Virus record (IMG/VR): IMGVR_UViG_3300015610_000614
Coordinates: 35,694-99,693 of that record
Direction: 5' to 3' (one strand)
Origin: a virus
Lineage: Duplodnaviria > Heunggongvirae > Uroviricota > Caudoviricetes
DNA length: 64,000 bases
Shown here: piece after piece, positions 1-64,000 of the stretch
Layout of the letters: each line of letters starts with the position of its first letter
Numbering within the stretch: position 1 is the first letter of the stretch
Program-made: the position numbers and the translations under genes
Notes under the pieces: model-generated
Database searches by the model: none
Seen by the model: the letters and a program-made list of their open reading frames with translations, nothing else
What the model was told of the DNA's origin: nothing

Positions 1-907
1 GAATATGATTGACCTCAAGAAATTCTCTGGGAAAGCTAACTTGTTTTATCTTGCATTTGCGCGCGAATATTTTAGTAGTATTTCCAAGTTTACTTCTAAT
101 AATAGACTCTACTATTGATCTCTTTACTACCCAATCATAGTCCTTTATATGAAGTAATTGATACCCAAATGCTTCTACTGCTTCTGTTTTATCTTTATGA
201 TATGTTTTACCTACTTTATGCTCACCGTGCCAGTAGGTACCATTATACTCAATGGCCAACCCAATATCTGGTAGCACAATATCTAATTCCTTGCCATTTA
301 AGATAGTTCTATCATTAAATTCAATCCATCCTTTATACTCCGATGTAATAAACTTACGTAACGACTCTTCGTTTCTAGACACCCCCTCTAGTGCAAAACA
401 CTTCGGGCATCCAGTATTATGATAGATGATATTACTAGCCTGCTGAGTTACTGTGTGCCCGTTATTACAACAAACATTAACAAGTACTTTAGCTGCACTA
501 AACTCTGAAACTAGTGTACGTCCTTGAAGTTTTAAAATTTCTAGTAGCTTCAAATTACTAGTTCTCTCTCTAGGATTAGTAATTCCTTGCTTAGCCAGCA
601 TGTTGTTAATAGCCGAAACAGTCGTATTTAGTTCTGCAGCCACATCTTTAGTCGATTTAAACCCCAGTGCTTGTACAGTTTCTATGATCTTAGATTCGGT
701 CCATTCAATTTTAGGTATAACCTTGTGCCCCGTAGTACATTCTTTACATTTATACCCTCGTTGTAACAAATTGGTCGCCGTAGCGACGTTTTCATGGTTG
801 TTTTCGCATTTAAATCGTACAGTATTATGTGCCCCTGTATATTCAGAAATTAAATCTAGATTCCATTTTGATTTAATTTCTGAGGCGTATTTCGCAGTAG
901 TTTTCAT
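1..907 (-). CDS. Homing-endonuclease-like protein with Zn-finger-like repeats and a C-terminal Vsr/DUF559-like PD-(D/E)XK domain; 3' end truncated by the window edge
   Basis: Minus-strand ATG at 907..905. My own translation: MKTTAKYASEIKSKWNLDL...CENNHENVATATNLLQRGYKCKEC...CCNNGHTVTQQASNIIYHNTGCPKCF...LDIVLPDIGLAIEYNGTYWHGEH, reading through to position 1. The + strand ORFs 115..306 and 600..914 are antisense to it. Confidence 0.5.
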   Translation of the reverse strand, partial: MKTTAKYASEIKSKWNLDLISEYTGAHNTVRFKCENNHENVATATNLLQRGYKCKECTTGHKVIPKIEWTESKIIETVQALGFKSTKDVAAELNTTVSAINNMLAKQGITNPRERTSNLKLLEILKLQGRTLVSEFSAAKVLVNVCCNNGHTVTQQASNIIYHNTGCPKCFALEGVSRNEESLRKFITSEYKGWIEFNDRTILNGKELDIVLPDIGLAIEYNGTYWHGEHKVGKTYHKDKTEAVEAFGYQLLHIKDYDWVVKRSIVESIIRSKLGNTTKIFARKCKIKQVSFPREFLEVNHI

Positions 908-977
908 TTATTAGTATTATAGAGTGAAAATTATATTTTAATAATTTTTGATGAGAATTTCAAGTGCAGTATTTTAA

Positions 978-2291
978 ATGCTAACAATTAGTCGTGACAA
1001 TATTGATAGGTACAATATTACCGAATACTCGGTGGGCGAGCGTTTCATTAAGCTCCCCATCGCGAATTACCTAAAGCTGATGTGCCTAGAGCCCGGAAAG
1101 CCTAGCATATACGAACAGCTTAACAGACCACAAATTGCATTAATTAACGCAGTTAATTGCCCACAATATCGTTTCATCTGCGCAGCACTTTCACGACGCC
1201 TAGGTAAGACATTTATTGCAAATATTATCGGACAGCTAGTAACTCTAGTTCCTGGTAGTAACGTACTAATCATGTCGCCTAACTTCTCCCTGTCTTCGAT
1301 TAGTTTTGAGCTACAGAGAAAGTTTATTAATCACTTTGATATTGAGGTAGAAAAGAATAACCTTAAAGATAAGGTTATTGAGTTAAAGAACGGCTCAACC
1401 ATTCGTATGGGTTCTATTTCTACAGTAGATAGCTGCGTAGGGCGTTCTTATAATCTAATTATATTTGATGAAGCAGCTCTGGGTGCTGATGCTGAAGACG
1501 CTTTTAATATCGCTCTACGTCCTACTCTAGATAAACCAGGTAGTAAGGCTATCTTTATTTCTACCCCTCGTGGTAAGAATAACTGGTTCTCTACATTCTA
1601 TAATCGCGGGTTTAGTAAAGACTATCCTGAATGGATTTCTATTCATGCTGATTATACTGAAAATGAACGTATGAGCGAGGCCGACGTTGCAGAAGCTCGT
1701 CGTAGTATGACTGCTGCTCACTTCGAGCAGGAGTATATGGCATCGTTCACCTCATTCGAAGGTCAGATTTATAAATTTGACTCAAATAAGTGTGTTAAAC
1801 CATTCTACGATAATGGTGACAAATACGAGATATTTGCAGGTATTGACCCGGGGTATAGAGATCCTACTGCATTTATAATTATTGCTTACTTCCCTACAGC
1901 TGACTACTACCATGTAGTAGCTGAGTATCAGAAGTCAGAAGCTACTACAGATAAACATGCTGCTGTACTTAAGGAAATGAGTGCTAAGTGGAGCCTCGAT
2001 ACAATATTTATTGATTCTGCTGCTCCTCAATTTTCCGCTGACTTAGCTTATCTATACGATATAGCTACAATTAAAGCAAAGAAACAGGTATTAGAAGGCA
2101 TTGCTTTCTGCCAGACTTTAGTTGAACAAGGGAGATTAATAGTAGACCCCGATTGTACACATACTCTAGCTATGCTGGATCAGTACAAGTGGGATAATAG
2201 AGAAACACTAACTACGGAAAAGCCCGTACACGACGAATATAGCCACATGGCTGACGCTATGCGATATGCGCTGTACACATTCATACCTTAA
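978..2291 (+). CDS. terL: Terminase large subunit
   Basis: Walker A-like SRRLGKTF, Walker B IIFDEAA, nuclease motif GIDPGYRD, length 437 aa. Confidence 0.8.
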   Translation: MLTISRDNIDRYNITEYSVGERFIKLPIANYLKLMCLEPGKPSIYEQLNRPQIALINAVNCPQYRFICAALSRRLGKTFIANIIGQLVTLVPGSNVLIMSPNFSLSSISFELQRKFINHFDIEVEKNNLKDKVIELKNGSTIRMGSISTVDSCVGRSYNLIIFDEAALGADAEDAFNIALRPTLDKPGSKAIFISTPRGKNNWFSTFYNRGFSKDYPEWISIHADYTENERMSEADVAEARRSMTAAHFEQEYMASFTSFEGQIYKFDSNKCVKPFYDNGDKYEIFAGIDPGYRDPTAFIIIAYFPTADYYHVVAEYQKSEATTDKHAAVLKEMSAKWSLDTIFIDSAAPQFSADLAYLYDIATIKAKKQVLEGIAFCQTLVEQGRLIVDPDCTHTLAMLDQYKWDNRETLTTEKPVHDEYSHMADAMRYALYTFIP

Positions 2292-2923
2292 TGGCTACTG
2301 GAATTTATAAGCTTGATTTTTCTGACGGCACATACTACATCGGTCAAGCGGTGGATATAGATGTACGCTATAAACAACACTGTAAAGAGTTGTTAGATAA
2401 AAAGCACTCGGTAAAAATGAATGAAGCGTTTTGTAAAAATGCTCGTATTTTACCTAAGCTTTCTATCATGATAGAGTGTCACAGAGACTATTTAGATATA
2501 TTTGAATGTTTCTTCATTTATAAATATAATAGCGACAGACTTCTAAATACTACCATGCCAAAAGATATTCTAGGTGGATTGACTCAATCGGCCCTAGATA
2601 CTTTAGTAGAAAATAGGTTCAATTCAATTATAAATATAATCGATATTCTAGCTACTCAAGTAGGAAAAATCGAAGGACTAAAAATATCTTTAGAGGAAGC
2701 CGAAGACGAGATAGACCGTTTAGAGCATAAAAGATCTTTAGAGGAACTAGAGCGAGATACTAAGAAACGTATACGTAGATTACAGGACCAAGTAAAATTT
2801 CTCACCAATATTACGGAAGAGAAGGAAACTAGCCTAAGGGACCTTGAAAATCAATATACAGATGTTTCTGATGAATTACGCAAATTAAAATCCAAAGGAT
2901 TCTGGGCAAGAATCTTTGGTTAA
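2291..2923 (+). CDS. GIY-YIG homing endonuclease with a C-terminal coiled coil
   Basis: N-terminus GIYKLDFSDGTYYIGQAVDIDVRYKQH. ATG overlaps the terL stop (taATGg). Confidence 0.7.
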   Translation: MATGIYKLDFSDGTYYIGQAVDIDVRYKQHCKELLDKKHSVKMNEAFCKNARILPKLSIMIECHRDYLDIFECFFIYKYNSDRLLNTTMPKDILGGLTQSALDTLVENRFNSIINIIDILATQVGKIEGLKISLEEAEDEIDRLEHKRSLEELERDTKKRIRRLQDQVKFLTNITEEKETSLRDLENQYTDVSDELRKLKSKGFWARIFG

Positions 2924-2925
2924 TA

Positions 2926-2966
2926 AGAACCCGTATGGTTTATTTGACCATACGGGTTTTTTCTTT
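2926..2966 (+). terminator. Rho-independent terminator after the GIY-YIG gene
   Basis: aacccgtatggt / accatacgggtt stem followed by tttttt. Confidence 0.7.
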
Positions 2967-2987
2967 TGGGCTTTCAATTTTTGGGTG

Positions 2988-3016
2988 TTGACATGTATTA
3001 GGTCCCGTGCTATAAT
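2988..3016 (+). promoter_or_regulatory. Consensus sigma70 promoter (TTGACA, 17-bp spacer, TATAAT)
   Basis: ttgaca at 2988-2993, tataat at 3011-3016, 17-nt spacer. Confidence 0.7.
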
Positions 3017-3044
3017 AGCTACAATTATAAATTTGTACATAAAA

Positions 3045-3521
3045 ATGGCAAAGAATACAGGAATGAAGCGTATCCCTGTAAAATGGATACGTGATAGGGC
3101 TAAGAGCGCATATGAAAAGAAGGAAACTTGCCATATCTGCGGAACAAGCCAAGATCTAGAACTACATCATACTCATTCCATAACTCTACTTTTAGAAGAA
3201 TGGATTAAAGTAAAGGGCTACGATATTTCTACGGACGACGGGATAATTGCAGTAAGAGACGAATTTATTGCAGATCACCACTCTGAGTTATACGATCATG
3301 TATATACCCTGTGTAATAAACATCACGTAATGTTACATGCAGTGTATGGAAAAGCTCCAGCTTTAAATTCTGCTAATAAGCAGGTTAAATGGATTGAGAC
3401 TCAAAAAGCAAAGATTAGTGGCGGGCTAGTAGAGGTTCACAACATATTAGACCCTAAAGAAGCTAATAGATTAGTAAAACCTTGTAAAGACGCTTCGTTA
3501 TCTTTTGCGAAGTTCTTATAA
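3045..3521 (+). CDS. HNH homing endonuclease
   Basis: CHICGTSQDLELHHTHS ... CNKHHVMLH (HNH/Zn motifs). The ORF opens at 2916, but the terminator and promoter lie between 2916 and 3045, so I call the start at the ATG at 3045; the exact start is uncertain. Confidence 0.6.
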   Translation: MAKNTGMKRIPVKWIRDRAKSAYEKKETCHICGTSQDLELHHTHSITLLLEEWIKVKGYDISTDDGIIAVRDEFIADHHSELYDHVYTLCNKHHVMLHAVYGKAPALNSANKQVKWIETQKAKISGGLVEVHNILDPKEANRLVKPCKDASLSFAKFL

Positions 3522-3530
3522 GGAGCACTC

Positions 3531-4751
3531 ATGACATGGTATAACCCAGCAACATGGTTCACAAAAGCTAATCCAGCACAAGAATTAATAGCTAGAGGGG
3601 AAGGCCCTCAAATAGCTAGTGACGTACCAATATCTTTTCAAACATCTTTCTATAACCTAGAAACGGTTAATAGAGGCGTCAATATGATAGTTAGCGCATG
3701 TGCTAGCTTAGACTTTGACATTAAAGATATGAAGATGCCGGGCGTAGTACTAGGTACTAGAAAAGCTAGCTTAAATAACTTATTAAATTATAAACCCAAT
3801 CCAAATCAGTCGGCACAGGAATTTAGAACTGCTATATTTACTGATTTAATAATTGAAGGCAATATCTTCATTTATTATGATGGTGTTTATATGTATCACC
3901 TACCTGCGGTAAACGTAAAGGTAATTCCAGATCCTAAAACGTTTGTATCGCACTATTTATATAATGATATAACTCGCTTCTCTCCGAACGAGATTATTCA
4001 TATAAAAGATATAAATACTACCTCAATTTATAGAGGAACCTCAAGGCTACAAGCCGCTGAGCGCAATATACAGATTCTGTATAAAATGCAGTTATTCCAG
4101 GAACAGTTCTTCAAGAATGGGGCCGTTCCTAGTATGATCTTAACTACAGAGAATACTTTAAGCGAGACTGCTAAACAGAAAACTATTCTAGGTTGGTCAA
4201 GACAGTATAATCCAAATTCCGGAGCTAAGAAACCGCTTATCTTAGATAGCGGCATGAAACCTGTAATAGGTATTTCAGCGTCCTTCCAGGAGATGGATTT
4301 TGATACAAGTATCAAGACACATGATACTAAAATTCTAAAAGCGCTTGGTGTACCACCTATTCTTTTAGACGGTGGTAATAACGCAAATATCTCACCTAAT
4401 TTACGTTTATTCTATCTAGAGACAGTAATACCTATTATTACTAAGTTAGTTTCTGGATTTGAACGCTTCTTTGGTTATGATATATCACCGATTACTAGCA
4501 ACGTATCAGCGCTACAGCCGGAATTAAAAGAAATTGCTAGTTATTACACTACTCTGGTCAACGGTGGAGTAATAACACCAAATGAGGCTAGATTAGAGTT
4601 GCGCTATGAAAAAGACACTGATCCAGCTTCTGATAAACTGCGAGTACCTGCTAACATAGCCGGTTCTGCAGCAGACCCAAGTCAGGGTGGGGCTCCTAAA
4701 AAGCCACAAACTGAACCAAAACCCGCAAAGGAGTTTCATGGACAAATATAA
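3531..4751 (+). CDS. Portal protein
   Basis: 406 aa, sits between terminase and protease/capsid, RBS aaggag precedes the ATG. Confidence 0.65.
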   Translation: MTWYNPATWFTKANPAQELIARGEGPQIASDVPISFQTSFYNLETVNRGVNMIVSACASLDFDIKDMKMPGVVLGTRKASLNNLLNYKPNPNQSAQEFRTAIFTDLIIEGNIFIYYDGVYMYHLPAVNVKVIPDPKTFVSHYLYNDITRFSPNEIIHIKDINTTSIYRGTSRLQAAERNIQILYKMQLFQEQFFKNGAVPSMILTTENTLSETAKQKTILGWSRQYNPNSGAKKPLILDSGMKPVIGISASFQEMDFDTSIKTHDTKILKALGVPPILLDGGNNANISPNLRLFYLETVIPIITKLVSGFERFFGYDISPITSNVSALQPELKEIASYYTTLVNGGVITPNEARLELRYEKDTDPASDKLRVPANIAGSAADPSQGGAPKKPQTEPKPAKEFHGQI

Positions 4752-6663
4752 AGTACTTCATTTAGAGAGTGCTTTCAAAGTCAAGGAGCTTCCCACTGCA
4801 GACGAGCAAATTGACTCTATCTACATTGAGGGGTACGCAAGTACCAACGATATAGATAGAGCAGGTGACGTAGTTCCAGCTTCTGTTTGGGAAGCCGGAA
4901 TCCAGAATTACCTAAAGAATCCAATCATACTAGCTCAACATGACCATGACGATCCTATTGGTAGAATGGTAGAGCATAAGATTGATCCTAAAGGTTTATG
5001 GATTAAGGCACGAATTTCGGCAGCTGCCGAAATATTTAATTTAATTAAAGACGGTGTAGTAACCGCCTTTAGTATCGGTTTCAGAGTACTCGATGCAGAA
5101 TATAACTCTGCTACTGAGCTATTTGTAATCAAAGAGTTGGAACTAGTAGAAATCTCAGTGGTTTCAGTTCCATGTAATCAAAACACTATTTTTACTCTTT
5201 CCAAATCTTTCGCAAACGATGCGGATTACAAGGAATTCAAAAAGCAGTTTGAACCAAAAGAAAATTCAGCTAAAGGGCTAGAAGCCACTAGCGGTTCGAA
5301 AGGCATTTCAAAACAAAAAGGATTTAATATGGATGAAACTCAAATCGCCGCTATGCTAGAAAAGGCTGCTAAGGAAGCTACCGAAAAGGCAATTAAGGCT
5401 GTAGAGGAAAAGGCTGCTAAGGAAGCTGCTGAAAAGGCTGCTAAGGAAGCCGAAGAAAAGGCTATCCAAGACCGCATCGAAAAAGCTGTAGCTGCTCGTA
5501 TTGAAGTAGGTACCAGCGGTGCTGAGCGTCTAGTTCAAGATCTAGCTAAGCGTCTAGAAGAAGAAACTGCCGGCATCAAGGATCTAAAGTCAGCCCTAGC
5601 TGAAAAGACCGAAGAAATTAAGCGTATTCAAGAATCGCGTATGGAATTTAGCGACCGTAAGAGCGCTGACGGTATTACCGATAAGGATAAAGAAACCGCT
5701 GTTCTACTAGGTCAACTAATGGGCAAGAGCCTACGTGACACTAAGTTCGGTGCTGGTCTACTAGAAAAAGCAGGCCCTCACGTTGCTAGCGCTACTTGGG
5801 AACTAGAAGTTTCTATGAATATGGAAGCGGAAGTTCGTCGTCGCCTAGTAGTAGCTCCTCTACTACGTAGTGTAGCGATGAAGACCAACGTTATGACTAT
5901 TCCTGTAAACCCTGAGGCTGGCTATGCTACTTGGGTACAGAATGCTCAGTTCGGTAGTACTGCTTCTGCTGGTGCAGCTCAAACTCACCAACTAAAAGAA
6001 ATTACGCTAAATGCGTACAAGGTTGCAACCCTTGAATATATGAACTTTGAAGAAGAGGAAGACTCTCTACTAGTTCTAATGCCGCTAGTTCGTGACGCTA
6101 TGGTTCGTCGTCTAGCTCTTGCTGTAGATAAGGCTTATCTACTAGGTGCTGGTTCTGGTGCTGATCCTGTTAAGGGCCTATCTATTTATGACGCAACTTC
6201 TGTTGTAACTCCTACCAACACTGGTGTTGCTACTGTTGCTAATATGCGCGCCCTACGTAAGGACTTAGGTGCATGGGGTCTAGAACCTTCTGAACTAGCT
6301 TACATCGTTTCTACTGAAGTTTACTATGACCTACTAGACGACACTCTATTCCAGAGTGTCGATAAGGTTGGTGATAAGGCTACCCTACTAACTGGTCAAG
6401 TTGGTTCTATCGGTAATAGCCCGGTTCTAGTATCTTCTGTATTCCCAACTAAGGCTGGCGGTGCAGCTACTGCTTCTACCAACATCGGTGCTATCGCGTT
6501 TGCTGCAGGTAACTTCCTAGCAGGTAACCAACGTGGTCTACGCTTCGATACTCAAGACCTAGTTGAAACTCAACGTAAGGCTCTAGTAGCTTCTCTACGT
6601 ACTGGTCTAGCGCAAGTTACTACCAACCTTGGTGGTGGCGTTTCTACCCTACGTTGGAGCTAA
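4738..6663 (+). CDS. Fused prohead protease (HK97/S78-like), (EKAAKEA)n linker and HK97-fold major capsid protein
   Basis: N-terminus DSIYIEGYASTNDIDRAGDVV...ILAQHDHDDPIGRMVEH...AFSIGFRV is an S78 protease signature. Then the low-complexity repeat EKAAKEATEKAIKAVEEKAAKEAAEKAAKEAEEKA. The C-terminal ~350 aa are MCP-like. RBS aaggag lies 5 nt before the ATG at 4738; the ORF opens at 4687. Confidence 0.65.
   Translation: MDKYKVLHLESAFKVKELPTADEQIDSIYIEGYASTNDIDRAGDVVPASVWEAGIQNYLKNPIILAQHDHDDPIGRMVEHKIDPKGLWIKARISAAAEIFNLIKDGVVTAFSIGFRVLDAEYNSATELFVIKELELVEISVVSVPCNQNTIFTLSKSFANDADYKEFKKQFEPKENSAKGLEATSGSKGISKQKGFNMDETQIAAMLEKAAKEATEKAIKAVEEKAAKEAAEKAAKEAEEKAIQDRIEKAVAARIEVGTSGAERLVQDLAKRLEEETAGIKDLKSALAEKTEEIKRIQESRMEFSDRKSADGITDKDKETAVLLGQLMGKSLRDTKFGAGLLEKAGPHVASATWELEVSMNMEAEVRRRLVVAPLLRSVAMKTNVMTIPVNPEAGYATWVQNAQFGSTASAGAAQTHQLKEITLNAYKVATLEYMNFEEEEDSLLVLMPLVRDAMVRRLALAVDKAYLLGAGSGADPVKGLSIYDATSVVTPTNTGVATVANMRALRKDLGAWGLEPSELAYIVSTEVYYDLLDDTLFQSVDKVGDKATLLTGQVGSIGNSPVLVSSVFPTKAGGAATASTNIGAIAFAAGNFLAGNQRGLRFDTQDLVETQRKALVASLRTGLAQVTTNLGGGVSTLRWS
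5359..5462 (+). repeat. In-frame tandem nucleotide repeat (gaaaaggctgctaaggaagc)x3 encoding the EKAAKEA linker
   Basis: Direct repeats are visible at 5359-5378, 5408-5430 and 5431-5455. Confidence 0.7.
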
Positions 6664-6670
6664 TCTAACA

Positions 6671-6698
6671 CTGATGGGACTTCGGTCCCATCTTTTAT
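6671..6698 (+). terminator. Rho-independent terminator after the capsid gene
   Basis: gatgggac ttcg gtcccatc tttt; a second weaker hairpin (taagcat...gtgctta) follows. Confidence 0.75.
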
Positions 6699-6740
6699 AA
6701 GCATTTATTTAAGTGCTTATAAAAGATATAAGGAACAAAT

Positions 6741-7310
6741 ATGGGAAATAGTCTAGTATCTAGATCGCAATATAAAACATATGCAGGAATATCGAGTTCT
6801 AATCAAGATGCTAAGATTGATTCTTTAATTCCTATTGTTAGCGCTTTTGTAAAATCATACTGTCGTAGAACTTTCGTAGACTACTACGATACAGAGAAAA
6901 CTGAATACTTTAGAGGCGGAGACGGCTTCTACCCAAAAGAACTACCAATAGTAGAAGTAACTTCTTTAGAATACTCACTTGACTACGGTAAAACATTCTC
7001 TCCAATGGCGGAGTTTACCGATTACGTTATAGACCAGGAAACTAGCCAGATAGTGCCTGCATCTTCTATCTCATTTACGGAAAGAGTAAACGGGTATAGG
7101 TTAACCTATAAGGGTGGATACGAAAGCATTCCAGAAGATTTAATGGTGGCTGTTTTTGACATGATTACTTATTATATCAAAAATGACTCTGCTATTCACT
7201 CCCCTAAAGTACCTGGCAGTAATACAGTACAGATAGAATATATTTCTAGTAGCTCTTTACCAGCTAATATTAAGAGAGTACTGGATATTTATAAAGATAA
7301 CTGGATATGA
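6741..7310 (+). CDS. Head-tail connector (gp6/gp15-like)
   Basis: 189 aa, immediately after the MCP gene, with a typical N-terminus (ISSSNQDAKIDSLIPIVSAFVKSYCRRTF). Confidence 0.5.
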   Translation: MGNSLVSRSQYKTYAGISSSNQDAKIDSLIPIVSAFVKSYCRRTFVDYYDTEKTEYFRGGDGFYPKELPIVEVTSLEYSLDYGKTFSPMAEFTDYVIDQETSQIVPASSISFTERVNGYRLTYKGGYESIPEDLMVAVFDMITYYIKNDSAIHSPKVPGSNTVQIEYISSSSLPANIKRVLDIYKDNWI

Positions 7311-8800
7311 GCTTCTATACAGCAGATTGGGTTAGGAAATACGTAAAGCAAGAGCACGAGGCTCTTCAAAAACATATTTCAGGTAAAGATAAAGATTTCA
7401 GAAGCTTTATAGACGCGTCACTTCCTTTCAGCCTGTACTTAGATATAGGTGAAATACGTGATAGAATACTTAAGCCTAACACTGCCTTTATAGCAGAACT
7501 AGCTGCCTTACTAAAACTAGACGATCCTAATATTATTATATCTATATTGGATAAAGCCTATGTAGACTTAATTAATAGTTATGCCGATAACCCTAGATTT
7601 AAAAAGATAGACAGTAATGAACTTAAGTCTATTATGGACGAGTTCAATAATGCAGTAGTATCCGGCGCTAATATACAGAGTACTATTACCAAATTCTTTT
7701 CTAATACAATAGTAGTTTCAAATCTATGTGTTAGAAACGTAAGAACTTTCTTGATATTCCCAAAGTTTAATACAGTATCGAATGATTTTGGTAAAAGATT
7801 AAAAGACTTAATTGATTTATCGCCTCTATCTGATTACATCGACGACGAGTTAGGCGACAGTCCTAGAAACATATTTAAGAACTTCTTAAATAAAAACTTT
7901 GGTAAATTACAGAACTTAGGGCATGCGGAAGTAGACGTTATATCTACAACCTCTAAAGAAGTTAAAAGAGGCCTAGTATCTCCTAGACTATTACAGGCAT
8001 TAGTATCGTTACCAAAAGAAACTAAAGTAGAGCCTATAGTTAAAAGATTCTCCAAAGAAACAGGGCAAGCTAATACTAGAATTATTGTGCGAAAAAAATT
8101 CGCAGATTCTAAGATGGTACTAGAGGTTCTTGTTGAATCAGGGTTCATGATAGGAATACCTGAATCCCAGGCCGATAACCTTACTAAGGCACCTTTAGAA
8201 AAGCAATTTAATATTGGGGCTAATCTAACAGCTGCAATTAAAGCGAACCCCAATATTATATTAGATTTAGAAACATCTAAATCTATAAAGCAATACGCAG
8301 CAGAGGCTGTATTAGAGAGCATAAAAACAGGTAGAGTTAAACCCTATACCTCAACTGCAGTAATCGATACTAGTACTAAAATTACTAGAACCAAAACTGT
8401 AGTAACTGCTCCTAAAACAAAAGCTCCGTCGTCTTCTAGAGCACCTAAATTACCTAAACCTCCTTCAGCGTCAGTCGATTTGTCCTCGCTGCTAGTACTA
8501 ATTCAGCATAATATTGCTGCACAAGTAGAAAAGAATATGGGTACTGGAAATAGACATGATGTTCTAAATTATAGAACTGGTAGGTTTGCTAACTCTGTGA
8601 AAATAGAGAAACTTACTCAATCTAAAGAAGGTATGATCTCTGCTTTTTATTCGTATATGAAGTATCCGTACGCTACGTTCTCAGAGGGCGGTCGTCAACA
8701 GTATCCGCGTTCGCGTGATCCTAAGACGCTAATATCTAAATCAATTAAAGAAATCGCTGCAGAAAAGGTAGCAGCAAGAATGCGAGCTGTCCTAGTATGA
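7307..8800 (+). CDS. Hypothetical virion (neck/decoration?) protein
   Basis: 497 aa ORF, translationally coupled within the head-tail joining region. Confidence 0.35.
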   Translation: MSFYTADWVRKYVKQEHEALQKHISGKDKDFRSFIDASLPFSLYLDIGEIRDRILKPNTAFIAELAALLKLDDPNIIISILDKAYVDLINSYADNPRFKKIDSNELKSIMDEFNNAVVSGANIQSTITKFFSNTIVVSNLCVRNVRTFLIFPKFNTVSNDFGKRLKDLIDLSPLSDYIDDELGDSPRNIFKNFLNKNFGKLQNLGHAEVDVISTTSKEVKRGLVSPRLLQALVSLPKETKVEPIVKRFSKETGQANTRIIVRKKFADSKMVLEVLVESGFMIGIPESQADNLTKAPLEKQFNIGANLTAAIKANPNIILDLETSKSIKQYAAEAVLESIKTGRVKPYTSTAVIDTSTKITRTKTVVTAPKTKAPSSSRAPKLPKPPSASVDLSSLLVLIQHNIAAQVEKNMGTGNRHDVLNYRTGRFANSVKIEKLTQSKEGMISAFYSYMKYPYATFSEGGRQQYPRSRDPKTLISKSIKEIAAEKVAARMRAVLV

Positions 8801-9237
8801 GTAAACGTCAAAGTATTCTAAAAGCTTTAACTGATAAGCTTAAAACAATAGATGGAACTGGTTCTTTTAAAACTAATTTAAACGGGAATGCCTTCCCATT
8901 TATTAATTACTGGGATCAGGTTTCGGATTTCCCTTGTATTTATAGTACTTGTGGTCAAGAAACTAGAGAATACCACCCATCTAACTTTGCTTGGGGCTAC
9001 ATAAATGTAGTCTTAAAGCTGTATACGCATGGTGAAGATTGTACAGATCAACTGGAAAATCTTCTAACAGACGTAGAACAAGTAGTGAATGCTAATAGGA
9101 CATTAGTGTTCGATTCTGAAACAAATTCAACAATTACTGAAATGTTAGTAACGTCTATAATTACTGATGAAGGTGTAATGAACCCTTATGGTATAGGCGA
9201 GATAATGCTTCAGGTACGCTATCCACTTATAATGTGA
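8797..9237 (+). CDS. Hypothetical tail completion/terminator-like protein
   Basis: 146 aa, coupled ORF just upstream of the tail tube gene. Confidence 0.35.
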   Translation: MSKRQSILKALTDKLKTIDGTGSFKTNLNGNAFPFINYWDQVSDFPCIYSTCGQETREYHPSNFAWGYINVVLKLYTHGEDCTDQLENLLTDVEQVVNANRTLVFDSETNSTITEMLVTSIITDEGVMNPYGIGEIMLQVRYPLIM

Positions 9238-9310
9238 TTTAAGTCCTATAGGTACAGAAAGATAAATGTCAATCTAAGCCTAGACAGACTTTGCCAACCA
9301 GGAGAAATCT

Positions 9311-10762
9311 ATGGCAATTAACTTAAGTCGTAATACAAAGGTATACTTCACTACTAACGTGAACCAAAATACCGGCGTATTAACAGATGCTACTACTGGC
9401 TTCACTGCGGCAAACCTTATCGAAATCGGTGTTCTAGACGGATATTCATTCTCTCAAGGTACGCAGCAACAAACCATCACCATCTCTGAAGGTGGTAACA
9501 CTCCAGTTCGTGGTCAACGTTCGATCAATACGCAAGTTGATCCTGTTGATTGGAGTTTCTCAACTTATATTCGCCCGTATAATAACGCTTCTACCATTGC
9601 TCCGCAAGAGCGTGTACTATGGAACGCTATGTTAGGTGCAGGTGCAGTAGATACCACGGGTACTACTCCTACCACAATCAGTCGCGCAAATACTACCAGC
9701 CCTACCGCTAGTATCGTTGTAGCCTCTCCTATTACTGCTGTTGTTAATGGTAGTACCGCTCCTTTAGCTGTAAATGACGTGCTAAATATCGGTGGTATCA
9801 TTGCAGCTAACCAATCTACCTGGAACCAGCCTGGTGTAATCACCGCTGTTGCTGGTGCCGGTCCTACTACCTATACTGTAGAGCTATCACGTGCCCCAGC
9901 TGCTGCAGCCGGTACTACTGCTACTGTAGGTTCAGGTAAAGTATACGTAGGTCAATGGGCTACTGGTCCTAGTGGGGGTAACTCTGCTCTTGGTCAGTTC
10001 TCTTATGTGTCTACTATGGCATCTAACAAGAACTTGATGCAACGTTTCGGCCTAATCTTCGTTGTTGACAGCGCAGTTTACGGTATTGATAACTGCTTCA
10101 TCGATCAGGTAAGCGTAGACTTCGGTCTAGATGCTATTGCTACCGCAGCATGGTCTGGTAAGGGTACTCAGCTAAAACAGATGACCGCATCTGGCCTAGC
10201 CTCCGCCCTAGCTGCAACTGCAACTGCTAACCCAAGTTCAGCCCCTTACATTACTAATAAGCTATCTACTATGAAGCTTGATAGTAACATTGGTGGTGGT
10301 GACTACGCCGGCTCTACTGCATACGTTGTAGCTATTACTGGTGGTAATATTACCATTGCTAATAACGTTAACTATCTAGTACCTGCTAACCTTGGTGTTA
10401 TTAACCAAGCTATCGGCTACTTCCCAGGTCAGCGTTCTATTACTGGTAACGTAACTGCTTACCTACGCACTGGCGAAACTAACGGTACCGGCGACGTTCT
10501 AAAGAACCTACTAGCTAACATATCTACTGCTATCGAACCTAAGTTCCGCGTACAGCTAGAAATGGGTGGTGCTTCTAACGCTACTCGCGTTGAGTTCGAA
10601 ATGCCTGGCGTTTCGCTACAAGTACCTACTGTAGAAATTCAAGACGTTGTATCTACTACGATTAACTTTAACGCTCAGGCGTTTAACCCTGATACTCAGA
10701 ACTCTCAGACCTTCGATCTAACTAAGGCTAATGAGTTACTAGTTCGTTTCCTAGCTCCTTAA
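9311..10762 (+). CDS. Major tail (tube) protein, T5 pb6-like in size
   Basis: 483 aa, T/S/G/A-rich with an Ig-like C-terminal region, strong RBS aggagaaatctATG, followed by a terminator. Confidence 0.6.
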   Translation: MAINLSRNTKVYFTTNVNQNTGVLTDATTGFTAANLIEIGVLDGYSFSQGTQQQTITISEGGNTPVRGQRSINTQVDPVDWSFSTYIRPYNNASTIAPQERVLWNAMLGAGAVDTTGTTPTTISRANTTSPTASIVVASPITAVVNGSTAPLAVNDVLNIGGIIAANQSTWNQPGVITAVAGAGPTTYTVELSRAPAAAAGTTATVGSGKVYVGQWATGPSGGNSALGQFSYVSTMASNKNLMQRFGLIFVVDSAVYGIDNCFIDQVSVDFGLDAIATAAWSGKGTQLKQMTASGLASALAATATANPSSAPYITNKLSTMKLDSNIGGGDYAGSTAYVVAITGGNITIANNVNYLVPANLGVINQAIGYFPGQRSITGNVTAYLRTGETNGTGDVLKNLLANISTAIEPKFRVQLEMGGASNATRVEFEMPGVSLQVPTVEIQDVVSTTINFNAQAFNPDTQNSQTFDLTKANELLVRFLAP

Positions 10763-10775
10763 TCAGAGCTTGTTT

Positions 10776-10811
10776 ATAGAGCGCGGTACGCGCACCGCGC
10801 TCTCTTTTTAA
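10776..10811 (+). terminator. Rho-independent terminator after the tail tube gene
   Basis: agagcgcgg tacgcgca ccgcgctct followed by ctttttaa. Confidence 0.75.
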
Positions 10812-10845
10812 CAAATTCCAATTATTAAAATTAGAGGATACTCTT

Positions 10846-11283
10846 ATGTCAGAACAAATCAAAAAGGTTCCTAGCCTAAAGACTGTAGTAGCTAACCATA
10901 AGACCGCTGAACTAGAATATGCAGGTCTACCGGGTTTCTACGTAACGCTAGCATTTATGACTCGCGATACCATGCTAAAGCTTCGTAAGGATTCTACCAA
11001 GGTTACTTTTAAACCTGGTCAGGGTGCTGTAGAAGAATTTAATCCTGATCTATTCCTAAAAGAATACGTTAAAAGCGCCGTTCTTGGTTGGAGAGGTCTA
11101 AAGTATGAATACATTCAGAACCTAGTACCTACTGATGATGATCTAGATGTACCTGCTGACGCAGAACTAGATTTCAGCATTGAAGAAGCACTATCACTAA
11201 TGAAGGGTAGTACTGATTTTGACACTTGGGTAACTTCTAATGTCAATACTCTATCAAATTTTCAGAAGAACAAGAAAGCCTAA
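10846..11283 (+). CDS. Tail assembly chaperone (G-like)
   Basis: 145 aa acidic protein immediately upstream of the TMP. Confidence 0.5.
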   Translation: MSEQIKKVPSLKTVVANHKTAELEYAGLPGFYVTLAFMTRDTMLKLRKDSTKVTFKPGQGAVEEFNPDLFLKEYVKSAVLGWRGLKYEYIQNLVPTDDDLDVPADAELDFSIEEALSLMKGSTDFDTWVTSNVNTLSNFQKNKKA

Positions 11284-11327
11284 GACGTAAGAAGATTAAG
11301 TCCTTTTGGGAAAATTCCAAAGTAGGT

Positions 11328-11654
11328 ATGACCAAAGAGCAGTACTTAGAAATGTGTGCTGCTCTTGGTTCTGAGCCTAAAGAGGATGAAATACCTGTAG
11401 AATATCATGATCTTGACGAGTTAACGAAATTAGCTTTAATGGTTTATGATGCTTTACAAGATACCAGAGATAATTTTAATAATTGTTATACTGGTAAAAA
11501 CCTAGTAGGATTTCTTGATGTATTTAGCTTATTTGATATAGATACTTGTGATTATAGAGAAGTCTATAATATTATTAAGTATTTGGATTCTTTAAAAATA
11601 GAAGCATCGAGAGATGCAGCAGCAAAAGCTCAAAACAAAAAGCCCCCTGGTTAA
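11328..11654 (+). CDS. Tail assembly chaperone-associated protein (T-like?)
   Basis: 108 aa, in the -1 frame relative to the previous ORF, directly upstream of the TMP. Confidence 0.4.
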   Translation: MTKEQYLEMCAALGSEPKEDEIPVEYHDLDELTKLALMVYDALQDTRDNFNNCYTGKNLVGFLDVFSLFDIDTCDYREVYNIIKYLDSLKIEASRDAAAKAQNKKPPG

Positions 11655-11678
11655 TGCCTCGGGGCTTTTTTCTTTTTG
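11637..11678 (+). terminator. Terminator-like hairpin with a T-run
   Basis: agcccc ... ggggct followed by ttttttcttttt. Confidence 0.5.
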
Positions 11679-11700
11679 TAAGAGTACAAAAAATAACGTC

Positions 11701-11729
11701 TTGACTTTTAATTCCTACAGTGCTATAAT
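11701..11729 (+). promoter_or_regulatory. Consensus sigma70 promoter upstream of the tape measure gene
   Basis: ttgact at 11701-11706, 17-nt spacer, tataat at 11724-11729. Confidence 0.7.
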
Positions 11730-11799
11730 CTGTAGGACGATGCGAACTGCATCCAAATATTTCAATACCTTTCAGGTATTGGTTTAAAAAGAGGTAAGC

Positions 11800-14700
11800 A
11801 TGGCAGGAAACACTATTGAAACAAATCTGCGTCTTAATGCTACTGGTATTAAAGAAGCAACCGAAGACGCCAAGCGTCTAAACTCAGAATTATCGCAAGC
11901 CATAAAGAATGCAGGTAAAGCACGTACTGCAGGACAAACCTCGGCCGTATTAAATGCTAATAACAAAGATAGTCGTGCTAATGAAGGCATGGCTTATTCC
12001 ATTGCCCAGGCTGGTGGTGGTTCTGGTGCTGCTGCGCGTGATTTTGGTAAGCAAGCACGTGGTTTAGGTGGTTTAGTTCACTTATACGCAACATTTGCTG
12101 CTAACCTATTCGCTGTAAGTACTGCATTCACTGCGCTACAGCGTGCTATGGATACTTCTAATATGATCAAAGGCCTTGATCAGTTAGGGGCAGCATCCGG
12201 TAGAAATCTAGGTACACTTGCTAGACAAGTACAAGCAGCTTCAGATGGTGCTATTTCATTACGTGATAGTATGGAAGCTGTAGCGAAAGCAAGCGCAGCC
12301 GGTATGTCTACTACACAAATTACTAGAATGACTGAGGCAGCCAAGAAAGCCTCACAAGCTCTAGGTGTAAATATGGCTGACGCTATTAGTCGTATTACTC
12401 GCGGTATTACTAAGCTAGAACCTGAACTACTAGATGAACTAGGCATTTTAGTACGTGTCGATAAGGCTACACAAGATTATGCTAAGACTGTTGGCAAGTC
12501 AGTTGGCTCACTAACACAGTTTGAAAAACAACAAGCATTCGCAAACGCTGTACTAACAGAAGCTGAACAGAAGTTCGGTAGTATTCAGATTGATAGTAAC
12601 CCATATTCCAAACTACTAGCATCATTCCAGGACTTATCTTTCCAAGGTTTAGAGCTTGTAAATAAAGTTCTAGGTCCTATGGTTAACTATCTTGCACAGA
12701 GTCCTGTAGCACTAACTGCAGCTGTTACTGCGGTAGGTGCTGCACTACTAAAACAAGCTATTCCTGCTATTGGCGCATTTCGTGAAAATGCTAATGCTGC
12801 AGCAGAAGAAGCTCGTAAATTAGCGGTGTACAGAAATAAGGCAGCAGAAGCAGCCCATCAGGCAGAGCTTAAAGCTGTAGCACAACGTGCTGAAGAACTA
12901 GCCGACAGAGAGCTAATGGCTAAGGAAGCAGCGATTGCTAAGCTTGAAAAGCAAAAAGGTGCTCGTAAAGTAGGTAAAACATATGCCCCTATTCTTGAGA
13001 AGAGTGCAGATGAAGTTACCGACGCAGAATTAGCTAAACTACGCAAGGAAGCAGCTATTCAACAGAAGCGTGGTAATGTAGAAGCGGCTAAGGGTTATAA
13101 TGACTTAGCAGCTGCTATAGAGACTTCTAGAACTGCAGAATTAAACTATATTCAAGCTGTAGACAAGAATAAGAAAGCTCTTGCTGACCGCAATAGTTAT
13201 TTCTCTATATCCGGTCAATTGGCTCGTCAGGCCGAGGCAGCTAACCAATCTGCTATTCAAAAGACTATTAAAACACTTGCATCTGAAACTGTATATACAG
13301 AAGGTGTTCGTGCTGCATGGAAGAAGTTAAATACTGAAATCGCAGCAGCCAGATCAGGTCCTAGAATGGTAGATTTTGGCGATGGTCCTGAGCAAGTAAA
13401 GAAGATGACAGCTATGCAAGCTGGCTGGACTAGAATTTCTGGTGCAGTCGGTATTGCTACTGCTGCAGTATCAGCTTTTGCTGGAGCAATAGGTACAGCC
13501 TTTATGGTTGTTGGAGCCTTTGTAGCTGTATTTGAAATACTAGACTCAGTTTTTGGAAAGAATAGTAAAGAACTAGAGATATTTACTAGAAATACTGATG
13601 CCTTAAACGAATCTGCTGCTAATTTAGATAGAACATTGGATGCTATCTACAAGAAAAAACCAGGAGAAGGGTTTAGCGTAGATAGTATAAATGCTATGGC
13701 TACTGCCATGCAGGATCTGTACGAGAATGCGGATAAACTGGCTGATTCTTTTGCTAAAGTTAACTCCAAAGCGTCTGGCTGGGATAAGTTTGTAGATACT
13801 ATGTGGGATTTAGTGGGTAGAGGCTCAGTTGATAAACTAAGAGATTCTATCAGTAAAACTATAACAAGTGCCATTAAGTCAGCTCCGGTAGGTGAAGCCA
13901 GAGACGAATTTAAGAGAACTATAGCAGCTATATATAATGTAGATCCAGAAGATACTAAAGCTATCCAGAAAGTATTTGATAATATCGGTAGTTCAGAAGA
14001 TGCATCTAAATTAGCTAATTCTACTAGCGCGGCTCTTAAGCAGTTAGCCTTAGAACTTAACAATACTGCATCAGTAGCTAAGACTGCTGATGAAGGATTT
14101 AAGAAGATAAATGAATCTTATAGAAACCTAGCTAACTCACTAAGAGATCAAAGCCCATTAACACTACTTGGACAGAATCTAGTAACAGAATCTATTAATA
14201 TCGCTAAGGCTCTAAACGATCCTAAGTTGGCGATAACTGAGCTAGTTAATCTAGTTAAAGATGAGTCTAAACTACGTCTATTACCTGTTGATACTGTTAA
14301 GCAGTTGAAATCTGCACAATTTCAGATTGAACAACTAGCAGTATCTACAGAAGAATTCCAGAAGCAACTAAAAGATGCCGAGGAAGCAAGAGCTAAAATT
14401 GCTAGTATCAATCCGCTAAAACAAAGCGGCCGTGGTCTACAAAGAAATCCTGAATATGATGCTCTTAAAGAGATCATCGCTAAGGGTGATAAAGCTAAAA
14501 TTCAGTTAGATATTAATACTTCTAAATTAACTGAACTTCGTCAAACACTATCCGGTGCTATGGACGAATCATTTAAGCAGGGTGTACGTATTATTACCGA
14601 TAAATTCGTAGAGGCTTCAACCAAAGCGCAGTTAGCGGTATTAAGCTCGATCACTGCCAGGTTCTCAGGTCCTGGTAAATCTGACTTAGAAACCAGTATA

Positions 14701-17700
14701 AAGAATAAAGAATTAGCAATACAAGAACGCAATATTGATACGATGTTCAGCTTAGCAACTAGTTTAGATAACTTAGCTATTCTTATGGAAAAAGAACAGC
14801 TAACTAAGGAGCTAGCCAGTACTACTAGCGAAAGCCGTATATCCGCTATTTCATCTAGATTAGGTGAGTTAGTAGAAATGAGTGGCTTTACAGCTAAGCG
14901 TTTTAAAGCTACAGCGGCTGATTTCGACCAGTTAAGTGCTAATGCCAAGAAAGGTCTATCTAATTATATTACCACACTATTCGGGGCAAAAGCTCAATTA
15001 GCAGGTATAGCCGGTGAACGTACTAAAAATACTTTAGCTGGACAGGCTGGTACTCGTGCAGAAAACTTTGGGGAAGATCAAAAGCGTAAGCAATTAGAGA
15101 TAGATATTAATGCTCTTACTGTTGAACGTTTACGTAACCTAAATAGTATTAGTGGTAATCAAAGTCTATATTTACTATCGCTAAAGCAATCTGCAGAAAT
15201 CGAAGCAGAAAGTTTAGCTAATAGTAAGGCAAGAGCTGAGGCCGAGTTCAAGATAAATCAACTAGTAATAGAAAAAGACAATTTAGCTAAGCAAGGTGCT
15301 GATGCACAACAATTAGCTAATGCTCAAAAGTCTGTAGATGCAGCACAAAGAGAGCTAGATACCATAACTAAAACTCAAGCTATTAGAGCCGATAATTCGG
15401 CAGTAGTTAGAAGACAAGAAACAATAGCTGCTATAGCTGCTCTTGAAGAAAAAGAACTAGCTTTCGCCAGAGAGCAGTTTAGTTTAGATTCAGAAAGAGC
15501 ACAGATATCTCTAGATATTGAACAACAACGTCTAGGTATGTCTTCACAGTATGGTCTAATGCTAGGTTCACAGCAAATTGCAGAACAAGCTAAGTTAGAT
15601 ATTCTTAATGCAGAGCTACAGGCAAATCAACAGATCACTGCTGCATTAAATGAGCAAGCTAGCGTTAAACTTAAAAACGCTACTGATAGAGATAAGGAAA
15701 TGGCCGGTGCTACTACCTTAGATCAAATCATTGAGATTGCTCAAAGATACGATGCACTAGACTCAAAAATTGAGCAAAGTACTACTAAGCGTATAGATAA
15801 CACTAAGCTAATGCTAGAAGGCCGTAAAGACTACATTAAGAGTATGTCAGAAGAACAGAAACTAATGGCCGGTATTAGTGAAGCTACAGAAAACCTTGTT
15901 ACTGTATTTGGGGACCTTGGTGATGCTATCGGTGGTTCATTGAAGTCACTACTAACATTCCAGGCCGGTTCTAAGAAGCTAGCAGATGCCCAGGCTGATA
16001 AGCTAAAGAAATTTGCTAAAGGTAGTGACGAATACAATGAACAAGAAAAAGAAAATATCCAGGAACGTACAGACTATGAATTAAAATCAGCACAAGGAAT
16101 TGCTGGTGCTACTAAAAAGATGTTTAATGAAAAAACTGTTGCATATAAAGCATTTGCAGCAGTTGAAAAAGCTATTGCAATTACTAGACTAGTAATGGGT
16201 GCTAAACAAATGGCACAAGATGCGGCAGAAACTGCTTCAGCCATTGCTAAGTCAGTTGCAAGAGCCTCAACTGATGGGGTTGCAGCAGTTGTAAAAACCC
16301 TTGCAAGCTTACCATTCCCAGCAAACGTGGCGGCCGGTGCCGCAGTTGCTGCTATAGTAGCTGGCTTGTTATCTAGTATCGGTGGCTCTGGTCCTAATAT
16401 GTCGTCCGTAGGTATGACTGCGGAAGATAGACAAAGTACACAAGGTACAGGTACTTCTTGGCAAAATGGTCAGAAGGTAGAAAATGGTGGGGGCGTATTC
16501 GGCGACTCTAGTGCTAAATCTGAATCAATTGCACACTCATTAGATATTATTAGTAGTACTTCAGTAGAAGGTCTACAAAATGATAATAGAATGATTGACG
16601 CATTGTTAGGAATTAGAGACGCAGTATCTGGTACTGCTAAAGTACTATATTCTGTTGCAGGTCTTCGCACTAAATCTATCTTTAATACCGAGGAAGGAAC
16701 TAAGACTAGTGGTATTAGTGGTCTATTTGGTAAAACTACTACCAAAGAAATCATTGATGCAGGTATTCGTCTAAAAGGGTCATTCAATGATCTAGCTAAG
16801 GGCGTATCTGGTGCTATTCAACAGTATGAAACGGTAAAACAAACCAAAACTAATAGCGGTTTCCTAGGTATCGGCAAGAGTACTAGTACTAGTATCTCTG
16901 AGACGTATACTGCTGCTGATAAGGCTATTTCTGATAGTATTACAAAGATATTTACTAATGCTACCAATACTTTTGTACAGGTAGGTTCTAAGCTTGGTAT
17001 GAGTATGGAAGACGTACTAAGCAAGCTAGGTAACGTAAATATTGACCAACTAGCTTCGTTAAGAGGACTAAGCGGGGAAGCGCTACAGAAAGAATTCGAA
17101 TCAGTTATCAGTAATATCCTAGATACTGCAAGTAGTACACTATTCGAAAGTCTATCGAAATACCAGCAATTCGGCGAAGGCATGTTAGAAACAGTAATTC
17201 GTGTTACTGATGCTAACGATAAGATTAAGCTATCGCTAACCAGTATTGGTAAGAAGTACACCGAACTATCGTTTGATGTAACTGAAGCACTATCTAAAGC
17301 ATCTGGTGGACTAGATAAGTTCATGGAGCAGGTGGCTAGCTTTAAGGATAACTTCTTAACTGATGCAGAAAAGCTAAAGCCAATAGCCGAAGACGTAAGC
17401 AACACTCTAGCTAAGCTAGGTTTAAGTAATATTCAAACTAGAGAGCAGTTTAAGAACTTAGTAAATAGCATAGACTTAACTACTGACGCAGGTCAGAAGA
17501 TGTTTATTGCTTTGATGAACATACAAGATGCGTTTGCTCAAGTAACCGCACGTCATCAAGAACTACTAGATGAATATGTATCTCTAGAAGAGAAATTAGC
17601 TGATACTCTTGGCGGTAACAATGCGCTTAAAGAGGCTTTAAACAAGAAAGAATTAGCTTCCATGAATGATATTGAAAGAGCTCAATATCTAAAGAATAGA

Positions 17701-19719
17701 CAAATGGAAGCTGAGATTGATACTGTTAAACAGTATAACGATTTAACTTCTCAATTAAATCAATATACTAAAACATCCGTTGAACTACGTACTGAAGAAC
17801 GAAACAAGCTAAGCGATATTAATAAAGCACTGTATGATGTAGTTAATGCGTATAAGGATCTTAAGGATGCTAACGCAGCCATAGCGACAGCTATGTCTAC
17901 TTTAGAAAGTGTTACTAATAGTTTCGCTTCCGGGCTAGCATCAGCCGCTGCCGCTGTAGAAGCAGCAGACCAGGCAATAGCTAGAAATAATGCGTCAATT
18001 GTCGGAGCTGTTACTACTGCTCAAAAGGGTATAGTTGACAAATATCGTTCGGCCTCTACTACTCTACAGAATGCTAAGAAGGCTACCACTGCTGCCTTAG
18101 CCGGTATAACCACTGGTTATTTAAATGCGCAAAAAGCAGTAGCAAGTGCTAGCAGTGCTGTAGCAAGTGCGAATAAGAAGGCTAAGGACGAGCTTCGCTC
18201 GCTAGCAGATAATATCATGACATTCCTAGACGATCTTCGTACTGGGGCTCTTGGTATCCTGTCTGGCGGTGATAAGTTTGATGTACTTAAGAATAAGTTT
18301 GCTGCAACCGCGGCAGCAGCGCAAGCAGGCGACAAAACAGCCGCAGCAGCACTGCCTGACTTAGCTCAGAAAGTACTAGAACTTGCACAAAGCAACTCTT
18401 CTACTAGCTTGGAGTACGCTAAAGTATACGGCGAAGTAACGAGTACTTTAAACGACGTATCTAATAAAATCTACGACGCGGTAGGGCCATCTACTCCTGA
18501 CGTGGATCTAGAACAGTCACAGGCTCTAGCTGATTTAGCAGCAGCGCAAGCTGAACTAGCTAAGTGGCAGGATGCTGTCAATGTTTCAGGGGCTTCTAGT
18601 ACTGAAGCTACAATAGATCTATTAAAAGAGTGGAAGGATGCCAAAGCTTCTGAAGTAGAAGCTTCCGAGATGTTTGATAAGTGGACTAAGCTTGCTGAAC
18701 AGGCAGGTTTAACCATGAAGGATCTAATTGAAGATCCTATGCAAGACTATATCGATGCACGTAAAGCTTACTTAGACTCTATTGATGCACTAAATAAATG
18801 GAACGACGCTCTAGCTAAGTCAGGTATTTCAGTTAAGCCTGAAGATACCGCTATTGATACATATCTAAAAGCAATTGAAGATAGAAATCAAAAAGTTAAA
18901 GACCTAGAAGCATGGCAAAAAGCAATTAAAGATAACGGAATAGATGTTAGCAAAGCTACTACTGGTGTACAAAGCACCATAGATAAGTATGTTGCGGATT
19001 GGAAGAAGGCCAACGCAGATCTAGCTGAAGCGCAAGCCAAAGCTGCTGCTGCTCAGGCAATTATTTCTGATATGACTGCATCAAAACTAGATGCTATTAA
19101 ATCAGCTGTAGAAGCTTCTGCAAATGCCATTGCTAAATCAATTCTAGATAGCTTAAATAAACCTAAGGAAGTAATACCTCCTCCAAATCCTGCTGCTAAT
19201 CCTACTAGCCCAAGTACTGGCGGACCTACTACGAAAATACCCGAAACTCCTAGTATACCTAAATCTGCTGCTTATGTAATGAGCTCAGATGATATGATGA
19301 GTCTAAACTCAGCAATATTAATGGATCAATACAAGGGTGACGGTGGTTATAGTAGTCGTCTGTTACTAAGTCGTTGGGGAGTTGATAGTCTAACTAAGTT
19401 GGAAGACTTTAAGAAGACTAATGCAACCCTATTAGGTAGTTTGTTGAATCCTATACCTGATATGGCATTGCCTTCGTTCGACGTAGGTACTAATTATGTT
19501 CCGCAAGATATGATTGCTCAAATCCATAAGGGTGAGGCAATTATACCTGCTAGATATAATAATCAAGGTAATGAAGATTTGGTTAATGAGGTAAGAGCAC
19601 TAAGGGCTACAGTAGTACAACTACTACAAACAACCAATAGTGTAGAAACTAATACTAGAAAGTCGAAAGATGTTCTAGTTCGTGTAACTCAAGATGGTGA
19701 AGGAATGGTTACTGCATAA
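11800..19719 (+). CDS. Tape measure protein (2639 aa)
   Basis: Very long Ala/Lys/Glu-rich coiled-coil protein with a hydrophobic segment (AVGIATAAVSAFAGAIGTAFMVVGAFVAV), after the chaperones. RBS agagg. Confidence 0.8.
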   Translation: MAGNTIETNLRLNATGIKEATEDAKRLNSELSQAIKNAGKARTAGQTSAVLNANNKDSRANEGMAYSIAQAGGGSGAAARDFGKQARGLGGLVHLYATFAANLFAVSTAFTALQRAMDTSNMIKGLDQLGAASGRNLGTLARQVQAASDGAISLRDSMEAVAKASAAGMSTTQITRMTEAAKKASQALGVNMADAISRITRGITKLEPELLDELGILVRVDKATQDYAKTVGKSVGSLTQFEKQQAFANAVLTEAEQKFGSIQIDSNPYSKLLASFQDLSFQGLELVNKVLGPMVNYLAQSPVALTAAVTAVGAALLKQAIPAIGAFRENANAAAEEARKLAVYRNKAAEAAHQAELKAVAQRAEELADRELMAKEAAIAKLEKQKGARKVGKTYAPILEKSADEVTDAELAKLRKEAAIQQKRGNVEAAKGYNDLAAAIETSRTAELNYIQAVDKNKKALADRNSYFSISGQLARQAEAANQSAIQKTIKTLASETVYTEGVRAAWKKLNTEIAAARSGPRMVDFGDGPEQVKKMTAMQAGWTRISGAVGIATAAVSAFAGAIGTAFMVVGAFVAVFEILDSVFGKNSKELEIFTRNTDALNESAANLDRTLDAIYKKKPGEGFSVDSINAMATAMQDLYENADKLADSFAKVNSKASGWDKFVDTMWDLVGRGSVDKLRDSISKTITSAIKSAPVGEARDEFKRTIAAIYNVDPEDTKAIQKVFDNIGSSEDASKLANSTSAALKQLALELNNTASVAKTADEGFKKINESYRNLANSLRDQSPLTLLGQNLVTESINIAKALNDPKLAITELVNLVKDESKLRLLPVDTVKQLKSAQFQIEQLAVSTEEFQKQLKDAEEARAKIASINPLKQSGRGLQRNPEYDALKEIIAKGDKAKIQLDINTSKLTELRQTLSGAMDESFKQGVRIITDKFVEASTKAQLAVLSSITARFSGPGKSDLETSIKNKELAIQERNIDTMFSLATSLDNLAILMEKEQLTKELASTTSESRISAISSRLGELVEMSGFTAKRFKATAADFDQLSANAKKGLSNYITTLFGAKAQLAGIAGERTKNTLAGQAGTRAENFGEDQKRKQLEIDINALTVERLRNLNSISGNQSLYLLSLKQSAEIEAESLANSKARAEAEFKINQLVIEKDNLAKQGADAQQLANAQKSVDAAQRELDTITKTQAIRADNSAVVRRQETIAAIAALEEKELAFAREQFSLDSERAQISLDIEQQRLGMSSQYGLMLGSQQIAEQAKLDILNAELQANQQITAALNEQASVKLKNATDRDKEMAGATTLDQIIEIAQRYDALDSKIEQSTTKRIDNTKLMLEGRKDYIKSMSEEQKLMAGISEATENLVTVFGDLGDAIGGSLKSLLTFQAGSKKLADAQADKLKKFAKGSDEYNEQEKENIQERTDYELKSAQGIAGATKKMFNEKTVAYKAFAAVEKAIAITRLVMGAKQMAQDAAETASAIAKSVARASTDGVAAVVKTLASLPFPANVAAGAAVAAIVAGLLSSIGGSGPNMSSVGMTAEDRQSTQGTGTSWQNGQKVENGGGVFGDSSAKSESIAHSLDIISSTSVEGLQNDNRMIDALLGIRDAVSGTAKVLYSVAGLRTKSIFNTEEGTKTSGISGLFGKTTTKEIIDAGIRLKGSFNDLAKGVSGAIQQYETVKQTKTNSGFLGIGKSTSTSISETYTAADKAISDSITKIFTNATNTFVQVGSKLGMSMEDVLSKLGNVNIDQLASLRGLSGEALQKEFESVISNILDTASSTLFESLSKYQQFGEGMLETVIRVTDANDKIKLSLTSIGKKYTELSFDVTEALSKASGGLDKFMEQVASFKDNFLTDAEKLKPIAEDVSNTLAKLGLSNIQTREQFKNLVNSIDLTTDAGQKMFIALMNIQDAFAQVTARHQELLDEYVSLEEKLADTLGGNNALKEALNKKELASMNDIERAQYLKNRQMEAEIDTVKQYNDLTSQLNQYTKTSVELRTEERNKLSDINKALYDVVNAYKDLKDANAAIATAMSTLESVTNSFASGLASAAAAVEAADQAIARNNASIVGAVTTAQKGIVDKYRSASTTLQNAKKATTAALAGITTGYLNAQKAVASASSAVASANKKAKDELRSLADNIMTFLDDLRTGALGILSGGDKFDVLKNKFAATAAAAQAGDKTAAAALPDLAQKVLELAQSNSSTSLEYAKVYGEVTSTLNDVSNKIYDAVGPSTPDVDLEQSQALADLAAAQAELAKWQDAVNVSGASSTEATIDLLKEWKDAKASEVEASEMFDKWTKLAEQAGLTMKDLIEDPMQDYIDARKAYLDSIDALNKWNDALAKSGISVKPEDTAIDTYLKAIEDRNQKVKDLEAWQKAIKDNGIDVSKATTGVQSTIDKYVADWKKANADLAEAQAKAAAAQAIISDMTASKLDAIKSAVEASANAIAKSILDSLNKPKEVIPPPNPAANPTSPSTGGPTTKIPETPSIPKSAAYVMSSDDMMSLNSAILMDQYKGDGGYSSRLLLSRWGVDSLTKLEDFKKTNATLLGSLLNPIPDMALPSFDVGTNYVPQDMIAQIHKGEAIIPARYNNQGNEDLVNEVRALRATVVQLLQTTNSVETNTRKSKDVLVRVTQDGEGMVTA

Positions 19720-21137
19720 TGAAAGTAATACCTCCAATAAGTATTACTTCTAGCATGTTTACCAGTACCGTATCGGAACCCAGTGCAGGTGAAACTGCCT
19801 GGGTTTCCGGTAGCGGTTATGCGGTTGGCGCTAGAGTAATTAGAACTAGCACTCATAGAGTGTATGAATGTATAGCAACAGTTACGGCAGCTTCAGCAGC
19901 ATCTACAACTACTCCTGAGGTAAGCGTAACAGCTATTACACCTTACTGGGCTGATGCGGGCCCAACAAATAAATATGCTATGTTCGATTTATATCGAAGT
20001 AGCGCAACAACTCCGGGCACTACAGCTATGACAGTTGTATGTACTCCTGGGCAAAGAATTGACTCAGTTGCACTCATGGGAATGAGTAATGTGCAACAAG
20101 TACGTATATCTGCTACTAGTATTAATGGAAAGGATGCTAATTTACTTAATGCATCTTCATTAAACTCTAGCGGTATTACACTATCTGGTACCACTGCCAC
20201 TAAATCAGCTGGTACTTCTGGATGGGATTCTGGGTATACTTCCACTTATGGTTATTCAGGACGTATGAGCTTAACCTTTAAGGTAGGTATTTCAGCTTAC
20301 TTTATGGTTGGTTTAAAGTCTAACCCAACCGCTGGATACGGTTCTGGCAGTATAGATTGGGGGATATACTTTCAAGGTGGTAGTATATCAGTGCTTGCTA
20401 ATGGTAACAATCCTGTAGGTACTACATATACTACTGGAGATACATTTGCTATTGCTTATGATGGTACATACATAAAGTATTATAAAAATGGTGTAGAGTT
20501 TTACAGTGTAACTGCATCCCCTACCGGAACACTATATGCAGGAGCTACTTTTTATCACAACGGCGCCTATACCTATGATATGTATTTCTCTAACTTCCTA
20601 ACGCCAGATGCGGTTTACGACACTGGGTATGTGGGCCTTAATAAACGAAACACCTTAGGATGGTATAACTACTTCTTCTCTAGAATTAGATATGCGGATA
20701 TTTACGTTAAATTTGATATACCTCCTTATACAGATATAGTAGTAACTATAGAATTTATTGGAGCCACTACTATGTATATAGGTGGCACAATACTAGGTAT
20801 GTCTGAGTGGATTGGATATATTCAACGAAAACCTTCTCTAGATACGTTAAACTTCTCAAAGGTAGATAGAGATGCATTTGGTAACGCCACAATGACTCCT
20901 AGACGTAATGTACCAAAAACTAATCAGACACTGTTCTTAGAGAATACATACCTTGCTAGAGTACTAGAGGTTAAAGAGCAGCTCAATGCTGTACCTGCTT
21001 TATGGTGTGGGGTGGATGATATTGGAGACAGCCCTTACTTTGAGCAATTAATGATTGTTGGATTCTATAGAACTTTCTCCGTAGATATAGATAATCCGCT
21101 GGGAGTATTTATAACACTTGAGCTGGAGGAGTTATGA
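19719..21137 (+). CDS. Tail tip/distal tail protein, paralog A
   Basis: 472 aa. N-terminus MKVIPPISITS... and C-terminus EWIGYIQRKPSLD...KVDRDAFGNATMTPRRNVPK...LWCGVDD are shared with the next ORF. Confidence 0.45.
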   Translation: MKVIPPISITSSMFTSTVSEPSAGETAWVSGSGYAVGARVIRTSTHRVYECIATVTAASAASTTTPEVSVTAITPYWADAGPTNKYAMFDLYRSSATTPGTTAMTVVCTPGQRIDSVALMGMSNVQQVRISATSINGKDANLLNASSLNSSGITLSGTTATKSAGTSGWDSGYTSTYGYSGRMSLTFKVGISAYFMVGLKSNPTAGYGSGSIDWGIYFQGGSISVLANGNNPVGTTYTTGDTFAIAYDGTYIKYYKNGVEFYSVTASPTGTLYAGATFYHNGAYTYDMYFSNFLTPDAVYDTGYVGLNKRNTLGWYNYFFSRIRYADIYVKFDIPPYTDIVVTIEFIGATTMYIGGTILGMSEWIGYIQRKPSLDTLNFSKVDRDAFGNATMTPRRNVPKTNQTLFLENTYLARVLEVKEQLNAVPALWCGVDDIGDSPYFEQLMIVGFYRTFSVDIDNPLGVFITLELEEL

Positions 21138-21994
21138 TCGTTATACCTCCGATTACTTTATCTATACTATCTAGCTCTGCTACTGAACCTGTAGCTAGTG
21201 ATGGTACCGCATGGGTAACTGGAACTAGTTATACTCAGGGCACTGTTGTATACTTAGCGTCTAATCATAAAACATACTATTGTATAGCTAATGGAGTAAG
21301 TACACAATCTCCTGACCTTAATATCTATGCTGCAATACCTATGTGGATAGAATATGGGTATACTAATAAGTATACCCTTTTAGATATGTTTAGAAATAAG
21401 GGTACTACAGCTACTACAACATACAGTGTATCCTGTTCTAGTTCTAATAGATTTGATACTGTTGCAATATACAAGGCTACTGCAGATACTCTCGTGGTTT
21501 CTGTATCTAGTAGTACTGTAGGCACTTTCTATACCTACACAGCAACCGCACTAGCTAGTGGCACTGTACTATGTGAGAATATACCACCCTACTATAATGC
21601 CACTATAACAGTTACTGCATCCGGACCAAATATTTCAATATCTGGATTAACAGCAGGTATATCTGAGTATATAGGGTATATTCAGCGTAATGCAGTTTTA
21701 GATAGTAATAACTATTCAAAAGTGGATAGAGATATCTATGGCAACGTTACTTTAACTCGCCGTAGAAATGTACCTAAAATAACTTGCACTACTATGTGTG
21801 AGGCGGAATTAATTAATCGTGTAGCAGAAGTACGAGACGATATAAATGCTAAGCCAGTACTATGGATAGGCTTAGAAAAACAAACAACAAGTACGTACTA
21901 TCAACCACTAGTTTTAAAGGGTTTTTACAGATCCTTTAAAATAGCGTTAGAGGAAATGATGGCTACTATAAGTTTAGAATTAGAGGAGGTATAA
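21134..21994 (+). CDS. Tail tip/distal tail protein, paralog B
   Basis: 286 aa. MIVIPPITLS... and EYIGYIQRNAVLD...KVDRDIYGNVTLTRRRNVPK...LWIGLE are homologous to 19719..21137. Confidence 0.45.
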   Translation: MIVIPPITLSILSSSATEPVASDGTAWVTGTSYTQGTVVYLASNHKTYYCIANGVSTQSPDLNIYAAIPMWIEYGYTNKYTLLDMFRNKGTTATTTYSVSCSSSNRFDTVAIYKATADTLVVSVSSSTVGTFYTYTATALASGTVLCENIPPYYNATITVTASGPNISISGLTAGISEYIGYIQRNAVLDSNNYSKVDRDIYGNVTLTRRRNVPKITCTTMCEAELINRVAEVRDDINAKPVLWIGLEKQTTSTYYQPLVLKGFYRSFKIALEEMMATISLELEEV

Positions 21995-22452
21995 TGCCCT
22001 TAGTAACACCAACAGCGCCCTCAGCGCTATCTACTCCGCCTAGTACACAGGACGTAGTAAATTTCGACTCACGTGCTGATACGTTTTTAGGGCAGCTACC
22101 TGCTTTTAGAACCAGTATGATTCAGCTCGGTAGTGATACATACACTAACGCAGCATATGCACTAGAACAGGCAACCTCTGCTTCCGTTCAAGCAGCCAGC
22201 GCAACTACCCAAGCCGCTAACGCGGCAGCCAGCGCAACGGCAGCCAATAATGTAGCGGGTGCAGGTAAATGGTCCGCAGCTACATCATACGCTGAAGGTA
22301 ATACCGTATGGAGTCCTGTTAACTTTCAAACGTACAGAAAAAGAACCTCAGGTTCATCTACTACAGCTGAACCATCTATAACACCTACAGTATGGGAACT
22401 TATTGGTTCTACTGTACCACACTTTATTTTACAAGCTCAAGGAATAGTATAA
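21994..22452 (+). CDS. Hypothetical tail protein with an Ala-rich fibre-like segment
   Basis: 152 aa, contains AYALEQATSASVQAASATTQAANAAASATAANN. Confidence 0.35.
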   Translation: MPLVTPTAPSALSTPPSTQDVVNFDSRADTFLGQLPAFRTSMIQLGSDTYTNAAYALEQATSASVQAASATTQAANAAASATAANNVAGAGKWSAATSYAEGNTVWSPVNFQTYRKRTSGSSTTAEPSITPTVWELIGSTVPHFILQAQGIV

Positions 22453-22453
22453 T

Positions 22454-22855
22454 ATGGCAGCTTTAGCAACATATGCAAGTACTCCAGTAGGTGCGTTAGC
22501 CCAAGTAACTACTGCTAATACTAATGTAGACGGTACCGGTACTTTGGGTACTACTATGATAAACGTTATACAGGGCTCAACTAACGGTACTCGTATCGAT
22601 AGCATTAGTATAGTAGCAGCAGGTACTGTTGCTACAGATACTATGCTACGTTTCTTCCTATTTGACGGAACTAGTACTAGACTATGGAAAGAAGTACCTA
22701 TTAAAGCAACTACTGCAGATCAGTATACTCAGAATTACGCTGTAGACTTAACTAATCTAGGTTTAGTGTTACCGAATAATAGCTGGTATCTACGCGCGGC
22801 AATCCATACTAGTACCAGTGTTAATATTGCTGTAACCTTGGCAGGAGCATTCTAA
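22454..22855 (+). CDS. Hypothetical tail protein
   Basis: 133 aa coupled ORF. Confidence 0.3.
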   Translation: MAALATYASTPVGALAQVTTANTNVDGTGTLGTTMINVIQGSTNGTRIDSISIVAAGTVATDTMLRFFLFDGTSTRLWKEVPIKATTADQYTQNYAVDLTNLGLVLPNNSWYLRAAIHTSTSVNIAVTLAGAF

Positions 22856-24240
22856 TGAATTTTGGCCTTTATCCCGGAGCTACTCCAGGTTCTAGCAGCG
22901 CGACCGAAGGCTACCCAATTATAGGTCAAGCAGTAGAAATGGGGTACTCTCTAGCTAACTTTACTACTCCAGATGGCAAAGAGTATTTACGTAGTGGATA
23001 TGCTAAAGCATATTTACCTAAATACAGTACGTTTTATACTCGCAATCCTTATGCTTGTTCTTATAATATACAGGCTACGGAGCACGTTGCTGTAACTGGA
23101 TTAACTGTAGATACGGCTAATTTTAATTACATAAATCTAGCTAACGGTAGACATTATATTATACCGACAGAGCCCAGTGCAACTGGATTCGATGGTGTAC
23201 TATTAAAAACGGGTACCTCTATACCTAATATGGCTACTAATACTAGTACTCTATATAACCCAACAGCAGTTGGTGGTAAGGCACAGGCAGTTGTACCTTA
23301 TGGAACCGCGTATGTAGCCGTAGCAATGAGTGGTAATGCCAGCGGTGGGGTTTCTATATTTACTGGAGCTAATACTGTATCTGCAACCTGGACTACAGTC
23401 ACTGCTACTACTAGTATAGCTACTAACGGTAGCACTAGTATACTAGCTATGGCAGGTAGTAGTTTATCTAATGGTAATAGTACTAATATAGTAAGAGGAA
23501 CTTCCACAGCGGGTGGTTTCCCTGCTACAGCAACAGCCGTTACAGTAACTGCAACAGGTATAGGAACTATAGAGTATTCTAAAGACGCTCTAGCCTGCAT
23601 ACCTAATTCTAGCACATATCTACTATTGGGTACTACTAATACAGGTAGCTTCTCAGTACTGTATATATGGAAGTCAGTAGATATTGGGTCTAATTGGACC
23701 TCATTATACTTAGGTAAACTACCTGTTCTTGGAGGTGGTTTAGCTAGTTTTAGAGCTGGCCGCAATTTTGCTACTAACGGTAATATAGCAATATTTAATA
23801 TACCTGGTGAAACTAACTATGGTGCATCGTTGATATGGACTGATGGAAGTACAGTATCTATTATAGATATGTCTAATGTACTACCTTTAGGATACAATTT
23901 AAGTAAGGGCTTATTAAGTTACGATTCAGTTAATAATAACTTTATACTTACCTTCTATAATATAAGCTCCGCAAGTGCTGGATTATTTATGGCGGTATCT
24001 AAAGACGGAAAAAATTGGACACCAAAATTTAATGTGTATCCAGCGTTTCCAGTGGCAGTGCAGTACGCAAGATGTTCTAGGGGTACTACTGTTATGTTTA
24101 CTTACTATGCAACTAATTCTGCTTATATGGATACAGTTATAGATGTTTCTGCATATACTACTAAATCTAGTCCAACACATATAAATACTATTAATCCAGC
24201 AAATGGTAATAGTCTAGGTACACTGTATAGGATAGCATAA
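22855..24240 (+). CDS. Tail fibre-like protein
   Basis: 461 aa, T/S/G/N-rich and beta-rich composition. Confidence 0.4.
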   Translation: MNFGLYPGATPGSSSATEGYPIIGQAVEMGYSLANFTTPDGKEYLRSGYAKAYLPKYSTFYTRNPYACSYNIQATEHVAVTGLTVDTANFNYINLANGRHYIIPTEPSATGFDGVLLKTGTSIPNMATNTSTLYNPTAVGGKAQAVVPYGTAYVAVAMSGNASGGVSIFTGANTVSATWTTVTATTSIATNGSTSILAMAGSSLSNGNSTNIVRGTSTAGGFPATATAVTVTATGIGTIEYSKDALACIPNSSTYLLLGTTNTGSFSVLYIWKSVDIGSNWTSLYLGKLPVLGGGLASFRAGRNFATNGNIAIFNIPGETNYGASLIWTDGSTVSIIDMSNVLPLGYNLSKGLLSYDSVNNNFILTFYNISSASAGLFMAVSKDGKNWTPKFNVYPAFPVAVQYARCSRGTTVMFTYYATNSAYMDTVIDVSAYTTKSSPTHINTINPANGNSLGTLYRIA

Positions 24241-24518
24241 TGTTAATATATATTGACCAACCTAAACCAGCGCATATTACGCTTCTAGCGTTAAATCTGC
24301 GCTTCACTCGTGCAGAGCGCGATGCCGTTAGAGCTGCAGAAATATCAGATCCAGACGTATCAGATATTATGTACCTAATGCGACAAGCTAGTTTTATTAG
24401 CTTAACAGATCCTACTACTATTCAAGGGCTACAAGCCCTTGAATACAAAGGGTTATTGGGGCCTGGACGGGCTGATGAAATATTAAATCAGGCAGTACAA
24501 GATAAAGAAAGGCCCTAA
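24240..24518 (+). CDS. Small protein, paralog of 26173..26553 (fibre assembly/chaperone-like)
   Basis: Shared pattern LxxRFTxxERxAxRxA...DPxxxxLxxLxxxGLLxPGRxDxIL. Confidence 0.4.
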   Translation: MLIYIDQPKPAHITLLALNLRFTRAERDAVRAAEISDPDVSDIMYLMRQASFISLTDPTTIQGLQALEYKGLLGPGRADEILNQAVQDKERP

Positions 24519-24521
24519 TTT

Positions 24522-24764
24522 ATGGGAATGTTAGCAAAGTATATCTTCAACTTATTGGTAGCTCTAGATAGACTTGCCAACACTCTTTTATTCGGGGATC
24601 CTGAAATGACTCTATCTGGCAGAATGGGTATTGCTATACAGGAGGGATCCTGCCTTCTATGCAAACCCATCTGCTGGGTTCTAGGTAAACTAGATAAGAA
24701 TCATTGCCAAAAAGAGGGTGAAAATGAAAAGCACGAAGGAGATGATGAAATATGGAGATGGTAA
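24522..24764 (+). CDS. Hypothetical small Cys-containing protein
   Basis: 80 aa ORF. Confidence 0.3.
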   Translation: MGMLAKYIFNLLVALDRLANTLLFGDPEMTLSGRMGIAIQEGSCLLCKPICWVLGKLDKNHCQKEGENEKHEGDDEIWRW

Positions 24765-25060
24765 TGAAACTCATATCTTACCTATCTGGTAAGATTAAAA
24801 ACTTCGATAAGTACTTACACTTATTAATAGGCACGCTAGTATACGTAGTAACTGCTACTAACTTTAATGTATTAATAGGCCTATGCGCTACAGCTGTAGT
24901 TGCTAGATGGAAAGAAATATACGATAAAGGGCATCCAGATAAGCATACTTACGATGGGTGGGATGCATACGCAACCCTGCTAGGTGTTGTAGTTGGTGAA
25001 GCTCTATTAAACTCTCCTATTAAGTTATACGTAATCGAATTAGCAAACAGATTCATTTAA
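24752..25060 (+). CDS. Hypothetical small membrane protein
   Basis: 102 aa with 2-3 predicted hydrophobic helices. Confidence 0.35.
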   Translation: MEMVMKLISYLSGKIKNFDKYLHLLIGTLVYVVTATNFNVLIGLCATAVVARWKEIYDKGHPDKHTYDGWDAYATLLGVVVGEALLNSPIKLYVIELANRFI

Positions 25061-25061
25061 T

Positions 25062-25094
25062 AAAAATTCCGACCAATGGGTCGGAATTTTTTTA
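25062..25094 (+). terminator. Rho-independent terminator
   Basis: attccgacc aatg ggtcggaat followed by ttttttt. Confidence 0.8.
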
Positions 25095-25096
25095 AC

Positions 25097-25125
25097 TTGA
25101 CTGACCTAATCCTACATGGTATAAT
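25097..25125 (+). promoter_or_regulatory. Consensus sigma70 promoter for the second tail-fibre gene set
   Basis: ttgact at 25097-25102, 17-nt spacer, tataat at 25120-25125. Confidence 0.7.
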
Positions 25126-25167
25126 TAGACCAACTAATGATTATACCAATTATTTAAAGGAATAACC

Positions 25168-25758
25168 ATGGCAGGACCTGCTAAATTAAATCTTAAAATA
25201 TATCAAGGTAATACCTTCAGAGAAACACTGCGCCAGGGAACCTCCTTAAAAGGCTATGCTAATGTAACTGGTATTACTAAAACCGCGCCTGTACAAATTA
25301 TTGCACCAGGAGCCTCCTTACCCGCTGGGTGGAGATTTCAGGTTACTAATGTAACAGGCATGAAAGAAATAAACTGTACTGAAGATACCTACTATACTGC
25401 TACCACAGTTTCTGGAGGCACTATTACTGTAAATGCAGTAAATGCCGCTGGCTTTAGTACTTATACCTCTGGTGGTGTAGTTTCGTGGGCAGTACCTAAA
25501 TCGCTAGCAGGCGTAACGGCCCGTATGCAGATTAGGGCTAAAATAACAGACGATGTTGTTATCAAGGAATTAACCACTGCCAATGGTGGCATCATTATTG
25601 ATGATACCAACAAGACTATAACTATCTATATGTCGGCTGTAGACACAGCAGCCCTATCCTTTAGTTCAGCGATATATAGCTTAGAACTAGTAGAAGGTTC
25701 AGATGTAACCACTATAGTAGCAGGAAGCGTTACTTTAGAGAAAGAAGTAACACGATAA
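25168..25758 (+). CDS. Hypothetical virion protein (Ig-like?)
   Basis: 196 aa, first gene after the promoter, RBS aaggaataaccATG. Confidence 0.35.
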   Translation: MAGPAKLNLKIYQGNTFRETLRQGTSLKGYANVTGITKTAPVQIIAPGASLPAGWRFQVTNVTGMKEINCTEDTYYTATTVSGGTITVNAVNAAGFSTYTSGGVVSWAVPKSLAGVTARMQIRAKITDDVVIKELTTANGGIIIDDTNKTITIYMSAVDTAALSFSSAIYSLELVEGSDVTTIVAGSVTLEKEVTR

Positions 25759-26180
25759 TGGATTTGGTATCAGTAGAAACATCAAATGTACTAGTACCTG
25801 TTGCTAATACTGATACAATAGTATTAGAGCAAGAAAGTATCGTAGCTGGTGAACGACTAGTAGAGGTAGTGGTTACTACTAACGATACTTCTACAATACT
25901 GGTAGAGGTAGAAAATAGCACTGTTATTCTAGCAGGGCAGCCGGGCCCGCCAGGGGCCCCGTCGGAGGATACTATAATGTACTCTAAAAGAGTAGATTTC
26001 AACGGTGATACTTTACTATACAAGGGAGAAGCACTTCCCGGTACACTAGATTCAGCACCTAATTGGAGAATTTCTAAGGTAGAAATCTTGTCCGATGGCG
26101 ATGTTATAACTACATGGGCTAGCGGATCAGCAGATTTCTCATTCATATGGGATAATAGAGCGGGCTATACTTATGTATAA
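25758..26180 (+). CDS. Hypothetical tail protein with a short collagen-like motif
   Basis: Contains GQPGPPGAPSED. Confidence 0.35.
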   Translation: MDLVSVETSNVLVPVANTDTIVLEQESIVAGERLVEVVVTTNDTSTILVEVENSTVILAGQPGPPGAPSEDTIMYSKRVDFNGDTLLYKGEALPGTLDSAPNWRISKVEILSDGDVITTWASGSADFSFIWDNRAGYTYV

Positions 26181-26553
26181 ATTTATAGTTATTGAAAAAA
26201 CAACTGGAACTCCTAAGTACGAGTATAACGCTGACGCTGCCCTAGAACTCGTACTATGGCCGTTCTCTGAATACGATCATGTTCAGTATGATATTGATCC
26301 TACCTCTGTACCTCAAATGTCAGAGATAGTATGGACAAAATTAGAGTTCCTGACTAGATTTACTGTACCTGAAAGAATTGCTATTAGAACCGCAGCTAAG
26401 ACAGACGCGGTAGTAGAAGATTTCATGGCTTTACTAAATATAGCTGAGTTTGTTAGCAGCTTAGACCCTAATCTTAAGCCAGCACTAGATTACTTGCAAT
26501 TGCTCGGAATCCTAGTACCGGGTAGGGTTGATAAAATTCTTGGAGTTTATTAA
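26173..26553 (+). CDS. Small protein, paralog of 24240..24518
   Basis: See 24240..24518. Confidence 0.4.
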   Translation: MYKFIVIEKTTGTPKYEYNADAALELVLWPFSEYDHVQYDIDPTSVPQMSEIVWTKLEFLTRFTVPERIAIRTAAKTDAVVEDFMALLNIAEFVSSLDPNLKPALDYLQLLGILVPGRVDKILGVY

Positions 26554-28538
26554 TGGCAACATATGTTATAGACCACGGAGCTTACACTTATAGTGCAACT
26601 CCTACATGGCCTAATGGAGGAACCCCAGTAGCCCAGGATGGCGATGGGGTTGGTACTGTAACAGCCGTACCATCGGTAGCCACAATAGATTTTAGCACAA
26701 CTACCGCTGTAGCAGGTAATACACTAATAATCGCTGGTGCTACTCTAACTTGTGTAGCATCTGGTGCTGCCGCTAACCAGTTTAACGCTGGGTCTGGTGC
26801 TACACTAGCAGCCAACGTAGCTTCGTCTATTAATGCAGCGACTAATACAGTATCAGCCTCTGCTACAGTATTTACTCCTCAGTTGCGAGATTTCTGCTAT
26901 GCTAGAACCAAATCGGGAGCTACTAGTACCGTTGAAATAATGACTCGTGCTGGAAGTGATAATAACAACTATACCACTAATTCATTCGTCGCTATTACTA
27001 CTAGCGGCATTACTCCACCAGTAGTACAGTTTGCCGGAGGTAGCAGCGGTTTCTGGGGTTGGTTATGGAATCCTAGTGCTTCTTTCATGCCTAGTGCTAA
27101 AGCTGTTGGCGGCTACGGTGTAGGTCTTGTTAACGGTAATACAGCAGGTCGACTATTAGCTGGATCATTGACTACCTCGGCAGATATTGTATGGCTATTA
27201 GCTAATGATAGAACATTAACTCCTGGTGCATCTGTTACATTAAACGTAGTAGGTAATATAAACATAGTACTGGACGCAAATAACGTCGCTAGAGGCGATA
27301 CGCTTGGTAAAAAGTTTTATATTGCTATGCCTACAAATACCAATGTATGTAATATTGTATGCGGTGGGGTATCCTCTGGTGTTGGTAATTACGACATATA
27401 TCTAGGCTCTAATGTTAGAAATGCTTGGTCTATTTCCAATAGTAGCACTACTGGTACTATGGCAGTACAAGCTAACTTAGCGGCTAACGTAGGTATAATG
27501 TTAGAAAATATAGAATTCATAGATAATTCTACGTCAGGGACGATTAAACTTAATAATAGTTATCAAGCTGGTAACAACAAAACCTGGAATATTAGAGGGT
27601 GTAGATTTAGATTTGTACGTTCTACGGCTAACTACGGTTTGTTGGATTTCGCAGGTGTTCAGACTGGTACTATCTATATGCTGTTTGAAGATTGCGAATT
27701 CTTATACGATCTATTAGGTGCAATTCACCCCGGCATTATAAATGCTGCATCAGTTAATAATGGTAGTGCTACGTACAGGCTAGTAAACTGCTTAGGTACT
27801 TCATCCGTATCTTTAACTGCATTCCAGAAATTCTCTGCTACTACGGTTGCATTCTCCGCTTATGCAGAGAATTTAAGAGGCTCGTTTAAATTAGACGTAG
27901 CTTCTCAAGTAGGGTTATTTGGTACTTATAGTACGAGCCCAAAGGTGGGCGGCCAAGATAACGGTTTTGCACTACATCAAAATATCGGCCCTAAAAAGGG
28001 ATTTAGATTAGAGACGCCAAGTACTGTACTAGAGTGGGTACCCGATGGCGGATTTCCTACTCTATCCTCGTTCTTGCCAGATGGTACGTATTGGTCATGG
28101 AGAACCGCTTGGAGTGGCTCAGCCAACCATTACGCAGCTCCTGCTCCAGTAGAGGTAGTATCTCTTGATAAATTGGGGCTTTCTAGTGATGGCATACGCA
28201 CTATTACTATGGAAATGTTGGTACCTTCCGCCGCTGTAGCATCTATTACTAATAAGCACATCTCTCTTGCAATAGCTTATACTAATACTTCGTCTAACCA
28301 GGTAGTAGAAACTACATATCCGACTAATGCACTCTTAGTGAGCGCTACTGCTGTGCCTACTAGTAGTGCTAGCTGGACTCTTAATAGCTATCCAGCGTAT
28401 TCTGCTATTAAAATGTCTATAACTACTTCTGCAAGTGTTAAGGCTAATACAGATATAAGCATTAGACTAAGACTGCATAAAGAATGTCCTACAGGTCCTG
28501 GCTCTATATTTATTGATCCAGAGGTGTATATAGCATGA
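26553..28538 (+). CDS. Large tail fibre/tailspike-like protein (beta-helix-like)
   Basis: 661 aa, G/T/S/N-rich with a repetitive beta-strand pattern. Confidence 0.45.
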   Translation: MATYVIDHGAYTYSATPTWPNGGTPVAQDGDGVGTVTAVPSVATIDFSTTTAVAGNTLIIAGATLTCVASGAAANQFNAGSGATLAANVASSINAATNTVSASATVFTPQLRDFCYARTKSGATSTVEIMTRAGSDNNNYTTNSFVAITTSGITPPVVQFAGGSSGFWGWLWNPSASFMPSAKAVGGYGVGLVNGNTAGRLLAGSLTTSADIVWLLANDRTLTPGASVTLNVVGNINIVLDANNVARGDTLGKKFYIAMPTNTNVCNIVCGGVSSGVGNYDIYLGSNVRNAWSISNSSTTGTMAVQANLAANVGIMLENIEFIDNSTSGTIKLNNSYQAGNNKTWNIRGCRFRFVRSTANYGLLDFAGVQTGTIYMLFEDCEFLYDLLGAIHPGIINAASVNNGSATYRLVNCLGTSSVSLTAFQKFSATTVAFSAYAENLRGSFKLDVASQVGLFGTYSTSPKVGGQDNGFALHQNIGPKKGFRLETPSTVLEWVPDGGFPTLSSFLPDGTYWSWRTAWSGSANHYAAPAPVEVVSLDKLGLSSDGIRTITMEMLVPSAAVASITNKHISLAIAYTNTSSNQVVETTYPTNALLVSATAVPTSSASWTLNSYPAYSAIKMSITTSASVKANTDISIRLRLHKECPTGPGSIFIDPEVYIA

Positions 28539-28945
28539 GCGCTTCTACTCCAACTAGTCAACGCATACCTGGTAGATCTTTCACTGCTATTATAAGTGAT
28601 AGTAGTATTAAAAGAAGCTACCAGGTGGGCTCTGGACAATATTCTTATCAAAAAGTAGAGACAGATTCTATTGGGCAGTTTAGCCTTACGTTACTAAATG
28701 TAGTAGTAGGTAGTGTAGTAAGTATACAAAGAACTTCTGATAGCTCAGAAATTTATAATACAACAGCCAGTGTGTCTACTGTTGTATGTAATCTACCGGC
28801 GTATACTATAGGTAATGCTTCTAATAGTATTGCAATAAAAGTACGTAAAGGATCTAGTGCACCCTACTACAAACCATACGTAACATATGATACCTCTTAT
28901 GTTGGTAATAAGAGTATATATGTATCTCAGATTAATGATGATTAA
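28535..28945 (+). CDS. Hypothetical tail protein
   Basis: 136 aa coupled ORF. Confidence 0.3.
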   Translation: MSASTPTSQRIPGRSFTAIISDSSIKRSYQVGSGQYSYQKVETDSIGQFSLTLLNVVVGSVVSIQRTSDSSEIYNTTASVSTVVCNLPAYTIGNASNSIAIKVRKGSSAPYYKPYVTYDTSYVGNKSIYVSQINDD

Positions 28946-28953
28946 GGGAACTT

Positions 28954-30369
28954 ATGCCAACAATTAATTCAAGCGAATTTTCCATTTCAGCAGCAGGTGA
29001 CATACGTTCCATCTCTGGTTCTACTACATACTCAGTATTAGATCTACATACCTGGCTGCAAGATTTAGCAGATAATGCTGCCCCTATAGGCGATGACTCC
29101 GTATCTATATTAGGTGACAATCCATCAGAGCTTGCTGGTAAGCGATTTACAAATCGTCCTATGGCTTTAACTCTGTTGCCTAACTATAATATAGACGATA
29201 CTACTGCTCAAAGATTTTACTTTGGTTCCATTGAACAGAATAGTGGTAATACACTATATACTGGCGTAAAGTCAATCGGTTCAATCGTTGCTAGTAGTCC
29301 TGTATATATTGTACAAAATAATGCAAAAGCTACTAAGTTTTGGCCTAACGGACATATTCAAATTCTACTAAAAGCCAAAACCGGCGGTACTCTAATAGAC
29401 TCCGGTAACATCACAGTATTCTCTAGAAAGTACGGTCAGACATACTCTCACTTCGATGCCAACCTATCGGCAGGTGGTGAACAACAGGCCGCTCTTTCAA
29501 CCTCTATTGATAGTAATATTACTTTAACGGAAGCCTCGGCTCAGTCTATTCTAAGTACTATAAGTATTACTATTGGTGATACTACCCAAGACTTGGGCGG
29601 CGGGCAGGGTCCTAAGCTGCACAAAGGTACAATAACCTTAAATGGTAGCACTACTCTACTACAGGCATATCATGCACTAATGTATGCTTGTTCTGAAAAT
29701 AGTACAGCTACAGTTAATGCAGTGCCTGGTTGGAGATACCGAACATTAAACGCAGCATATACAGAAAATATTGCTGCACCTTTCGGTACGTTTGCGGGCG
29801 GTAAGTGGTTCGTAGCACAAGGCTGGTGGTTAACCGGAGTTATGGCTAGCGAAAGTAAAAACTATCAGCTAACAAGTCACGACGGAACTATTGAAACTCC
29901 TCCTAACGTAATTGCAGTATCTGTAACTGGTGTTGCATCTGGTGACTATGTAGTAGTAGGTAGAGATAATGGTAGTGGTAACATTAACACTACTGAATAT
30001 ACTGTATCCGCAACTGCTGGTGCTACAGCTGTAACAGTAACCGGGCTTAAAGTAGATACACCTGCAAGTGGTGTAATACGTATAAACGGCAACAGACATA
30101 CGTATACTTCGTGGACAGGTACTACTGTATCAGGACTATCCCCAGCTGTGCCAGGCGGAGGTTACACCTCTGTATCGGCGTTTATTCCGCTGATTGATAC
30201 AACTGCAACAGGTACATCAGTTACTTCCGCCACCTTCCAGTACAGCGCAGATTTTAACTGCGTGTATAAAGTACGTAACGGTTCAGCACCTATAGTACCT
30301 TTCCAATCAACCTTGCAAGTTACTTCTACTGGTGGTAGTGGTACTGCAGTTAGAACTCTAGAACAGTAA
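28954..30369 (+). CDS. Tail fibre/receptor-binding-like protein
   Basis: 471 aa, beta-rich, RBS gggaacttATG. Confidence 0.4.
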   Translation: MPTINSSEFSISAAGDIRSISGSTTYSVLDLHTWLQDLADNAAPIGDDSVSILGDNPSELAGKRFTNRPMALTLLPNYNIDDTTAQRFYFGSIEQNSGNTLYTGVKSIGSIVASSPVYIVQNNAKATKFWPNGHIQILLKAKTGGTLIDSGNITVFSRKYGQTYSHFDANLSAGGEQQAALSTSIDSNITLTEASAQSILSTISITIGDTTQDLGGGQGPKLHKGTITLNGSTTLLQAYHALMYACSENSTATVNAVPGWRYRTLNAAYTENIAAPFGTFAGGKWFVAQGWWLTGVMASESKNYQLTSHDGTIETPPNVIAVSVTGVASGDYVVVGRDNGSGNINTTEYTVSATAGATAVTVTGLKVDTPASGVIRINGNRHTYTSWTGTTVSGLSPAVPGGGYTSVSAFIPLIDTTATGTSVTSATFQYSADFNCVYKVRNGSAPIVPFQSTLQVTSTGGSGTAVRTLEQ

Positions 30370-30791
30370 TGGCTATAACAGTAGACTGGGTTAATAAAAT
30401 AATCCTGTCTACTGCTAGTATTACGGACCTCAAGGCGTTTCACCTTGAACTTAGAGATCTAGAGGATTCTGAGGCGGGTATGATCTGTGATCCAATTCAT
30501 ACTTGGGCAGCTCTAGATCTTGGAGGTGGTGCGTACTTCTACGCAGTAGATTTTGTTAACGGGTATCAGTTAAAATTTCCAAACCCAGGTAACTATATAA
30601 TATCCGGTAACTTAAATGCAACCATAGTTCCAGTAGCTAACGTATATGTAGAACGCCGTACTAGTGCGGCGTATATTACGACTTCTGTTGGTTCTAGTGG
30701 TAGCACTCCAGAACAAGTGGCAGATGCTGTATGGAGCCATTCGTTCACTTCAAAGCTATTAACAGTAGCTAAATTCTTAGGTTTGAAATAA
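30369..30791 (+). CDS. Hypothetical tail-associated protein
   Basis: 140 aa coupled ORF. Confidence 0.3.
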   Translation: MAITVDWVNKIILSTASITDLKAFHLELRDLEDSEAGMICDPIHTWAALDLGGGAYFYAVDFVNGYQLKFPNPGNYIISGNLNATIVPVANVYVERRTSAAYITTSVGSSGSTPEQVADAVWSHSFTSKLLTVAKFLGLK

Positions 30792-31132
30792 TGGTATTTA
30801 TACTAAAATACTGGAAAGACCTTATAGTAATACTTGCTCTAAGTATAAGTGGTTATCTAGCCTACGATAAGGTTTATACTAAAGGGGTATCTGATACTGT
30901 AGCTGCTCATCAAAAGTACTTAGATGAAAAGATAGGTAAATTAGAGCAGCTCAGTACAGATATTGCTAAACAAAACGAAACTAGTAATCAACAAGTTCGT
31001 GACGATTTAGCAGTTATACTATCAAATTCTTCCAAGAAGCCGACTGTAATTTATAAAGAGGGTAAGTGTATCCCATCAGATAATTTTTTGGATAGTTACA
31101 ACTCCCTTATTGATAGAGCCAATTCTAAATGA
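30791..31132 (+). CDS. i-spanin (Rz-like)
   Basis: N-terminal transmembrane segment (LIVILALSISGYLAY) followed by a periplasmic coiled coil. Confidence 0.55.
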   Translation: MVFILKYWKDLIVILALSISGYLAYDKVYTKGVSDTVAAHQKYLDEKIGKLEQLSTDIAKQNETSNQQVRDDLAVILSNSSKKPTVIYKEGKCIPSDNFLDSYNSLIDRANSK

Positions 31133-31440
31133 AAAAAGCACTATTTTGTATAGTTTTATGTGTTCCACTCTTAACCGGATGCGCACTTTTTGACTTTTTC
31201 AAAAAACGAGAAGAGCCAGTTATTCCCCGTGATAGAGTGGTTCACGTAGACCCTAAGCTGCTTGAGCCTTGCAAACCGCTCGTGAAGCTTGAAAAGGTAG
31301 ACCCTAAATCTGTGGATTTTGGCAATCAAGTATTAACAAACTTAGCTACTAATGCTGCAATATACTCTGAGTGTGCTAAAAAGCAAGACGGGGCTATTAC
31401 TCTTATAAAAGAGTTTGCAAATAGCAAGGAGAATAAATGA
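31129..31440 (+). CDS. o-spanin (Rz1-like lipoprotein)
   Basis: Signal peptide with lipobox LLTGC, Pro-rich, separate non-embedded gene. Confidence 0.6.
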   Translation: MKKALFCIVLCVPLLTGCALFDFFKKREEPVIPRDRVVHVDPKLLEPCKPLVKLEKVDPKSVDFGNQVLTNLATNAAIYSECAKKQDGAITLIKEFANSKENK

Positions 31441-31853
31441 AACAGTTTATTCCTAGAAAACGTACTCGTTGGTTAATTGGTGGTAGCGTAGTAGTTCTAC
31501 TATATTCTTTCTTAACTGATCCCAATGGTGGTACGTTAACAGCTGCAATGGTTGGCCAATTAGCTACTCCTATTTTAGCTGTCTGGTTTGGATACATTGC
31601 CTTGAAGGCACTATTTGACTATATGGATGGAGAAGAGTTTGTGAAGCAAGCTTACCATTCCCCTATTGGCGCAGGTATTGTTTTTCTTGGTCGTTGCATT
31701 GTATTTGCTGCATTAATTGGTCTATTCGGAAATCAATTAGTACATGCAGATCCATACATTCCACCACAAGCATATATACATGCACCAGCGCTGCAGGCCG
31801 AACAAGAAAGGCTATGGGCCGACCACCCAAAAGAGTTTTACTTGCAGGACTAA
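31437..31853 (+). CDS. Putative holin (three-TM membrane protein)
   Basis: Three hydrophobic helices, positioned between the spanins and the endolysin. Confidence 0.45.
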   Translation: MKQFIPRKRTRWLIGGSVVVLLYSFLTDPNGGTLTAAMVGQLATPILAVWFGYIALKALFDYMDGEEFVKQAYHSPIGAGIVFLGRCIVFAALIGLFGNQLVHADPYIPPQAYIHAPALQAEQERLWADHPKEFYLQD

Positions 31854-32389
31854 TAGAGCAGGAGTCCTGCATTTCACTAACGCATTCGCGTTGTTGGAAT
31901 CCTAAAAGCAGCCTTAAAACTCCTAGAGAAGAAGGGGCAGGAATGCCTCAAATTACTAGAGCCTACAAGGCTGACGGCTCTTTACGTTTTGATGCATTAT
32001 ACGAAATACGTAGAAAGTACCCCAAGGAATTGGGCGAACTTAGTTGGAGTAACGTCTATGACAGGCCCGACTTACAACTACGTTTAGTAGTTTTAAAAAT
32101 GCGTGATAACTACCAAGAATTCCAACCATACGCTAGCACAGATTTGGATGCTTATGCATTTGCAGATGCTGCGTATAATGGTGGTAGTAGAGACGTAAAC
32201 ACTGAAAGACGCGCCTGTAAAATGTCTCCAGGGTGCGACCCTAATAAATGGTTTGGGCATGTAGAGAAATTTTGTATTAAAAGCAAAGGCCCTCTATATG
32301 GAACTAGGTCAGCGTGCCAAATTAATAGAGAGCACGTAACGAACGTTATGAAGATTCGTTCGGATAAATATCATAAGATTTTCCAATAA
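31814..32389 (+). CDS. Endolysin, lytic transglycosylase (SLT-like)
   Basis: LIEQESC...NPKSS...GAGMPQI resembles the SLT motif EQES..NP.A.S..GA.GLMQ. The ORF opens at 31694 but that N-terminus is Cys-rich junk overlapping the holin; the ATG at 31814 has RBS aaagg. An alternative start is at 31943. Confidence 0.45.
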   Translation: MGRPPKRVLLAGLIEQESCISLTHSRCWNPKSSLKTPREEGAGMPQITRAYKADGSLRFDALYEIRRKYPKELGELSWSNVYDRPDLQLRLVVLKMRDNYQEFQPYASTDLDAYAFADAAYNGGSRDVNTERRACKMSPGCDPNKWFGHVEKFCIKSKGPLYGTRSACQINREHVTNVMKIRSDKYHKIFQ

Positions 32390-32397
32390 GGAACTTT

Positions 32398-33090
32398 ATG
32401 GGAACAAACACCGGGAAAAAAGCTAGAAAAGCTGCCGCTACTGCTCCTGCCCAAGAGTACCAAGTAGCTAAGTTTAAGGAAATTCATCCTCTAAACTATA
32501 TTCAAGAAACGTATATGGATGCCATCGAAGATAATAGTATTATCTTTGGTATTGGTAGTGCAGGTACTGGTAAGACCTTTATCTCTGCTACCTATGCAGC
32601 CCAGGAACTTTACTATAAACGAACCCGAAAGGTTATAGTAACAAGACCTAATGTAGAATCTGCTAGATCACTCGGTCACCTACCTGGTGAGCTGGAAGAG
32701 AAATACGCTCCATATCTAGAGCCTTTCGAGGCTGTATTCAGAAAATCTCTCGGTGTTGGATTTTATGAATACTGTTTAAAAGAAAAAATGATCGAACCTA
32801 AACCGCTAGGATTTATGCGAGGTGTTACGTTTGAGGATTGCGTCGTATTAGTAGACGAAGCTCAAAACATTACTAAATCCGAATTTAAGATGCTACTAAG
32901 CCGAATTGGTAGAAACTGCAAGGTAATCCTATCTGGAGATCCTAAGCAAGTAGATATTAAAGATTCCGGCCTTGATGATGCAGTCAGACGCCTTGAGCAT
33001 ATTGACGATGTAGAAGTAGTACGCTTCTTAGATTCAGATATTGTACGTAGCAAACTTTGTAAGGAAATCATCCTAGCATACAATGATTAA
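32398..33090 (+). CDS. phoH: PhoH-like ATPase
   Basis: Walker A GSAGTGKTF, Walker B VLVDEAQN. Confidence 0.8.
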   Translation: MGTNTGKKARKAAATAPAQEYQVAKFKEIHPLNYIQETYMDAIEDNSIIFGIGSAGTGKTFISATYAAQELYYKRTRKVIVTRPNVESARSLGHLPGELEEKYAPYLEPFEAVFRKSLGVGFYEYCLKEKMIEPKPLGFMRGVTFEDCVVLVDEAQNITKSEFKMLLSRIGRNCKVILSGDPKQVDIKDSGLDDAVRRLEHIDDVEVVRFLDSDIVRSKLCKEIILAYND

Positions 33091-33098
33091 GGAGTTGT

Positions 33099-33404
33099 AT
33101 GTCATTACCAAATTTCTCTCTACAGGAAACAGGAGTTTCTGTTCCAGCAGGCACAGCCAGTGCTGCCACTAGTATTCCGCTATTGGGAGGTCAAGTACCT
33201 GAGGATATTTTAATCTATAACCCAGACCCCAGTAACGTAGCTTACGTACGTACAGGTAAATCTACTGTTACCGCAAATACTAATTGCATGCCTATTTTAC
33301 CAGGTGAAAAAAGTACATGGGGCGTACGAGGAGCTACGCATATAGCTACTATTCGTGCTGCAGGTACTACTGCTCTACTTGTTTTTGCAGGTAGAGGTAA
33401 CTAA
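33099..33404 (+). CDS. Hypothetical small beta-rich protein
   Basis: 101 aa, last + strand gene before the convergent terminator. Confidence 0.3.
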   Translation: MSLPNFSLQETGVSVPAGTASAATSIPLLGGQVPEDILIYNPDPSNVAYVRTGKSTVTANTNCMPILPGEKSTWGVRGATHIATIRAAGTTALLVFAGRGN

Positions 33405-33467
33405 AATGGGTACCAAGCCTGCAAATAGTAAGAACCGTAACGGAAGAGGAAAAGGTTCAAACAAATG

Positions 33468-33506
33468 AAAAAAGCCCGCTGGCGTAATAACCAGCGGGCT
33501 TTTTCT
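33468..33506. terminator. Bidirectional rho-independent terminator between convergent late and early modules
   Basis: aaaagcccgctgg cgtaataa ccagcgggcttttt, with A-run and T-run on both sides. Confidence 0.8.
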
Positions 33507-33518
33507 TTATTCAATAAA

Positions 33519-34079
33519 TCACTTTATAGGACAGGAACCAGTAGCGCAAGCTTCTTGCTCCATTTCATCGAAACCGTTTACGCCGGTTAGATCAACAGGC
33601 TTTAACTTCGATACGTATTCACGGAATACTTCTTCCGTTACAACTTCTTGTGGTAGGTATAGATAACCTAGATCCTTTGCAGTCTTAGAAGGATCTGCAC
33701 GATATAGGAAACTTACGCCAACATAGCAATCCCAGTTTAGTAATAGCCAATCAATAATTGACGGTACTTCTTCCGGGGAGTAGCTAATAGTGATAGAGGT
33801 ATTTTGTTGCGTCCAGTTAGTCTGTAGCAGCTTATAACGTTCTAATTGCTCTAGAGCTGATTCTAGATTAACTTCCTTACCATTTGCATCCTTGTGGAAA
33901 GGAACATCCGACCACTCTACAGGGAATGTAACTAGTACGCCAGTGTTATCTGTAGGATGATTAAATACGTTATAACCAGCTTCACGTAGAATTGGTACTA
34001 CCGGATCGTGGATACTAAATTGTACATTATTGAAAATATACTTACCAAGAGGCTTATGACCACCTTCGGTAGTATCCAT
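33519..34079 (-). CDS. Ribonucleotide reductase large subunit, C-terminal exon
   Basis: Ends MEQEACATGSCPIK, like the class I NrdA tail CESGACKI. The frame stays open upstream of the ATG to 34193, so exon 2 may begin anywhere between 34080 and 34193. Confidence 0.5.
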   Translation of the reverse strand: MDTTEGGHKPLGKYIFNNVQFSIHDPVVPILREAGYNVFNHPTDNTGVLVTFPVEWSDVPFHKDANGKEVNLESALEQLERYKLLQTNWTQQNTSITISYSPEEVPSIIDWLLLNWDCYVGVSFLYRADPSKTAKDLGYLYLPQEVVTEEVFREYVSKLKPVDLTGVNGFDEMEQEACATGSCPIK

Positions 34080-34099
34080 AATTTTGGAAAGAGTTCCAG

Positions 34100-34432
34100 A
34101 GGGTTTGCATTTATGTTCAATATTACTCGTTAGGTAATACCCGTTTAATAAGTCTATAGTAGTGTGTTTTACTAATGCCGTATTTATCTTTCGCTAATTT
34201 AAATGAACCAGCAGAAAATACATATTATTTTACTTATTAAACAGCTCTATATTACTATAGAGATCGGACTATATCATCACACTATTAAGTGTGTTCTGCG
34301 CTTCCATACACTTGTATGTACTCTATAATAGATAGTCTCTGAACCTTCCGCATATGCGGCTTGGCTGCTGATTGTCCTTAACTTAATAGTAGGAGGTTCC
34401 AGCAATTCACAGAATTTTATTTGCGCCAATTA
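34100..34432 (-). ncRNA. Group I self-splicing intron interrupting the RNR gene (approximate boundaries)
   Basis: Read on the minus strand it contains the canonical group I core elements in order: P AAUUGCUGGAACC (34395-34407), Q AAUCAGCAGCC (34362-34376), R GUUCAGAGACUAUC (34331-34345), S GAUAUAGUCCGAUC (34259-34275). There is no ORF and the blocks are homologous to the polA intron. Confidence 0.7.
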
Positions 34433-35827
34433 CTTAACGCAAGTCACGTTTTTAGGGTGTGGTAGTCCTAGTTCGTCAGCCATACCAATAGCAGCGCCAG
34501 TAGCAGTACGCTTCATGCGCTCATAGTCATACCCTGTAAGGTCAGGACGCTTAGCTACACCAGTAATACCTACACCGCATAGACGTAGGAAATAGTTATT
34601 AATATGCCACGCTTCTTGTAGGATACCATCCTTAAGATTTACACAAGTTTGACGGTAGTTAGCTCGGGCAGCTAGACGCAGAGCGTCAAATAGCCCGGCC
34701 ATATTACCCTTGAACTTACCTAGATCAACTTCCGTAAGATTACAGAAAGACTTATTACCTAGTAGAATCTCTACGCAAGGATTACACCCCTTGAACCACG
34801 GTGCTCGACGTAGCGCTTCTTCTGCGTTAATAAATCCAGGCTCAGAACCCCCGGCTTCTTCCATTAGCTTGAAAATATCTTCAAGTTCTTTGCGAAGAGG
34901 CTTAGTACGGAAAACTAGACTATTATTAGATTGGGTACGATGAGCATTATTATGCATCCACCAATCCTTTTTAGCTACTGCGAATTCTTGCCATTCAGGC
35001 TCGCCATATTCAAATAGAGCAATTTCTGCACTACGACGGCTCGACAAGATGGTACCTAGCCAGTTAACAATATCTAGAATATCCATGCGAGTTAGTAGAG
35101 AATCAGCCCTACCGTTTAGGATATTTGCAATTGCTACGTATGCAACGCTAATGGCCTCATCACCAGAGCTAATCCAGCCATAGCCCTTTAGACGCTCACC
35201 CGCAGGACGCAGTTGACTGAAGTCCAGTACTAGCTTTTTAGCAGGATACTTACCAGCCATTAGCTTACCGATCGACTTAGCCCACGCTTCAGCAGAATCG
35301 CCTACACTAATAGTCCATACGCCAGTTTCAGGATCGAAGGTCTCTACGTTATTTTCGTTACCGCCCTTTTCAGTACGAGTAGAACGAATTACTTCAATAT
35401 TCTTGATTGATTTAGAGAAACCACTAAGAGTACCTACGATGGGGCGGAAACCTACGCCGCAGCCCTGTAGTAGTAGCCAAAGAATATCTACAATATCGTA
35501 AACAGTTTCGGCATTTGTGAAACTGCAATTAAACTGAGAAGCTTCGCGAGTTTTAGCAACTGAGGTACCGCCAAGCCAAAGAGTGCGACCGCTCATAGAG
35601 ATTTTACGATCTAGCATTAGACGTTCTAGATCGTACAGCTCTGCATATTCAGTGTCTAGTAGTTCGCGACCTACTGCACGCTCCCACAGCCATTGCTGGT
35701 GATTGATAACGCGCTCAACAGTGGCTTCCCATGTTTCAAATACTGTACCCTGATCGTTCAATGGACGATTATAGGTACGACGAGTAATAACTTGTGCACG
35801 AGTAGATGGTTTATATTCGATTGTCAT
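34430..35827 (-). CDS. Ribonucleotide reductase large subunit, N-terminal exon
   Basis: GCNPCVEIL matches the RNR active-site N-x-C-x-E motif (E. coli SNLCLEI); an upstream Cys sits in FNCSFTN. Confidence 0.5.
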   Translation of the reverse strand: MTIEYKPSTRAQVITRRTYNRPLNDQGTVFETWEATVERVINHQQWLWERAVGRELLDTEYAELYDLERLMLDRKISMSGRTLWLGGTSVAKTREASQFNCSFTNAETVYDIVDILWLLLQGCGVGFRPIVGTLSGFSKSIKNIEVIRSTRTEKGGNENNVETFDPETGVWTISVGDSAEAWAKSIGKLMAGKYPAKKLVLDFSQLRPAGERLKGYGWISSGDEAISVAYVAIANILNGRADSLLTRMDILDIVNWLGTILSSRRSAEIALFEYGEPEWQEFAVAKKDWWMHNNAHRTQSNNSLVFRTKPLRKELEDIFKLMEEAGGSEPGFINAEEALRRAPWFKGCNPCVEILLGNKSFCNLTEVDLGKFKGNMAGLFDALRLAARANYRQTCVNLKDGILQEAWHINNYFLRLCGVGITGVAKRPDLTGYDYERMKRTATGAAIGMADELGLPHPKNVTCVK

Positions 35828-35836
35828 TTATTTCCT

Positions 35837-36286
35837 TTAATTAGTTCCAGTACTACCAAACCCACCAGTCGAGCGTACTGAAGATTTTTCCCACATTTCA
35901 TCATCCATAGCCGATACGTCATCTACTTTAGGAAGTGCAATAGGTACTATTAATAACTGGGCAAATCGTTCGCCCATATCAATTACTGCCGGTTCTTTAC
36001 CAAAGTTGTATAGAACCACTTTTAAATTACCACGATAGCCTGAGTCAATTATACCTAGGCTATTGGCTAAAATTAAGTTCTTTTTCTGTAAAGAAGATCT
36101 AGCTGCTAATAGTCCAACATAACCATCTGGAATAGCAACCTGTACTCCGGTATCTAACATAACTTTAGTATCTGGTTCAATTACTACATGTGCGTCTGAT
36201 TTAAGATCCAAACCAGCATCGTTCGGATTCTTTCGCTCCGGTAGTAATGACCAACTACTGGCTCTAGCTTGCAAGTGTGCTAACAT
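35837..36286 (-). CDS. dut: dUTPase
   Basis: AGLDLKS, GIIDSGYRGNL, FAQLLIV, RSTGGFGSTG (dUTPase motifs I-V). Confidence 0.9.
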   Translation of the reverse strand: MLAHLQARASSWSLLPERKNPNDAGLDLKSDAHVVIEPDTKVMLDTGVQVAIPDGYVGLLAARSSLQKKNLILANSLGIIDSGYRGNLKVVLYNFGKEPAVIDMGERFAQLLIVPIALPKVDDVSAMDDEMWEKSSVRSTGGFGSTGTN

Positions 36287-37130
36287 AGCTTGTTACCTTG
36301 TCATCAAAATCAATAATGTTTTCAGCACCGATAGCTTCGTCGCAAAATGCTAATAGATCCATTAGCATGTAATTACGATAGATAGCATCCGATCCGAAAT
36401 TGTTAGTATATTCAATATATTTATATTTGCCTGGAATAGGAATAGCATCGGCTACATCCATTGCAGTGCCAAATTGCTTTAATAGCTTAAGTGCGGTAGC
36501 GGGTCCAACTTTATTGATTCCAGGTACGTTATCTCCAGAATCGCCTTGTAGACATTTAATGCTAATATGCTGCTCTTGACTATAGTCATAAAAATCGTGC
36601 CAATTTTCTAGATTAATGATTTTTTGTGTAACATAAGAAAATCTAGAGATACCATCGTCTAGAATTAATAGGTCCCAATCCTTGTCGGAACTTACTAGCA
36701 TTAATTCTTCAATATTGAACCGCTTTCTAGATTTTACCAACTTAGCAGCTAAATCATCTGCTTCTACGCCGTCATACTGTAATACTAGAAACTCTGGGCA
36801 ACTGTTCTCAATCTCGGCAATAGTACGTCGAAATTCAGCAATAAATTCCAGAAAACGCTTTTCTTCTTCTGGAGTTTGTTGTTCATATTTTTCGGTACGG
36901 TTTGCTTTATACTCAGGATAGATATTCTTACGATATGTAGAACCTCTAGAGTCTACAGTAATAAAAACCATGCCACATTCAAATGAACGTCGCAAGCTTT
37001 TAACTGTAGCAATATAGTCTTCTACGAAATTTTGTTGTTTGCTATGATACCAACGGAAAGCTAAGTTTAGTGCATCCACTACCATTGCTTTTCTTGGTTT
37101 ATAATTAGCTGGTTTAAATGCTTTTGACAT
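36264..37130 (-). CDS. 5'-3' exonuclease / flap endonuclease (T5 D15-like)
   Basis: LQGDSGDNVPGINKVGPATALKLL (H3TH), PGKYKYIEY, and the same N-terminal architecture as T5 D15. Confidence 0.85.
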   Translation of the reverse strand: MSKAFKPANYKPRKAMVVDALNLAFRWYHSKQQNFVEDYIATVKSLRRSFECGMVFITVDSRGSTYRKNIYPEYKANRTEKYEQQTPEEEKRFLEFIAEFRRTIAEIENSCPEFLVLQYDGVEADDLAAKLVKSRKRFNIEELMLVSSDKDWDLLILDDGISRFSYVTQKIINLENWHDFYDYSQEQHISIKCLQGDSGDNVPGINKVGPATALKLLKQFGTAMDVADAIPIPGKYKYIEYTNNFGSDAIYRNYMLMDLLAFCDEAIGAENIIDFDDKVTSYVSTLAS

Positions 37131-37155
37131 ATTATTATCAGTTAGTAAGCTATTT

Positions 37156-37184
37156 ATTATAGCTTAAATATTGAAAGAAATCAA
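37156..37184 (-). promoter_or_regulatory. Sigma70-like promoter for the flap endonuclease operon (TTGATT, 17-bp spacer, TATAAT)
   Basis: Minus-strand -35 at 37179-37184 and -10 at 37156-37161. Confidence 0.55.
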
Positions 37185-37636
37185 GACGTAAATTTTGGTT
37201 TTTCTTTCTGTAGCCATGCTTCTAATTCTGAGATGTAGAAACAATGTTCATCTCTAGATACAAATATATGATCTATATCTGACGAGGGAACGTCTGTGTA
37301 AGCCACAAATTTTTTCGATCTATTATGTTTAAAGATCAATAATGGTTTTCTTCCTACTTGCAAGGCTTGACGAGTTGCCTGAGCCCACCAGCTAAGTAAC
37401 GTCGGATCCTTACTAGTAAGTACTGCAGTAGTAACGTGATCTTCTTCATAATGTTTTACTTCTACACAGAATATATTTTGACGATCTACTAAGTATAGAT
37501 CACCTTTGAGTTTATGTTTTTCGTTAAGAGCACCCGAGCCTGGAACTCTTTCCCATTGTAATCCTGTGTATTTACGAAGTACGTCTCTAACATCTATCTC
37601 TGCTCGGGCACCCTTGGCTCTAGAATCAACTACCAC
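37181..37636 (-). CDS. PD-(D/E)XK nuclease
   Basis: GDLYLVD...CVEVKHYE (D...ExK). GTG start at 37636. Confidence 0.5.
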   Translation of the reverse strand: MVVDSRAKGARAEIDVRDVLRKYTGLQWERVPGSGALNEKHKLKGDLYLVDRQNIFCVEVKHYEEDHVTTAVLTSKDPTLLSWWAQATRQALQVGRKPLLIFKHNRSKKFVAYTDVPSSDIDHIFVSRDEHCFYISELEAWLQKEKPKFTS

Positions 37637-37820
37637 TTCTTAGTTTGGTTAAATCTTCTAGAATAACTAAGGAATTATCCTGATGTACACATATTTGACG
37701 TGCTTCGCCGTCTTTTACAGTTACCACATGCTGCACAGTGCCTTCTGCATTAAGTACTGATACCTTAATTTCTGACTTATAACCAGGATTAAGATGTGTG
37801 ATTAGAACTTGTGTGCTCAT
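37626..37820 (-). CDS. Hypothetical small protein
   Basis: 64 aa ORF between SbcC and the nuclease. Confidence 0.3.
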   Translation of the reverse strand: MSTQVLITHLNPGYKSEIKVSVLNAEGTVQHVVTVKDGEARQICVHQDNSLVILEDLTKLRSGS

Positions 37821-39622
37821 TGTTGCTCCAATTTAGATATGTGATTTTCTTTATTAACCACTAATTTTTGTAATAAAGGATGGCTGAAACCGTGCGATAC
37901 TACAAAAGTATTAAGATACTGCTCTTTCAGTAGGATTTCTACTAATCTATCTTTGCCGCCAACATCTATATGTTCCAGAGTTTCGTCTAGAATTAGTAGG
38001 TTGGTTCTAGTATTAGATAAAGACTGCATCATTGATCTAATACCAAGTAGTGCAGAAATACTTACGCGAGAGCGTTCGCCGTTTGATAGAGAACCAATAC
38101 TGATCTCATCACCATTGTCTGTAATAACTACGGCTAGCTTATCTGCTGCCTGAATCTGGAAAGTTAATTGGAACCTACCATCTGATAGTTCAGTTAAGTA
38201 CTTATTAATCTCAGACTCCAAGTCTTTAACGTCACTTTCAATTCTATAAGCCACTAAACCACTAGGACCGAAAGCCTTAACCAGAATTTGTAAATTGTTG
38301 TTAAGTTTCACTAGATCAGCTAAACCTGCTTGAAGTTTATTTAACTCCTGCTGAGTCTCTTCTAGTTGAGATGCAATCAAGTCAACTTTAGTATTATGAT
38401 TAATTGCCTTATTGTTGTCAGCTGTAGCTGCTGCAATTTGTTTTTGAATCTTATTAATACGATCCTCAACTGCAGCAAGCTCTTTAACCATTTCAGATTT
38501 ATCATGCAGCTCTTGCTCTAATTCAGGATTGTAAAGAGCATGGTACTCTTCATACTTGGCCTTACTAGAATTAGCAGCATCTAGCTCTAATTTGATTTTA
38601 TTAAGCTTAGCAATTTCTTCCTTAAGAATAGCAACGGCTTGTTCGCTAGTAGCTACTAGATCCTTCCGTTCCTGAATTAACGAAGTTACCTGAGTCTTAT
38701 CAATCTCCTGTAAACAAGTCGCACATTTATTACCCAGAGTATTCATCTTAGTAATAAATGCCTTAGCATCAGAAATTGCTTTATTATGCTGAGCAAGTTC
38801 AGTATTTAAATTACTAGTATCAAGACTGCCACTATAGGTAGGAGGATCTACTAATTTTACGCTATCTCGTAAATCCTTATACTTATTGTTGGTAGTAATA
38901 CGTTTATTGTCTTGCTCAACCGTAGCAAGTCGACCACGTAGGGTCGCTGCTAAACCTACTTCAGTATCTGGAGCTGGAGGTACTGGTACAACGTCTAACT
39001 TAGGTAACTTAGCAGTTGCAATATTTTTTGCAATCCAAGATTCTGCTACACTAATCTTACCCTTTAAGCCTGCTAAGTCTTCAGAAACTTCTTTGCTTAC
39101 AGCCTTAAATACTTCTTGAGCCTTATAATACTTATCAAGAGTAAGTAGGCTAATTAAAAATTTCTTGCGTTCCCCATCCGTTGTGGATAGGAATTCTAGG
39201 CTACTTAGGTTTGAAAGGTATACAATCTGGGAAAATATTTCATGCCCAAATCCAAGAATACTTTCTAGCTTTTTAAAGGTAGAAGTAGCAGTATGGTCTG
39301 AAATATCTTCCCCATTTTGCAATAGCGTAACAGTCTGAGTAGATGCACGCTTTGTACTTACTACGTATTCTGAATTATCTTTGTGGAAGCCAATTTCAAT
39401 GTAGTAAAATTTATCCTTACTGCGGCGGTTTAGAATATCAGCTTTTTTAATACCTTTTGAGTTTTTATTAAATAGGCCTTCTTCCATAGTAAGTGCAATA
39501 GAAGATTTACCATTTCCGTTAAGGCCCGTAAGCTGAGTAAGCTGCGCGCTAGTAAAGTAAATTATATTATCTGGTCCCCAACTGAAAGTGTTGGACCATT
39601 TCATATAGTCAAAAATAATCAT
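37817..39622 (-). CDS. sbcC: SbcC/Rad50-like ATPase
   Basis: Walker A GLNGNGKSS, long coiled coil with a CxxC zinc hook (CATC), Walker B LLILDE. Confidence 0.85.
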   Translation of the reverse strand: MIIFDYMKWSNTFSWGPDNIIYFTSAQLTQLTGLNGNGKSSIALTMEEGLFNKNSKGIKKADILNRRSKDKFYYIEIGFHKDNSEYVVSTKRASTQTVTLLQNGEDISDHTATSTFKKLESILGFGHEIFSQIVYLSNLSSLEFLSTTDGERKKFLISLLTLDKYYKAQEVFKAVSKEVSEDLAGLKGKISVAESWIAKNIATAKLPKLDVVPVPPAPDTEVGLAATLRGRLATVEQDNKRITTNNKYKDLRDSVKLVDPPTYSGSLDTSNLNTELAQHNKAISDAKAFITKMNTLGNKCATCLQEIDKTQVTSLIQERKDLVATSEQAVAILKEEIAKLNKIKLELDAANSSKAKYEEYHALYNPELEQELHDKSEMVKELAAVEDRINKIQKQIAAATADNNKAINHNTKVDLIASQLEETQQELNKLQAGLADLVKLNNNLQILVKAFGPSGLVAYRIESDVKDLESEINKYLTELSDGRFQLTFQIQAADKLAVVITDNGDEISIGSLSNGERSRVSISALLGIRSMMQSLSNTRTNLLILDETLEHIDVGGKDRLVEILLKEQYLNTFVVSHGFSHPLLQKLVVNKENHISKLEQQ

Positions 39623-39960
39623 ACTAAAATAATGTGTATATTGTCTTTGTGCAACTTTTTTCTAGCATAGGTTATAGTATCGGCAGTGCCTTTACTATAA
39701 CCATCCCAAAACGCAATTAGTTGTTCACACGAATCTACTATTTGTTTATTTCTAATAAACCCAGCTACTCTACCAAATTTAGACCACTCTGGTTTAATTA
39801 TAGTTTTAGGAATGCCAAATGTATCTGCGTACTCTTCTGCTAAAGTATCCGCCCCTATGGCTCCTCCAGATACAATATGCGTTATATTGTATTTAGCAAT
39901 ATTTATCACAAACTCGTATTCTGAAGTAAAACTCCTGGAACCAACTATTGCTGTTTTCAT
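39619..39960 (-). CDS. SLOG/DUF2493 (DprA-like Rossmann) protein
   Basis: VSGGAIGADTLAE ... FWDGYSKGT. Confidence 0.5.
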   Translation of the reverse strand: MKTAIVGSRSFTSEYEFVINIAKYNITHIVSGGAIGADTLAEEYADTFGIPKTIIKPEWSKFGRVAGFIRNKQIVDSCEQLIAFWDGYSKGTADTITYARKKLHKDNIHIILV

Positions 39961-39961
39961 T

Positions 39962-40189
39962 TTAGTTTAGGAATGCCCTTACTGCATCTAGACCACCGAT
40001 AGGTGCTCCGTTAATTACCACCTGAGGTACGGTTCTAGCGCCTGGGAAATGCTCGAAGAACTTCTTCTTAGCGTCTACGTTATCTAGTTTGATTTCTTCG
40101 ATAGTGTAACCTGCTACGCCTAGAATACTTTTAACAGTTGCGCAGCCTTGGCAGGCATTTTGGGTAAAAACAATAGCGTTCTTATTCAT
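39962..40189 (-). CDS. Glutaredoxin (NrdH-like)
   Basis: CQGC active site, 75 aa, TVPQVVING. Confidence 0.75.
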   Translation of the reverse strand: MNKNAIVFTQNACQGCATVKSILGVAGYTIEEIKLDNVDAKKKFFEHFPGARTVPQVVINGAPIGGLDAVRAFLN

Positions 40190-41138
40190 CTTTGTAATGA
40201 TCCTTAAAAATCTTTAGAAGATCCTCAACTGTATCGTCTTCTAAAGTTAATACATATCGTAAGTATTCTGCAAGCTCTGCACTCATACTCATATTCTGTT
40301 CTAGAATTAGCGTAGCTTCCGTACTTCTAGATACTAGTTTTTTAGAAACTAGAGAAGAATCTGCAGTTTCTAGAGCTGCTAGCGTACTCATATCGCCTTC
40401 TACCTCGTACATAACGTGATCGTATGTACCTGGTACTAGCTCTTCACCAGCCTTTACTGTTTTCTTGATGAGCTGTGGAAGATCGAACTTAATCCAAGTA
40501 TGCTCAAGAGTATCGGTATCAAGTACTATAGCACCAGTATCCACTCGTGAGCGATGAAACGAGGTTGTAACTGGAGATCCTGGATACAGAATATTACGCT
40601 GACAATTATCGTAAGAATGGAGGTCCCCTGCCAGTACCACTTCCCATTGGTTAAATAGGTCGAGATTAATCTCAGGTTTTACATGCGGTGGAATTTCAGC
40701 CCTAAAGTGACTACATACTATTCTTGAAGGATTATTAGGAAATCCATTAACTGCAAAGTCTTTTAGTTCACAGTATGGAATGAAGTCAATTCCATCAATA
40801 GTAGTATATTCATCAATAATCTTCACTAGAGGATTAACTAGATTCGTTACTACTTTTAAATTAGATAAAAATGTAGTACCTTTCTTTAAAGCTTCATGAT
40901 TACCGTCATATATATATGTAGGGATAGAACAATCCCTAATAAAATAGAAGTATAATTCTAACTCTTCCATACTAGGTAGTTTGTCAAAAATATCACCACC
41001 AATAATATGAACATCTACTTGTTTCTCTAATTCATGAATTTGCTGAAATAGAGAAAAGAATCGTTTTGTAGCCCAATCAATTGGAACGTTCTTTTGACCC
41101 AGACGAAGATGCCAGTCTGCTGTAAATAAAACTTTCAA
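40182..41138 (-). CDS. sbcD: SbcD/Mre11-like nuclease
   Basis: Calcineurin-like motifs ADWHL, GGDIFD, GNHE. TTG start overlapping the upstream stop (TTGA). Confidence 0.8.
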   Translation of the reverse strand: MKVLFTADWHLRLGQKNVPIDWATKRFFSLFQQIHELEKQVDVHIIGGDIFDKLPSMEELELYFYFIRDCSIPTYIYDGNHEALKKGTTFLSNLKVVTNLVNPLVKIIDEYTTIDGIDFIPYCELKDFAVNGFPNNPSRIVCSHFRAEIPPHVKPEINLDLFNQWEVVLAGDLHSYDNCQRNILYPGSPVTTSFHRSRVDTGAIVLDTDTLEHTWIKFDLPQLIKKTVKAGEELVPGTYDHVMYEVEGDMSTLAALETADSSLVSKKLVSRSTEATLILEQNMSMSAELAEYLRYVLTLEDDTVEDLLKIFKDHYKDE

Positions 41139-41350
41139 GTCCAGGACTCCTCTGCCTGTATAATAGGATATACGCCATCATCTGAAATACCTATCTCAAT
41201 ATTAGGACTAAACCCTCTGTAATGCCAATTATTGTCATAACCTTTACGCCATACATCAATCATTACTTCATGTTCTCCCAGCATTTCTTTATGCGGCTCA
41301 TGTTCATCAACTAGTTTTTGCAGTAATGCTATTAGATCGGTCGTACGCAT
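41135..41350 (-). CDS. Hypothetical small protein
   Basis: 71 aa coupled ORF. Confidence 0.3.
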   Translation of the reverse strand: MRTTDLIALLQKLVDEHEPHKEMLGEHEVMIDVWRKGYDNNWHYRGFSPNIEIGISDDGVYPIIQAEESWT

Positions 41351-41601
41351 GTAATGCCTCTAACTAGATTGTAAAAATAGCTGCGATCTGCTACAGTTAG
41401 GGTATGCCATCTATCCATAATGGAAACTAATTTGGATAATTCTTTTACATCAATAGTTACTTCTGTTTCTACGTAACCAAGCATACCTTCGTGCTCTACG
41501 TTAGGGGAAGTATATGTTACCTTATGTACAGCTTGGTACCCGTCAGGCTGTTGCTGCATCCACAGTAACTTACTATAGCATATCTTATCTTTTAGAATCA
41601 T
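41332..41601 (-). CDS. Hypothetical small protein
   Basis: 89 aa coupled ORF. Confidence 0.3.
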   Translation of the reverse strand: MILKDKICYSKLLWMQQQPDGYQAVHKVTYTSPNVEHEGMLGYVETEVTIDVKELSKLVSIMDRWHTLTVADRSYFYNLVRGITCVRPI

Positions 41602-41812
41602 TGTATTCTTTCTCTACTAGGTCCCATACCCTATCATAGCACTTCCAGTCGCTTTCAACCACAACACACTCTAGATTGCGTCTAGCATCGAGTTTTCTGC
41701 ACATCTCGATTTTATCTAGAATCGTATTTAACTGTGTTAGGTCTCTAATGCCTAAGTATTTCTTTATGTCTTTACGTTTAATTACAACGTATCTGTTTTC
41801 TTTTTCAAACAT
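41585..41812 (-). CDS. Hypothetical small protein
   Basis: 75 aa coupled ORF. Confidence 0.3.
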   Translation of the reverse strand: MFEKENRYVVIKRKDIKKYLGIRDLTQLNTILDKIEMCRKLDARRNLECVVVESDWKCYDRVWDLVEKEYNDSKR

Positions 41813-41820
41813 AATAGATG

Positions 41821-41858
41821 AAAAAGCCCGCTAAGCTTGAAAAACCTAGCGGGCTTAA
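41821..41858 (-). terminator. Rho-independent terminator after the SSB gene
   Basis: agcccgcta / tagcgggct stem with a U-run on the minus strand. Confidence 0.7.
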
Positions 41859-41866
41859 AAAGTTAA

Positions 41867-42520
41867 TTAACCTAGTTCGCGAGCAGCTTCACCTGCGGCA
41901 GCATCACCGTCTTCACCGCCTTCTTCTTCCTCAGAGCCAGTAGTCTGGATCTTAGTTAGAAGCTTGCGAATGTCTTCAGGAGTAGGACGCGGATACTTTT
42001 CGTCGATTGACTTAGCCGCAGCAACTACAGCGCGTTCAGCTTCCGTTAGAGGACGCTTCTTGCACTTTAGAGGCATTAGGTTGTATTCTACGTTAAAGGC
42101 ATGTGCACCAGTCTTAACGCGCTTGAATACAATATCCCAACCATCATCAGGATCGGTAGGATCACCAAGACTTTCTGCTGTTTCGACAATTTGTTGGAAC
42201 AGCTTCTTCTTTAGATTTACTGCTACTTCCTCGCCAGTAGCAAGGTTAATGCCGTTGATTACATAAGACCAAGAACACTTCTTGTCAGGGTAAAAGTCGG
42301 GTACAGGATCTTCTACTGCGTTATCAAAACGCTCATCCTCGCGATTGAAAGCAAGACATTCAACAGGGATATCCTTGTTATTCTTGCCCTTTAGCCAGTA
42401 TACATAACGTGCTAGAACGCCACCGAATAGACGTACAGCGTTTTCGCCATCCTTGTAGTCTAGAGTCTTTACGCGAGAGGTTTCTGCCTTACCCTTTGCC
42501 TTACCGAATGCTAGTGCCAT
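41867..42520 (-). CDS. ssDNA-binding protein (T4 gp32-like) with an acidic C-terminal tail
   Basis: GWDIVFKRVKTG resembles gp32 WEGANFVLKVKQV. C-terminus SEEEEGGEDGD. Confidence 0.45.
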   Translation of the reverse strand: MALAFGKAKGKAETSRVKTLDYKDGENAVRLFGGVLARYVYWLKGKNNKDIPVECLAFNREDERFDNAVEDPVPDFYPDKKCSWSYVINGINLATGEEVAVNLKKKLFQQIVETAESLGDPTDPDDGWDIVFKRVKTGAHAFNVEYNLMPLKCKKRPLTEAERAVVAAAKSIDEKYPRPTPEDIRKLLTKIQTTGSEEEEGGEDGDAAAGEAARELG

Positions 42521-42896
42521 ATTGTTCCTCGTATTTAAAAAGTATGTGTTTACCTGCTATTTTTAGCAGTGGATTGTGTTTAATTAGTTCTAGGTTTAGT
42601 TCTGGGAAATAGGAACTATCTAGTCCTTTATATCCGTATAGTTTATACTGTGTGTAATCTCGCCTTGCGGCTAGTTTAACGTATTGTACTCTATAACGCA
42701 AATCAACATCGTTATTTTTGAAGATTGGCGCTGGGTTCAGCAACCAGCTGAACCCTTTGGATATGTTTTTTATTGTAACGTAGGAGATTGTCCTACTTTT
42801 TGCCGGCTTGCCGGTGTGAGCTAATTCAAGTAAATATAGAAATTTATCTGGCTTATCTTTAGCTTCCTTTTCAAGTAGATCAAGATTGAAAAACAT
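42501..42896 (-). CDS. Hypothetical protein
   Basis: 131 aa ORF. Confidence 0.3.
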   Translation of the reverse strand: MFFNLDLLEKEAKDKPDKFLYLLELAHTGKPAKSRTISYVTIKNISKGFSWLLNPAPIFKNNDVDLRYRVQYVKLAARRDYTQYKLYGYKGLDSSYFPELNLELIKHNPLLKIAGKHILFKYEEQYGTSIR

Positions 42897-42959
42897 CTAT
42901 TACCCAAATTTAGAACATCTATTATAACAGCTTGCGGCCGTAGCCGCAAGCTCAGTTTT

Positions 42960-44354
42960 TTACAGCTTTGCACGATCTCGAATCTCGTCGAAGCTGTTCG
43001 TGACTAGTAGCTTACCGTCACGGAATACCTCAACAAGAATAGAGCGATCAGTTTCAGGAGTAGAGAAGTAACCGTAGCTATCTTTAGATAGCACTACACG
43101 ACCCTTCTTGCTAGACTTATTACTAGCAGTAACTGGATCCTTATATACATCATGCCACTCACCGTCAATGCAGATAGCAGAACATTTCATAGCGAATCCT
43201 AAGGTGTCGCGGTTAACATGATCTAGTAGGGCTCCGCCCATACCAAAAGCAATGTTATCAGCGCTCCATTGCAGCGTGTATAGCACATGCAGAATGTTCC
43301 AGATAGACTTAAAGTTAATGCCGTCTCCCCAGATTAGACGTACATGGTTAAGAACCTTGAACCCCTTGTCATTGACAGTGTATCCAAAGTCACTTTCCAG
43401 AATCTCTAGCATCTTAGGTAGCACCTTTTCAGGATCTCCACTATCAGGACGAATTACTAGAGTACCGCCACTAGAGATAACCTGGTCTTTTAGTTCACCA
43501 CCCCAAATACGGCAAGCATGATATATATCATAACTATCGCTGACAACAGCGTAGATCCCACCAGGCTTACTAAAATTAGAAACCATGTTGGCATAAGCGG
43601 ACGATTCCGACTCACGACCCCAGCTAGTAATAGTAGAGTGCTCAGCAGCAGGAATACTAAAACCGACTTCGCTAATAGAAGCGCCATAACTTTCGATAGC
43701 CTTTACAACAGCAACAAAGGTATCCGTACCCTTAAAATTAATAAGGTGTGCCATACCACCAAGAGCAGCAGTTTCATTACTCTTAGCACCACGTGCACCA
43801 AAATCGTGCAACTTAAAATCTAGTAGATTAACGTCACCCGTTACCTCTAGATAATGCTTAATTAGCTTCTTGATCTGACGGCTAAGGGTAGCTACACTGG
43901 AGGGGTACCAAATTGCACGTAGAAGTGCAGTTTCTACCCAAGTCGTAAGCCAAGGCACCTTAGGGTCGGTGTTCTCTACAGTACACAGTACATTACGCAG
44001 AGAAATTACACTACCTTCTGGAGCTGCCTTAATGCTGATTGGGAGAAAACCCCCGTGCTGCTTAACAATATAGTCCCATCCTTCCCGATTGAAAGGCTCA
44101 CCGTGCGCTGTCCAATAGGCATCCGCCAAGGCCACGTCATTTTCAGTGACGGGAGTAAGCAGATAATCTTGAATAAAAGCCTGTAGTCCAAAGAATACTG
44201 CGCCGTCGTCTTCATATCCATACCAGTTATCTGGTGTATTATTACTACGTGCTTCGATATAGCTGTATACGTATTCGGAACCTTCCGGATACTGCTTCCA
44301 CATCGAAACCTTATAGCTATCAGTGTTAAATAGAATGTTATTGATCTTAGACAT
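42960..44354 (-). CDS. nadV: Nicotinamide phosphoribosyltransferase (NadV/Nampt)
   Basis: N-terminus ILFNTDSYKVSMW is characteristic of Nampt; 464 aa. Confidence 0.85.
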   Translation of the reverse strand: MSKINNILFNTDSYKVSMWKQYPEGSEYVYSYIEARSNNTPDNWYGYEDDGAVFFGLQAFIQDYLLTPVTENDVALADAYWTAHGEPFNREGWDYIVKQHGGFLPISIKAAPEGSVISLRNVLCTVENTDPKVPWLTTWVETALLRAIWYPSSVATLSRQIKKLIKHYLEVTGDVNLLDFKLHDFGARGAKSNETAALGGMAHLINFKGTDTFVAVVKAIESYGASISEVGFSIPAAEHSTITSWGRESESSAYANMVSNFSKPGGIYAVVSDSYDIYHACRIWGGELKDQVISSGGTLVIRPDSGDPEKVLPKMLEILESDFGYTVNDKGFKVLNHVRLIWGDGINFKSIWNILHVLYTLQWSADNIAFGMGGALLDHVNRDTLGFAMKCSAICIDGEWHDVYKDPVTASNKSSKKGRVVLSKDSYGYFSTPETDRSILVEVFRDGKLLVTNSFDEIRDRAKL

Positions 44355-44385
44355 ATGAAACTCCTTCTTTATGTCGTTTATTAAA

Positions 44386-44616
44386 TTAACGATCTCGCCA
44401 GAAATCGCCGGTTATGTAACTACTAGTCTCTGGTTGTACTGGACGTAAACCACTTGGATAGTTTACACATACTGTCTGTAAACATACAGGACAAGTGCAT
44501 GACCAGTCTTCGCCATCTCGTAAATTAGACCTAGTCCTGCCGTCGGATTTACTAACTTCTAGTTCTGACTTACAGTGCCTACAAGTTACGCGATAGCGCT
44601 TCTCGGCCTCAGGCAC
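44386..44616 (-). CDS. Zn-ribbon small protein
   Basis: CRHC ... CTCPVC. Confidence 0.35.
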   Translation of the reverse strand: MPEAEKRYRVTCRHCKSELEVSKSDGRTRSNLRDGEDWSCTCPVCLQTVCVNYPSGLRPVQPETSSYITGDFWRDR

Positions 44617-44632
44617 TCCACGAGAAATAACC

Positions 44633-45616
44633 TTAATACCTATACATGCTCCAGTTATTAACTGCTAGGACTGGCTTCACTCCAGTCATTTCTGAAATGA
44701 TTTCTCCGTGGTCATCGTGAAGTCGCATATAATTGATAGCTTCCTCAATAGGCACAAACTTAGCATTAACTGCATCATCCATGCCCTTAACACGTGGGAA
44801 AGTACCGTCCGGATTGGGGTCAATATGAACCAATACTGCTAGAGTGACTTTAGGTACAAAACCACTACTACGGCTAGGATGGTCAAATAGACGCGTAGAC
44901 TTAATAGACCCACGAACTACTTTTTCAGGTACACGAAGATTTGTTTCTTCGTACATTTCACGAATTGCACAATCAATAAAAGTTTCGTACTTTTGTTTAT
45001 GCCCACCAGGTAGTGCCCAGGTACCGTTCTTACGTTCAATCAGCAGAACATGTCCTAGGCAAATAACTACTGCGTCTCCGCAGTTTGCTTGCAAGCAGTC
45101 AGGAAATGGGTAAGATTCAAACTTCTTACGATCGCTGTCGTAATCGAGGTATTCGAGCTGTACAACGGCCGGTAGTAGATGACGATGCGCGTTACGTAGT
45201 TCAGTACCGGATGTTTCGATTGTAGAATCGATATTCTGGTATTTAAACTGCGGGAACCAACGCAGATAGTCGTTGCCTTCCTTAAAATGACCGTATAGCG
45301 TAACATCCGCTTCTACAGTGATTACTTGCTTAATGGTTGCCGCAACGTCGGCCATCCATTGATCGTCACTGTAAAGGTAGTCATTAAGGGGCACTACATT
45401 TACACGGTCTGTGTACTCGGGTCCTAGTGCTTTATAGATAGCGCCTCGGCGTTCATCAAAGGTAAACGGATTCTTAATAGAACGAGCCTTATTTGCACTG
45501 CCTACCAGAATAATAAGTTCGTCAGATACCTCTAGAATTCGCTTCATCAGGAACATATGACCTTCATGAGGTTCAGGAACCTGAAAGCGACCAATCAAAA
45601 TACCAATCTTCTTCAT
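44633..45616 (-). CDS. nadM: Bifunctional NMN adenylyltransferase (NadM) plus Nudix hydrolase
   Basis: GRFQVPEPHEGH (HxGH nucleotidyltransferase). Nudix box GGHKQKYETFIDCAIREMYEETNL. ATG at 45616 with RBS gcaggag; the listed M1 is a TTG. Confidence 0.8.
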   Translation of the reverse strand: MKKIGILIGRFQVPEPHEGHMFLMKRILEVSDELIILVGSANKARSIKNPFTFDERRGAIYKALGPEYTDRVNVVPLNDYLYSDDQWMADVAATIKQVITVEADVTLYGHFKEGNDYLRWFPQFKYQNIDSTIETSGTELRNAHRHLLPAVVQLEYLDYDSDRKKFESYPFPDCLQANCGDAVVICLGHVLLIERKNGTWALPGGHKQKYETFIDCAIREMYEETNLRVPEKVVRGSIKSTRLFDHPSRSSGFVPKVTLAVLVHIDPNPDGTFPRVKGMDDAVNAKFVPIEEAINYMRLHDDHGEIISEMTGVKPVLAVNNWSMYRY

Positions 45617-45642
45617 TTGCAACTCCTGCAAAGTTAATATTT

Positions 45643-45687
45643 CCCACTCAATACATATATTATATGCTAATTGAGTGGGTTATTCAA
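45643..45687 (-). promoter_or_regulatory. Promoter of nadM (TTGAAT, 17-bp spacer, TATAAT) overlapped by an 11-bp inverted repeat
   Basis: -35 at 45682-45687 and -10 at 45659-45664 (minus strand). Inverted repeat cccactcaat(t) at 45643-45652 / 45670-45679 brackets the -10. Confidence 0.55.
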
Positions 45688-45697
45688 GTCAAGAATT

Positions 45698-47026
45698 TTA
45701 TTCAATGACTTCGATTGTCCAACCATTTTCCTTATATAATTTCAAGCGTTCTTTAGCTTGCTTATACTCGGTTGGACCATTAAATTGAATGTCTATAGTA
45801 ACGGGCATCTTCTTACTAGAATGCATACGCTGGATACGGCCTATTAGCTGTTCTAGTAGAATTCTGTTACTTGTAGGCTGGGCTAAAACTACGCAGCTTA
45901 GGATGTTGTACGACAAGCCTTCTGTGAAGATTTGTCGGCTACCAGCAATACTGGTAATTTCCTGCGATTCGAGTCTTGAGTCGATTTTTGAACGCTCTTC
46001 GAAAGAGGTTTCGCCTGTAACAAGTAAGCAACTTTCACCAACTTTAGCCTTTAAGTTATTAAGAAATTCAACGCGATCAGCAACTACTAAGACTCTATAT
46101 CCTGCAGCTACTTGAACTTTTACTATATTTGCAATAAAGTCTTGGTATTCTGGATCATACAATAGATTATTAATCTTAGTAGTCCAGTCTACATCAGGAG
46201 TTAATGCAAAATTAGTTGACAATACCTTTACATGAACTGGTAAAGTATTCTCTACTTCTGGTTGGAACATCTTTGTTCCAAAATAGTCTTGGAACAAAAC
46301 GTGCCTATTATCCTTACGCTTAATAGTACCAGATAAACCGATCTTATATCTAGCGTAAGATGAATTTAAAAAGTCTTGGAAAGTAGTAGCAGGGCAATGA
46401 TGTGCCTCATCAACAATTACCGTACCAAATTCTTTACAAATCGTAGTTTGATGCTTCTTTAAAGATTGTATATTACCCACTACAATACAGTGATCGTCTA
46501 CATCAAATTTACCACTACCAATAATGCCTGGACTAATGCCGAACAGCTTCTTAATTTCGCCAGCCCACTGATCTCGTAGAGCTGTGGTATGCACTACTAT
46601 CAACGTTTTCTGGGATAGTTTAGCAGCTACGTGTAGTGCCCAAAACGTCTTACCCCAACCTACCTTAGCATTCATAAAGCAGCAGTCGTGTACTGCATCG
46701 TGCATTTCTTGCTGACTACCAGCACGTAATGGGTACTTCGGCGCGGGGAACGGAATATTATCTGTAATGCGCTTGTCTACTATTTCTGCGTCTTCTGGTA
46801 TAAGGTCTACTCTACCAGAAGGGAAGGAAATCATATTACCGGGCAGTAGGGAGTATGTACGTACAAACTCAATATCACGTTTAGCACGAATTTCTCCAGA
46901 CATAATATCTTTTGTATGTCTAGTAATAGATATTTTATGAGTCAGCGCATTCATTAGCGAGCGTGCATCTATATCACTCTCCGGCAGCTTCATGTAAATT
47001 CTATTACTAATAACTACTTTAGCCAT
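45698..47026 (-). CDS. SF2 DNA helicase (DEAH box)
   Basis: Walker A GWGKT, VIVDEAHH. Confidence 0.7.
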   Translation of the reverse strand: MAKVVISNRIYMKLPESDIDARSLMNALTHKISITRHTKDIMSGEIRAKRDIEFVRTYSLLPGNMISFPSGRVDLIPEDAEIVDKRITDNIPFPAPKYPLRAGSQQEMHDAVHDCCFMNAKVGWGKTFWALHVAAKLSQKTLIVVHTTALRDQWAGEIKKLFGISPGIIGSGKFDVDDHCIVVGNIQSLKKHQTTICKEFGTVIVDEAHHCPATTFQDFLNSSYARYKIGLSGTIKRKDNRHVLFQDYFGTKMFQPEVENTLPVHVKVLSTNFALTPDVDWTTKINNLLYDPEYQDFIANIVKVQVAAGYRVLVVADRVEFLNNLKAKVGESCLLVTGETSFEERSKIDSRLESQEITSIAGSRQIFTEGLSYNILSCVVLAQPTSNRILLEQLIGRIQRMHSSKKMPVTIDIQFNGPTEYKQAKERLKLYKENGWTIEVIE

Positions 47027-47288
47027 AGTACCCGATTTCCGTTTTCTCTGTTAGTTTTTTGTTGCATACAGCACATTTAGTTATGTAGTCGATATATCCT
47101 CGGTCGTAGTAATCCCCTGACACGCTCTTTATTTCGGTCTTAGTTTCTTCGTGAGTGCATACATTTTGCACCCCTGTCTGTAGAGTACTCATATGCTCAC
47201 TTAGCTCCTTCATGGATTTATATAAAGTATCGTATGCTTCTCTACATTTACTAAGATCCTCTAGGAATTCTTTTACACTTTTCGCCAT
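47019..47288 (-). CDS. Small Zn-binding protein
   Basis: CTHEE...CAVCNKKL. Confidence 0.3.
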   Translation of the reverse strand: MAKSVKEFLEDLSKCREAYDTLYKSMKELSEHMSTLQTGVQNVCTHEETKTEIKSVSGDYYDRGYIDYITKCAVCNKKLTEKTEIGYYG

Positions 47289-47812
47289 CTTTTAATTCCA
47301 GTCGGTATTTCGTTTAATAGTCCATATATATACATACTACCTTTGTTACGGATTATAGCAGCATATTTAGGTGGATCTATATAGTAATTACCAAGTACTT
47401 TAAATCTACAGGGAAGACCTTTTACAGCAATTATACTTCCGCCTGCAGGTACTGGTATTACTTTCTCTACTTCATAATATTCAACAGTATATGCTGTGGA
47501 TTTCTTATACTTAAAGAGCTTGCCTTTAGAATCAATATACCAGACGTTAGACTTACTAATTTTAATTAGATCGCCAATAAAGAATATAGCTTTACCTAGC
47601 TTCTTTAACTGGTCACCTCTTACTTTTATATTAAGTCTACGTCTACCGAGTGTGTCACCCGGTACATTTTTATCATCTATAATATACGCAAATGTTGAAA
47701 AACTTCCGTCTTCGTGTTCCTGCTCTTTAAGAAATAGAGAGACCCCATCTTTAACGATAGGGTCTCTTGTTCCAACAACATATACCGGAAAAGTTATTTC
47801 CGATATATCCAT
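47273..47812 (-). CDS. Hypothetical protein
   Basis: 179 aa ORF. Confidence 0.3.
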   Translation of the reverse strand: MDISEITFPVYVVGTRDPIVKDGVSLFLKEQEHEDGSFSTFAYIIDDKNVPGDTLGRRRLNIKVRGDQLKKLGKAIFFIGDLIKISKSNVWYIDSKGKLFKYKKSTAYTVEYYEVEKVIPVPAGGSIIAVKGLPCRFKVLGNYYIDPPKYAAIIRNKGSMYIYGLLNEIPTGIKRWRKV

Positions 47813-47813
47813 C

Positions 47814-48584
47814 TTACTTTTCCTTAGGTTTCTTTACCAGGATACCGTCTACTTCTTCGTAAGTCTTTTCAAACTTGCCGAACGAGTAGTCCTTACCAAT
47901 TTCCTGATCTACACCAATAGGTGTACTGGGGATAGAACAACCACGATCCTTCTTAGTATTTCTACGTAGAATTTCGCAGTATTCTTCAACCTGATCATCA
48001 CGTACTAGCGCTACAATAGAGTCATGTACTAACATGAAGATTTGTGCGTCTAACTTCTTTTCTGCAATTTCAGCTGCGGTATCCATAGCAGCAAACAGAT
48101 TTACATCTGAAGCTAGCGACTGGATCTCAGAGTTAATGCCACTACGAACCTCATGTGAAGCAATGCCCTTATCTGCACTAAATACATTAGTTAGGCGACG
48201 CTTGCGCCCGAAGAACGAATAAGTGAAACCATTGGCTTCAATAAAGTCCTTACGAGACTCTAGCCACTTCTTAAGTTTGCTGAACTTAGTGAAGTAGTCC
48301 TTAATGTTGTCCTTCGCAGTATCTAGGCTGTAGTACTCACCAGTTGCTTTAGTTACGGATTCCGCAACTTTAGCCGGCCCTGAACCGTACAAGATTCCGA
48401 ATGTAATTGCCTTTGCAGCCTGCCGAAGGGCAGGGTATAGGGTTTTAACCTCATCTACCGAACAAGGCAGATTGAAAACCATCTTCGCAATAGTAGAGTG
48501 AAGGTCACCGCCACTAGAGAAAACAGCCTGAAGGTTTTTATCCCCACTCAACACCGCAGCGTAGTACACTTCGGCGGTGGTCAA
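47814..48584 (-). CDS. polA: DNA polymerase I family (PolA), exon 2 (motifs B and C)
   Basis: EVYYAAVLSGDKNLQAVF aligns with ELRIMAHLSRDKGLLTAF. RQAAKAITFGILYG is motif B. LVHDSIV is motif C. There is no ATG at the 5' end (TTG preceded by TAA). Confidence 0.8.
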   Translation of the reverse strand: MTTAEVYYAAVLSGDKNLQAVFSSGGDLHSTIAKMVFNLPCSVDEVKTLYPALRQAAKAITFGILYGSGPAKVAESVTKATGEYYSLDTAKDNIKDYFTKFSKLKKWLESRKDFIEANGFTYSFFGRKRRLTNVFSADKGIASHEVRSGINSEIQSLASDVNLFAAMDTAAEIAEKKLDAQIFMLVHDSIVALVRDDQVEEYCEILRRNTKKDRGCSIPSTPIGVDQEIGKDYSFGKFEKTYEEVDGILVKKPKEK

Positions 48585-48918
48585 CGGTTAACTCCCTAGT
48601 TTTCACTAGAGACCGGACTATATCTTCAACCTCTTGTAATGAATAAGCAAATAATACGTTTTTAGTGCGTATTTTTGCAATTCAGTAAGGCTGCCCCCCG
48701 TTTCGAGCTCATTACTCATGGCCCTACTCCTTTCGGATAGTCTCTGAACGTTCCACCTAAGGTATTAGGTGGCTTCGCTGCTGATTGCCCAATTTCTACA
48801 GTTTTCAAACCATCGCATTCACTATTACTAGTCGTGCTGTGGTCTGTAGAACTTAAGGGGTTTCCAGCAATTAGAGGGGTGTTTATCTCAGTATTACTAC
48901 TAAGAGGGACTTGAAATC
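48585..48918 (-). ncRNA. Group I self-splicing intron in polA
   Basis: Minus-strand P AAUUGCUGGAAACCC (48858-48872), Q AAUCAGCAGCGAAGCC (48771-48790), R GUUCAGAGACUAUC (48736-48749), S AAGAUAUAGUCCGGUC (48608-48624). It inserts right after the motif A Asp (..SIVSQD|) and contains no ORF. Confidence 0.75.
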
Positions 48919-50443
48919 AATCCTGGCTTACAATGCTATATCCAGCTGGAGCGACCAAACATCCTTTAATGATTGGGTCATCTCGCGGAATCTGTTGAGC
49001 ATTAAACTTTCCGCTACTAGATAAGCGCCCAGATGTGGTGAAAATAAGATTGAAATTTGTACGAATTCTTCCATCGTTGTCGATCTCCGGTAAAATCTTA
49101 CTAACATACGAGCTGCTAATTTTGGTAAGAGCACGTAGTTCTAGAATAGCCTTAGGTAGCGGATGCTGATCTGCTAGCTCTTTTAGAACTTCTGCGTCAG
49201 TAGATACCGCACCTGCCTTAGTAAGCTTACCAGTAGGAGTAAGTCCTACGTAGTCAAATAGTACTTTTCGTAGTTGAACTACTGAGCCAGGATTGAAGAT
49301 TTTACCCTCGTCCTTCTCATATTGCTTAACTTCGGGGAAGCTAAATACCTTTTCCTTGGCTGCTGAAATCTGTGTAAACAGATAAGTACCGGCAGCTTTC
49401 ATACGGTCTACACCGATAGGAATACCTACTTCTTCCATATCCATTAGGAACAGAGTACCGCGAATCAGAATATTTCGGTACACCCACTCCAGCTTAGGAT
49501 TATTGAGCACTAGCGGACGGAACTTACGATATAGCTCTAGAGTTACTGCCGTGTCGATAGCAGCATATCGACCAATAACATCCAATGGGATTAGATCGTA
49601 AGTGAAATCTTCCTGAAGAATACCGTGTTTAGCACAATATTCTTTCTTAAAGTCATCTAGTTCTGAATCGTAGTCACCAAAATCGGTGTACTTCAGTGCT
49701 AGCTGCTTTAGACCGTGCGAATCTGTCTCATCTAGAACGTAGTGCATAACCATAGTGTCATGCACGTTATCACGATTGAACCTAAAGCCGAAGTGATATG
49801 CAAGCATCTTATAATCGAACTTCATATTATGAAATACGACTGTATACTTATCAAAAATCTTCTGCATTAGTTCAATATGCTCAGAATCAAGGATATCTGA
49901 TACTAGGTATCTGCCTTGACGTAGCATATGCGACATAGAAATACCTAGTACGTACCCGTCGCGCGGATAAAGTGCAGTAGTTTCAGTATCCACTGCAACT
50001 TCGGTAACGTCACTATTATATACTTCTAATAGATATGCGTATGCTTCTTCCGCATTTGCAATCCACTTATAGTCACCGTTTACTGCTGCATTAGTAATCT
50101 TGCCAGCTAGAACGCCATGAATTTTATTCAGAGCTCGTTCAAAATCAGGCCTCATTTCAGGCTTAAATACTAGCATTGCAGGATTAGAAATACACATATA
50201 CTTGTTGTCAACAAGTAAGCCAGCATGACTAGTTACAGACGTAATTTTTGCGTAATGTTTTGCAGCTTCGGATCCTACTAGAATTACGTAATCATAAAGA
50301 TCCGGGTCAAAATCTAGAGTTACATCTTTCTTTAGTAGCTTTGGAATAGGTACTTCACTCATGTGAAGTAGATCAAACTCAAAATTGAAATGATCTGAAT
50401 AGTTGTTTCGGCTAGGTGCCTTGTCAATTACCGCAATTCTCAT
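48917..50443 (-). CDS. polA: DNA polymerase I family (PolA), exon 1 (3'-5' exonuclease and N-terminal polymerase domain up to motif A)
   Basis: VAVDTETTALYP (Exo I), HNMKFDYKML (Exo II), and ends ...GYSIVSQD (E. coli VIVSAD of motif A). Confidence 0.8.
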   Translation of the reverse strand: MRIAVIDKAPSRNNYSDHFNFEFDLLHMSEVPIPKLLKKDVTLDFDPDLYDYVILVGSEAAKHYAKITSVTSHAGLLVDNKYMCISNPAMLVFKPEMRPDFERALNKIHGVLAGKITNAAVNGDYKWIANAEEAYAYLLEVYNSDVTEVAVDTETTALYPRDGYVLGISMSHMLRQGRYLVSDILDSEHIELMQKIFDKYTVVFHNMKFDYKMLAYHFGFRFNRDNVHDTMVMHYVLDETDSHGLKQLALKYTDFGDYDSELDDFKKEYCAKHGILQEDFTYDLIPLDVIGRYAAIDTAVTLELYRKFRPLVLNNPKLEWVYRNILIRGTLFLMDMEEVGIPIGVDRMKAAGTYLFTQISAAKEKVFSFPEVKQYEKDEGKIFNPGSVVQLRKVLFDYVGLTPTGKLTKAGAVSTDAEVLKELADQHPLPKAILELRALTKISSSYVSKILPEIDNDGRIRTNFNLIFTTSGRLSSSGKFNAQQIPRDDPIIKGCLVAPAGYSIVSQD

Positions 50444-51291
50444 TTAGTATATTCCATAATCATTCGTACTTGTTCTTGATCCAGATCGCCAGGATCAATG
50501 TCATCTTCTAGCTTAATTATTTCGCAAGCATACCCAGCATCTTCAATCAAAGGCTTCAGCTTATTAGCAGCAGTAATACCGGCAGTATCTCCATCGTAAG
50601 CAATGTAGATTTTGGTAATACCCTGTGCCATAAAAGGCAATAGCTTACTCTTTGTATCTGTGTGTAGAGTATTAGTACCAAAAGTGCACACAACGTTTGT
50701 GCATCCTTTATCGTACATATTCAACATATCAAATATACCCTCCACTAGAACAATACTTCTAGTACCCGGTTCTTGAATACACGGGTATAGAGGTACTTGT
50801 ACCTTACTAGGATGAATTAGATACTTTGGATTTCCTGACGACATAGTATGCCGTCCAATATATACTGCAACTTTGTTAGCTGCGTCTTTAATAGGAAACC
50901 AAAGCCTATCCTCAAACTTAGGATCTCCATCAACATAAAAGGCTTCAAATTGTTTAAGCACTTTGGCGCTGATGCCTCGGAATGTGGTATTAAATGGTAC
51001 TGCCCCTTCGGGGATTGGTACTCCGTCTTTATCCAAGACTAGCTCCTTTAATTTCTGTTTTAGTTTTAGTACTTTTAGGGATACAGTATTACTTAGTACG
51101 CCAAAGTGCTTAAAGATATTTGTTTTAAACCCGCAGGAAAAGCAGTGTGCAATACCTGTAGTCTTATCTATACGAAAAGATGGGTTTGAGTCTTCATGCT
51201 CTGGATTTAAACACTTAGATAAGTAATCCTGTCCCGAAACCGTAAAGGATATTCCTTTACTGTTAAGTAGGTCTAGGACAGGATCACTCAT
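50440..51291 (-). CDS. DNA primase (Zn finger plus TOPRIM)
   Basis: CLNPEHEDSNPSF...CFSCG, plus TOPRIM VLVEGIFDMLN and DGDTAG. Confidence 0.75.
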   Translation of the reverse strand: MSDPVLDLLNSKGISFTVSGQDYLSKCLNPEHEDSNPSFRIDKTTGIAHCFSCGFKTNIFKHFGVLSNTVSLKVLKLKQKLKELVLDKDGVPIPEGAVPFNTTFRGISAKVLKQFEAFYVDGDPKFEDRLWFPIKDAANKVAVYIGRHTMSSGNPKYLIHPSKVQVPLYPCIQEPGTRSIVLVEGIFDMLNMYDKGCTNVVCTFGTNTLHTDTKSKLLPFMAQGITKIYIAYDGDTAGITAANKLKPLIEDAGYACEIIKLEDDIDPGDLDQEQVRMIMEYTK

Positions 51292-51689
51292 TACTTTAGC
51301 GCCTCTGCAACCATCTTAGAATCGTACTGGTTTGCATAGTTAGTCTTAAGATGCTTCATCATGTCAGCCATGCTTACTGTACCGCCGATACTCTTAGCGA
51401 TTGTACGAAGATCGTCTAGGGTTAGTTGCTTAGGCAAGAAGCTCTGAAGTACGAATAGTTCATCCTCAGCTGATTTATTGCCATAGTTAATCATAACTTG
51501 AGTATTCTTAACCATCTTCTTAATTTCAGCCATTACTTCATCGTCAGTAGGTAGGCCATTACGCTTATCTTTACCAACACGTTCAATAGCCCCTAGAAGT
51601 ACTGAAAGTACGCCTACGTCTTTACTTTTTTGTTTACGTGCAACTGTGTATTCTGATTTAATTTTATCGTATAACATAATTAATTCCAA
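51291..51689 (-). CDS. GatB/YqeY-like domain protein
   Basis: 132 aa helical protein; weak resemblance only. Confidence 0.3.
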   Translation of the reverse strand: MELIMLYDKIKSEYTVARKQKSKDVGVLSVLLGAIERVGKDKRNGLPTDDEVMAEIKKMVKNTQVMINYGNKSAEDELFVLQSFLPKQLTLDDLRTIAKSIGGTVSMADMMKHLKTNYANQYDSKMVAEALK

Positions 51690-53089
51690 GGAATATCTGT
51701 TGATGATTCGTCTTGTTTTAGATTTTCTTTTTTCTTTCCTGCACGCTTAATGCGTGGCTTTTCTTCACCAGATTCAGCATTTTGCTCATCCGGTAATTCC
51801 ATATTATTAGGACTAATACGAAGAGTATCCCAATCTATCGGGCTAGTAAACTTGGCTTCTGCTCCACCACGAATCTTAGTAGTTTCATAGGTAATAGCTC
51901 CCTTACTCTTGTCATGTACTTTAGACTTCAAAGCAATATCAGCAGGATCCAAAATACCTTTAGCGAAACGAGCTTCTCCCGACTCATCAGTTTGGTAAGG
52001 TGCGTAAATCGCTACATCATGCTTACGTGCAAGCTCCTTAAGTTTAGTAGCTACAATAATCTGCGCTTTCCAGTCGTACTTATCACCAGTAGCTCCCTCA
52101 AGTACAACCTGGTTAACATAGTCTACTACTGCTAGTTTGAACTTGTCACCATGCTTGGCTTTGAGTTTACCAATGTGCAGGTCAATAGCTGTAATAGTTA
52201 AAGCCCGATCATCAATGATAATTGGAGCCTCGTCCTTCAGCTTTTTAGATCGTACTAAATCTTTTTCAAATTTAATACGGTTTCTATGCTTGATAAAGTC
52301 CTGCACTAGTTCGTCAGCATCTAGGAACATTGCAGCACGTGCCTTAACAACCTTCAACCAATCATCGTCAGTCAATGTGCCCTTTTTAAGCCCGGAGTGG
52401 CTAACTTGGGCGTGCATAGCCATATTACGCTGCATTACTTCGTGGCCGGACATTTCAATAGTGAAATAAGGACATACGAAGCCTGATTCATACTGGTTAG
52501 TTTGAATATTACTACAGCTAATAGACTTACCTGAGCCTCGGTGACCACCCTGAAGAATAAGCTCTCCAGTAGCAACACCACCTAGCATTGAGTCGAACGT
52601 GTTATTAAGGCCTAGATATACCCTATTCTTAGCTAGAGTTTCCTCGTCTCGGAATAGAAGTAGATCAGCCATAGAATACACATTCTCAGATGAAAATGTC
52701 TTCTCGTCTAGCTTAAGTACAATCTCAGCCAGGCCATCTTTAGTTTCCTGTGCTGAATACATTGGCAAGTTATTTAAAAACTTGTCTAGAAAGTCAATCG
52801 TAAGATTTTGAGTATACTGGTCAATCAGAGCATCTAAAGCTACTTCTGCACTGATATTTTCTACGTCCAGTAGCTTTACAGCTGCTAGAGTACGAAGCGC
52901 TGGACCACTACGAAGCTGGATCTCTAATTCTTCAAAATTAGGTAGCTTACTGTATGTGTCGTAATATTTATGGATTACCGTGTATAGAGACGAATATGCT
53001 GGATCTAGATAAAGTAGTTTTAGGCGTGCCCAAATCTCGAGATTATTCTCGCCCAATACTTTATTTAGAACTACTGCACTTACATCCAT
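51680..53089 (-). CDS. DnaB-family replicative helicase
   Basis: Walker A GGHRGSGKS, LAVVDYVNQV (Walker B/H4 region), 469 aa. Confidence 0.75.
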   Translation of the reverse strand: MDVSAVVLNKVLGENNLEIWARLKLLYLDPAYSSLYTVIHKYYDTYSKLPNFEELEIQLRSGPALRTLAAVKLLDVENISAEVALDALIDQYTQNLTIDFLDKFLNNLPMYSAQETKDGLAEIVLKLDEKTFSSENVYSMADLLLFRDEETLAKNRVYLGLNNTFDSMLGGVATGELILQGGHRGSGKSISCSNIQTNQYESGFVCPYFTIEMSGHEVMQRNMAMHAQVSHSGLKKGTLTDDDWLKVVKARAAMFLDADELVQDFIKHRNRIKFEKDLVRSKKLKDEAPIIIDDRALTITAIDLHIGKLKAKHGDKFKLAVVDYVNQVVLEGATGDKYDWKAQIIVATKLKELARKHDVAIYAPYQTDESGEARFAKGILDPADIALKSKVHDKSKGAITYETTKIRGGAEAKFTSPIDWDTLRISPNNMELPDEQNAESGEEKPRIKRAGKKKENLKQDESSTDIPWN

Positions 53090-53388
53090 TACACTACTCT
53101 TTGCTCATTTTCAATAATTACTTGATCCAATAATTCCTCAAGCTTAGACAACATTTCAGCTCGTAGTGTTTTAATTTCAACAGGATAATTGGAACTCTTA
53201 TCAAACAGCATACTAATCTGTCTGTGTGTAATCATACACTGAATACCGTGCATAACGTGGTCATGCGGAGTACTAGAATCGGGACCCACCACTACTTTGG
53301 CCGCTGACCCATATTGATCTCTAGCATTTCGCACTACTTCTTCGACTGTCAGCGACTTAGGGTCATTATATATTAGTGTTACTTGCAT
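53089..53388 (-). CDS. Hypothetical protein
   Basis: 99 aa coupled ORF. Confidence 0.3.
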   Translation of the reverse strand: MQVTLIYNDPKSLTVEEVVRNARDQYGSAAKVVVGPDSSTPHDHVMHGIQCMITHRQISMLFDKSSNYPVEIKTLRAEMLSKLEELLDQVIIENEQRVV

Positions 53389-53458
53389 AAATACCAGAAG
53401 AAAAGGGGATGATCCCTTTATTGAATCACCCCCTAAAACTTATTGTTTTTATTATTTA

Positions 53459-54214
53459 TTAGGCAGCAGCCTTGCTTGCACGACCTGCGGCCTTTTCAGC
53501 CTTAGCAACGCCGTCATAATCAGCAGCCTTTAGGCCACGACGGGTTAGGAGAGTCTTAATACCGCGTTCGGTCTTACCAACAGCAGCAGCAATTTGCTCT
53601 ACAGTCATAGTAGAAAGCTTATCGCCTAGAACATCTACCGGATCAGCTTCGGCAGTAGCGTGCGATTCCTTTTGCTTAGGAATCGCAGTAATTTGACCAG
53701 AACGGCTTAGGCTTAGGGCCTTACCACGTACGCTAGCGATGGTCTTATTAAGAGCGGTAGCAATGTCTTCGATGAAAGCGCCCTTAGCTGCCATATCAAC
53801 GAACTTAGCTTCTTCATCAGCGCTATAAGTACGAGCAACTTCAACCTTTTCAGCAGGTAGAACGTGGCTGGTTAGTTCGAGAGCTAGAGCCTTACCTTGA
53901 ACTTGTTTAGGAGAGAACTTACCGCCTTGGAAGGCTTCAGCAATTTCCTTATAAGTCTTGGTGCCACTTACGCTTTCAATGTAAGCCTTAAGAGCGTTAC
54001 CTTCGTCTTCGGTGAAGGTAGCAGTAGCTTCCTTAGCTAGTGAAGCTACAGTGAAGTCTAGCTGACGTAGCTTAGCAGCTACAGAACGTGCGCTACGGCC
54101 AAGGGTCTCAGCAGCTGCATTAACAGTAGCAGCAGATACGGGAGATTCGCTACCGGCTAGGTCACGTAGTTGAGCAACAGCTTCGTCGGACCAGTTCTTC
54201 TTAGTTTCAGTCAT
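53459..54214 (-). CDS. DNA-binding-like protein with four tandem HTH-like repeats
   Basis: About 27-aa repeats: ..AAETLGRSARSVAAKLRQL, ..IAEAFQGGKFSPKQVQGKALAL, ..IATALNKTIASVRGKALSL, ..IAAAVGKTERGIKTLLTRRGL. Confidence 0.4.
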   Translation of the reverse strand: MTETKKNWSDEAVAQLRDLAGSESPVSAATVNAAAETLGRSARSVAAKLRQLDFTVASLAKEATATFTEDEGNALKAYIESVSGTKTYKEIAEAFQGGKFSPKQVQGKALALELTSHVLPAEKVEVARTYSADEEAKFVDMAAKGAFIEDIATALNKTIASVRGKALSLSRSGQITAIPKQKESHATAEADPVDVLGDKLSTMTVEQIAAAVGKTERGIKTLLTRRGLKAADYDGVAKAEKAAGRASKAAA

Positions 54215-54216
54215 AT

Positions 54217-54984
54217 TTATTCTTTCTTGAGAAATTCAATTAAATTAGTGATAATAGTAATGCCATATTGTTCAGCTTTATCGCGCTTACTACTTCCCTT
54301 ACCTTCCTCATCTACTAGGTAATCTAGAGTCTTTGTTACGGATTCTACTACTTTGTAGCCAGCGGCCTGTAATTTTTGTGTTGCTTCGGCCTTATTTTTG
54401 AAAGATAAAGGTTTTCCTGTGATGCAAACAGTTTTACCGTTTGCGTTTTCTTGTTTAATACTAGCTTGCTTGACGCTCTTAAATAGCTCAGACGGGACAA
54501 AATCCTCAATCTGAGTAAATTCAAACTCAAGCCATTCTAGTAAATTATTTGTTGCTTTGTCGCCTAAACCCGCTGCTTTACAGGTTTCTTCGTTGATCTG
54601 TTTAATATCGTCAACCACGGAGGCGATCTTGTTAGAAGCCGTATTCCCGATAAGAGGAATCGACATAGCAGCTAAAAATGTTGCAAGGCCTGCTAGCTTA
54701 GACTTTTCAATTTCTTGAACAAGTTTTTCAGCAATTTTAACGCTTCCCAGCGCTTCGGCAGCAGTCTCTACATCGAGATAAAAAATCTCTGCCAAACTAG
54801 TTAAATTCAATTTTTCAATTGACTTAGGCCCCATCCCTTTAATACCCATAACAGAGCAGAAATGCTCCATCTTCTTTGCCAACTGAGCATCGCACGCTAC
54901 GTTTTTACAAAAAAGCTGATCGTTGATCAGAGTCAAAGGATACTCGCAGCAGGGGCATGTCGTTGGTATAAGAATTTGTTGCAT
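54217..54984 (-). CDS. ligA: NAD-dependent DNA ligase, C-terminal subunit (Zn finger, HhH, BRCT)
   Basis: CPCCEYPL...C..C, HhH GIKGMGPKS, BRCT KTVCITGKPL. Confidence 0.75.
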   Translation of the reverse strand: MQQILIPTTCPCCEYPLTLINDQLFCKNVACDAQLAKKMEHFCSVMGIKGMGPKSIEKLNLTSLAEIFYLDVETAAEALGSVKIAEKLVQEIEKSKLAGLATFLAAMSIPLIGNTASNKIASVVDDIKQINEETCKAAGLGDKATNNLLEWLEFEFTQIEDFVPSELFKSVKQASIKQENANGKTVCITGKPLSFKNKAEATQKLQAAGYKVVESVTKTLDYLVDEEGKGSSKRDKAEQYGITIITNLIEFLKKE

Positions 54985-55009
54985 AGCTTCTCTATCAATT
55001 TAAGTATCT

Positions 55010-55038
55010 ATTATAGATTAATTTTAACCTATAGGCAA
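55010..55038 (-). promoter_or_regulatory. Promoter between the two ligA halves (TTGCCT, 17-bp spacer, TATAAT)
   Basis: Minus-strand -10 at 55010-55015 and -35 at 55033-55038. Lies in the conserved block AAGTATCTATTATAGAT that is shared with 59241-59260. Confidence 0.55.
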
Positions 55039-55059
55039 GCTCAAATTTTTGTATCTCCC

Positions 55060-56013
55060 TCAACCTACTTTATACACGATTTCGGGAATTACAGCACCCG
55101 CACGTCGTACACCTACAGTACATCCAATATACAAATCAAGCGCTCGAATGAATTCAGGATTATTAAGAGTTGCGCGAGATACCTTAGCATCTTCGATTAT
55201 TACTGGTTCTAGAATTGCTACAGGCGTAATTTTACCTGATCGACCTGTTTGCCAAACTACGTCCAATAGTTTGGTTTCTACAGCTTCGGTTCGTTCTTTC
55301 AGAGCATATGCACCTTTTGGATGTTTAGCAGTATAACCTGCGGCATTGAAGTCATCATTATTATTAATGCGATGTACAATGCCGTCAGAAGGATAAATTT
55401 TGTCAATATTTTTATCAAATACTGTATTGAAACCAGCTTTTGACAGATAAGTCATATCTACATCATACCATGGTCCAATGTTAGGTTGAATACCATAAGC
55501 AAAGAATTCTACTGCACGCGTTTTGAATTCTTCTACTGAACCAAGATTAAGTGCACCTGCTGCATAGTTACGAGCATTTTCGATATGCTTAGGAGCAACC
55601 AACTCTCCAGTAATCTGACGCATACCAAGGAACGGGATCTCCTTAGGAATCAAATTAGTGTTTGCAAACTTGTCTGTTACATCCTTACCCTCAATACCGT
55701 CACCACGAGTTGTGGACCGAAGGTATTTGCCGTCAATATAAAGATGCTCAACAGAAGCTCCGTCTAGTTTTATAGACGCGCACTTATCTTTAGTATACCA
55801 AGCTAGCGGACTTTTCTTACCTTCGTCTTCGTAATGCTTCTCTAGTGAGTACATTTGGAAGACATGCTTGTTTACATTATCGTGCTGTTTAGCACCTACC
55901 TTGTTATATCCAATACTATCTGCTAGAGCATCAAACTGTGCATCGGAGATAATAGGATTGCCTGCGTAGTAGGCAGAAGATGCTTTGTCAAGAAATTCTG
56001 TAATTTTTGTCAT
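55060..56013 (-). CDS. ligA: NAD-dependent DNA ligase, N-terminal adenylation subunit
   Basis: KxDG motif SIKLDGASVEHLY, 317 aa. Confidence 0.75.
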   Translation of the reverse strand: MTKITEFLDKASSAYYAGNPIISDAQFDALADSIGYNKVGAKQHDNVNKHVFQMYSLEKHYEDEGKKSPLAWYTKDKCASIKLDGASVEHLYIDGKYLRSTTRGDGIEGKDVTDKFANTNLIPKEIPFLGMRQITGELVAPKHIENARNYAAGALNLGSVEEFKTRAVEFFAYGIQPNIGPWYDVDMTYLSKAGFNTVFDKNIDKIYPSDGIVHRINNNDDFNAAGYTAKHPKGAYALKERTEAVETKLLDVVWQTGRSGKITPVAILEPVIIEDAKVSRATLNNPEFIRALDLYIGCTVGVRRAGAVIPEIVYKVG

Positions 56014-56037
56014 ACAATATGTCTAAGTAATGAAGAT

Positions 56038-56066
56038 ATTATATGCCATTAACTAGGTAAGTTCAA
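56038..56066 (-). promoter_or_regulatory. Promoter for the ligA N-terminal subunit gene (TTGAAC, 17-bp spacer, TATAAT)
   Basis: Minus-strand -10 at 56038-56043 and -35 at 56061-56066. Confidence 0.5.
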
Positions 56067-56405
56067 GTCAGGAATTTTATCGCTAAAGAACTTTAATACG
56101 GCGATACGAGATTCCTCGTATGAGGATAGTTCAATCAACCCTTCTAGTAGATTGTAGATGTTGTCGATTTCTGCCGGAAAAGATACCCCTTCCTTGGACG
56201 CAACGTACTCACCCTCAAAGGATAGGAAGTACTTACGAATATGAATGTATAATACTTCTCGGTATTCTGAAAGCACCATGCGTAGCTGGTACCCTTTAAT
56301 TTCATTTTCGTAAATGATCTTTTCAAATAGTGGCGGATTTTCTTGATCTGACATTTTAGGCATACTCCAGAGATTTATAGGCCCAAAATGTATATCGGGC
56401 CACAT
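56049..56405 (-). CDS. Hypothetical protein
   Basis: 118 aa ORF. Confidence 0.3.
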   Translation of the reverse strand: MWPDIHFGPINLWSMPKMSDQENPPLFEKIIYENEIKGYQLRMVLSEYREVLYIHIRKYFLSFEGEYVASKEGVSFPAEIDNIYNLLEGLIELSSYEESRIAVLKFFSDKIPDLNLPS

Positions 56406-56605
56406 TACTTACAAACATCATTAAGGTTAGAATTTTTACGTAGAAATGAGGTATGTCCAATACCGGGTTCTACATAATATGCTTCTTTAGTTTTAGGGTC
56501 ACACAATACTTTATAATCCGCACCACGATAATTATTAGAACATCCTGTAAGCACTAATATAGCTACAAATAGTATTTTATACATAAATTTCGCCGGTTGG
56601 CGCAA
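56405..56605 (-). CDS. Small lipoprotein
   Basis: Signal peptide with lipobox LTGCS. Confidence 0.5.
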   Translation of the reverse strand: MRQPAKFMYKILFVAILVLTGCSNNYRGADYKVLCDPKTKEAYYVEPGIGHTSFLRKNSNLNDVCK

Positions 56606-56631
56606 GTAGCACGCCTTCGCGTGCTACTGCC

Positions 56632-57606
56632 TTACTTCTTAGTATCTACGCTTAGGTAAGGTACCGGAGCGCTGCCATAAATATGGGTAGGTAGTGCACC
56701 ATTCCATTTCTGAGCTTTTGCTAGGTCAACTTCAATGCGCTTAAGTTCCAGAACATCGCGGTTCTGCGCTAGAGCATCGTTTTGAATCTTCAGAGCCTTA
56801 GCATTAGCCTCGGCGGCCTTTAGCGTTGCGTATGCTTCACCATCTGCCTTTGCCTTAAGAGCCGTAGCTTCTGCTTCAGCAGTAACAACCTTAATACGTT
56901 GTTCAGATTCTACAGTCTTAGCACGATTATCAGCAGCTAGCTTCTTCTGTTCTTCAGTAACCTTGGCATTAATAGCAGCCATGTAGCTATCACTGAAGCT
57001 AAAGCTAGTTACATCAACTGACACAATATTAGCGTAGTAAGTAGCCATCTTAGCTTGAATAGCAGCCCTAAACGCTAGAGATACGTCAGCTCGCTTGGCG
57101 ATTAGATCGGTAGCGGTATAACGTGAAGTAACAGCCTTAAAGGCTTCACGAGTAGCAGTATCTACATAGCTGTACAGATTGCCGTCATGTGAATAAGACT
57201 CGAAAACTTCCGCAACCTTATCCGGCATAATGTTATAACGTACAGTCAGCGAAACCTTAACAGGTTGCGTATCTGACGTAGCACCTTCAGCATTCTCAAC
57301 TACCGCAGCTTCGGGTCGGATACTGAATACGTGCAGCTTCTGGAGAGGATAAACAAACTTGTAACCTTCGCCAGTAATACCCTGGATAGAGCCACCGAGT
57401 GTAAATACGCCACGGTGGCCAGTAGGCACCTGATGGATAGGCCATAGAGATACTAGCAGGATGAAAATAACTAGAGCTGATACTGCCTGCTTAATTACTT
57501 TAGGCCAATTGGTTCGAGATACATTTACCTTACCATACCTAGAAGTCTCTACTTCTTCAGTGATAGTATAATTGAAAAAGTTCTTTAGTGCTTCGTTATT
57601 AAACAT
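56632..57606 (-). CDS. SPFH/band 7 (prohibitin/HflC-like) membrane protein
   Basis: N-terminal TM segment, SPFH core (GHRGVFTLGGSIQGITGEGYKFVYPL), C-terminal coiled coil. Confidence 0.7.
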   Translation of the reverse strand: MFNNEALKNFFNYTITEEVETSRYGKVNVSRTNWPKVIKQAVSALVIFILLVSLWPIHQVPTGHRGVFTLGGSIQGITGEGYKFVYPLQKLHVFSIRPEAAVVENAEGATSDTQPVKVSLTVRYNIMPDKVAEVFESYSHDGNLYSYVDTATREAFKAVTSRYTATDLIAKRADVSLAFRAAIQAKMATYYANIVSVDVTSFSFSDSYMAAINAKVTEEQKKLAADNRAKTVESEQRIKVVTAEAEATALKAKADGEAYATLKAAEANAKALKIQNDALAQNRDVLELKRIEVDLAKAQKWNGALPTHIYGSAPVPYLSVDTKK

Positions 57607-57609
57607 TTT

Positions 57610-58236
57610 TCAAATCTTAATTCCTAGTTTTTGTAGATGCTCTAGCGAGCCGAGTTCTTCTGCAGGTTGATAAGCGAATTGAGCCCATGCCGGATCGGGT
57701 AGCCAGATGCGGTATACCATGTTACCTTTAGCATCAATAAATAGCCCATGAACCTTTGCGATTGAATTATAACGTGCGGCAAATACTACATCACCTTCGT
57801 TAAATTCTTTTCGCATAGCTTCTTCGGGAATTAGTCCAGGCTTACGATAATCGTGCGAAGTATTACGAATAGGTACTGCATACTTATCTAGCACATACTT
57901 AATGACTTCGGTGCTACGATAAGAGGATTCTGCAATACTGGATACAGGCTCTCCACTGAGATACTCTTGAATAATGTACTTAGCTTCTTCCAGGTCAACA
58001 GGCTTACCACGCTTTTCAGCGCGTCGTTTTGCAGTACGTTCCTTCTTTTCTAGGTATTCCTTAATGATCTTATCTAGCCGAGTGGTATTGTACGCAATAT
58101 TAAGAATTGCGCAAGCCTCTTTCTTTGTGATAGGCTTCTTACCTTCCTCTTTAGGATCGAGTCCAGCAATTGCTTTTTCAATTGAAGAAGGGTCTAGGCG
58201 TTCTTCGTCGCCATTTTTAGTACGTCGAGTTGCCAT
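57610..58236 (-). CDS. Hypothetical protein
   Basis: 208 aa ORF. Confidence 0.3.
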   Translation of the reverse strand: MATRRTKNGDEERLDPSSIEKAIAGLDPKEEGKKPITKKEACAILNIAYNTTRLDKIIKEYLEKKERTAKRRAEKRGKPVDLEEAKYIIQEYLSGEPVSSIAESSYRSTEVIKYVLDKYAVPIRNTSHDYRKPGLIPEEAMRKEFNEGDVVFAARYNSIAKVHGLFIDAKGNMVYRIWLPDPAWAQFAYQPAEELGSLEHLQKLGIKI

Positions 58237-58261
58237 AAATTTCCTAGTTATCAGAGATAAT

Positions 58262-58290
58262 TATAAAGCAAAGTAAGTACTTATTCAAGA
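58262..58290 (-). promoter_or_regulatory. Promoter (TTGAAT, 17-bp spacer, TATAAT) downstream of a terminator
   Basis: Minus strand ttgaataagtacttactttgctttataat. Confidence 0.5.
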
Positions 58291-58291
58291 T

Positions 58292-58323
58292 CAAAAAACA
58301 AAGGGTAGCCGAAGCTACCCTTT
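58292..58323 (-). terminator. Rho-independent terminator
   Basis: Minus strand aaagggtagc ttcg gctaccctttgtttttt. Confidence 0.75.
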
Positions 58324-58326
58324 ATA

Positions 58327-58689
58327 TTAGGCTAGAAGCCCTGCGAAGTACACAGCGGCCTTGCCAGTTAGCTTGCTGAGAATGTCCTCGTCGACCTCCT
58401 TGCCAGCATCTTCGATTGCCTTCTTAAGGGCACCGATAGCATCTTCCTTGCTTACGCGCTTAGAACCTTCACCAGTCTTCTTCTCACCAGAAGCAGACTT
58501 AGAAGCAGATGCAGCAGCATCCTTCTTAACGTATACGCCGGCCTGCATTAGAACCATACGAACACCGTTTGCCGATTCTTCTAGTTCGTCAGCAATCTGC
58601 TTGACTAGCTCAGTCGAGTTTTCAGGAGTAGGATTGCGCTCCTTGTACATTTCAACAACGCGCGCCTTGTTTTCTTCAGTCCATGCCAT
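58327..58689 (-). CDS. Hypothetical protein
   Basis: 120 aa ORF. Confidence 0.3.
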   Translation of the reverse strand: MAWTEENKARVVEMYKERNPTPENSTELVKQIADELEESANGVRMVLMQAGVYVKKDAAASASKSASGEKKTGEGSKRVSKEDAIGALKKAIEDAGKEVDEDILSKLTGKAAVYFAGLLA

Positions 58690-58705
58690 AATTTAAATTC
58701 CTTGT

Positions 58706-58969
58706 TTAGTGAATAGAGTTATATTTTACATAAGAATAGCCAAACTTCGCAAGATCAGATTTTTCTAGTAGGGACATAACCCTAATATAACACCTACAAA
58801 TAGCATATAGCTCTTCGGTGTCTACTACTGATTCAGGGAAGTCTTCCAAAGATGTATCATCTGGAAGAGTGCTAGCCATCTTAGAGATTGCATCAAGATA
58901 TTCCGTAGCTTTTACAAACGTGTTGTAAAGTACGTCGTTTTCTTCTTTAGATATGTTCGCTGCTGACAT
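58706..58969 (-). CDS. Hypothetical protein
   Basis: 87 aa ORF. Confidence 0.3.
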   Translation of the reverse strand: MSAANISKEENDVLYNTFVKATEYLDAISKMASTLPDDTSLEDFPESVVDTEELYAICRCYIRVMSLLEKSDLAKFGYSYVKYNSIH

Positions 58970-59219
58970 TTGTCATCTTAAGCGGATCGAACCGCTTGTA
59001 ACTGTGCTTTAGATCAAATCGCATAGCGATACGAGTCATCTGATCCTTAAATGAGTCTACCAGATCATTAACGGCATTTGCATAATCTTGCATCAGTTCT
59101 GGGTCCATATCGGACAGGTCATATCCAGTATGGAAACTATCTGCTGGATGTACAACATGCATAACACGCTGCGAGGTAGAACCATTATCCTTAGTATAGG
59201 TGAACTCAAGAATTTGCAT
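58947..59219 (-). CDS. Hypothetical protein
   Basis: 90 aa ORF. Confidence 0.3.
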   Translation of the reverse strand: MQILEFTYTKDNGSTSQRVMHVVHPADSFHTGYDLSDMDPELMQDYANAVNDLVDSFKDQMTRIAMRFDLKHSYKRFDPLKMTNVSSEHI

Positions 59220-59249
59220 AAAAGCCCTTAATCAATCGAATAAGTATCT

Positions 59250-59278
59250 ATTATAGATAATTTAAGAACCTGGATCAA
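59250..59278 (-). promoter_or_regulatory. Promoter (TTGATC, 17-bp spacer, TATAAT) with the conserved ATCTATTATAGAT block
   Basis: Minus-strand -10 at 59250-59255 and -35 at 59273-59278. Confidence 0.5.
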
Positions 59279-59288
59279 TATCAAAATT

Positions 59289-59555
59289 TTATTCTTCGTC
59301 AGCGCGCTTACTGAATTCGACGATTAAGCTATCGTAGGTAATCGCACTAAACGAAGGAACAATATATAGTACTAATGTTACGGGGGTAAATAGCGTTGCC
59401 ATTAAGAAGCTTACCCATTTGCAAGTAATAGGGTATTCATGTGCAATCGACCCTGGCACAGAACGAGCAACACCTAGGGCAGGCCATCCAATACTCCAGG
59501 AAAAGCAAATGCCAGTTACTAGCATTGGTAGTAAAATTGCTAGTAAAATATTCAT
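59289..59555 (-). CDS. Small membrane protein
   Basis: 88 aa with two hydrophobic helices. Confidence 0.35.
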   Translation of the reverse strand: MNILLAILLPMLVTGICFSWSIGWPALGVARSVPGSIAHEYPITCKWVSFLMATLFTPVTLVLYIVPSFSAITYDSLIVEFSKRADEE

Positions 59556-59953
59556 TAATCCACCCCTAGCCCTAGGGTACGTACTGCGATGCTAAACATC
59601 TGACGTTCCTTAAATTCAGGCAGCTTAAACGTATCTTTATTAATCTTACCAGCAGCTGTTAGAGCGGGTGCGGAAACCTTGTCATTAGTAGAAAATACCG
59701 CACTATTAAAACTACCCTTAAACAGCTTAAATAGCTGTGCAATAGTCTTCTTAGATCCACCAAATAGGCGAGTATTAGGTGTCTTACGACGATAGTGAAT
59801 ATCCTTTAGAGCTACTGCGATTTGCTCATTTTCAGGATTCTTTTCCTTCGCTCGCGCAAGACGCTTACGGCGATTAGTTTCGTAAGTCTTACCATTCTTA
59901 TATGCAGTGTAGCGAGCCTTGTGACCAGCGCCTACGCGCTTACCTTTTGCCAT
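59555..59953 (-). CDS. Hypothetical basic protein
   Basis: Highly basic N-terminus (MAKGKRVGAGHKARYTAYKNGKTYETNRRKRLARAKEK). Confidence 0.3.
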   Translation of the reverse strand: MAKGKRVGAGHKARYTAYKNGKTYETNRRKRLARAKEKNPENEQIAVALKDIHYRRKTPNTRLFGGSKKTIAQLFKLFKGSFNSAVFSTNDKVSAPALTAAGKINKDTFKLPEFKERQMFSIAVRTLGLGVD

Positions 59954-59957
59954 TTAT

Positions 59958-60641
59958 TTATTCTCCGTAAGTGTTTAGCGCTTCAGTTACGCTAGGGAAA
60001 TGTTCAGCTAGGATGGGTAGTACGCCTGCTGCAACGTCCATGTGTTCTTTTTGAGTGCCACTACCAGGCCCCCGTGCTTGTAGATAGTGAATCCAAGAAC
60101 GAATAGTACCAGCCATATATAGGCGACTCTTGGTAAGGCCTTCTGGTAGAACATTGCGTGCTACCTCTTTAGCAATACCTAATTCAATAGCTTCTTTGTA
60201 TAGATCTTGCGCATTAGTCATTAACGCGTACTGCGCATCATCCCACCATGCGCGAAGACCATCGTCCTCAGTAACAATACTATTCTGACGATTCTTAGTA
60301 TCTTGTAGTCGTGCTTCGCTCTTAACGTACATTTCGCCCATAGCAGCAGGATCAGCATAGCGCTGGCTGAATTCCTGGAACGAGAATGAGCGGTGACGCA
60401 CAATCTGGTGAGCAATAGCACGAGTAGTCTCGATCTCCACAGTCATGCTAGCCATTTCAAACGGCGACCAGTGTTTATGTTTAATTAGGTATGATAGCAA
60501 CTTACCCGAAGTTGCAGTATTCATCTGATTGCTGGGATTACTTACGCGTGCAGCATACGCAATAAATTCATCCGCAGAACCGATACCAGGAATTACAGGG
60601 GCCGTGATGGCCACTAAACGTACTTTAGTTGAAGAAGTCAT
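59958..60641 (-). CDS. thyX: Flavin-dependent thymidylate synthase ThyX
   Basis: RHRSFSFQEFSQRY matches the ThyX RHR-X7-S motif. The ORF opens at 60716; I call the start at the ATG at 60641 (MTSSTKVRLVAITAP). Confidence 0.85.
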   Translation of the reverse strand: MTSSTKVRLVAITAPVIPGIGSADEFIAYAARVSNPSNQMNTATSGKLLSYLIKHKHWSPFEMASMTVEIETTRAIAHQIVRHRSFSFQEFSQRYADPAAMGEMYVKSEARLQDTKNRQNSIVTEDDGLRAWWDDAQYALMTNAQDLYKEAIELGIAKEVARNVLPEGLTKSRLYMAGTIRSWIHYLQARGPGSGTQKEHMDVAAGVLPILAEHFPSVTEALNTYGE

Positions 60642-60996
60642 TAGCGTTAACAGCCTTGTCATCAATCCACAAATTATAATGTGGCTTATTAGGAATAAAT
60701 CGAGTGTACTTAGCACCCCATAGTGCTAGTTGAGCTTTAGTAAATTCAGCCCAATCTTTGCCACTTTGAGCACCACGAGCTGTCCAATAAATAATTTGGT
60801 TGCCCTCGTCGTATAACTTATTAATCTTAGCAATACGATCAACATAAGGCACAGCTTTAGTATAGTCCCCGTGAGTATTAGTACAAATAGTTCCGTCAAT
60901 ATCTACATAGTAGACTAAAGATGGAACTACTTCAGGCAATTCCACTTGAGTGGAAATTGCCTGCAATTGTTGCACTTGAGGATCACTTGACAGCAT
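60625..60996 (-). CDS. HAD-family phosphatase (T5 Dmp-like 5'-deoxynucleotidase, or GmhB-like)
   Basis: YYVDIDGTIC (DxDGT motif I) ... KPHYNLWIDDK (motif IV). Confidence 0.55.
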   Translation of the reverse strand: MLSSDPQVQQLQAISTQVELPEVVPSLVYYVDIDGTICTNTHGDYTKAVPYVDRIAKINKLYDEGNQIIYWTARGAQSGKDWAEFTKAQLALWGAKYTRFIPNKPHYNLWIDDKAVNANDFFN

Positions 60997-61639
60997 GCTG
61001 TACTACCGGCATTAGCCAGAACATAGAAATTAGATATTGGTGAATATCAGGCACATAGTCCATGCTAATAGGCAGCTTGATAGTCTTGCCCTCTTCGAAA
61101 CGACGAGTTACTAGCTGAGTACCAATGCGCTTGTTATACACATCTTCCTTAGCGCAGTAAGCTACAGCCACTTCAATAGTACGACAATCACCGCCCTTTA
61201 CACCACGACGCCAACCAATAGTTACACCGCCTTCGGTACCCTTATGGTAGATAAAAGTAATACCTGGGGTGGGTTTATTAATTTTACCAATAAGTGCAGG
61301 GGTAGTAGACTCTGCCTCAGCAAACTTTTTAAGTGTATCACTACTAAAAGTTCGGCCAGAGCTAGGTAGCTGGGTATCAGTAATATTACGACCCATTAGG
61401 TTAAGTAGAGCAGACATTCTCTTACCCTTCCTACGAGAATGCAGAGCAGCCTTATAAGCATTCATGCTACGTAGATATTCTTGTAGCTTTTCAACAGCCT
61501 CTGTCTGACTACGTGCTTCTACAGTAAACATACTGCGCTTACCGTTATTATCTAGATATTCTACCTTGTACGGCTTAGATACTACAGGAGTAGCCGAGTA
61601 TCCATATCGGAATGAATCTGCAAAGGTATTCTTTTTCAT
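60983..61639 (-). CDS. Hypothetical protein
   Basis: 218 aa ORF. Confidence 0.3.
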   Translation of the reverse strand: MKKNTFADSFRYGYSATPVVSKPYKVEYLDNNGKRSMFTVEARSQTEAVEKLQEYLRSMNAYKAALHSRRKGKRMSALLNLMGRNITDTQLPSSGRTFSSDTLKKFAEAESTTPALIGKINKPTPGITFIYHKGTEGGVTIGWRRGVKGGDCRTIEVAVAYCAKEDVYNKRIGTQLVTRRFEEGKTIKLPISMDYVPDIHQYLISMFWLMPVVQHAVK

Positions 61640-61666
61640 AATTATTTATTAAGTTAGTAAGACTAA

Positions 61667-61695
61667 ATTATATTTCAATTTAGTACTTAAATCAA
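61667..61695 (-). promoter_or_regulatory. Promoter (TTGATT, 17-bp spacer, TATAAT)
   Basis: Minus-strand -35 at 61690-61695 and -10 at 61667-61672. Confidence 0.5.
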
Positions 61696-61705
61696 GACGA
61701 TATTT

Positions 61706-62176
61706 TTAAGCCTCGATAGTTGGAAATCCGTTAGCCTGTTTTTGCGAATCACCTGGCATTACTCGATAGTTGTCTTCGACGCTATCAGGGGTAGATACCT
61801 CGATAATAGTACCTGCTTCTAGACATACTAGCTGATGTGGTAGCAGTGGCGGATTATGCCAAACCATACCTGGAGTTAGTTCAGTAGTACGTACAAACGC
61901 ATCGTCAGTATTAATATGTAGAACACGGAATCGCCCGTTCAATACGTACCAAGTCTCATCTTTTACTGCGTGAAAGTGCATAGAAAACTTTGCACCCTCA
62001 TTAAAGTGCATTAGTTTACCGCAGTATTTATCGTTACTAGCCCAGATTTCTTCAGAGCCCCAGCCTTTATTAATTTTTCCGTGTAAACGTGTCATGTCGT
62101 TGTAGTAATGAATTAATTTCGTTAGTATGCGGAGCGTAACATCCATAATGTTGAACACTAACCGCGGCTGTAGCAT
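61706..62176 (-). CDS. Cupin-fold sugar-phosphate isomerase-like protein (type II PMI C-terminal domain-like)
   Basis: MHFHAVKDETWYVLNGRF...PGMVWHNPPLLPHQL...GTIIEVSTPD fits the cupin PMI pattern. The listed M1 is TTG; ATG candidates are at 62176, 62146 and 62095. Confidence 0.45.
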   Translation of the reverse strand: MLQPRLVFNIMDVTLRILTKLIHYYNDMTRLHGKINKGWGSEEIWASNDKYCGKLMHFNEGAKFSMHFHAVKDETWYVLNGRFRVLHINTDDAFVRTTELTPGMVWHNPPLLPHQLVCLEAGTIIEVSTPDSVEDNYRVMPGDSQKQANGFPTIEA

Positions 62177-62957
62177 TAGCAAAAGCTAACGCCTTATTAA
62201 TATCTTTTGTTTCCAGATAGTTGATTACTAAACCACTCAGGAAGGCATCGCCAGCACCACAAGTATCTAATACTGGTACATCATAGCCAGCATGTAAATC
62301 CCCTGCATAAAATGCACCCATGGAACCCATAGTAACAATCAAACTGGTTCTAGGTAGGTTTACCAAACTATCTGCTTCTGATTTATTTATCTTCACAAAA
62401 CCGTAGGTAATCATACTTAGGTCCCTACGCTTAGTATCAATAAATAGAGGAATACTATGTTGTTTAGCTAAACTACAAATAGCTTTTATATCTTCGTCAG
62501 TAAGAAAGCCCTTGCAATAATCACTAATAACAATAGCACTTATACTACTTATAGCAGGCATGCTAGCAAGACTGAACTTGGTTTTAGCCTCCTTATCATA
62601 ATCGATTCTAAATGCGTATTCGGAAATCATAGTAGTAATCTCACCTAACATGAAGCGTACTTTTAAGCACATTTCATCCGGGTTAGTAGTAAGATCTAGT
62701 ACTTTATATGTAGAAGGTACCGGCCCCTGCAACATCTTACGCATAGTTGCCACAACGTTGGCTGCCATGCCTGGTTTATCATCTACTTTCGCATTGTTAT
62801 TTACAACAAAAGCCGGTACATCTTTTTCTAGATTCTTTTTTGAAAATACTTGTATGTATTTATCAATGCAGGCATCCCCTATAACTAGGATGGTTGATTG
62901 TTGCCGTTGTGGATAGCGAATCTTTTTCCACAAATTTGATATCAGAGCAGTATTCAC
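62070..62957 (-). CDS. D-glycero-beta-D-manno-heptose-7-phosphate kinase (HldE domain I homolog, pfkB family)
   Basis: ILVIGDACIDKY, KPGMAANVV, VISDYCKGFL, PLFIDTKRRD, VLDTCGAGDAFLSGLV, FANATAAVSV all align with E. coli HldE kinase motifs. GTG start at 62957 overlaps the upstream gene by 95 nt; there is no ATG before GMAAN. Confidence 0.75.
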   Translation of the reverse strand: MNTALISNLWKKIRYPQRQQSTILVIGDACIDKYIQVFSKKNLEKDVPAFVVNNNAKVDDKPGMAANVVATMRKMLQGPVPSTYKVLDLTTNPDEMCLKVRFMLGEITTMISEYAFRIDYDKEAKTKFSLASMPAISSISAIVISDYCKGFLTDEDIKAICSLAKQHSIPLFIDTKRRDLSMITYGFVKINKSEADSLVNLPRTSLIVTMGSMGAFYAGDLHAGYDVPVLDTCGAGDAFLSGLVINYLETKDINKALAFANATAAVSVQHYGCYAPHTNEINSLLQRHDTFTRKN

Positions 62958-63279
62958 TTCCTACAATCCTTTTATTCTTATATTCATCACCTTTTACCAT
63001 AATAGGATAATCTAAGTCCTTTATGATAGCGATTAACTCTTCTTCAGAATCAAATTCTACAACCATATCTACGTAGCGTATAGCCTCAAGTACTTTTCTA
63101 CGATTATACGAATTATTAATTGGTCGATTGGCGCCCTTTAAAGTTTTTACACGCGAATCAGTATCAATAGCAACAATAAGTTTATTACCCAAACTGCGAG
63201 CATATTCCAGTAGTCTCACGTGTCCGCGGTGTATCACATCGTACACCCCATTACTTATTATTATTCTACTATTGTCCAT
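62863..63279 (-). CDS. D-glycero-beta-D-manno-heptose-1-phosphate adenylyltransferase (HldE domain II homolog)
   Basis: NGVYDVIHRGHV (HxGH), LIVAIDTDSRVKTLKGANRPIN, VKGDEYK and STT align almost colinearly with HldE residues about 340-470. Confidence 0.8.
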   Translation of the reverse strand: MDNSRIIISNGVYDVIHRGHVRLLEYARSLGNKLIVAIDTDSRVKTLKGANRPINNSYNRRKVLEAIRYVDMVVEFDSEEELIAIIKDLDYPIMVKGDEYKNKRIVGSEYCSDIKFVEKDSLSTTATINHPSYRGCLH

Positions 63280-63992
63280 TTTTTATAAGAGTTGTTTTTA
63301 CCATATTTGCCTAATCGCATTTGTCCTATGCAAAATGCCGAAGAATCTATATTAGAAGCAAATTCTGGTATACTTTTGCAGAATTCTTTTATAGATGTGG
63401 ATACGTGAAACTCTGCCCCCTCTGGTGATAAGAGTTTAAATGGTTTAATTCGGCTTAACGCTTTACCTCTTTTTAGCTCACTTTGCTGTATAGCTATGCT
63501 AAACTCATCTGGGTATTCATCCTTAAGCCAGTGGTGGGCTCTACCAGAAAGTATCGTTTTTACTAGAGATTCGGGTACTTTACATCGTAGAGCTGCCTCT
63601 TTTCTGAACATATTATATTTATATAAACATACTAGTACTTTCAATATAGTAAATCTGGAATGTTTAGAATGGGAGGAAGAGGTTCCTCGGCCACATATAC
63701 CAGCATCAATAATATTATATCCGTTCTTTATGGAATCAAATTCCTTCATATAGTATTCTTCTAGTACTAGAAGTTTATCAGTACTAGTAAGTTCTAGTAT
63801 TTCTAATTTTGGTAGCTCACCAGATATATTGTACTTGTCAGTTAATTTAAAATTAGTATGTCTATTTTTAGACAGATCCCTACAGTGCGTTTTATACCTT
63901 CTATGTATATCCTGGGATTGCCCTATATAAACCCTGTCATCATCTTCCCAGTGTAACAAATAAATACCACAGTGCATAGAAAAATTCCCCAT
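63261..63992 (-). CDS. GIY-YIG homing endonuclease
   Basis: MHCGIYLLHWEDDDRVYIGQSQDIHRRYKTH. The listed M1 is TTG; ATG candidates are at 63992 and 63977. Confidence 0.65.
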   Translation of the reverse strand: MGNFSMHCGIYLLHWEDDDRVYIGQSQDIHRRYKTHCRDLSKNRHTNFKLTDKYNISGELPKLEILELTSTDKLLVLEEYYMKEFDSIKNGYNIIDAGICGRGTSSSHSKHSRFTILKVLVCLYKYNMFRKEAALRCKVPESLVKTILSGRAHHWLKDEYPDEFSIAIQQSELKRGKALSRIKPFKLLSPEGAEFHVSTSIKEFCKSIPEFASNIDSSAFCIGQMRLGKYGKNNSYKKWTIVE

Positions 63993-64000
63993 TTCCAAAT

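Follow-up and report, generated by a model that had tools for sequence, protein, structure and literature searches.

The stretch of DNA analyzed here (the window) comprises 64,000 nucleotides of the Caudoviricetes virus record IMGVR_UViG_3300015610_000614, and all features described below lie on its plus strand. A portal protein gene (positions 3531..4751; PF04860, E 7e-55) overlaps by 14 nt, at its 3′ end, the start of a single uninterrupted ORF of 641 aa (4738..6663, with the stop at 6661-6663). As a preliminary description of this DNA had stated, this one ORF, whose ends proved to be exactly those given there, contains no internal stop, and Pfam matched both a protease and a capsid domain in it. 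On the basis of the ORF list, the Pfam matches, and the relatives described below, the ORF was divided into protease, linker, delta domain, and capsid protein. Its ATG at 4738 is preceded at a distance of 4 nt by the Shine-Dalgarno sequence AAGGAG (4728..4733), and equivalent TAAGGAGT-type motifs were present at the upstream start of relatives. A GTG at 4687 could lengthen the ORF, but relatives begin at the ATG equivalent to 4738. A small predicted RNA hairpin covering this upstream start was weakly unusual (z -1.8). Directly 3′ of the ORF lies a terminator-like hairpin, GATGGGAC-TTCG-GTCCCATC, followed by a T-run (6673..6700).

The N-terminal part of the ORF product is a predicted S78 prohead serine protease, with the domain occupying aa 1 to ~165 (4738..5232). 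Peptidase_S78 (PF04586) was matched over aa 25-156 (Pfam; E 1.8e-17, 64.4 bits against a cutoff of 21), and the phrog_80 head maturation protease profile was matched at E 3e-39; when the protease part was compared by itself with PDB sequences, no significant match was obtained. The signature quoted earlier, IEGYAS..DRAGDV..LAQHDHDDPIG, was found in the translation. Moreover, the His/Ser dyad, on whose presence the preliminary description had made its assignment depend, is intact. By alignment to HK97 gp4, His68 (codon 4939-4941) corresponds to His65 and Ser112 (codon 5071-5073) to Ser114, which we take to be the catalytic residues of gp4 (presumably as given in MEROPS S78 and by Duda et al. 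2013). Neither residue varied in any of the 121 close or the 93 deep sequences.

In the alignment, aa 1-197 correspond to one complete free-standing T5-like protease, the C-terminal tail of which is represented by a variable linker (aa ~166-197; 5233..5328) delimited by alignment, conservation, and low pLDDT. The linker is poorly conserved, carries a clade-specific S-A-K179-G-L-E motif (5266-5283), and varies from 26 to 64 aa across diverged fused ORFs, in which the reading frame is always kept; pLDDT was <50 over residues 172-222. Because the AlphaFold2 model (built with a 46-sequence family alignment) was poor, with a pLDDT of 44 and a pTM of 0.29, its use was restricted to coarse secondary structure. 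Helices were predicted with low confidence over aa 200-343, a region that corresponds to a predicted delta (scaffolding) domain at aa 198-344 (5329..5769), given that residues 31 to ~160 of T5 pb8 (delta/scaffolding) align with query residues 212 to ~344. The delta domain of HK97 gp5 showed weak similarity to that of the query (E 0.02). The EKAAKEA repeat, previously regarded as the linker between protease and capsid protein, is indeed encoded by a tandem DNA repeat (5358..5463; TRF period 24, 4.4 copies, score 114; period 48, score 142). However, its unit is 8 residues (EKAAKEAx) rather than 7, and it is located after Met198, within the first predicted helix of the delta domain; the linker proper is aa ~166-197.

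The C-terminal part is, as judged from sequence comparison, a T5 pb8-type HK97-fold capsid protein with an N-terminal delta domain. Phage_capsid (PF05065) was matched over aa 362-510 (Pfam; E 6.7e-9, 36 bits against a cutoff of 24.2), and the PDB matches to this part were 8ho3 (E 7e-43) and 5tjt, T5 pb8 (E 3e-41). The 5TJT structure is that of mature T5 pb8, which comprises 299 of 458 aa, and in phage DT57C a delta domain of ~160 aa is cleaved away. On this model, the predicted mature capsid protein of the window would span aa 345-641 (5770..6660), or 297 aa. Lys344 (codon 5767-5769) was invariant in 121/121 close sequences and conserved in 81/93 deep sequences; it is followed by Ala/Thr-Gly, and it lies 1-5 aligned positions from K159/A160 of T5 (the ambiguity arising from a 1-residue and a 4-residue gap). 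Lys344 is the putative site after which maturation cleavage would probably occur. An alternative candidate site is K330-S331-L332, which aligns with residues 103-105 of HK97 gp5, where the maturation cleavage presumably falls at K103/S104.

The fused gene was found to be widespread among relatives. All 120 of the best 120 database clusters (64-98% identity) contained both domains in proteins of 634-663 aa, every complete related locus had one continuous ORF, and about 100 representatives of 50%-identity clusters, with identities down to 30%, were also fused. The related contigs were 98-112 kb in length, which is consistent with a T5-sized capsid. The preliminary description had raised a sequencing error or frameshift between the domains, or a programmed frameshift or stop giving a separate protease in some fraction, as alternatives to a simple fusion. 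There was no frameshift signal near the junction and no internal stop; no slippery heptamer was found there, the sole heptamer of this kind being AAACCCT at aa 390. A sequencing error or frameshift between the domains was ruled out by the continuous ORFs of the relatives: the same continuous fused ORF recurs across several data sources in contigs that are independent of one another and number in the hundreds, and we regard an artefact of assembly or sequencing, or a programmed separation of the two proteins, as having a practically negligible chance of being correct. No near-identical cultured phage was detected by megablast, and the closest cultured relatives were T5-like phages that have two separate genes.

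At the sequence level, the junction contains a putative second translation start in the same frame, which has a ribosome-binding motif to itself. The ATG at 5329, encoding Met198, is preceded at a distance of 6 nt by AAGGA (5318..5322), a motif kept in relatives, and opens a nested in-frame ORF of 444 aa (5329..6663) that comprises the delta domain and capsid protein. In free-standing T5-like capsid proteins, the residue aligned with Met198 is Met1. Met198 itself was invariant in 121/121 close sequences amid the poorly conserved linker. AAGGA, GAGGA, or AGGAG was found ahead of this ATG in 47/47 non-redundant close loci, compared with only 4 of 687 (0.6%) other in-frame ATGs of the same genes. 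Because the motif occupies varying codon phases (encoding, for example, KGFNM, KEIGM, or KEWNM), it is the nucleotides rather than the peptide that are conserved. When diverged fused ORFs were scanned without alignment, a Shine-Dalgarno sequence plus start codon was found in the linker in 68/73, with 61 such sites sharing one 20-aa bin located 40-60 aa after the protease motif (background, 0-9 per bin); the strict combination was missing from the linker in 5/73 distant loci. In the deep alignment, in which the linker is hard to align, the junction column contained Met in 56/93 sequences and V, L, or I in 20. The internal Shine-Dalgarno sequence was unpaired in the predicted RNA fold, and no special RNA structure was found at the internal start (z -0.47).

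Codon usage also changes at this point. The effective number of codons (Nc) was 45.7 for the N-terminal part, a value typical of this genome, versus 32.3 for the C-terminal part, which is jointly the most biased in the window. The change-point was placed at codon 201 when unrelated genes were used to define the preferred codons. The same step was seen in 47/47 relatives (mean Nc, 47.6 for the N-terminal versus 36.0 for the C-terminal part). Across 100 loci, 38% of the change-points fell within 10 codons of the internal start, versus 6% expected, and the distribution had a tail at +120 to +190 codons. In T5-like phages and HK97, which encode protease and capsid protein separately, the two genes displayed the same Nc split, and the Shine-Dalgarno sequence of the capsid gene lies inside the 3′ end of the protease gene. 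No tRNA genes, sought as a possible cause of the preference for CTA as a leucine codon, were present within the 64,000-nt window.

These combined data suggest that the ORF is probably a nested in-frame gene pair that yields a rare protease-capsid long form and an abundant capsid short form. The case for internal initiation is built from sequence conservation and codon usage, and in the scheme that follows we infer the use of the internal start, the co-assembly, the cleavage site, and the stoichiometry. Initiation at ATG 4738 would produce the 641-aa long form (protease, flexible linker, delta domain, and HK97-fold capsid protein), and initiation at the internal Shine-Dalgarno sequence and ATG 5329 would produce, in much larger amounts, a 444-aa precursor of the T5 pb8 type. 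Since the delta-capsid part is common to both, the two forms could co-assemble into the prohead shell; given that delta domains face inward, each long-form subunit would bring a tethered protease into the interior. The covalent tether would thereby stand in for the non-covalent C-terminal targeting of free-standing HK97 and T5 proteases. After assembly, the protease would cut off the delta domains, probably after Lys344, and this removal would also free the protease, leaving uniform mature subunits of about 297 aa. The ratio between the two initiation sites would then set the protease dose. The preliminary description had argued that the fusion implies cis-autoprocessing, with as many protease copies per prohead as capsid protein copies unless translation is regulated. 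Cis-autoprocessing is not implied by the fusion. As for the copy numbers, they need not match if, as indicated by the internal Shine-Dalgarno sequence and ATG and by the codon-bias step, the capsid protein is also made alone; the proviso about regulated translation thus proves to be the central matter.

Several other readings of the junction were weighed against this nested gene pair. It could be supposed that the full-length fusion is the sole product, with the protease made 1:1 and removing both itself and the delta domain in cis or in trans, and that the internal Shine-Dalgarno sequence and ATG are a relic of the start of an ancestral capsid gene. This would agree with the continuity of the ORF in all relatives and with the strong Shine-Dalgarno sequence that the upstream start likewise carries; a relic start would moreover be expected soon after a fusion, and the junction does resemble that of vB_ValS_X1 minus its TAA stop. 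A relic would decay, however, whereas the ATG and Shine-Dalgarno sequence persist down to ~30% identity in a linker that is unalignable, the Shine-Dalgarno sequence shifts codon phase, and a single translation unit would leave the codon-bias step of 47/47 relatives unexplained. We thus consider a full-length product alone to be improbable.

We judge it equally improbable that the short form arises mainly from a separate, shorter mRNA whose promoter lies inside the protease-coding part, an arrangement known from UL26.5 of herpesviruses. A scan of 4738-5329 for sigma-70 promoters revealed no convincing site, the best being 9/12 at 4940-4967 with counts not above those of shuffled sequences, although phage late promoters may depart from the consensus used. 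The nested scaffolds of HSV-1 and OsHV-1 do come from separate transcripts, but in bacteria an internal Shine-Dalgarno sequence suffices. Because such a transcript would rely on the same internal Shine-Dalgarno sequence and ATG, it would alter only the level of control. Finally, Shine-Dalgarno-like sequences within genes have been proposed to pause ribosomes, a proposal that is disputed. The location of the motif at a domain boundary would suit a pause or co-translational folding signal, with Met198 being structural and no second product being made, but neither an invariant start codon at a fixed spacing from the Shine-Dalgarno sequence, nor the homology of Met198 to capsid Met1, nor the codon-bias step would then be explained, and this reading seems to us very unlikely.

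Comparison with known systems places the proposed gene pair closest to the T5-like phages. In these phages and in HK97, the protease and capsid genes are separate, as had been noted previously. The window shares with T5-like Demerecviridae the order portal, protease, capsid, head completion; in T5 itself the protease is pb11 and the capsid protein, with its N-terminal scaffolding domain, is pb8. Resemblance to T5 pb8 was seen in the PDB search (E 7e-43), T5-like phages of Vibrio and Klebsiella were 34-38% identical, and the delta domain of ~150-160 aa, which in T5-like phages is removed by the protease, is likewise shared. In T5-like phages, however, 2-13 nt separate the end of the protease gene from the capsid ATG, and the two genes use different frames, whereas in the window the protease stop has been lost, giving one ORF with the capsid start kept inside. 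HK97 gp4 and gp5 are alike in that the protease is of the same family with the catalytic His and Ser aligned, a delta domain forms the N terminus of the capsid protein, and a putative terminator is annotated after gene 5, in the same place as the hairpin of the window. They differ in that the genes are separate, 2 nt apart, and of low sequence similarity; the HK97 protease is targeted non-covalently.

Protease-capsid fusions as such are already known from PHROGs, JGI product names, and actinophage annotations. The phrog_617 profile was matched over aa 24-540 of the window protein, and named fusions include phrog_617, phrog_4523, and the JGI product 'HK97 family phage prohead protease/HK97 family phage major capsid protein'. 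Given that the architecture is annotated in several databases and in cultured actinophages, the fusion is less unusual than the preliminary description had assumed. A 'major capsid and protease fusion protein' is annotated in Arthrobacter phages of clusters AM, AU, and AN, in Gordonia phages, and in Rhodococcus phage RRH1; as in the window, the prohead protease is N-terminal to the capsid protein in a single ORF, and the PF04586 domain is present in the fusions of Arthrobacter phages KylieMac and Adaia. An in-frame Shine-Dalgarno sequence plus ATG was found just past the protease domain at KylieMac Met160, Adaia Met162, GMA5 Met265, and RRH1 Met274. KylieMac gp8 matched the window protein marginally (E 0.003), in a stretch of 47 aa that surrounds the catalytic Ser, and not at all in the capsid part, one actinophage fusion has a different capsid Pfam family (PF25209), and the carriers are small siphoviruses (~15 kb) of Actinobacteria. 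Sequence comparison thus indicates that the actinophage fusions share the architecture of the window but are of a different lineage. In the papers that could be searched, such fusions are noted in genome descriptions, none of which mentions internal initiation; an earlier account of it is possible. A 'prohead protease fusion protein' named in a CBASS preprint (T1-like phage Bas13) was set aside, given that it is a protease-scaffold rather than a capsid fusion.

Nested genes of this type are established for protease and scaffold in lambda (C/Nu3), HSV-1 (UL26/UL26.5), and HFTV1 (gp17/gp17.5), and in HFTV1 the C-terminal domain was 7.8x more abundant by ribosome profiling and mass spectrometry. 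The window resembles these systems in having an N-terminal protease (aa 1-165) followed by a scaffold part (delta, aa 198-344); in all three, an in-frame internal start yields the C-terminal part alone in excess. Their nested gene, however, yields a free scaffolding protein distinct from the capsid protein, which has a gene of its own. Since the scaffold of the window is the capsid protein's own delta domain, the nested product would be the complete capsid precursor, and a long-form molecule would itself be a shell subunit. The proteases of lambda C and the herpesviruses are of other types (S49-type and assemblin, respectively). Salmonella phage Gifsy-2 reportedly also produces protease, central scaffold-like domain, and capsid protein from one gene; its protease is said to be ClpP-like, not S78, and its capsid lambda-like, T=7, with a decoration trimer. 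A tripartite capsid gene in Gifsy-2 is named in the title of Effantin et al. (2010, Virology 402:355).

Fused genes are frequent both in databases and among phages isolated in classrooms, and they pose a problem of stoichiometry: a T=13 shell built from the fusion would contain about 775 proteases. HK97 and T5 proheads hold far fewer. A conserved internal start would resolve this problem. Whether protease-capsid fusions are in general nested genes rather than 1:1 polyproteins, with the capsid start under strong selection, and whether this is a strategy common to thousands of uncultured T5-like phages and, apparently, to the unrelated actinophage fusions as well, is to our mind an even call. 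If true, a minority of shell subunits would have the maturation protease covalently attached at the N terminus as a passenger, the protease dose would come from two competing initiation sites, and the tether would replace a targeting peptide. The nested protease-scaffold scheme of lambda and the herpesviruses would then extend to capsids of the HK97 type, which lack a separate scaffold. Assembly through a delta domain, as in HK97 and T5, would thereby be linked to the nested arrangement of lambda, Mu, herpesviruses, and archaeal tailed viruses, a link that would support the view that the morphogenetic module is expressed by a shared scheme throughout Duplodnaviria. In practice, gene callers list a single gene although there are probably two products, of which the short one would be the true major capsid precursor. 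The predicted N-terminal peptide of the short form is MDETQIAAMLEK, and the residue before it, Asn197, constitutes a non-tryptic site.

The ORF at 4738-6663 (+) comprises 641 codons from its ATG without an internal stop; AAGGAG precedes this ATG, and the first 14 nt of the ORF are also the last 14 nt of the portal gene (3531-4751, +). In Pfam searches, Peptidase_S78 scored 64.4 bits (cutoff 21; aa 25-156) and Phage_capsid 36 bits (cutoff 24.2; aa 362-510). This is exactly the single continuous protease-capsid gene proposed in the preliminary description. In PHROGs, the N-terminal part matched the head maturation protease family phrog_80 (E 3e-39) and the C-terminal part matched major head protein families. 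When 5.8 billion proteins were searched, 2,996 matches were obtained at E <= 1e-10; among the matches listed, both Pfam domains were present in 120 of 120 clusters (634-663 aa, 64-98% identity), several of which sit on contigs of 98-110 kb. Among 1.84 billion cluster representatives searched with HMMER without filters, ~100 proteins were fused from end to end, with lengths of 600-690 aa and identities as low as ~30%. Moreover, 80 IMG/VR loci were fetched, and every complete locus, including two at only 34% identity, carried one uninterrupted ORF. Given this continuity across related loci, and with no slippery heptamer near the protease-capsid junction, an artefactual fusion was excluded; neither a sequencing error splitting the domains nor a programmed frameshift or stop at the junction was found.

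The best cultured matches were Vibrio, Aeromonas and Klebsiella T5-like phages (34-38% identity), and by sequence the window is distantly related to this group (Demerecviridae). In T5-like phages the match to the window protein was always split over two neighbouring genes, protease then capsid, in keeping with the earlier remark that T5 and HK97 encode the two proteins separately. Alignment with free-standing proteins showed that residues 1-197 represent a whole T5-like protease, C-terminal tail included, and that Met198 aligns with Met1 of T5-like capsid proteins; the fusion shows a clean end-to-end join of two complete proteins. His68 and Ser112 aligned with HK97 gp4 His65 and Ser114, the catalytic residues of that protease, and neither residue varied among 121 close or 93 deep members of the family. 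Residues 212-626 aligned with T5-family capsid proteins in PDB (8ho3, E 7e-43), and the mature T5 pb8 chain 5TJT (299/458 residues) begins opposite window residue ~340. In T5 and DT57C, maturation removes a delta domain of ~160 residues.

The true linker corresponds to aa ~166-197, a poorly conserved segment of variable length that was predicted with low confidence in structure prediction. Among diverged fused ORFs its length varied from 26 to 64 aa, yet the frame was always kept, which suggests that the covalent link itself is under selection. The preliminary description had instead assigned the linker role to a seven-residue EKAAKEA repeat. A DNA tandem repeat was indeed detected by Tandem Repeats Finder at 5358-5463 (4.4 copies), but because its period is 24 nt the encoded unit is eight residues, (EKAAKEAx)n at aa 208-243, and because it falls within the delta/scaffolding domain homologue it is not a linker.

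Within this gene the signals for a second start were examined. Met198 (ATG 5329) was invariant (121/121) amid the variable linker, and is preceded by a Shine-Dalgarno (SD) motif, AAGGA, at 5318-5322 (+) with a 6-nt spacer. The internal ATG, with AAGGA, GAGGA or AGGAG before it, was kept in 47/47 non-redundant related loci, whereas the same motifs preceded only 4 of the 687 other in-frame ATGs (0.6%) of those genes. The SD lies in different codon phases among lineages (AAA GGA TTT AAT ATG, encoding KGFNM; AAG GAA ATT GGA ATG, encoding KEIGM), and therefore it is the nucleotide signal that is conserved, not the peptide. The analysis was repeated without alignment on 73 additional fused ORFs of much greater divergence (identity to a distant representative 31-42%), with distances measured downstream from the protease motif S[VIA]V[ST][VI]P[AC]N in 20-residue bins. 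A single bin, 40-60 aa past the motif, held 61 SD-plus-start sites, compared with 0-9 in the other bins, and such a site lay within the linker in 68 of the 73 ORFs.

Uniform selection for translational efficiency is expected within a single translation unit, and the fusion ORF is not uniform. Codon bias before Met198 (Nc 45.7) was typical for the window's genes, while that after it (Nc 32.3) was the joint most biased in 64 kb, with GC3 unchanged. Leu CTA accounted for 42/46 codons after Met198 versus 5/13 before, Arg CGT/CGC for 22/22 versus 1/4, and Lys AAG for 27/31 versus 6/19. When four unrelated biased genes supplied the preferred codons, codon 201 came out as the best change-point (t = 7.8). 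The step was present in 47/47 relatives in a size-matched comparison (mean Nc 47.6 versus 36.0). In a survey of 100 non-redundant fused loci, with the last 250 codons alone as reference, 38% of change-points fell within 10 codons of the internal start (6% if uniform) and 57% within 20. In T5-like phages and HK97, where protease and capsid protein are translated separately, a matching split was seen (Nc 56.5/33.1, 57.4/31.2 and 53.6/40.0), and the capsid gene's SD sits inside the 3' end of the protease gene. In vB_ValS_X1 the junction reads CAGGATTAATAATG; without its TAA stop it would be similar to the window's AAGGATTTAATATG.

On these grounds, the fusion ORF is probably a nested gene pair in which a short capsid form would be made in excess over the long form. 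The long form (protease-linker-delta-capsid) would initiate at 4738, and the short form, an ordinary capsid precursor, at 5329. Both would co-assemble through their common delta-capsid part; as delta domains point into the prohead, the covalently attached protease would be carried inside by the long-form subunits. Cleavage after Lys344 would then release the delta domain together with the protease, leaving a ~297-aa mature protein; Lys344 was conserved in 121/121 close and 81/93 deep sequences, is followed by Ala/Thr-Gly, and adjoins the position of T5 K159/A160. The fusion and the active-site dyad held, while the equal protease and capsid copy numbers that the preliminary description had deduced, unless translation is regulated, would probably be avoided through the internal start.

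A 1:1 polyprotein alone, with the internal start as a relic, is improbable, being contradicted by both the depth of start-signal conservation and the codon-bias step. We likewise doubt that the short form derives from a separate short transcript with an internal promoter: no promoter-like site stands out, and such a transcript would rely on the same internal SD and ATG anyway. That the internal SD serves as a pause site is very improbable, as this would leave the invariant ATG and the codon-bias step unexplained.

Two further motifs may bear on processing. K330-S331-L332 (5725-5733) aligned with HK97 gp5 K103-S104-L105, the position of the HK97 maturation cleavage, in a weak BLASTP match of delta domains (E 0.02), which makes it another candidate for the cleavage site, 14 residues upstream of K344. 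S-A-K179-G-L-E (5266-5283, aa 177-182) is a clade-specific motif within the otherwise variable linker (A178 121/121, K179 119/121, G180 118/121); free-standing T5-like proteases lack it and the deep fused set does not conserve it, and it may be a site (K|G, compare K344|A/T-G) at which the protease is detached from the delta domain.

Protease-capsid fusion as such is already known. Phrog_617, a PHROGs fusion family, matched aa 24-540 of the window protein, phrog_4523 bears the name 'major head and protease protein', and relatives carry the JGI product name 'HK97 family phage prohead protease/HK97 family phage major capsid protein'. The Salmonella phage Gifsy-2 reportedly has a tripartite capsid gene. 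The label 'major capsid and protease fusion protein' occurs in >80 cultured actinophage records, and fused genes have been recorded for Arthrobacter phage clusters AM/AU/AN and for Rhodococcus phage RRH1. Nested in-frame protease/scaffold genes are likewise known from lambda C/Nu3, HSV-1 UL26/26.5 and, recently and by ribosome profiling, HFTV1 gp17/17.5. The combination, a nested capsid start within a protease-capsid fusion, was not found in the literature that could be searched, and an earlier description may exist.

The same arrangement apparently occurs in unrelated fusions from actinophages, in a small sample scanned with a permissive SD pattern. SD-preceded ATGs follow the S78 domain in Arthrobacter phage KylieMac gp8 (S78 54-154, Met160) and Adaia gp5 (S78 23-153, Met162), and similar in-frame SD-like sites occur in GMA5 Orf6 (Met265), RRH1 gp07 (Met274) and BlueFeather gp5 (Met204); Idaho gp5 had no such ATG after its protease domain. 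KylieMac has at most marginal similarity to the window protein, and SallySpecial has a different capsid Pfam family. Nested capsid starts may be general to such fusions. Several relatives are enlarged (P0162, 928 aa; P0172, 1000 aa; P0211, 989 aa; P0206, 889 aa; ORFs of 859 aa in locus L143 and 1033 aa in L158). Some have 250-500 additional residues N-terminal of the protease domain and others (787-1006 aa) long inserts separating the protease and capsid parts. Such proteins may represent triple fusions or carry additional cargo domains.

Between the terminase and portal genes (within 2925-3016) lie a strong terminator-like hairpin with a 16 bp stem and, after it, a sigma-70 promoter that fits the consensus perfectly (TTGACA-17-TATAAT with TG). 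This arrangement may make the portal and capsid genes a transcription unit of their own that ends at the 6673-6692 hairpin. Past the promoter, a 158-aa ORF (3045-3521) has a CxxC...HH (HNH-like) pattern and no Pfam match at 1e-3. A 20-nt perfect palindrome, ATTTCGGCAGCTGCCGAAAT, at 5014-5033 in the protease coding region (RISAAAEIF), was flagged as terminator-like and is probably chance or a by-product of the conserved AAAE peptide. Downstream of the gene at 9311-10762, which putatively encodes the major tail protein (no Pfam match; Nc 37.9), there is a 2,639-aa ORF (11800-19719, +), presumably for a very long tape-measure-type protein. The ORF at 53459-54214 (-, 251 aa) is as extremely biased as the capsid part (Nc 32.4); it had weak sub-threshold matches alone (Sigma70_r4_2, wHTH) and may encode a small protein, DNA-binding or sigma-like, that is expressed at a very high level. 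ARAGORN found no tRNA genes in the 64-kb window. Leu CTA, Arg CGT and Lys AAG are strongly preferred in the highly expressed window genes, a pattern that points to abundant tRNA-Leu(UAG), either in the host or among phage tRNAs encoded elsewhere in the genome.

Follow-up and report, generated by a model that had tools for sequence, protein, structure and literature searches.

We conclude with high confidence that, in this uncultured phage of about 100 kb, a phage IA-type group I intron of 329 nt splits a gene for a monomeric class II ribonucleotide reductase, and that this intron is the deletion derivative of one that carried an endonuclease gene. The gene lies on the minus strand of the window, by which we mean the whole stretch of 64,000 nucleotides that was analysed. 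The parts of the locus, with the evidence used for each of them, are as follows.

34437..35827, minus strand: exon 1 of the class II RTPR-type reductase, codons 1-463 and the GU of Val464 (ORF list, Pfam RNR_Alpha, PDB 1l1l, tblastn)
34108..34436, minus strand: group I intron, 329 nt (RF00028 score, in-frame in silico splice, gap-free colinearity, intronless allele L004)
33519..34107, minus strand: exon 2, which opens with the third base of Val464 and runs through KPSGTLSK...CATGSCPIK to the stop codon (ORF list, splice, 1l1l, homologue alignment)
33468..33505, minus strand (scores on the plus strand too): intrinsic terminator-like hairpin directly after exon 2, a strong site

The Rfam family RF00028 (group I intron, gathering score 50 bits) matches positions 34446..34245 of the minus strand with 102.9 bits (E = 1.4e-25, over the full length of the model, positions 1-253). 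A scan of the whole window with Rfam gives exactly two matches above the gathering score, both of them to RF00028 and both on the minus strand, the second one in the polymerase gene discussed below. An earlier note on this DNA had proposed a group I intron in a ribonucleotide reductase gene and a related one in polA, and both introns are recovered by this search, the first in the gene of a catalytic subunit. The element that it had placed at 34100-34432 is therefore real, but its boundaries were slightly off, the intron proper running from 34436 to 34108.

The 5′ end of the intron is the U following the U·G pair of P1 and its 3′ end is G34108 (omega G). When cuts are made in silico after U34437 and after G34108, the two ORFs are joined in frame to an open frame of 1980 nt which encodes 659 aa (about 650 had been anticipated), with ...NVTCV/KPSGTLSK... 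at the protein junction, and this is the one junction that combines a U·G pair at the 5′ site with a G at the end of the intron. The predicted ligated RNA, ...ACUUGCGU-CAAACC..., restores the conserved ...TCVKPSGTLS... loop; in its longer form it reads ...AACGUGACUUGCGU-CAAACCCUCUGG..., with GUC at the junction (GUU if the 5′ site lies one base over). The predicted junction is found letter for letter in the intronless allele L004 (ACTTGCGTCAAACCT), whose uninterrupted target around the insertion point is ACTTGCGTCAAACC. A 5′ site after U34436 was rejected because the intron would then end in C; the protein is identical with either site. A 3′ site near 34245, where the Rfam match ends directly after P9, was also rejected, as the downstream frame has stops until 34193 and the homologues contain no extra residues at the junction. 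Splicing itself, the exact 5′ site (U34437 or U34436) and the 3′ site are predictions from the sequence.

The exons contain what the earlier note had read in them. The N-terminal ORF (34430..35827, minus strand, 465 aa) carries the reductase active-site motif as KGCNPCVEILLG, and its annotated end lies at 34430 because two codons and a TAA are read from the intron. The C-terminal ORF (33519..34079, minus strand, 186 aa) has the C-terminus EACATGSCPIK, and its frame is open up to 34193, the TAG stop being at 34196-34194. Both exons are intact, without frameshift or stop, and the intron is positioned immediately 5′ of the conserved KPSGT loop, at codons 464/465.

With regard to the type of reductase, the Pfam domain RNR_Alpha is found in exon 1 above its cut-off (32.9 bits), while the B12-type insertion domain (23.5 versus 27 bits) and the barrel domain (22.1 versus 23.9 bits) score just under theirs. 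The enzyme is therefore identified through its PDB match and its annotated homologues. The RTPR of L. leichmannii (PDB 1l1l, E = 1.6e-31) is the sole solved relative at E <= 0.001 and is matched in three stretches, among them the catalytic NPC.E region and the C-terminal tail (CATGSCPIK versus CEGGACPIK) with its Cys pair ...CxxxxCPIK. The homologues in GenBank phages are 56-72% identical and annotated as RTPR (class II, adenosylcobalamin-dependent), and every named homologue belongs to class II. Over its whole length, and with no gap where the exons meet, the spliced protein can be aligned with uninterrupted phage enzymes (PQ867852, 68%; roseophage SIO1, 61%), so that the two halves are joined in frame and colinear with single enzymes and do not hit unrelated proteins. 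By these comparisons the host gene is a monomeric class II, B12-dependent reductase gene (RTPR/NrdJ type) and not nrdA. A tail like that of NrdA (CESGACKI), as suggested before, is not what we find, since the tail aligns with the CEGGACPIK of RTPR; membership in class I is not supported, the homologues being class II.

The best 80 IMG/VR relatives (79-82% identity) are all continuous at the junction and none of the 80 has the intron, which is rare among close relatives. These relatives also bear on the cysteine of ..TCV/KPSGT, which is replaced in three more distant homologues, SIO1, PQ867852 and MW202615 (TTV): co-conversion of this residue with the intron was considered and rejected, because all 80 intronless close relatives have TC(V/I). 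The exon-1 protein is identical on six contigs on record. One contig of 99.7 kb (L211, ENA ERZ17987007) equals the window over a locus of 2601 nt, intron included, and a further one (L212) ends inside the intron. The occurrence of the identical locus on the separate contig L211 argues against an assembly artefact. The window itself did not turn up in IMG/VR, in the JGI metagenome set or among the GTDB genomes. A megablast of the locus against GenBank phages gave no match, and the phage has no close sequenced relative.

The reductase gene of the closest GenBank relative (L001, MW202615.1, 2995-6072; 71.6% identity) is a single ORF of 1025 aa in which an in-frame insert of about 366 aa separates NP from C in the active-site motif NPCxE. 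The insert has the look of an intein, which would be another kind of selfish element in this gene.

The neighbourhood of the gene in the window (32398..36286) is a nucleotide-metabolism and replication block, for which the domains in the record of the source contig give the following genes.

32398..33090, plus strand: PhoH-like ATPase
35837..36286, minus strand: dUTPase
36264..37130, minus strand: 5′-3′ exonuclease (FEN-type)

The RNA structure of the intron was assembled from the Rfam alignment, a scripted pairing check and a fold of the tail, and compared with the orthologous introns L122 and L206, which are introduced below.

34421..34442, minus strand: P1, exon UUGCGU and intron U (34442..34436) with the guide GGCGCAA (34427..34421), from the scripted pairing check
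34245..34418, minus strand: ribozyme core P3-P9, from the Rfam alignment, helices verified in three orthologues
34141..34244, minus strand: P9.1, a 13-bp stem of 34244..34232 with 34153..34141, from the tail fold, stem kept in L122 and L206
34120..34140, minus strand: P9.2, hairpin GUAUUAC-CUAACGA-GUAAUAU, from pair changes in three orthologues
34108..34119, minus strand: 3′-terminal strand UGAACAUAAAUG, which ends in omega G, conserved in L122 and L206

The guide lies 9 nt downstream, both candidate U's of the 5′ site face a G, and the P1 pairing is identical in L122 and L206. An in-frame TAA (34432..34430), 4 nt into the intron, precedes the guide. In the core, P3, P4, P5, P6/P6a, J6/7-P7, P7.1, P7.2, P3′, P8, P7′ and P9 follow each other in this order, and P2 is absent. 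Two hairpins lie between P7 and P3′ (P7.1, 34332..34322; P7.2, 34318..34305) and assign the intron to subgroup IA; in L122 and L206 both carry compensatory changes. Two further candidates were read from the sequence and are too short for statistics, namely a P10 of 3 bp between UUG 34429..34427 and the first exon-2 bases CAA, and a P9.0 of 2 bp between the AU before omega G and an AU of J7/9. On the minus strand the 3′-terminal UGAAC (34119..34115) is complementary to GUUCA of J6/7 (34342..34338), which could be an alternative pairing for folding or 3′-site activation, or a coincidence.

Taking the steps from what is known of the group I family, splicing would proceed as follows. One transcript would span both exons, and ribosomes on the unspliced RNA would halt at the TAA that lies 4 nt into the intron and would not reach the guide. 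The guide GGCGCAA would pair with the exon UUGCGU to form P1, and free guanosine would attack after U34437. P9.0, P10 and the P9.1/P9.2 domain would then carry the remote 3′ splice site into the core, where G34108 would swap into the G-binding site and the exons would be ligated.

The remoteness of the 3′ splice site leads to the history of the intron. The Rfam match stops at P9 (34245), and the 3′ splice site follows 137 nt further. Among the 350 nt between the two ORFs we found nothing but trivial ORFs of 40-50 aa, and in this sense the earlier description of the intron as ORF-less holds; but its 3′ third is the deletion remnant of a GIY-YIG gene and not plain spacer. This becomes apparent from orthologous introns, which were sought by a pattern search of IMG/VR and of metagenomes. 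The same intron occurs at the same codon (464/465) in three lineages, L122 (which equals the contig of L210), L209 and L206, with 99-102.5 bits in Rfam, and in tblastn the residues 8-464 of exon 1 match all three. The RNA parts of L209 are identical to those of L122. The metagenome scan added only L209 and the unrelated L208, and an exact-pattern scan of the GTDB genomes for P1 and guide gave no further orthologue.

In L122/L209 and in L206 the intervening sequence is about 797 nt long and contains an ORF of 182 aa in the loop of P9.1, the stem after P9. The product has a GIY-YIG domain (PF01541, cut-off 22.6 bits) with 32.3 bits in L122 and 27.5 bits in L206 (E-values 1.3e-7 and 3.9e-6) and a weak NUMOD3 motif too. 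The same loop in the window copy contains a deletion remnant, of which two pieces can be aligned.

34213..34223, minus strand: 5′ remnant of the homing endonuclease gene, ATG TAT TTT CT, from pairwise alignments to L122 and L206
34123..34212, minus strand: 3′ remnant of the homing endonuclease gene, from alignments, 80% over 105 nt to L206

These alignments are pairwise ones that allow a long gap, as a full-length MAFFT alignment misplaced the tail of the window intron against the 5′ end of the endonuclease gene. The window keeps the upstream strand of the stem and, mutually out of frame, the ATG with three codons and the last ~24 codons, and about 460 nt are missing. The 5′ remnant now reads MYFLLVHLN followed by a stop, because the deletion shifts the frame. 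The 3′ remnant encodes AGSFKLAKDKYGISKTHYYRLIKR.. as compared to AGSFKAANTIYGISKTHYYRLIKRA and a stop in L206, with 19 of 25 residues identical. We infer that the window intron is an internal-deletion derivative and its ORF-less state secondary, the direction of the change being read from the remnants. In the proposed course of events an ancestral intron would have contained the gene of a 182-aa GIY-YIG homing endonuclease in its P9.1 loop, from which about 460 nt were later deleted, leaving an intron that would still splice but would have lost autonomous homing, since with this part of the gene gone it could not home alone. The 3′ remnant overlaps the 3′ strand of P9.1 as well as P9.2. The last endonuclease codons contain the 3′ strand of P9.1 and adjoin P9.2, and this double role is the likely reason why the piece survived the deletion.

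The opposite direction, in which the intron was originally ORF-less, the window copy is ancestral and a GIY-YIG gene came into the loop of P9.1 afterwards, in the lineages of L122 and L206, has some general backing, as ORF-less introns are thought to be invaded by free-standing endonucleases (PMC2988022), and with only four orthologous copies known the polarity is not fixed by a tree. However, late invasion does not explain why the ATG TAT of the window aligns with the start of the endonuclease, nor why about 24 C-terminal endonuclease codons, in a frame that differs from that of the start, are kept (with the 19 of 25 residues shared with L206). In addition, this C-terminal segment is part of full-length GIY-YIG enzymes in unrelated phages: residues 1-180 of the 182 of the L206 endonuclease align with endonucleases such as that of Enterococcus phage VD13. 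Because the L206 ORF aligns nearly whole with the enzymes of unrelated phages, the retained codons are genuine endonuclease sequence, and we regard a late invasion as quite unlikely.

If the window copy is a deletion derivative, the question arises whether the decay has gone beyond the endonuclease gene, so that splicing is lost and the reductase is a pseudogene or made as two fragments. Such a decay would fit the state of the endonuclease gene, which is already degenerate, the distance of 137 nt between core and 3′ splice site, and the shortness of P10. Against it stand the exons, which have neither frameshift nor stop, and an RNA that retains every core helix, the G-binding P7, the U·G pair and the terminal G and that reaches the same Rfam score as the endonuclease-bearing orthologues. 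Furthermore, the substitutions between the orthologues are compensatory. P1, P3, P4, P5, P6, P6a, P7, P7.1, P7.2, P8, P9, P9.1 and P9.2 all pair in the window, L122 and L206. In the alignment of these three distinct sequences, from which the endonuclease interior was removed, 98.1% of the cells are paired, versus 29-45% when the partner is slid by 1-3 columns, and seven pairs are changed on both sides, versus none in the slid controls. P7.1 and P7.2, which MAFFT had put out of register, were left out of this count and checked per sequence. The double-sided changes are found in P3, P6a, P8 and, with four of its seven pairs, P9.2; one position of P8 shows three different Watson-Crick pairs across the orthologues. 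The tail alone folds better than all of 200 shuffled sequences (z = -3.65). Three sequences make a small sample, but they agree in all helices, and the compensatory changes in P3, P6a, P7.1, P7.2, P8 and P9.2 indicate that the RNA fold is under selection, and a loss of splicing seems very unlikely to us.

A truly split gene without RNA splicing, whose polypeptides of 465 and 186 aa associate after translation, could refer to the in-frame ATG at 34079 in exon 2 and to intronless split phage reductases (NrdA-a/NrdA-b of Aeh1 and the two-ORF nrdJ of Thermus phage phiYS40; PMC3653736), but is hardly credible here, since the spacer is a full, high-scoring group I ribozyme with a guide that matches the exon end, the ATG-initiated product of exon 2 would be without the conserved KPSGTLSKI segment, and the break interrupts a conserved loop at the very point at which in-frame splicing would make it whole again. 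A search for a terminator-like site between the exons found none.

The L206 reductase gene shows a second intervening sequence of about 890 nt (~6455-7340, minus strand) at ..WLLLQG/CGVGF... It contains a LAGLIDADG_2 ORF of 245 aa (Pfam E = 1.7e-25) and stays below the gathering score in Rfam, while the model built from the reductase intron gives a weak match of 34.8 bits at 6464-6552.

The second intron of the window interrupts a family A DNA polymerase gene.

48585..48919, minus strand: polA group I intron, 335 nt, junction ..SQD/LTTAEV.., from Rfam

RF00028 matches it at 48929..48594 (minus strand) with 104.2 bits, and the spliced polymerase aligns unbroken, in residues 2-568, with the polymerase of contig L204. 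The earlier note had listed four nearly identical blocks in the two introns. All of them exist, but three of the four pairs of coordinates were 2-7 bases off.

34331 and 48736: GATAGTCTCTGAAC, both positions as given earlier
34364 and 48777: GCTGCTGATTG, given earlier as 34362 and 48771
34399 and 48864: CCAGCAATT, given earlier as 34395 and 48858
34266 and 48615: GGACTATATC, given earlier as 34259 and 48608

In the window the shared 14-, 11- and 10-mers are unique to these two sites, and the 9-mer is also found at three unrelated sites. A pattern made from two of the shared blocks matches more than 119 viral contigs, and 177 GenBank phage records (Staphylococcus, Escherichia, Salmonella, Vibrio, Bacillus and others) hold cores which are 68-75% similar; none of the GenBank matches covers at least 80% of the reductase intron. 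When the two introns of the window are compared directly by BLAST, the best segment has 35.6 bits over 55 nt, compared to 58-97 bits for other contigs. With a covariance model of the core of the reductase intron, the polA intron scores 84.1 bits and takes rank 60 of 162 matches. In core identity over the model columns it has 68.8% and rank 28 of 150, the best non-orthologues reaching about 72%. A recent duplication was rejected on these grounds, that is the weak direct BLAST and the place of the polA intron in the middle of both tables. The two introns do belong to one large family and are paralogous only in this loose sense: neither is the nearest relative of the other, and the reductase intron is matched better by dozens of introns on unrelated contigs. 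What the two share in these blocks is the generic core of an intron family that is very common in phages.

The polA intron resembles the reductase intron in family and core blocks, in the IA-like hairpins between P7 and P3′, in its location in a gene of replication or nucleotide metabolism and in its strand. Unlike the reductase intron it has P2 and large extensions of P5 and P8, its 3′ splice site lies 9 nt after P9 and it has no endonuclease remnant. The polymerase gene of L204 (66% identical to the window polymerase) contains an insertion of 1243 nt (2013-3256) at 568/569, the intron of the window polA being at 508/509. This insertion holds a P7′-P9 segment, GATATAGTCCGATCTCTATAG...TATAGAG, in common with the reductase intron, and Rfam finds nothing above the gathering score in it. 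Many of the IMG/VR contigs with the core pattern (L160, L107, L168, L138, L129 and others) have three to six group I matches within a few kb, so that two introns per phage are modest by comparison.

The guide of the reductase intron was also found elsewhere. The metagenome contig L208 (Ga0194138_10018185) has at 995-1880 a group I intron of 886 nt (Rfam 52.8 bits) which has its guide (UUGGCGCAA) and its 10-nt target, CUUGCGU^CAA, in common with the reductase intron of the window. Its host is a different reductase type (..APAGTIGILA/STTTGIEP..), in which it is located about ten residues downstream of the equivalent motif, and it carries an HNH-like ORF in the P5 region, a loop other than the one used in the window lineage. 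The identity of guide and target could be due to chance, to functional constraint or to ectopic transposition. In the last case the intron lineage might have moved between non-homologous reductase sites by RNA-guided reverse splicing and not by endonuclease homing, which we consider unlikely.

With the window intron, the gene of the monomeric class II reductase joins the phage reductase genes colonised by group I introns. Reductase genes are the phage genes which are most frequently interrupted (PMC3653736). The only split nrdJ genes listed in a 2013 survey of phage reductases are those of P60 (overlapping ORFs) and phiYS40 (12-nt gap), neither of them given as a group I intron (PMC3653736). 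Our literature searches brought up no earlier case of a class II reductase gene with a group I intron, which, with our incomplete coverage, is not proof of absence. One and the same site is seen here at three stages of the homing cycle, empty, with an intron plus endonuclease, and with an intron whose endonuclease is deleted. There is also a practical side, because annotation pipelines would call this essential gene two unrelated ORFs (the exon-2 product has no domain match in the record of the source contig), and recognition of the intron restores one enzyme of 659 aa. The current understanding is left unchanged by this intron, which is a further, clear-cut case of a phenomenon known from textbooks on phages. 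Intron ORFs in general are located in peripheral loops and at times reach into structural sequence (PMC3984707).

Among the known systems the intron in nrdB of T4 is the closest parallel. It too is found in a phage reductase gene, and its endonuclease (I-TevIII) is inactivated by a large internal deletion while the splicing ribozyme is kept. Nor is it known to have a P2. The differences are that its host gene encodes the small subunit of a class Ia enzyme and its endonuclease is of the HNH type, as compared to a class II monomeric catalytic subunit and a GIY-YIG endonuclease in the window; in addition the position of the ORF within the intron is another one and there is no sequence orthology. 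For I-TevIII the intact counterpart is known, since phage RB3 keeps the gene which in T4 is inactive through a large deletion (PMC2988022).

The nrdD (sunY) intron of T4 is similar in other respects, being a phage IA-type intron in a reductase gene with a GIY-YIG endonuclease. In the sunY intron the ORF lies 3′ of the catalytic core, which makes for a remote 3′ splice site that needs 3′-terminal pairings. The enzyme encoded there is I-TevII (PMC2988022). In contrast to the window intron, that of nrdD resides in a class III gene, has an intact endonuclease and another insertion site, and shows no orthology beyond the family core. The introns in nrdE of Staphylococcus phage Twort and in bnrdE and bnrdF of Bacillus phage SPbeta differ as well, as they interrupt class Ib genes of Gram-positive phages at other insertion sites; Staphylococcus phage records are among the 177 that hold cores 68-75% similar.

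Follow-up and report, generated by a model that had tools for sequence, protein, structure and literature searches.

Among the phage pathways that rebuild NAD+, NARP2 starts from nicotinamide, PRPP, and ATP, and ADP-ribose is no direct building block (10.1101/2024.02.11.579819). In KVP40, a 245-kb T4-like myovirus, the pathway is encoded by two genes lying about 43 kb apart, whose products are NadV and NatV. Expression of this pair eliminates protection by Thoeris and DSR2 completely and increases NAD+ levels (Osterman et al. 2024, 10.1101/2024.02.11.579819). NARP1 also yields NAD+, and its Namat has the Nampt fold and catalytic core in common with NadV; however, it uses ADPR-PP as its substrate, carries an aromatic clamp, and is accompanied by an adjacent Prs-like enzyme, Adps. 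In the NARP1 references REP10, JackRabbit, and IME-SA1, the gene for Adps is immediately upstream of that for Namat. NARP3 rebuilds phage NAD+ as well, but with other proteins, the PnuC transporter and NadR, and from nicotinamide riboside as the precursor (PMC13464706). In bacteria, the NadM-Nudix enzymes of Synechocystis (slr0787; 2QJO) and Francisella (FTT0672; 2QJT/2R5W) provide solved examples of the bifunctional fold.

We analyzed a 64,000-nucleotide stretch (the window) of a contig of about 100 kb (99.7 kb) from a distant T5-like siphovirus. A check of the sequence found three open reading frames on the minus strand where the initial annotation had placed them. Their order is nadM-Nudix (44633-45616), a zinc-ribbon gene (44386-44643), and nadV (42960-44354), with nadM 278 nt upstream of nadV. 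This locus is very probably a two-enzyme NARP2-type NAD+ salvage module with its own promoter, located in the replication block. NARP2 is the class that had been proposed initially, and every sequence- and fold-level test that we ran supported it; the enzyme families, catalytic residues, fold, Nampt-clade membership, purifying selection, and conserved synteny described below all come directly from this analysis. As in KVP40, the locus combines the same two protein families with the same domain architectures, catalytic motifs, and a Nudix-box variant ending in N; the 73 kb read here yielded no Adps. In contrast to the widely separated KVP40 genes, those in the present phage make up a single compact unit under a putative promoter of its own, and this locus differs further in the VPEP insertion that precedes HxGH and in the intervening zinc-ribbon gene. 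Among cultured phages, the best match was Acidovorax phage ACP17 (Busanvirus), with 43% identity for NadM-Nudix and 57% for NadV. ACP17 has the same nadM-Nudix/nadV order; nonetheless, its two genes are directly adjacent with no gene between them, its NMNAT motif is the canonical PFHxGH, and it is a myovirus whose genome backbone is unrelated. Megablast of the NAD locus against 50,697 phage records returned no matches, and IMG/VR scans with NadM as the query returned no close relative. An identical NadV is present in two contigs; both represent the same phage at 100% identity and carry zero comparative signal.

Judging from the KVP40 homologues, on which both the predicted enzyme activities and the predicted anti-defence effect are modelled, NadV would convert nicotinamide and host PRPP to NMN, and the N-terminal domain of NadM would then use ATP to convert NMN to NAD+. 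The C-terminal Nudix domain would cleave ADP-ribose to AMP and ribose-5-phosphate, which host Prs would return to PRPP. A phage Prs was not found in the 73 kb read of the genome of about 100 kb, so that recycling of ADPR to PRPP would depend on the host. The initial annotation had both nicotinamide and ADP-ribose/PRPP converted back to NAD+; the nicotinamide/PRPP part holds, whereas ADP-ribose as a direct building block is at odds with the published pathway (10.1101/2024.02.11.579819). As an outcome, NAD+ would be raised or restored in the infected cell, which would blunt NAD+-cleaving abortive defences (Thoeris, DSR, SIR2-HerA, and similar systems) and would also supply the phage's own NAD+-dependent ligase. 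Thoeris, DSR, and SEFIR had been named as the defences countered. For NARP2, the tests reported were against type I Thoeris and DSR2 and bear out these two, whereas SEFIR was shown for NARP1 (10.1101/2024.02.11.579819) and is withdrawn here. The NARP3 proteins PnuC and NadR were not seen among the open reading frames scanned.

The gene order helicase, nadM, small ORF(s), nadV, and SSB is kept in relatives down to 63% identity, and nadV is flanked by the zinc-ribbon gene and a gene for a 131-aa PHROG-4258 protein. The same block of replication genes holds a split NAD+ ligase, RNR, glutaredoxin, and ThyX. An NAD-dependent ligase had been noted in the initial annotation, and we located it on the minus strand at 54217-56013 as two parts, one with the adenylation and OB domains (55060-56013) and one with the BRCT domain (54217-54984), identified by Pfam DNA_ligase_aden, DNA_ligase_OB, and BRCT and split as in T5. 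The ligase lies outside the NAD operon and serves as context only, as a phage-encoded consumer of NAD+. Such a neighbourhood, with the pair inside the replication module between the helicase and SSB, favours a purely metabolic role, in which the same enzymes furnish NAD+ for phage replication chemistry (the ligase reaction and redox reactions in nucleotide synthesis) with no meaningful protection against defence. The finding that the KVP40 pair raises NAD+ also in defence-free cells (10.1101/2024.02.11.579819) points in the same direction. However, the complete loss of Thoeris and DSR2 defence upon expression of the KVP40 pair speaks against this reading, as does the distribution of the genes: most T5-like phages among the top hits have the NAD+ ligase but not the NAD pair, and thus ligase supply alone seems not to need it. 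We regard a purely metabolic role as rather unlikely; metabolic and anti-defence roles of the pair are not mutually exclusive. A PfkB kinase gene at 62070-62957 was considered as a PRPP-feeding ribokinase and rejected, since its product resembles heptose-7-phosphate kinase more closely and a cupin gene follows it. An Rfam scan of 41.5-47.5 kb detected neither a riboswitch nor any other RNA family.

The zinc-ribbon gene between the two salvage genes (44386-44643, minus strand) is a real co-oriented small gene. It had been delimited as 44386-44616; the intervening gene itself was borne out, while its upstream boundary was not, as the conserved frame runs beyond the GTG at 44616 as far as 44643, giving 85 codons by homology. 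All homologues begin with Met at the position equivalent to 44643, where the present sequence has ATA (44643-44641) in place of the ancestral ATG; reading from the GTG, the earliest canonical start codon, would give 76 aa. The protein matched phrog_2834 (E = 1.4e-7) and carries the CxxC...CPVC motif of PHROG 2834 together with an N-terminal IKxIxRG strand, and its homologues include P0121 (92%) and P0122 (61%). In an alignment of 24 sequences, G9, C21, C24, C51, P52, and C54 were invariant, R8 and V53 were almost invariant, and dN/dS relative to L024 was 0.093. Membership in Pfam DUF7560 is not claimed (18.7 bits, under the cut-off of 27), tblastn of the protein against phage records gave no matches, and the structure model, of moderate confidence (pLDDT 71), had no significant Foldseek match in the PDB (best E = 0.3). 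T5-like relatives with as little as 63% identity keep the gene in its place between the two salvage genes, and at least one unrelated phage has it close to a nadM-nadV pair. On the other hand, the gene is disrupted in the closest relative, L010, which retains both NAD enzymes, and it occurs in four contexts without NAD genes nearby. On account of this disruption and these occurrences elsewhere, we dismissed the gene as a required part of NARP2; it is probably an unrelated passenger. It is improbable that the zinc-ribbon protein, whether as a regulator or partner of the salvage enzymes or as a co-expressed counter-defence factor, constitutes a lineage-specific third component.

nadM-Nudix (44633-45616, minus strand) encodes a predicted bifunctional NMN adenylyltransferase/ADP-ribose pyrophosphatase of 327 aa, with Pfam CTP_transf_like and NUDIX domains that both score above their cut-offs. 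The start codon was previously taken to be the TTG at 45631, which we rejected because it overlaps the ribosome-binding site; the corrected start is the ATG at 45616, with AGGAG (45627-45623) 6 nt upstream, and the resulting 327-aa product agrees with an independent gene call for the same phage. The motifs GRFQVPEPHEGH and REMYEETN, from which the initial annotation had recognized an NMNAT-Nudix protein, are both present, and motifs, Pfam domains, and modelled fold concur with that description. In the PDB, the protein matched 2qjo (E = 1e-38) and 2qjt (E = 5e-31), and comparison with KVP40 NatV gave 38% identity over 351 aligned positions (E = 6e-61). An AlphaFold2 model of the protein (pLDDT 91.9) matched 2R5W, 2QJO, and 2QJT with TM scores of 0.80 to 0.83 (E = 1e-25 to 1e-27). 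Thus, NadM-Nudix has the same bifunctional fold as the bacterial enzymes and the same conserved HxGH, SxTxxR, and Nudix-box residues, but it is only 24 to 30% identical to them, is borne by a phage, and carries an insertion. It also scored below the curated NCBIfam equivalog cut-off of the PRK05379 models, which were trained on bacterial proteins (best score, 217 bits, versus 397). Accordingly classed by architecture, motifs, and fold and not as a bacterial equivalog, NadM-Nudix is a divergent phage member of the family.

When we checked NadM-Nudix against the consensus motifs GxFxPxHxGH, ISxTxxR, and the Nudix box Gx5Ex7REUxEExGU, two deviations emerged. One is the replacement of the last Nudix-box G by N, as in KVP40 NatV, so that the box end REx2EETN is identical in the two proteins. 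The other is a 2-residue insertion (VPEP) directly before the first His of HxGH in the NMNAT domain, which KVP40 NatV, ACP17, and the two solved bacterial enzymes lack; among the top 120 homologues, about 45 share such an insertion. It is improbable that this conserved VPxx insertion in the active-site loop alters substrate range or regulation. Alternatively, the insertion might have disabled the NMNAT domain and left the Nudix domain to act alone on ADP-ribose or ADPR-derived immune signals, with no NAD+ made; its position in the active-site loop, its absence from every experimentally characterized homologue, and the modest Pfam and NCBIfam scores of the N-terminal domain would fit such a loss. 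However, H17, G19, H20, T138, and R141 do not vary among 50 homologues, the model is highly confident in the insertion loop, and the protein as a whole aligns structurally with active enzymes. Moreover, nadM is under strong purifying selection (dN/dS = 0.078), equally so in the N-terminal domain and in the rest of the protein, and the clade bearing the insertion retains nadV beside nadM, an arrangement that is sensible only if NMN is consumed. Loss of the NMNAT activity is therefore very unlikely. The Nudix residues G204, G205, E211, R219, E220, E223, and E224 are likewise invariant in the homologue alignment; mutated Nudix-box glutamates, which the initial annotation had said would contradict a NARP2 assignment, were not encountered.

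nadV (42960-44354, minus strand), preceded by AAGGAG at 44366-44361, encodes a predicted nicotinamide phosphoribosyltransferase (Nampt) of 464 aa with Pfam NAMPT_N and NAPRTase domains. The NTDSYK signature by which it had been recognized occupies residues 10 to 15, and the protein scored 594 bits against NCBIfam PRK09198 (cut-off, 405), 468 bits against the structure of Xanthomonas (Xcc) Nampt, and 409 bits against that of human Nampt. KVP40 NadV was 43% identical (E = 2e-95). D12, Y14, F185, R188, D211, H239, and R302, as well as D304, G343, D344, G373, G374, R382, and D383, align with active-site residues of human Nampt. The Nampt Asp (D211), another residue whose loss would have argued against the assignment, and the autophosphorylated His (H239) are thus both in place. 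The 20 positions checked agree with Nampt references in all but one case, His379, which is Lys or Gln in Nampt; Ala stands for human Ser275 and occurs among the Nampt references. nadV is under strong purifying selection (dN/dS = 0.056).

The clamp helix, which discriminates Nampt from Namat (PMC12774641), reads GGALLDH in NadV and is of the Nampt type, whereas three Prs-adjacent Namats have GS[YF]xxx[YF]. Ala375 and His379 of NadV sit at the equivalents of F392 and Y396 of SpbetaL1, so the aromatic selectivity clamp is absent. In a neighbour-joining tree, NadV grouped with the Nampts of ACP17, Xcc, human, and KVP40, apart from the Namats, and its score against the NARP1 Namat of SpbetaL1 (9W5X/9W5W) was about 237 bits. 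Three tblastn queries for Adps against the 64-kb window plus 9 kb of flank of the 99.7-kb contig gave a best E of 0.27, compared to 8e-11 for the positive control, and Pfam scans of these 73 kb likewise recovered no Adps. By these sequence comparisons, NadV is assigned as a true Nampt of the PRPP clade and not as a Namat of the ADPR-PP clade. That NadV is instead a NARP1-type Namat, joining nicotinamide to ADPR-pyrophosphate from an Adps encoded elsewhere, is extremely unlikely: 26.5 kb of the contig lie outside the 73 kb, the beta1-beta2 (SCL-equivalent) loop is longer and bears a W and two Y, the second clamp position is His, and KVP40 Nampt itself is weakly active on ADPR-PP (10.1101/2024.02.11.579819), but the clamp helix lacks both aromatics and has the Gly-Gly of Nampt in place of the Gly-Ser of Namat, the score to Nampt is twice that to Namat, no Adps gene is adjacent as it is in 3/3 NARP1 references, and NadV is paired with an Nmnat, a phage with both pathways not having been found (10.1101/2024.02.11.579819).

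Upstream of nadM, position and conservation mark a plausible sigma-70-like promoter (45659-45692, minus strand). The better match (10/12) consists of TTGAAT (45687-45682), a 17-nt spacer, and TATAAT (45664-45659); a weaker match, TTGACT-17-TAGCAT (9/12), overlaps it. Promoter-like sites across the region were not enriched (10 observed versus 13.8 expected). The intergenic region upstream of nadM is nearly identical in a relative at 89%, and relatives L012 and L014 have TTGCGC-17-TATAAT promoters before their nadM blocks. The same region contains a perfect 10-bp inverted repeat, CCCACTCAAT/ATTGAGTGGG (45643-45679, minus strand; arms at 45679-45670 and 45652-45643), whose arms are 17 nt apart with the −10 box inside the spacer. 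This repeat occurs only once in the window, the chance expectation being about one such repeat per 31 kb, and for the 84-nt intergenic RNA the folding energy is −25.9 kcal/mol (z = −5.05). A similar layout with other arm sequences occurs in L012 and at 11713-11737. Because this layout is missing in L014, and because inverted repeats around TATAAT boxes show no enrichment (4 versus 1.5 in shuffles, with up to 6 in a single shuffle), we do not claim a regulatory hairpin. Of the hairpin-gated promoter suggested by the initial annotation, the promoter is thus kept and the gating is rejected as unsupported. At the other end of the unit, the sequence directly after the nadV stop forms a GC-rich 10-bp stem-loop (42929-42952, minus strand), which probably defines the 3' limit of the transcript or stabilizes the RNA. 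The minus-strand sequence following it is GTTATAAT, and the U-run of a canonical terminator is found on the plus-strand side only; a terminator acting on the gene strand is therefore putative.

The pathway is already known from other phages, and its understanding is unchanged by the present locus. As a small unit that is easily cloned, nadM-nadV offers a cassette for engineering. With this finding, a distant T5-like siphovirus lineage known only from metagenome assemblies joins the phages that carry NARP2, which helps to predict the phages that can evade NAD+ depletion by host systems such as Thoeris, DSR, and SIR2-HerA.

The three genes of the locus are co-oriented on the minus strand at the coordinates given in the initial annotation: nadV, the Nampt gene (42960-44354, 464 aa), a zinc-ribbon ORF (44386-44616, 76 aa from a GTG start), and nadM-Nudix, the NMNAT plus Nudix gene (44633-45631, 332 aa from a TTG start). 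The NTDSYK, GRFQVPEPHEGH, and REMYEETN motifs quoted there were all found in the sequence. The nadM ORF itself stands, but its TTG start does not: an ATG at 45616 is preceded 6 nt upstream by AGGAG (45627-45623), which the TTG at 45631 overlaps, and the product is thus placed at 327 aa, the length that was also called independently on a metagenome contig from this phage. The nadV ATG has AAGGAG 6 nt upstream. The compact operon organization of the salvage pair is one of three minor peculiarities here, the others being a clade-shared insertion in the NadM active-site loop and the small zinc-ribbon gene between the two enzymes.

NadV matched Pfam NAMPT_N and NAPRTase and scored 594 bits against NCBIfam PRK09198 (cutoff, 405). 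Against solved structures, it scored 468 bits with Xanthomonas Nampt and 409 with human Nampt, and only about 237 with 9W5X/9W5W, the SpbetaL1 Namat (PMC12774641). We aligned NadV with human and Xanthomonas Nampt, the NadV proteins of KVP40 and Acidovorax phage ACP17, three relatives, and three Nampt-like proteins from NARP1 contexts, i.e., from phages with a Prs-like gene immediately upstream. All active-site positions were conserved in NadV (D12, Y14, F185, R188, D211, H239, R302, D304, G343, D344, G373, G374, R382, and D383). The selectivity-clamp helix of Namat has two aromatics, F392 and Y396, which the F392G and Y396K mutants revert to the Nampt state (PMC12774641). This helix reads G-S-[YF]-x-x-x-[YF] in the three NARP1-context proteins and G-G-A-L-L-D-H in NadV, which is Nampt-like (GG[AG]LLQ[KQ]). 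Furthermore, a neighbor-joining tree placed the Namats apart from NadV, its relatives, and the ACP17, Xanthomonas, human, and KVP40 Nampts. By these sequence criteria, NadV is predicted to be a genuine Nampt. Its second clamp-helix position is His in place of Lys or Gln. In addition, at residues ~36-49 (about 44208-44249), the counterpart of the Namat selectivity-clamp loop is aromatic-rich (SNNTPDNWYGYEDD) and exceeds that of the Xanthomonas, KVP40, and ACP17 enzymes by 9 to 10 residues.

NadM-Nudix contains the Pfam CTP_transf_like and NUDIX domains and matches the Synechocystis 2QJO (1e-38) and Francisella 2QJT (5e-31) enzymes in two stretches spanning both domains. It shares 38% identity with KVP40 NatV, an experimentally validated NARP2 enzyme (10.1101/2024.02.11.579819), and its Nudix box likewise ends in N. 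Across homologue alignments of 12 and of 50 sequences, H17, G19, and H20 (HxGH), R141 (SxTxxR), and the Nudix-box residues G204, G205, E211, R219, E220, E223, and E224 were invariant; T138 (SxTxxR) was invariant among the 12 and nearly so among the 50. The AlphaFold2 model (pLDDT 91.9, pTM 0.87) superimposed on 2R5W, 2QJO, and 2QJT with TM scores of 0.80 to 0.83 (E values of 1e-25 to 1e-27). The protein fell below the NCBIfam cutoffs for bacterial equivalogs (217 versus 397 bits) and is therefore filed by architecture, motifs, and fold, which point to a genuine bifunctional NMNAT/ADPR pyrophosphatase. A 2-residue insertion directly precedes HxGH (GRFQ-VPEP-HEGH versus GRFQ-PF-HxGH), with no counterpart in KVP40, ACP17, or either solved enzyme. 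The loop is confidently modeled, and 2- to 3-residue insertions of variable sequence occur there in about 45 of the best 120 homologues; we read it as a probably tolerated feature of a clade.

NARP2 is defined by a KVP40-type Nampt plus Nmnat in a phage without Adps (Osterman et al., 10.1101/2024.02.11.579819). In that survey, 94% of phages with a KVP40-type Nampt also encoded Nmnat, and no phage carried NARP1 and NARP2 together; the pairing of phage NadV and NadM had been catalogued earlier by Iyer et al. KVP40 NatV and NadV, the comparison suggested in the initial annotation, matched the window at E values of 6e-61 and 2e-95. Three Adps queries gave a best E value of 0.27 across 73 kb of the ~100-kb genome, with an Adps-versus-Adps control at 8e-11. 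The proposed NARP2-type pair is thus supported by a Nampt-clade NadV, a NatV homologue, and the failure to find Adps in those 73 kb, and the catalytic residues on which the proposal hinged, the Nampt aspartate (D211) and the Nudix-box glutamates, are present. The dN/dS values relative to an 89% relative were 0.078 for nadM and 0.056 for nadV, indicative of strong purifying selection on both genes, and relatives down to 63% NadM identity retain the arrangement helicase, nadM, small ORF(s), nadV, 131-aa protein, and SSB.

By analogy, NadV would convert nicotinamide and PRPP to NMN, NadM would convert NMN and ATP to NAD+, and the Nudix domain would cleave ADPR to AMP and ribose-5-phosphate. Of the conversion of "ADP-ribose/PRPP back to NAD+" originally proposed, the PRPP route is supported, but ADPR as a direct substrate is not; its recycling requires a Prs, and no Prs domain was detected in Pfam scans of the large ORFs. 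The NARP2 tests used type I Thoeris and DSR2, two of the defenses originally named, whereas the third, SEFIR, was shown for NARP1 (10.1101/2024.02.11.579819). By comparison with these systems, the pair possibly serves counter-defense in this phage. It is also possible that it merely tops up NAD+ for the ligase and nucleotide metabolism, in line with the NAD+ increase that the KVP40 pair brings about even in cells lacking a defense system (10.1101/2024.02.11.579819); this is compatible with counter-defense.

The zinc-ribbon ORF, correctly placed between the salvage genes, is a real gene. It matches phrog_2834 (1.4e-7), is 92% and 61% identical to two homologues, and differs from its counterpart in the 95%-identical relative L024 by 14.5 synonymous and 5.5 nonsynonymous changes (dN/dS, 0.093). 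Only 25 family members emerged from a profile search covering 5.8 billion proteins; they have in common an N-terminal IKxIxRG strand and a CxxC...CPVC motif. All homologues have a Met start 9 codons upstream of GTG 44616; by comparison with close relatives, this ancestral ATG is ATA here (44641-44643, minus strand) through a single G-to-A change that also replaces Gly with Arg near the overlapping NadM C terminus. Translation from the annotated GTG would lose G9, which is invariant, and R8, which is nearly so; the start in this phage is therefore uncertain. The gene occupies the same nadM-nadV interval in the T5-like relatives L012 and L014, and it is found about 2 kb downstream of such a pair in L020, a different phage. 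It does not behave as an obligate partner of the enzymes: in L010, the closest relative, unrelated sequence replaces it beyond the first ~22 codons with both enzymes intact; ACP17 has nothing between nadM and nadV; and four other family members occur without NAD genes nearby. A structure model of moderate confidence (pLDDT 71) gave no significant structural match. We read it as a scattered small phage gene, probably cotranscribed with the enzymes, and consider it quite unlikely that the module gains a function from either this protein or the NadM loop insertion. In L014, the 63% relative (NCBI GCA_040384165.1 contig), three small genes separate nadM from nadV (8986-9736). They code for a hydrophobic protein of 69 aa, the zinc-ribbon homologue, and a protein of 107 aa, the last called as Zn_ribbon_Top1-like in the identical region of L015. 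This interval looks like a hotspot for the insertion of small genes.

Upstream of nadM, after the stop codon of the helicase gene, lies a good sigma-70-like site, TTGAAT-17-TATAAT (10/12), overlapped by a weaker TTGACT-17-TAGCAT. Its −10 box is flanked by the two arms of a perfect 10-bp inverted repeat. The RNA of this region has a predicted folding energy of −25.9 kcal/mol (z = −5.05), and the intergenic sequence is nearly unchanged in the 89% relative. A like layout with different arms precedes the nadM block in L012 and recurs at a second promoter-like site at 11713-11737 (plus strand), where TCCTACAG-tgctataat-CTGTAGGA follows the same TCTTGACTT −35 context just upstream of the tape-measure gene. 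The initial annotation described the nadM promoter as hairpin-gated, but gating is unsupported: L014 retains the promoter alone; such layouts are not enriched in the window (4, versus 1.5 in shuffles and up to 6 in one); a perfect 10-bp repeat of this kind arises by chance about once per 31 kb; and transcription starting just after the −10 box would include only one arm. The promoter itself is plausible and conserved in position. A GC-rich stem-loop after nadV (42929-42952) has its U-run on the opposite strand and so may be a weak terminator or 3′ stabilizer. No Rfam family matched the locus.

A search of 50,697 deposited phage genomes gave no close DNA relative of the window. Part of ENA metagenome contig ERZ17987007 NODE_59 (99,711 bp) matches it at 100% identity, as do Logan contigs. 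Pfam families on NODE_59 include T5_Terminase_small, Phage_T5_dNMPase, Phage_T5_Nicking_endo, and T5_p143. The NAD+-dependent DNA ligase noted initially is indeed present, split as in T5 into adenylation plus OB (55060-56013) and BRCT (54217-54984) parts on the minus strand. The family-A DNA polymerase is also divided, between ORFs at 48917-50443 and 47814-48584 (minus strand; 332-nt gap). It is a single fused protein of 773 to 776 aa in L012 and L014, and in L010 a LAGLIDADG ORF lies directly upstream of the C-terminal fragment, which suggests interruption by a homing-endonuclease-type element. These gene-content features identify a T5-like siphovirus. The tape-measure protein is exceptionally long (2639 aa; 11800-19719, plus strand), implying a very long tail for a ~100-kb siphovirus. 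The minus-strand ORF of a PfkB-family kinase overlaps that of a cupin protein (WbuC/mannose-6-phosphate isomerase-like) lying downstream (61706-62957); the kinase is most like heptose-7-phosphate kinase (HldE domain I; 90 bits, under the cutoff), and the two look like a sugar-nucleotide module in the phage replication region. The replication module also holds an SPFH/Band-7 protein (56632-57606) and a GIY-YIG homing-endonuclease-like ORF (63261-63998), both on the minus strand. The large terminase shares only 47% identity with that of the nearest cultured Demerecviridae, and the lineage is therefore distant. Altogether, the NARP2-type NAD+ salvage pair represents a known pathway, now in a distant T5-like phage lineage.

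Follow-up and report, generated by a model that had tools for sequence, protein, structure and literature searches.

A group I intron with a deleted endonuclease gene, directly after the motif A aspartate codon of a T5-like phage DNA polymerase gene

The family A DNA polymerase of an uncultured, T5-like (Demerecviridae-related) phage is encoded by a single gene, into which a group I intron of 335 nt is inserted between the Asp codon GAU (ending at position 48920) and the Leu codon UUG (starting at 48584). All positions refer to the window, the 64,000-nucleotide stretch of the IMG/VR virus record IMGVR_UViG_3300015610_000614 that was analysed here. The intron has recently lost its own, putative homing endonuclease gene, and the analysis makes it very probable that guanosine-initiated self-splicing restores a single polymerase mRNA. 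Such an intron had been predicted from the sequence at 48585–48918; its 3′ edge was correctly placed, but its 5′ edge was one base short, the intron spanning 48585–48919.

The polymerase gene and its splice sites

The three parts of the interrupted gene are as follows:

48920–50443, minus strand: polymerase exon 1, with the 3′-5′ exonuclease domain and the N-terminal part of the polymerase domain; its last codon is the motif A Asp codon GAU (48920–48922)
48585–48919, minus strand: group I intron, IA2-like, endonuclease gene deleted (335 nt; Rfam RF00028)
47814–48584, minus strand: polymerase exon 2, which completes motif A (LTTAE...) and holds motifs B and C as well as the stop codon

In the list of open reading frames, the upstream ORF (48917–50443, minus strand) has the C-terminus ...PAGYSIVSQD, followed by TGA. 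The downstream ORF (47814–48584, minus strand) has a TTG start and reads (L)TTAEVYYAAVLSGDKNLQAVF; as had been noted, it has no ATG, and the TTG is preceded by an in-frame TAA, here located at 48588–48590. The Pfam DNA_pol_A profile is split between the two, with positions 22–158 in the upstream ORF and 163–379 in the downstream ORF, so that the break costs only about four profile positions, and DNA_pol_A_exo1 is matched in exon 1. This confirms the predicted break at the motif A Asp (...GYSIVSQD).

Joining the exons gives one open reading frame of 764 amino acids, in which ...GYSIVSQD is followed by LTTAEVYYAAVLSGDK (...GYSIVSQD/LTTAEVYY..., the slash marking the junction). Motif A is restored as anticipated, but reads D-L-T-T-A-E rather than the proposed D-Y/L-xx-E. 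The junction aligns without gaps to the polymerase of Vibrio phage Thalassa, a T5-like member of the Demerecviridae (IVAKDLTTAEVYYAAVLSGD), and to motif A of Taq polymerase (LDYSQIELRVLAHLSGD; LVALDYSQIELRVLAHLSGD), which places the intron directly 3′ of the catalytic motif A Asp, which corresponds by alignment to Taq D610 and E. coli D705. The spliced polymerase is 51% identical in amino acids to that of Thalassa over 796 aligned columns. The Taq alignment spans motifs A–C, and the exonuclease and polymerase domains are continuous once the exons are joined, as in a family A DNA polymerase.

The whole 64-kb window was scanned against Rfam at gathering thresholds (50 bits for Intron_gpI), the check put forward with the original prediction. 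Two matches were obtained, both to Intron_gpI (RF00028): the polymerase copy, at 48594–48929 on the minus strand (104.2 bits, E 5.8e-26, model positions 1–253, i.e., full coverage), and a second copy at 34245–34446, also on the minus strand.

The first base of the intron is the U of the TGA stop codon that ends the upstream ORF. In the cmscan alignment, U48920 stands opposite the guide G48910 in P1, forming a U·G wobble, which is a hallmark of the group I 5′ splice site. At the other end, the Rfam match stops at G48594, and splicing there would keep the in-frame TAA in the mRNA; G48585 (...GUUAACCG/UUGACC) is the only G that yields an open, homologous reading frame. Of the other nine introns inserted at this codon, seven have the same (U)AACCG ending, while those of contigs L126 and L128 end in ...UAAAUG and ...UGAUUUG, respectively. 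The splice sites could thus be placed from the P1–P10 pairing, as had been suggested, by the wobble at U48920, the omega-G at 48585 and the P10 pairing UUGA/UCAA.

Ribozyme structure and comparative analysis

The structural elements of the intron, all on the minus strand, are listed in 5′ to 3′ order. The core elements P, Q, R and S each occur once and in the canonical order that had been described for them; pair counts refer to the alignment presented below.

48907–48923, minus strand: P1 with the internal guide sequence, exon GGAU (48923–48920) and intron U48919 against AGUCC (48911–48907)
48914–48911, minus strand: P10 guide strand UCAA, immediately 5′ of the guide G
48886–48905, minus strand: P2, 8 bp, GUAA tetraloop; 8/8 pairs compensatory, 100% of cells pair
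48874–48879, minus strand: P3 5′ strand CCCCUC, partner 48694–48699; 100% of cells pair, 3/6 pairs compensatory
48858–48872, minus strand: element P
48779–48869, minus strand: P4 (UGCUGG/UCAGCA), enclosing the P5-P5a-P5b-P5c arm; P4 invariant, P5a 8/8 compensatory, distal stems covary
48776–48786, minus strand: element Q
48748–48778, minus strand: P6/P6a hairpin, from cmscan, fold and alignment
48736–48749, minus strand: element R
48738–48742, minus strand: P7 5′ strand GACUA, inside element R, pairs with 48616–48620 (P3/P7 pseudoknot); invariant in 10/10 introns
48728–48737, minus strand: P7.1 (UCC-GAAA-GGA); 3/3 pairs compensatory
48705–48724, minus strand: P7.2, 7 bp; outer stem 5/5 compensatory
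48717–48719, minus strand: AUG of the former endonuclease ORF, within the P7.2 stem
48694–48699, minus strand: P3 3′ strand GGGGGG, partner of CCCCUC
48628–48692, minus strand: P8 stem AGCCUU/GAGGUU with a 53-nt loop, which is what is left of the endonuclease gene
48616–48620, minus strand: P7 3′ strand UAGUC, inside element S, partner of GACUA
48613–48626, minus strand: element S
48593–48612, minus strand: P9, 8 bp, GAAA tetraloop; 6/8 pairs compensatory
48585–48592, minus strand: 3′ tail GUUAACCG with the terminal omega-G at 48585, from frame and homology
48581–48584, minus strand: P10 exon strand UUGA, bases 1–4 of exon 2, partner of the guide UCAA

An unconstrained thermodynamic fold of the 335 nt has an energy of −101.6 kcal/mol (z = −5.26 against dinucleotide shuffles), and this minimum-energy structure independently reproduces P2, P3, P4, P5/P5a–c, P6, P7.1, P7.2, P8 and P9. 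The loops of P2 and P9 are GNRA tetraloops (GUAA and GAAA). P7.1 and P7.2, located between P7 and the 3′ strand of P3, are characteristic of subgroup IA, to which the introns of T4, SPO1 and Twort belong, and from these two hairpins I infer that the intron belongs to IA2.

Nine further distinct introns were identified at the identical codon, in uncultured T5-like contigs with DnaB-primase-polymerase synteny, through searches with conserved intron words and with the intron ORF family described below. Those of L093 (= L094) and L118 are ORF-less, with short P8 hairpins; those of L103, L099 (= L119), L124, L126, L127, L128 and L129 each carry an ORF of 306–369 amino acids. A metagenome scan contributed a single new homologue, the ORF-less L118, and a scan of viral contigs with the intron 3′-end pattern returned mostly unrelated introns.

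I generated an alignment (A3) of the 10 distinct introns, that of the window and the nine homologues, from which the ORFs had been cut out of the P8 loop beforehand. In this alignment 93.1% of base-pair cells form standard pairs, compared with 32–47% when the partners are slid by 1–3 columns; compensatory changes on both sides are seen at 55 of 89 pairs, and none of 500 shuffles reaches any of the observed measures. Nearly every pair covaries in P2, P5a, the distal P5 stem, P7.1, the outer P7.2 stem and P9. P1 tracks the exon codon, with CAG GAU accompanied by GUCC and UGC GAU by GUCGC (GCGAU/GUCGC in L126 and L128). The P10 partners also change together (UUGA/UCAA, CUAC/GUAG in L099, CUAG/CUAG in L126, CUAUC/GAUAG in L128), with three of the four pairs changing jointly. 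P4 and P7 are invariant across the 10 introns and are therefore uninformative for covariation, while the low scores of the proximal P5 stem and of the inner pairs of P7.2 in the automatic alignment probably reflect misalignment. Overall, this comparison of sequences supports helices P1–P10, with P4 and P7 being invariant.

Characterised group I introns suggest, by analogy, how splicing would proceed. The transcribed RNA would fold into P1–P10, and an exogenous guanosine would attack after U48920, which the internal guide sequence holds in the U·G wobble. The 3′-OH thus freed on exon 1 would then attack after the terminal G48585, with P10 (UCAA/UUGA) aligning exon 2, and the ligated mRNA would encode the 764-residue polymerase with its D-L-T-T-A-E motif. 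If the RNA stayed unspliced, the first three intron bases, UGA, would act as a stop codon. Exon 2 might to some extent be translated independently from such RNA, by means of a Shine-Dalgarno-like GGGAG located 7 nt upstream of the UUG, although this sequence sits in the P9 stem.

This GGGAG, together with the fact that UUG is a permitted bacterial start codon and that gene callers annotate two genes here in public assemblies, would fit a different arrangement, in which an exonuclease/N-terminal polypeptide and a palm/fingers polypeptide assemble, exon 2 is translated from its own UUG and the intron is a dead relic. I consider this highly improbable. Motif A itself is broken, its catalytic Asp being separated from the remainder; all ribozyme helices and core elements are intact and under compensatory selection (P4/P7 being invariant); and the spliced junction is gap-free against single-chain polymerases. 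Moreover, among the homologues the first codon of exon 2 is UUG, UUA or CUA, always Leu and mostly a non-start codon. Since UUA and CUA encode Leu and are unable to start translation, the UUG of the window is to be read as a Leu codon, which bears out the earlier argument from the TTG against a two-subunit polymerase. The two 'polymerase' ORFs, called in the same way in several public assemblies, are one gene, and gene callers will keep splitting it unless the intron is recognised.

None of 80 related IMG/VR polymerase genes fetched (65–73% amino acid identity) has an insertion at the motif A codon, which shows a patchy distribution of the intron, as of a mobile element. Every examined contig with the intron, or with a looked-up relative of the intron ORF, has it at the motif A codon. 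Across the distant homologues the intron cores are 72–79% identical, compared with 62–77% for the exon flanks, which is no clear sign of recent horizontal transfer.

In the phage collection, near-identical DNA was limited to a 38-nt match of the P7/P7.1 core: window positions 48719–48756 (P6 end, P7 and P7.1) are 94.7% identical to Klebsiella phages RCIP0039, HF0522 and KPN234 and to Acinetobacter phage vB_AbaA_LLY, all T7-like. In RCIP0039, the one record examined, the match is close to the RNA polymerase gene, opposite in strand to an annotated 'hypothetical protein', and probably belongs to another unannotated group I intron. A more distant blastn search of the intron against phages gave similarity in the conserved core only, covering at most 48% of the intron. 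These core matches are introns in unrelated genes and phages (phiKZ-like, PBS1/AR9, Flavobacterium FPSV-D18, Salmonella T5-like helicase), and none of those examined is in a polymerase gene.

Loss of the endonuclease gene

The original prediction held the exons to be separated by about 330 nt devoid of an ORF; the separation is as described, but a 33-codon remnant ORF is present within it:

48618–48719, minus strand: remnant ORF, 33 codons (MSNELETGGSLTELQKYALK...), the first 20 codons identical to the intact 329-residue ORF of L130
48660–48665, minus strand: deletion scar with one CTAAAA left, where L130 has two copies 808 nt apart

L130 (Logan SRR30909886) is a sister contig, collinear with window positions 51719–45538 and about 94% identical to it. 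Its intron (2800–3943, 1143 nt) contains an intact ORF of 329 amino acids (P0019) in P8. The window intron corresponds to that of L130 minus 808 nt bounded by the two CTAAAA repeats, and the retained parts are 99.2% and 100% identical. C-terminal codons of the intact ORF (FAYSLQEVED...) persist in the window in another frame. Read from this pair of sequences, the 808-bp loss is a microhomology-mediated deletion confined to the P8 loop. It removed the gene and left a compact, apparently intact ribozyme, now immobile unless helped in trans.

It could be argued that the 808-nt deletion, or other changes, disabled splicing, so that a real intron now interrupts a polymerase pseudogene in a defective genome. 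The deletion did leave an unstructured 53-nt P8 loop, which could in principle slow folding. However, it lies wholly within that loop with the stem intact, the natural ORF-less homologues L093 and L118 have short P8 hairpins, and what is retained of the intron is 99–100% identical to its ORF-bearing sister. In addition, the same contig was assembled from several samples, in one of them at ~274x coverage, which suggests a replicating phage in need of a working polymerase. A splicing-dead intron is thus very unlikely, and the features above favour an intron that still splices.

The homologues hold some 840–860 nt more in the P8 loop. In those with an ORF, the reading frame begins in P7.2 or P8, takes up the P8 loop, continues through P7′/P9, and ends at the 3′ splice site or, in most copies, beyond it in exon 2. 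The window copy, by contrast with a mobile intron encoding its endonuclease, has only the 33-codon stump. A tblastn search of the 64-kb window with the ORF family found this remnant (97.6% identity with P0019) and no free-standing copy of the endonuclease. The ORF at 47273–47812, just downstream of the polymerase, was considered as a free-standing endonuclease and rejected; it is a conserved T5-like gene (phrog_4386), found in the same place in Thalassa. The small genes downstream of the polymerase, around ORF 47019–47288 (window 47016–47315), are the stretch most divergent from L130, at 67–83% identity in 150-nt windows.

The intron ORF family comprises 61 protein clusters (P0001–P0061), all unnamed, of 300–370 amino acids; examples are encoded at L103:5951–6985 and L099:4535–5515. 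No sequence match was found in Pfam, PHROGs or the PDB. The N-terminal two thirds of the ORF include Cys-rich modules. An AlphaFold model (pLDDT 85.8) shows a C-terminal PD-(D/E)xK/Vsr-like nuclease domain, nearest to TnsA and the homing endonuclease I-Bth0305I; further points of comparison for the lost gene are AbaSI, VRR-NUC and Vsr. I-Bth0305I (of the EDxHD family) and I-Ssp6803I are group I intron homing endonucleases with PD-(D/E)xK-type folds. The conserved residues of the sister-intron ORF (S-x-x-E ... H-x-x-D-F ... E-V-T ... K), in contrast to those of I-Bth0305I, differ from the EDxHD motif. In each of the seven genomic contexts checked (L103, L099, L124, L126, L127, L129 and L130), the ORF lies in the polymerase motif A intron; L128, the eighth, is a fragment of 2.3 kb in which only the split polymerase is seen. 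The family is a candidate for an undescribed homing endonuclease family, and homing by the sister-intron ORF is likely by analogy.

The intron lineage occupies the same codon in many environmental T5-like phages, normally with an endonuclease gene for 300–370 amino acids. A broader reading, which I put forward tentatively and at slightly less than even chances, is that the window intron survives, without its endonuclease, from an undescribed lineage of mobile introns that is specific to the motif A codon in T5-like polymerases, that the ORF represents a new PD-(D/E)xK/Vsr-like homing family, and that the ORF-less copy can still spread in trans when a sister phage co-infects. Identity between the window and L130 peaks at 96–100% from ~49170 to 48366 and falls to 83–93% further out. 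This peak around the intron is suggestive of recent sharing of the intron with adjacent exon sequence, and may represent a co-conversion tract from spread in trans.

In L129, exon 2 of the polymerase is 83.7% identical to that of the window in amino acids and exon 1 only 64.1%, a step much larger than in other relatives. This difference is a hint of recombination whose boundary coincides with the intron or lies close to it.

Known introns and other mobile elements

Phage Pol A genes are well known to harbour group I introns, and the window adds a site and the T5-like lineage to the known cases. Three sites have been described (E. coli numbering): 674 in SPO1, SP82, Bastille and the cyanophage Pf-WMP3; 676 in the Xanthomonas phage phiL7; and 881 in the T7-like PhiI and W31 (PMC3428280). 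Further examples occur in the Bastillevirinae and in Shewanella phage KASIA (PMC11878797, PMC8541194). Like these phage group IA2 introns, that of the window is patchy among relatives, has a stop codon at its very start, and coexists in ORF-bearing and ORF-less versions. Unlike them, it is inserted directly after the motif A Asp, which is none of the three sites in PMC3428280, it resides in a T5-like siphovirus, and the ORF of its lineage lies in P8 rather than P6a and is not of the HNH type. A search of the literature for introns in T5-like/Demerecviridae polymerases returned no report, which does not prove absence; likewise, neither the site after residue 705, nor the T5-like host lineage, nor the associated nuclease family was found in the literature searched.

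Loss of the endonuclease gene with retention of the ribozyme, and the presence of ORF-plus and ORF-minus alleles in near-identical genomes, is shared with the Streptococcus thermophilus phage lysin intron and its deletion derivatives (cited in PMC8541194) and with the homing cycle model (PMC1654191). The difference lies in resolution, as the event in the window is mapped to the base, 808 bp between 6-bp CTAAAA repeats in genomes that are 94% identical. Our understanding of group I introns is unchanged by this finding; what it provides is a pair of sequences that show, to the base, a phage intron before and after losing its homing endonuclease gene. The 335-nt ribozyme and its natural relatives of ~280 nt could serve as small self-splicing modules, and the unannotated nuclease of the sister introns is a candidate new site-specific endonuclease.

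The second Rfam match in the window belongs to an ORF-less intron in a class II (B12-dependent) ribonucleotide reductase gene:

34108–34436, minus strand: second group I intron, 329 nt; Rfam 102.9 bits for 34245–34446
34437–35827 and 33519–34107, minus strand: ribonucleotide reductase exons

Protein continuity places its splice sites after ...ACUUGCGU (5′) and after ...AAAUG (3′), the 3′ end lying ~137 nt past the Rfam match. Joining the exons gives ...NVTCV/KPSGTLS..., and a 98-residue peptide spanning this junction matches intron-less phage reductase genes over 294 nt without interruption. No tRNA genes were found in the 64-kb window with ARAGORN.

Seven of the 80 related IMG/VR polymerase genes are interrupted in motif B (around ...KAI(T/S)FG/ILYG). 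Five such relatives (L008, L011, L020, L051 and L071) have an insertion of ~1.1 kb, none of which reaches the Rfam threshold; in the one examined, L008:5711–6819, it encodes a LAGLIDADG protein. L018:2272–2840 contains two group I introns in tandem, scoring 79 and 65 bits, with a mini-exon of ~38 nt between them. In L126 (JGI 3300075147; regions 3925–4692 and 5727–6924) the polymerase is split three ways, by the motif A intron and a second interruption, and the helicase gene has Pfam intein-splicing and LAGLIDADG matches. A LAGLIDADG-like ORF lies between replication genes at L124:5776–6537. The replication module of this T5-like phage group seems to be heavily colonised by selfish elements.

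That related contigs carry inteins and LAGLIDADG genes in neighbouring genes is not specific support for an intein, a group II intron or an insertion sequence in the window polymerase gene, and the chance of such an element is negligible: stop codons in all three frames rule out an intein, group I is the sole Rfam family matched at gathering threshold, which also disposes of a group II intron, and no transposase-like ORF is found in an element of just 335 nt.

Finally, in the cultured Salmonella phage Kenya-K44 (Tequintavirus; L082) a 'DNA helicase' is annotated in two pieces (2646–5014). Between these lie an unannotated ORF and a group I core-like sequence, 74% identical to positions 40–148 of the window intron and below the Rfam gathering score.
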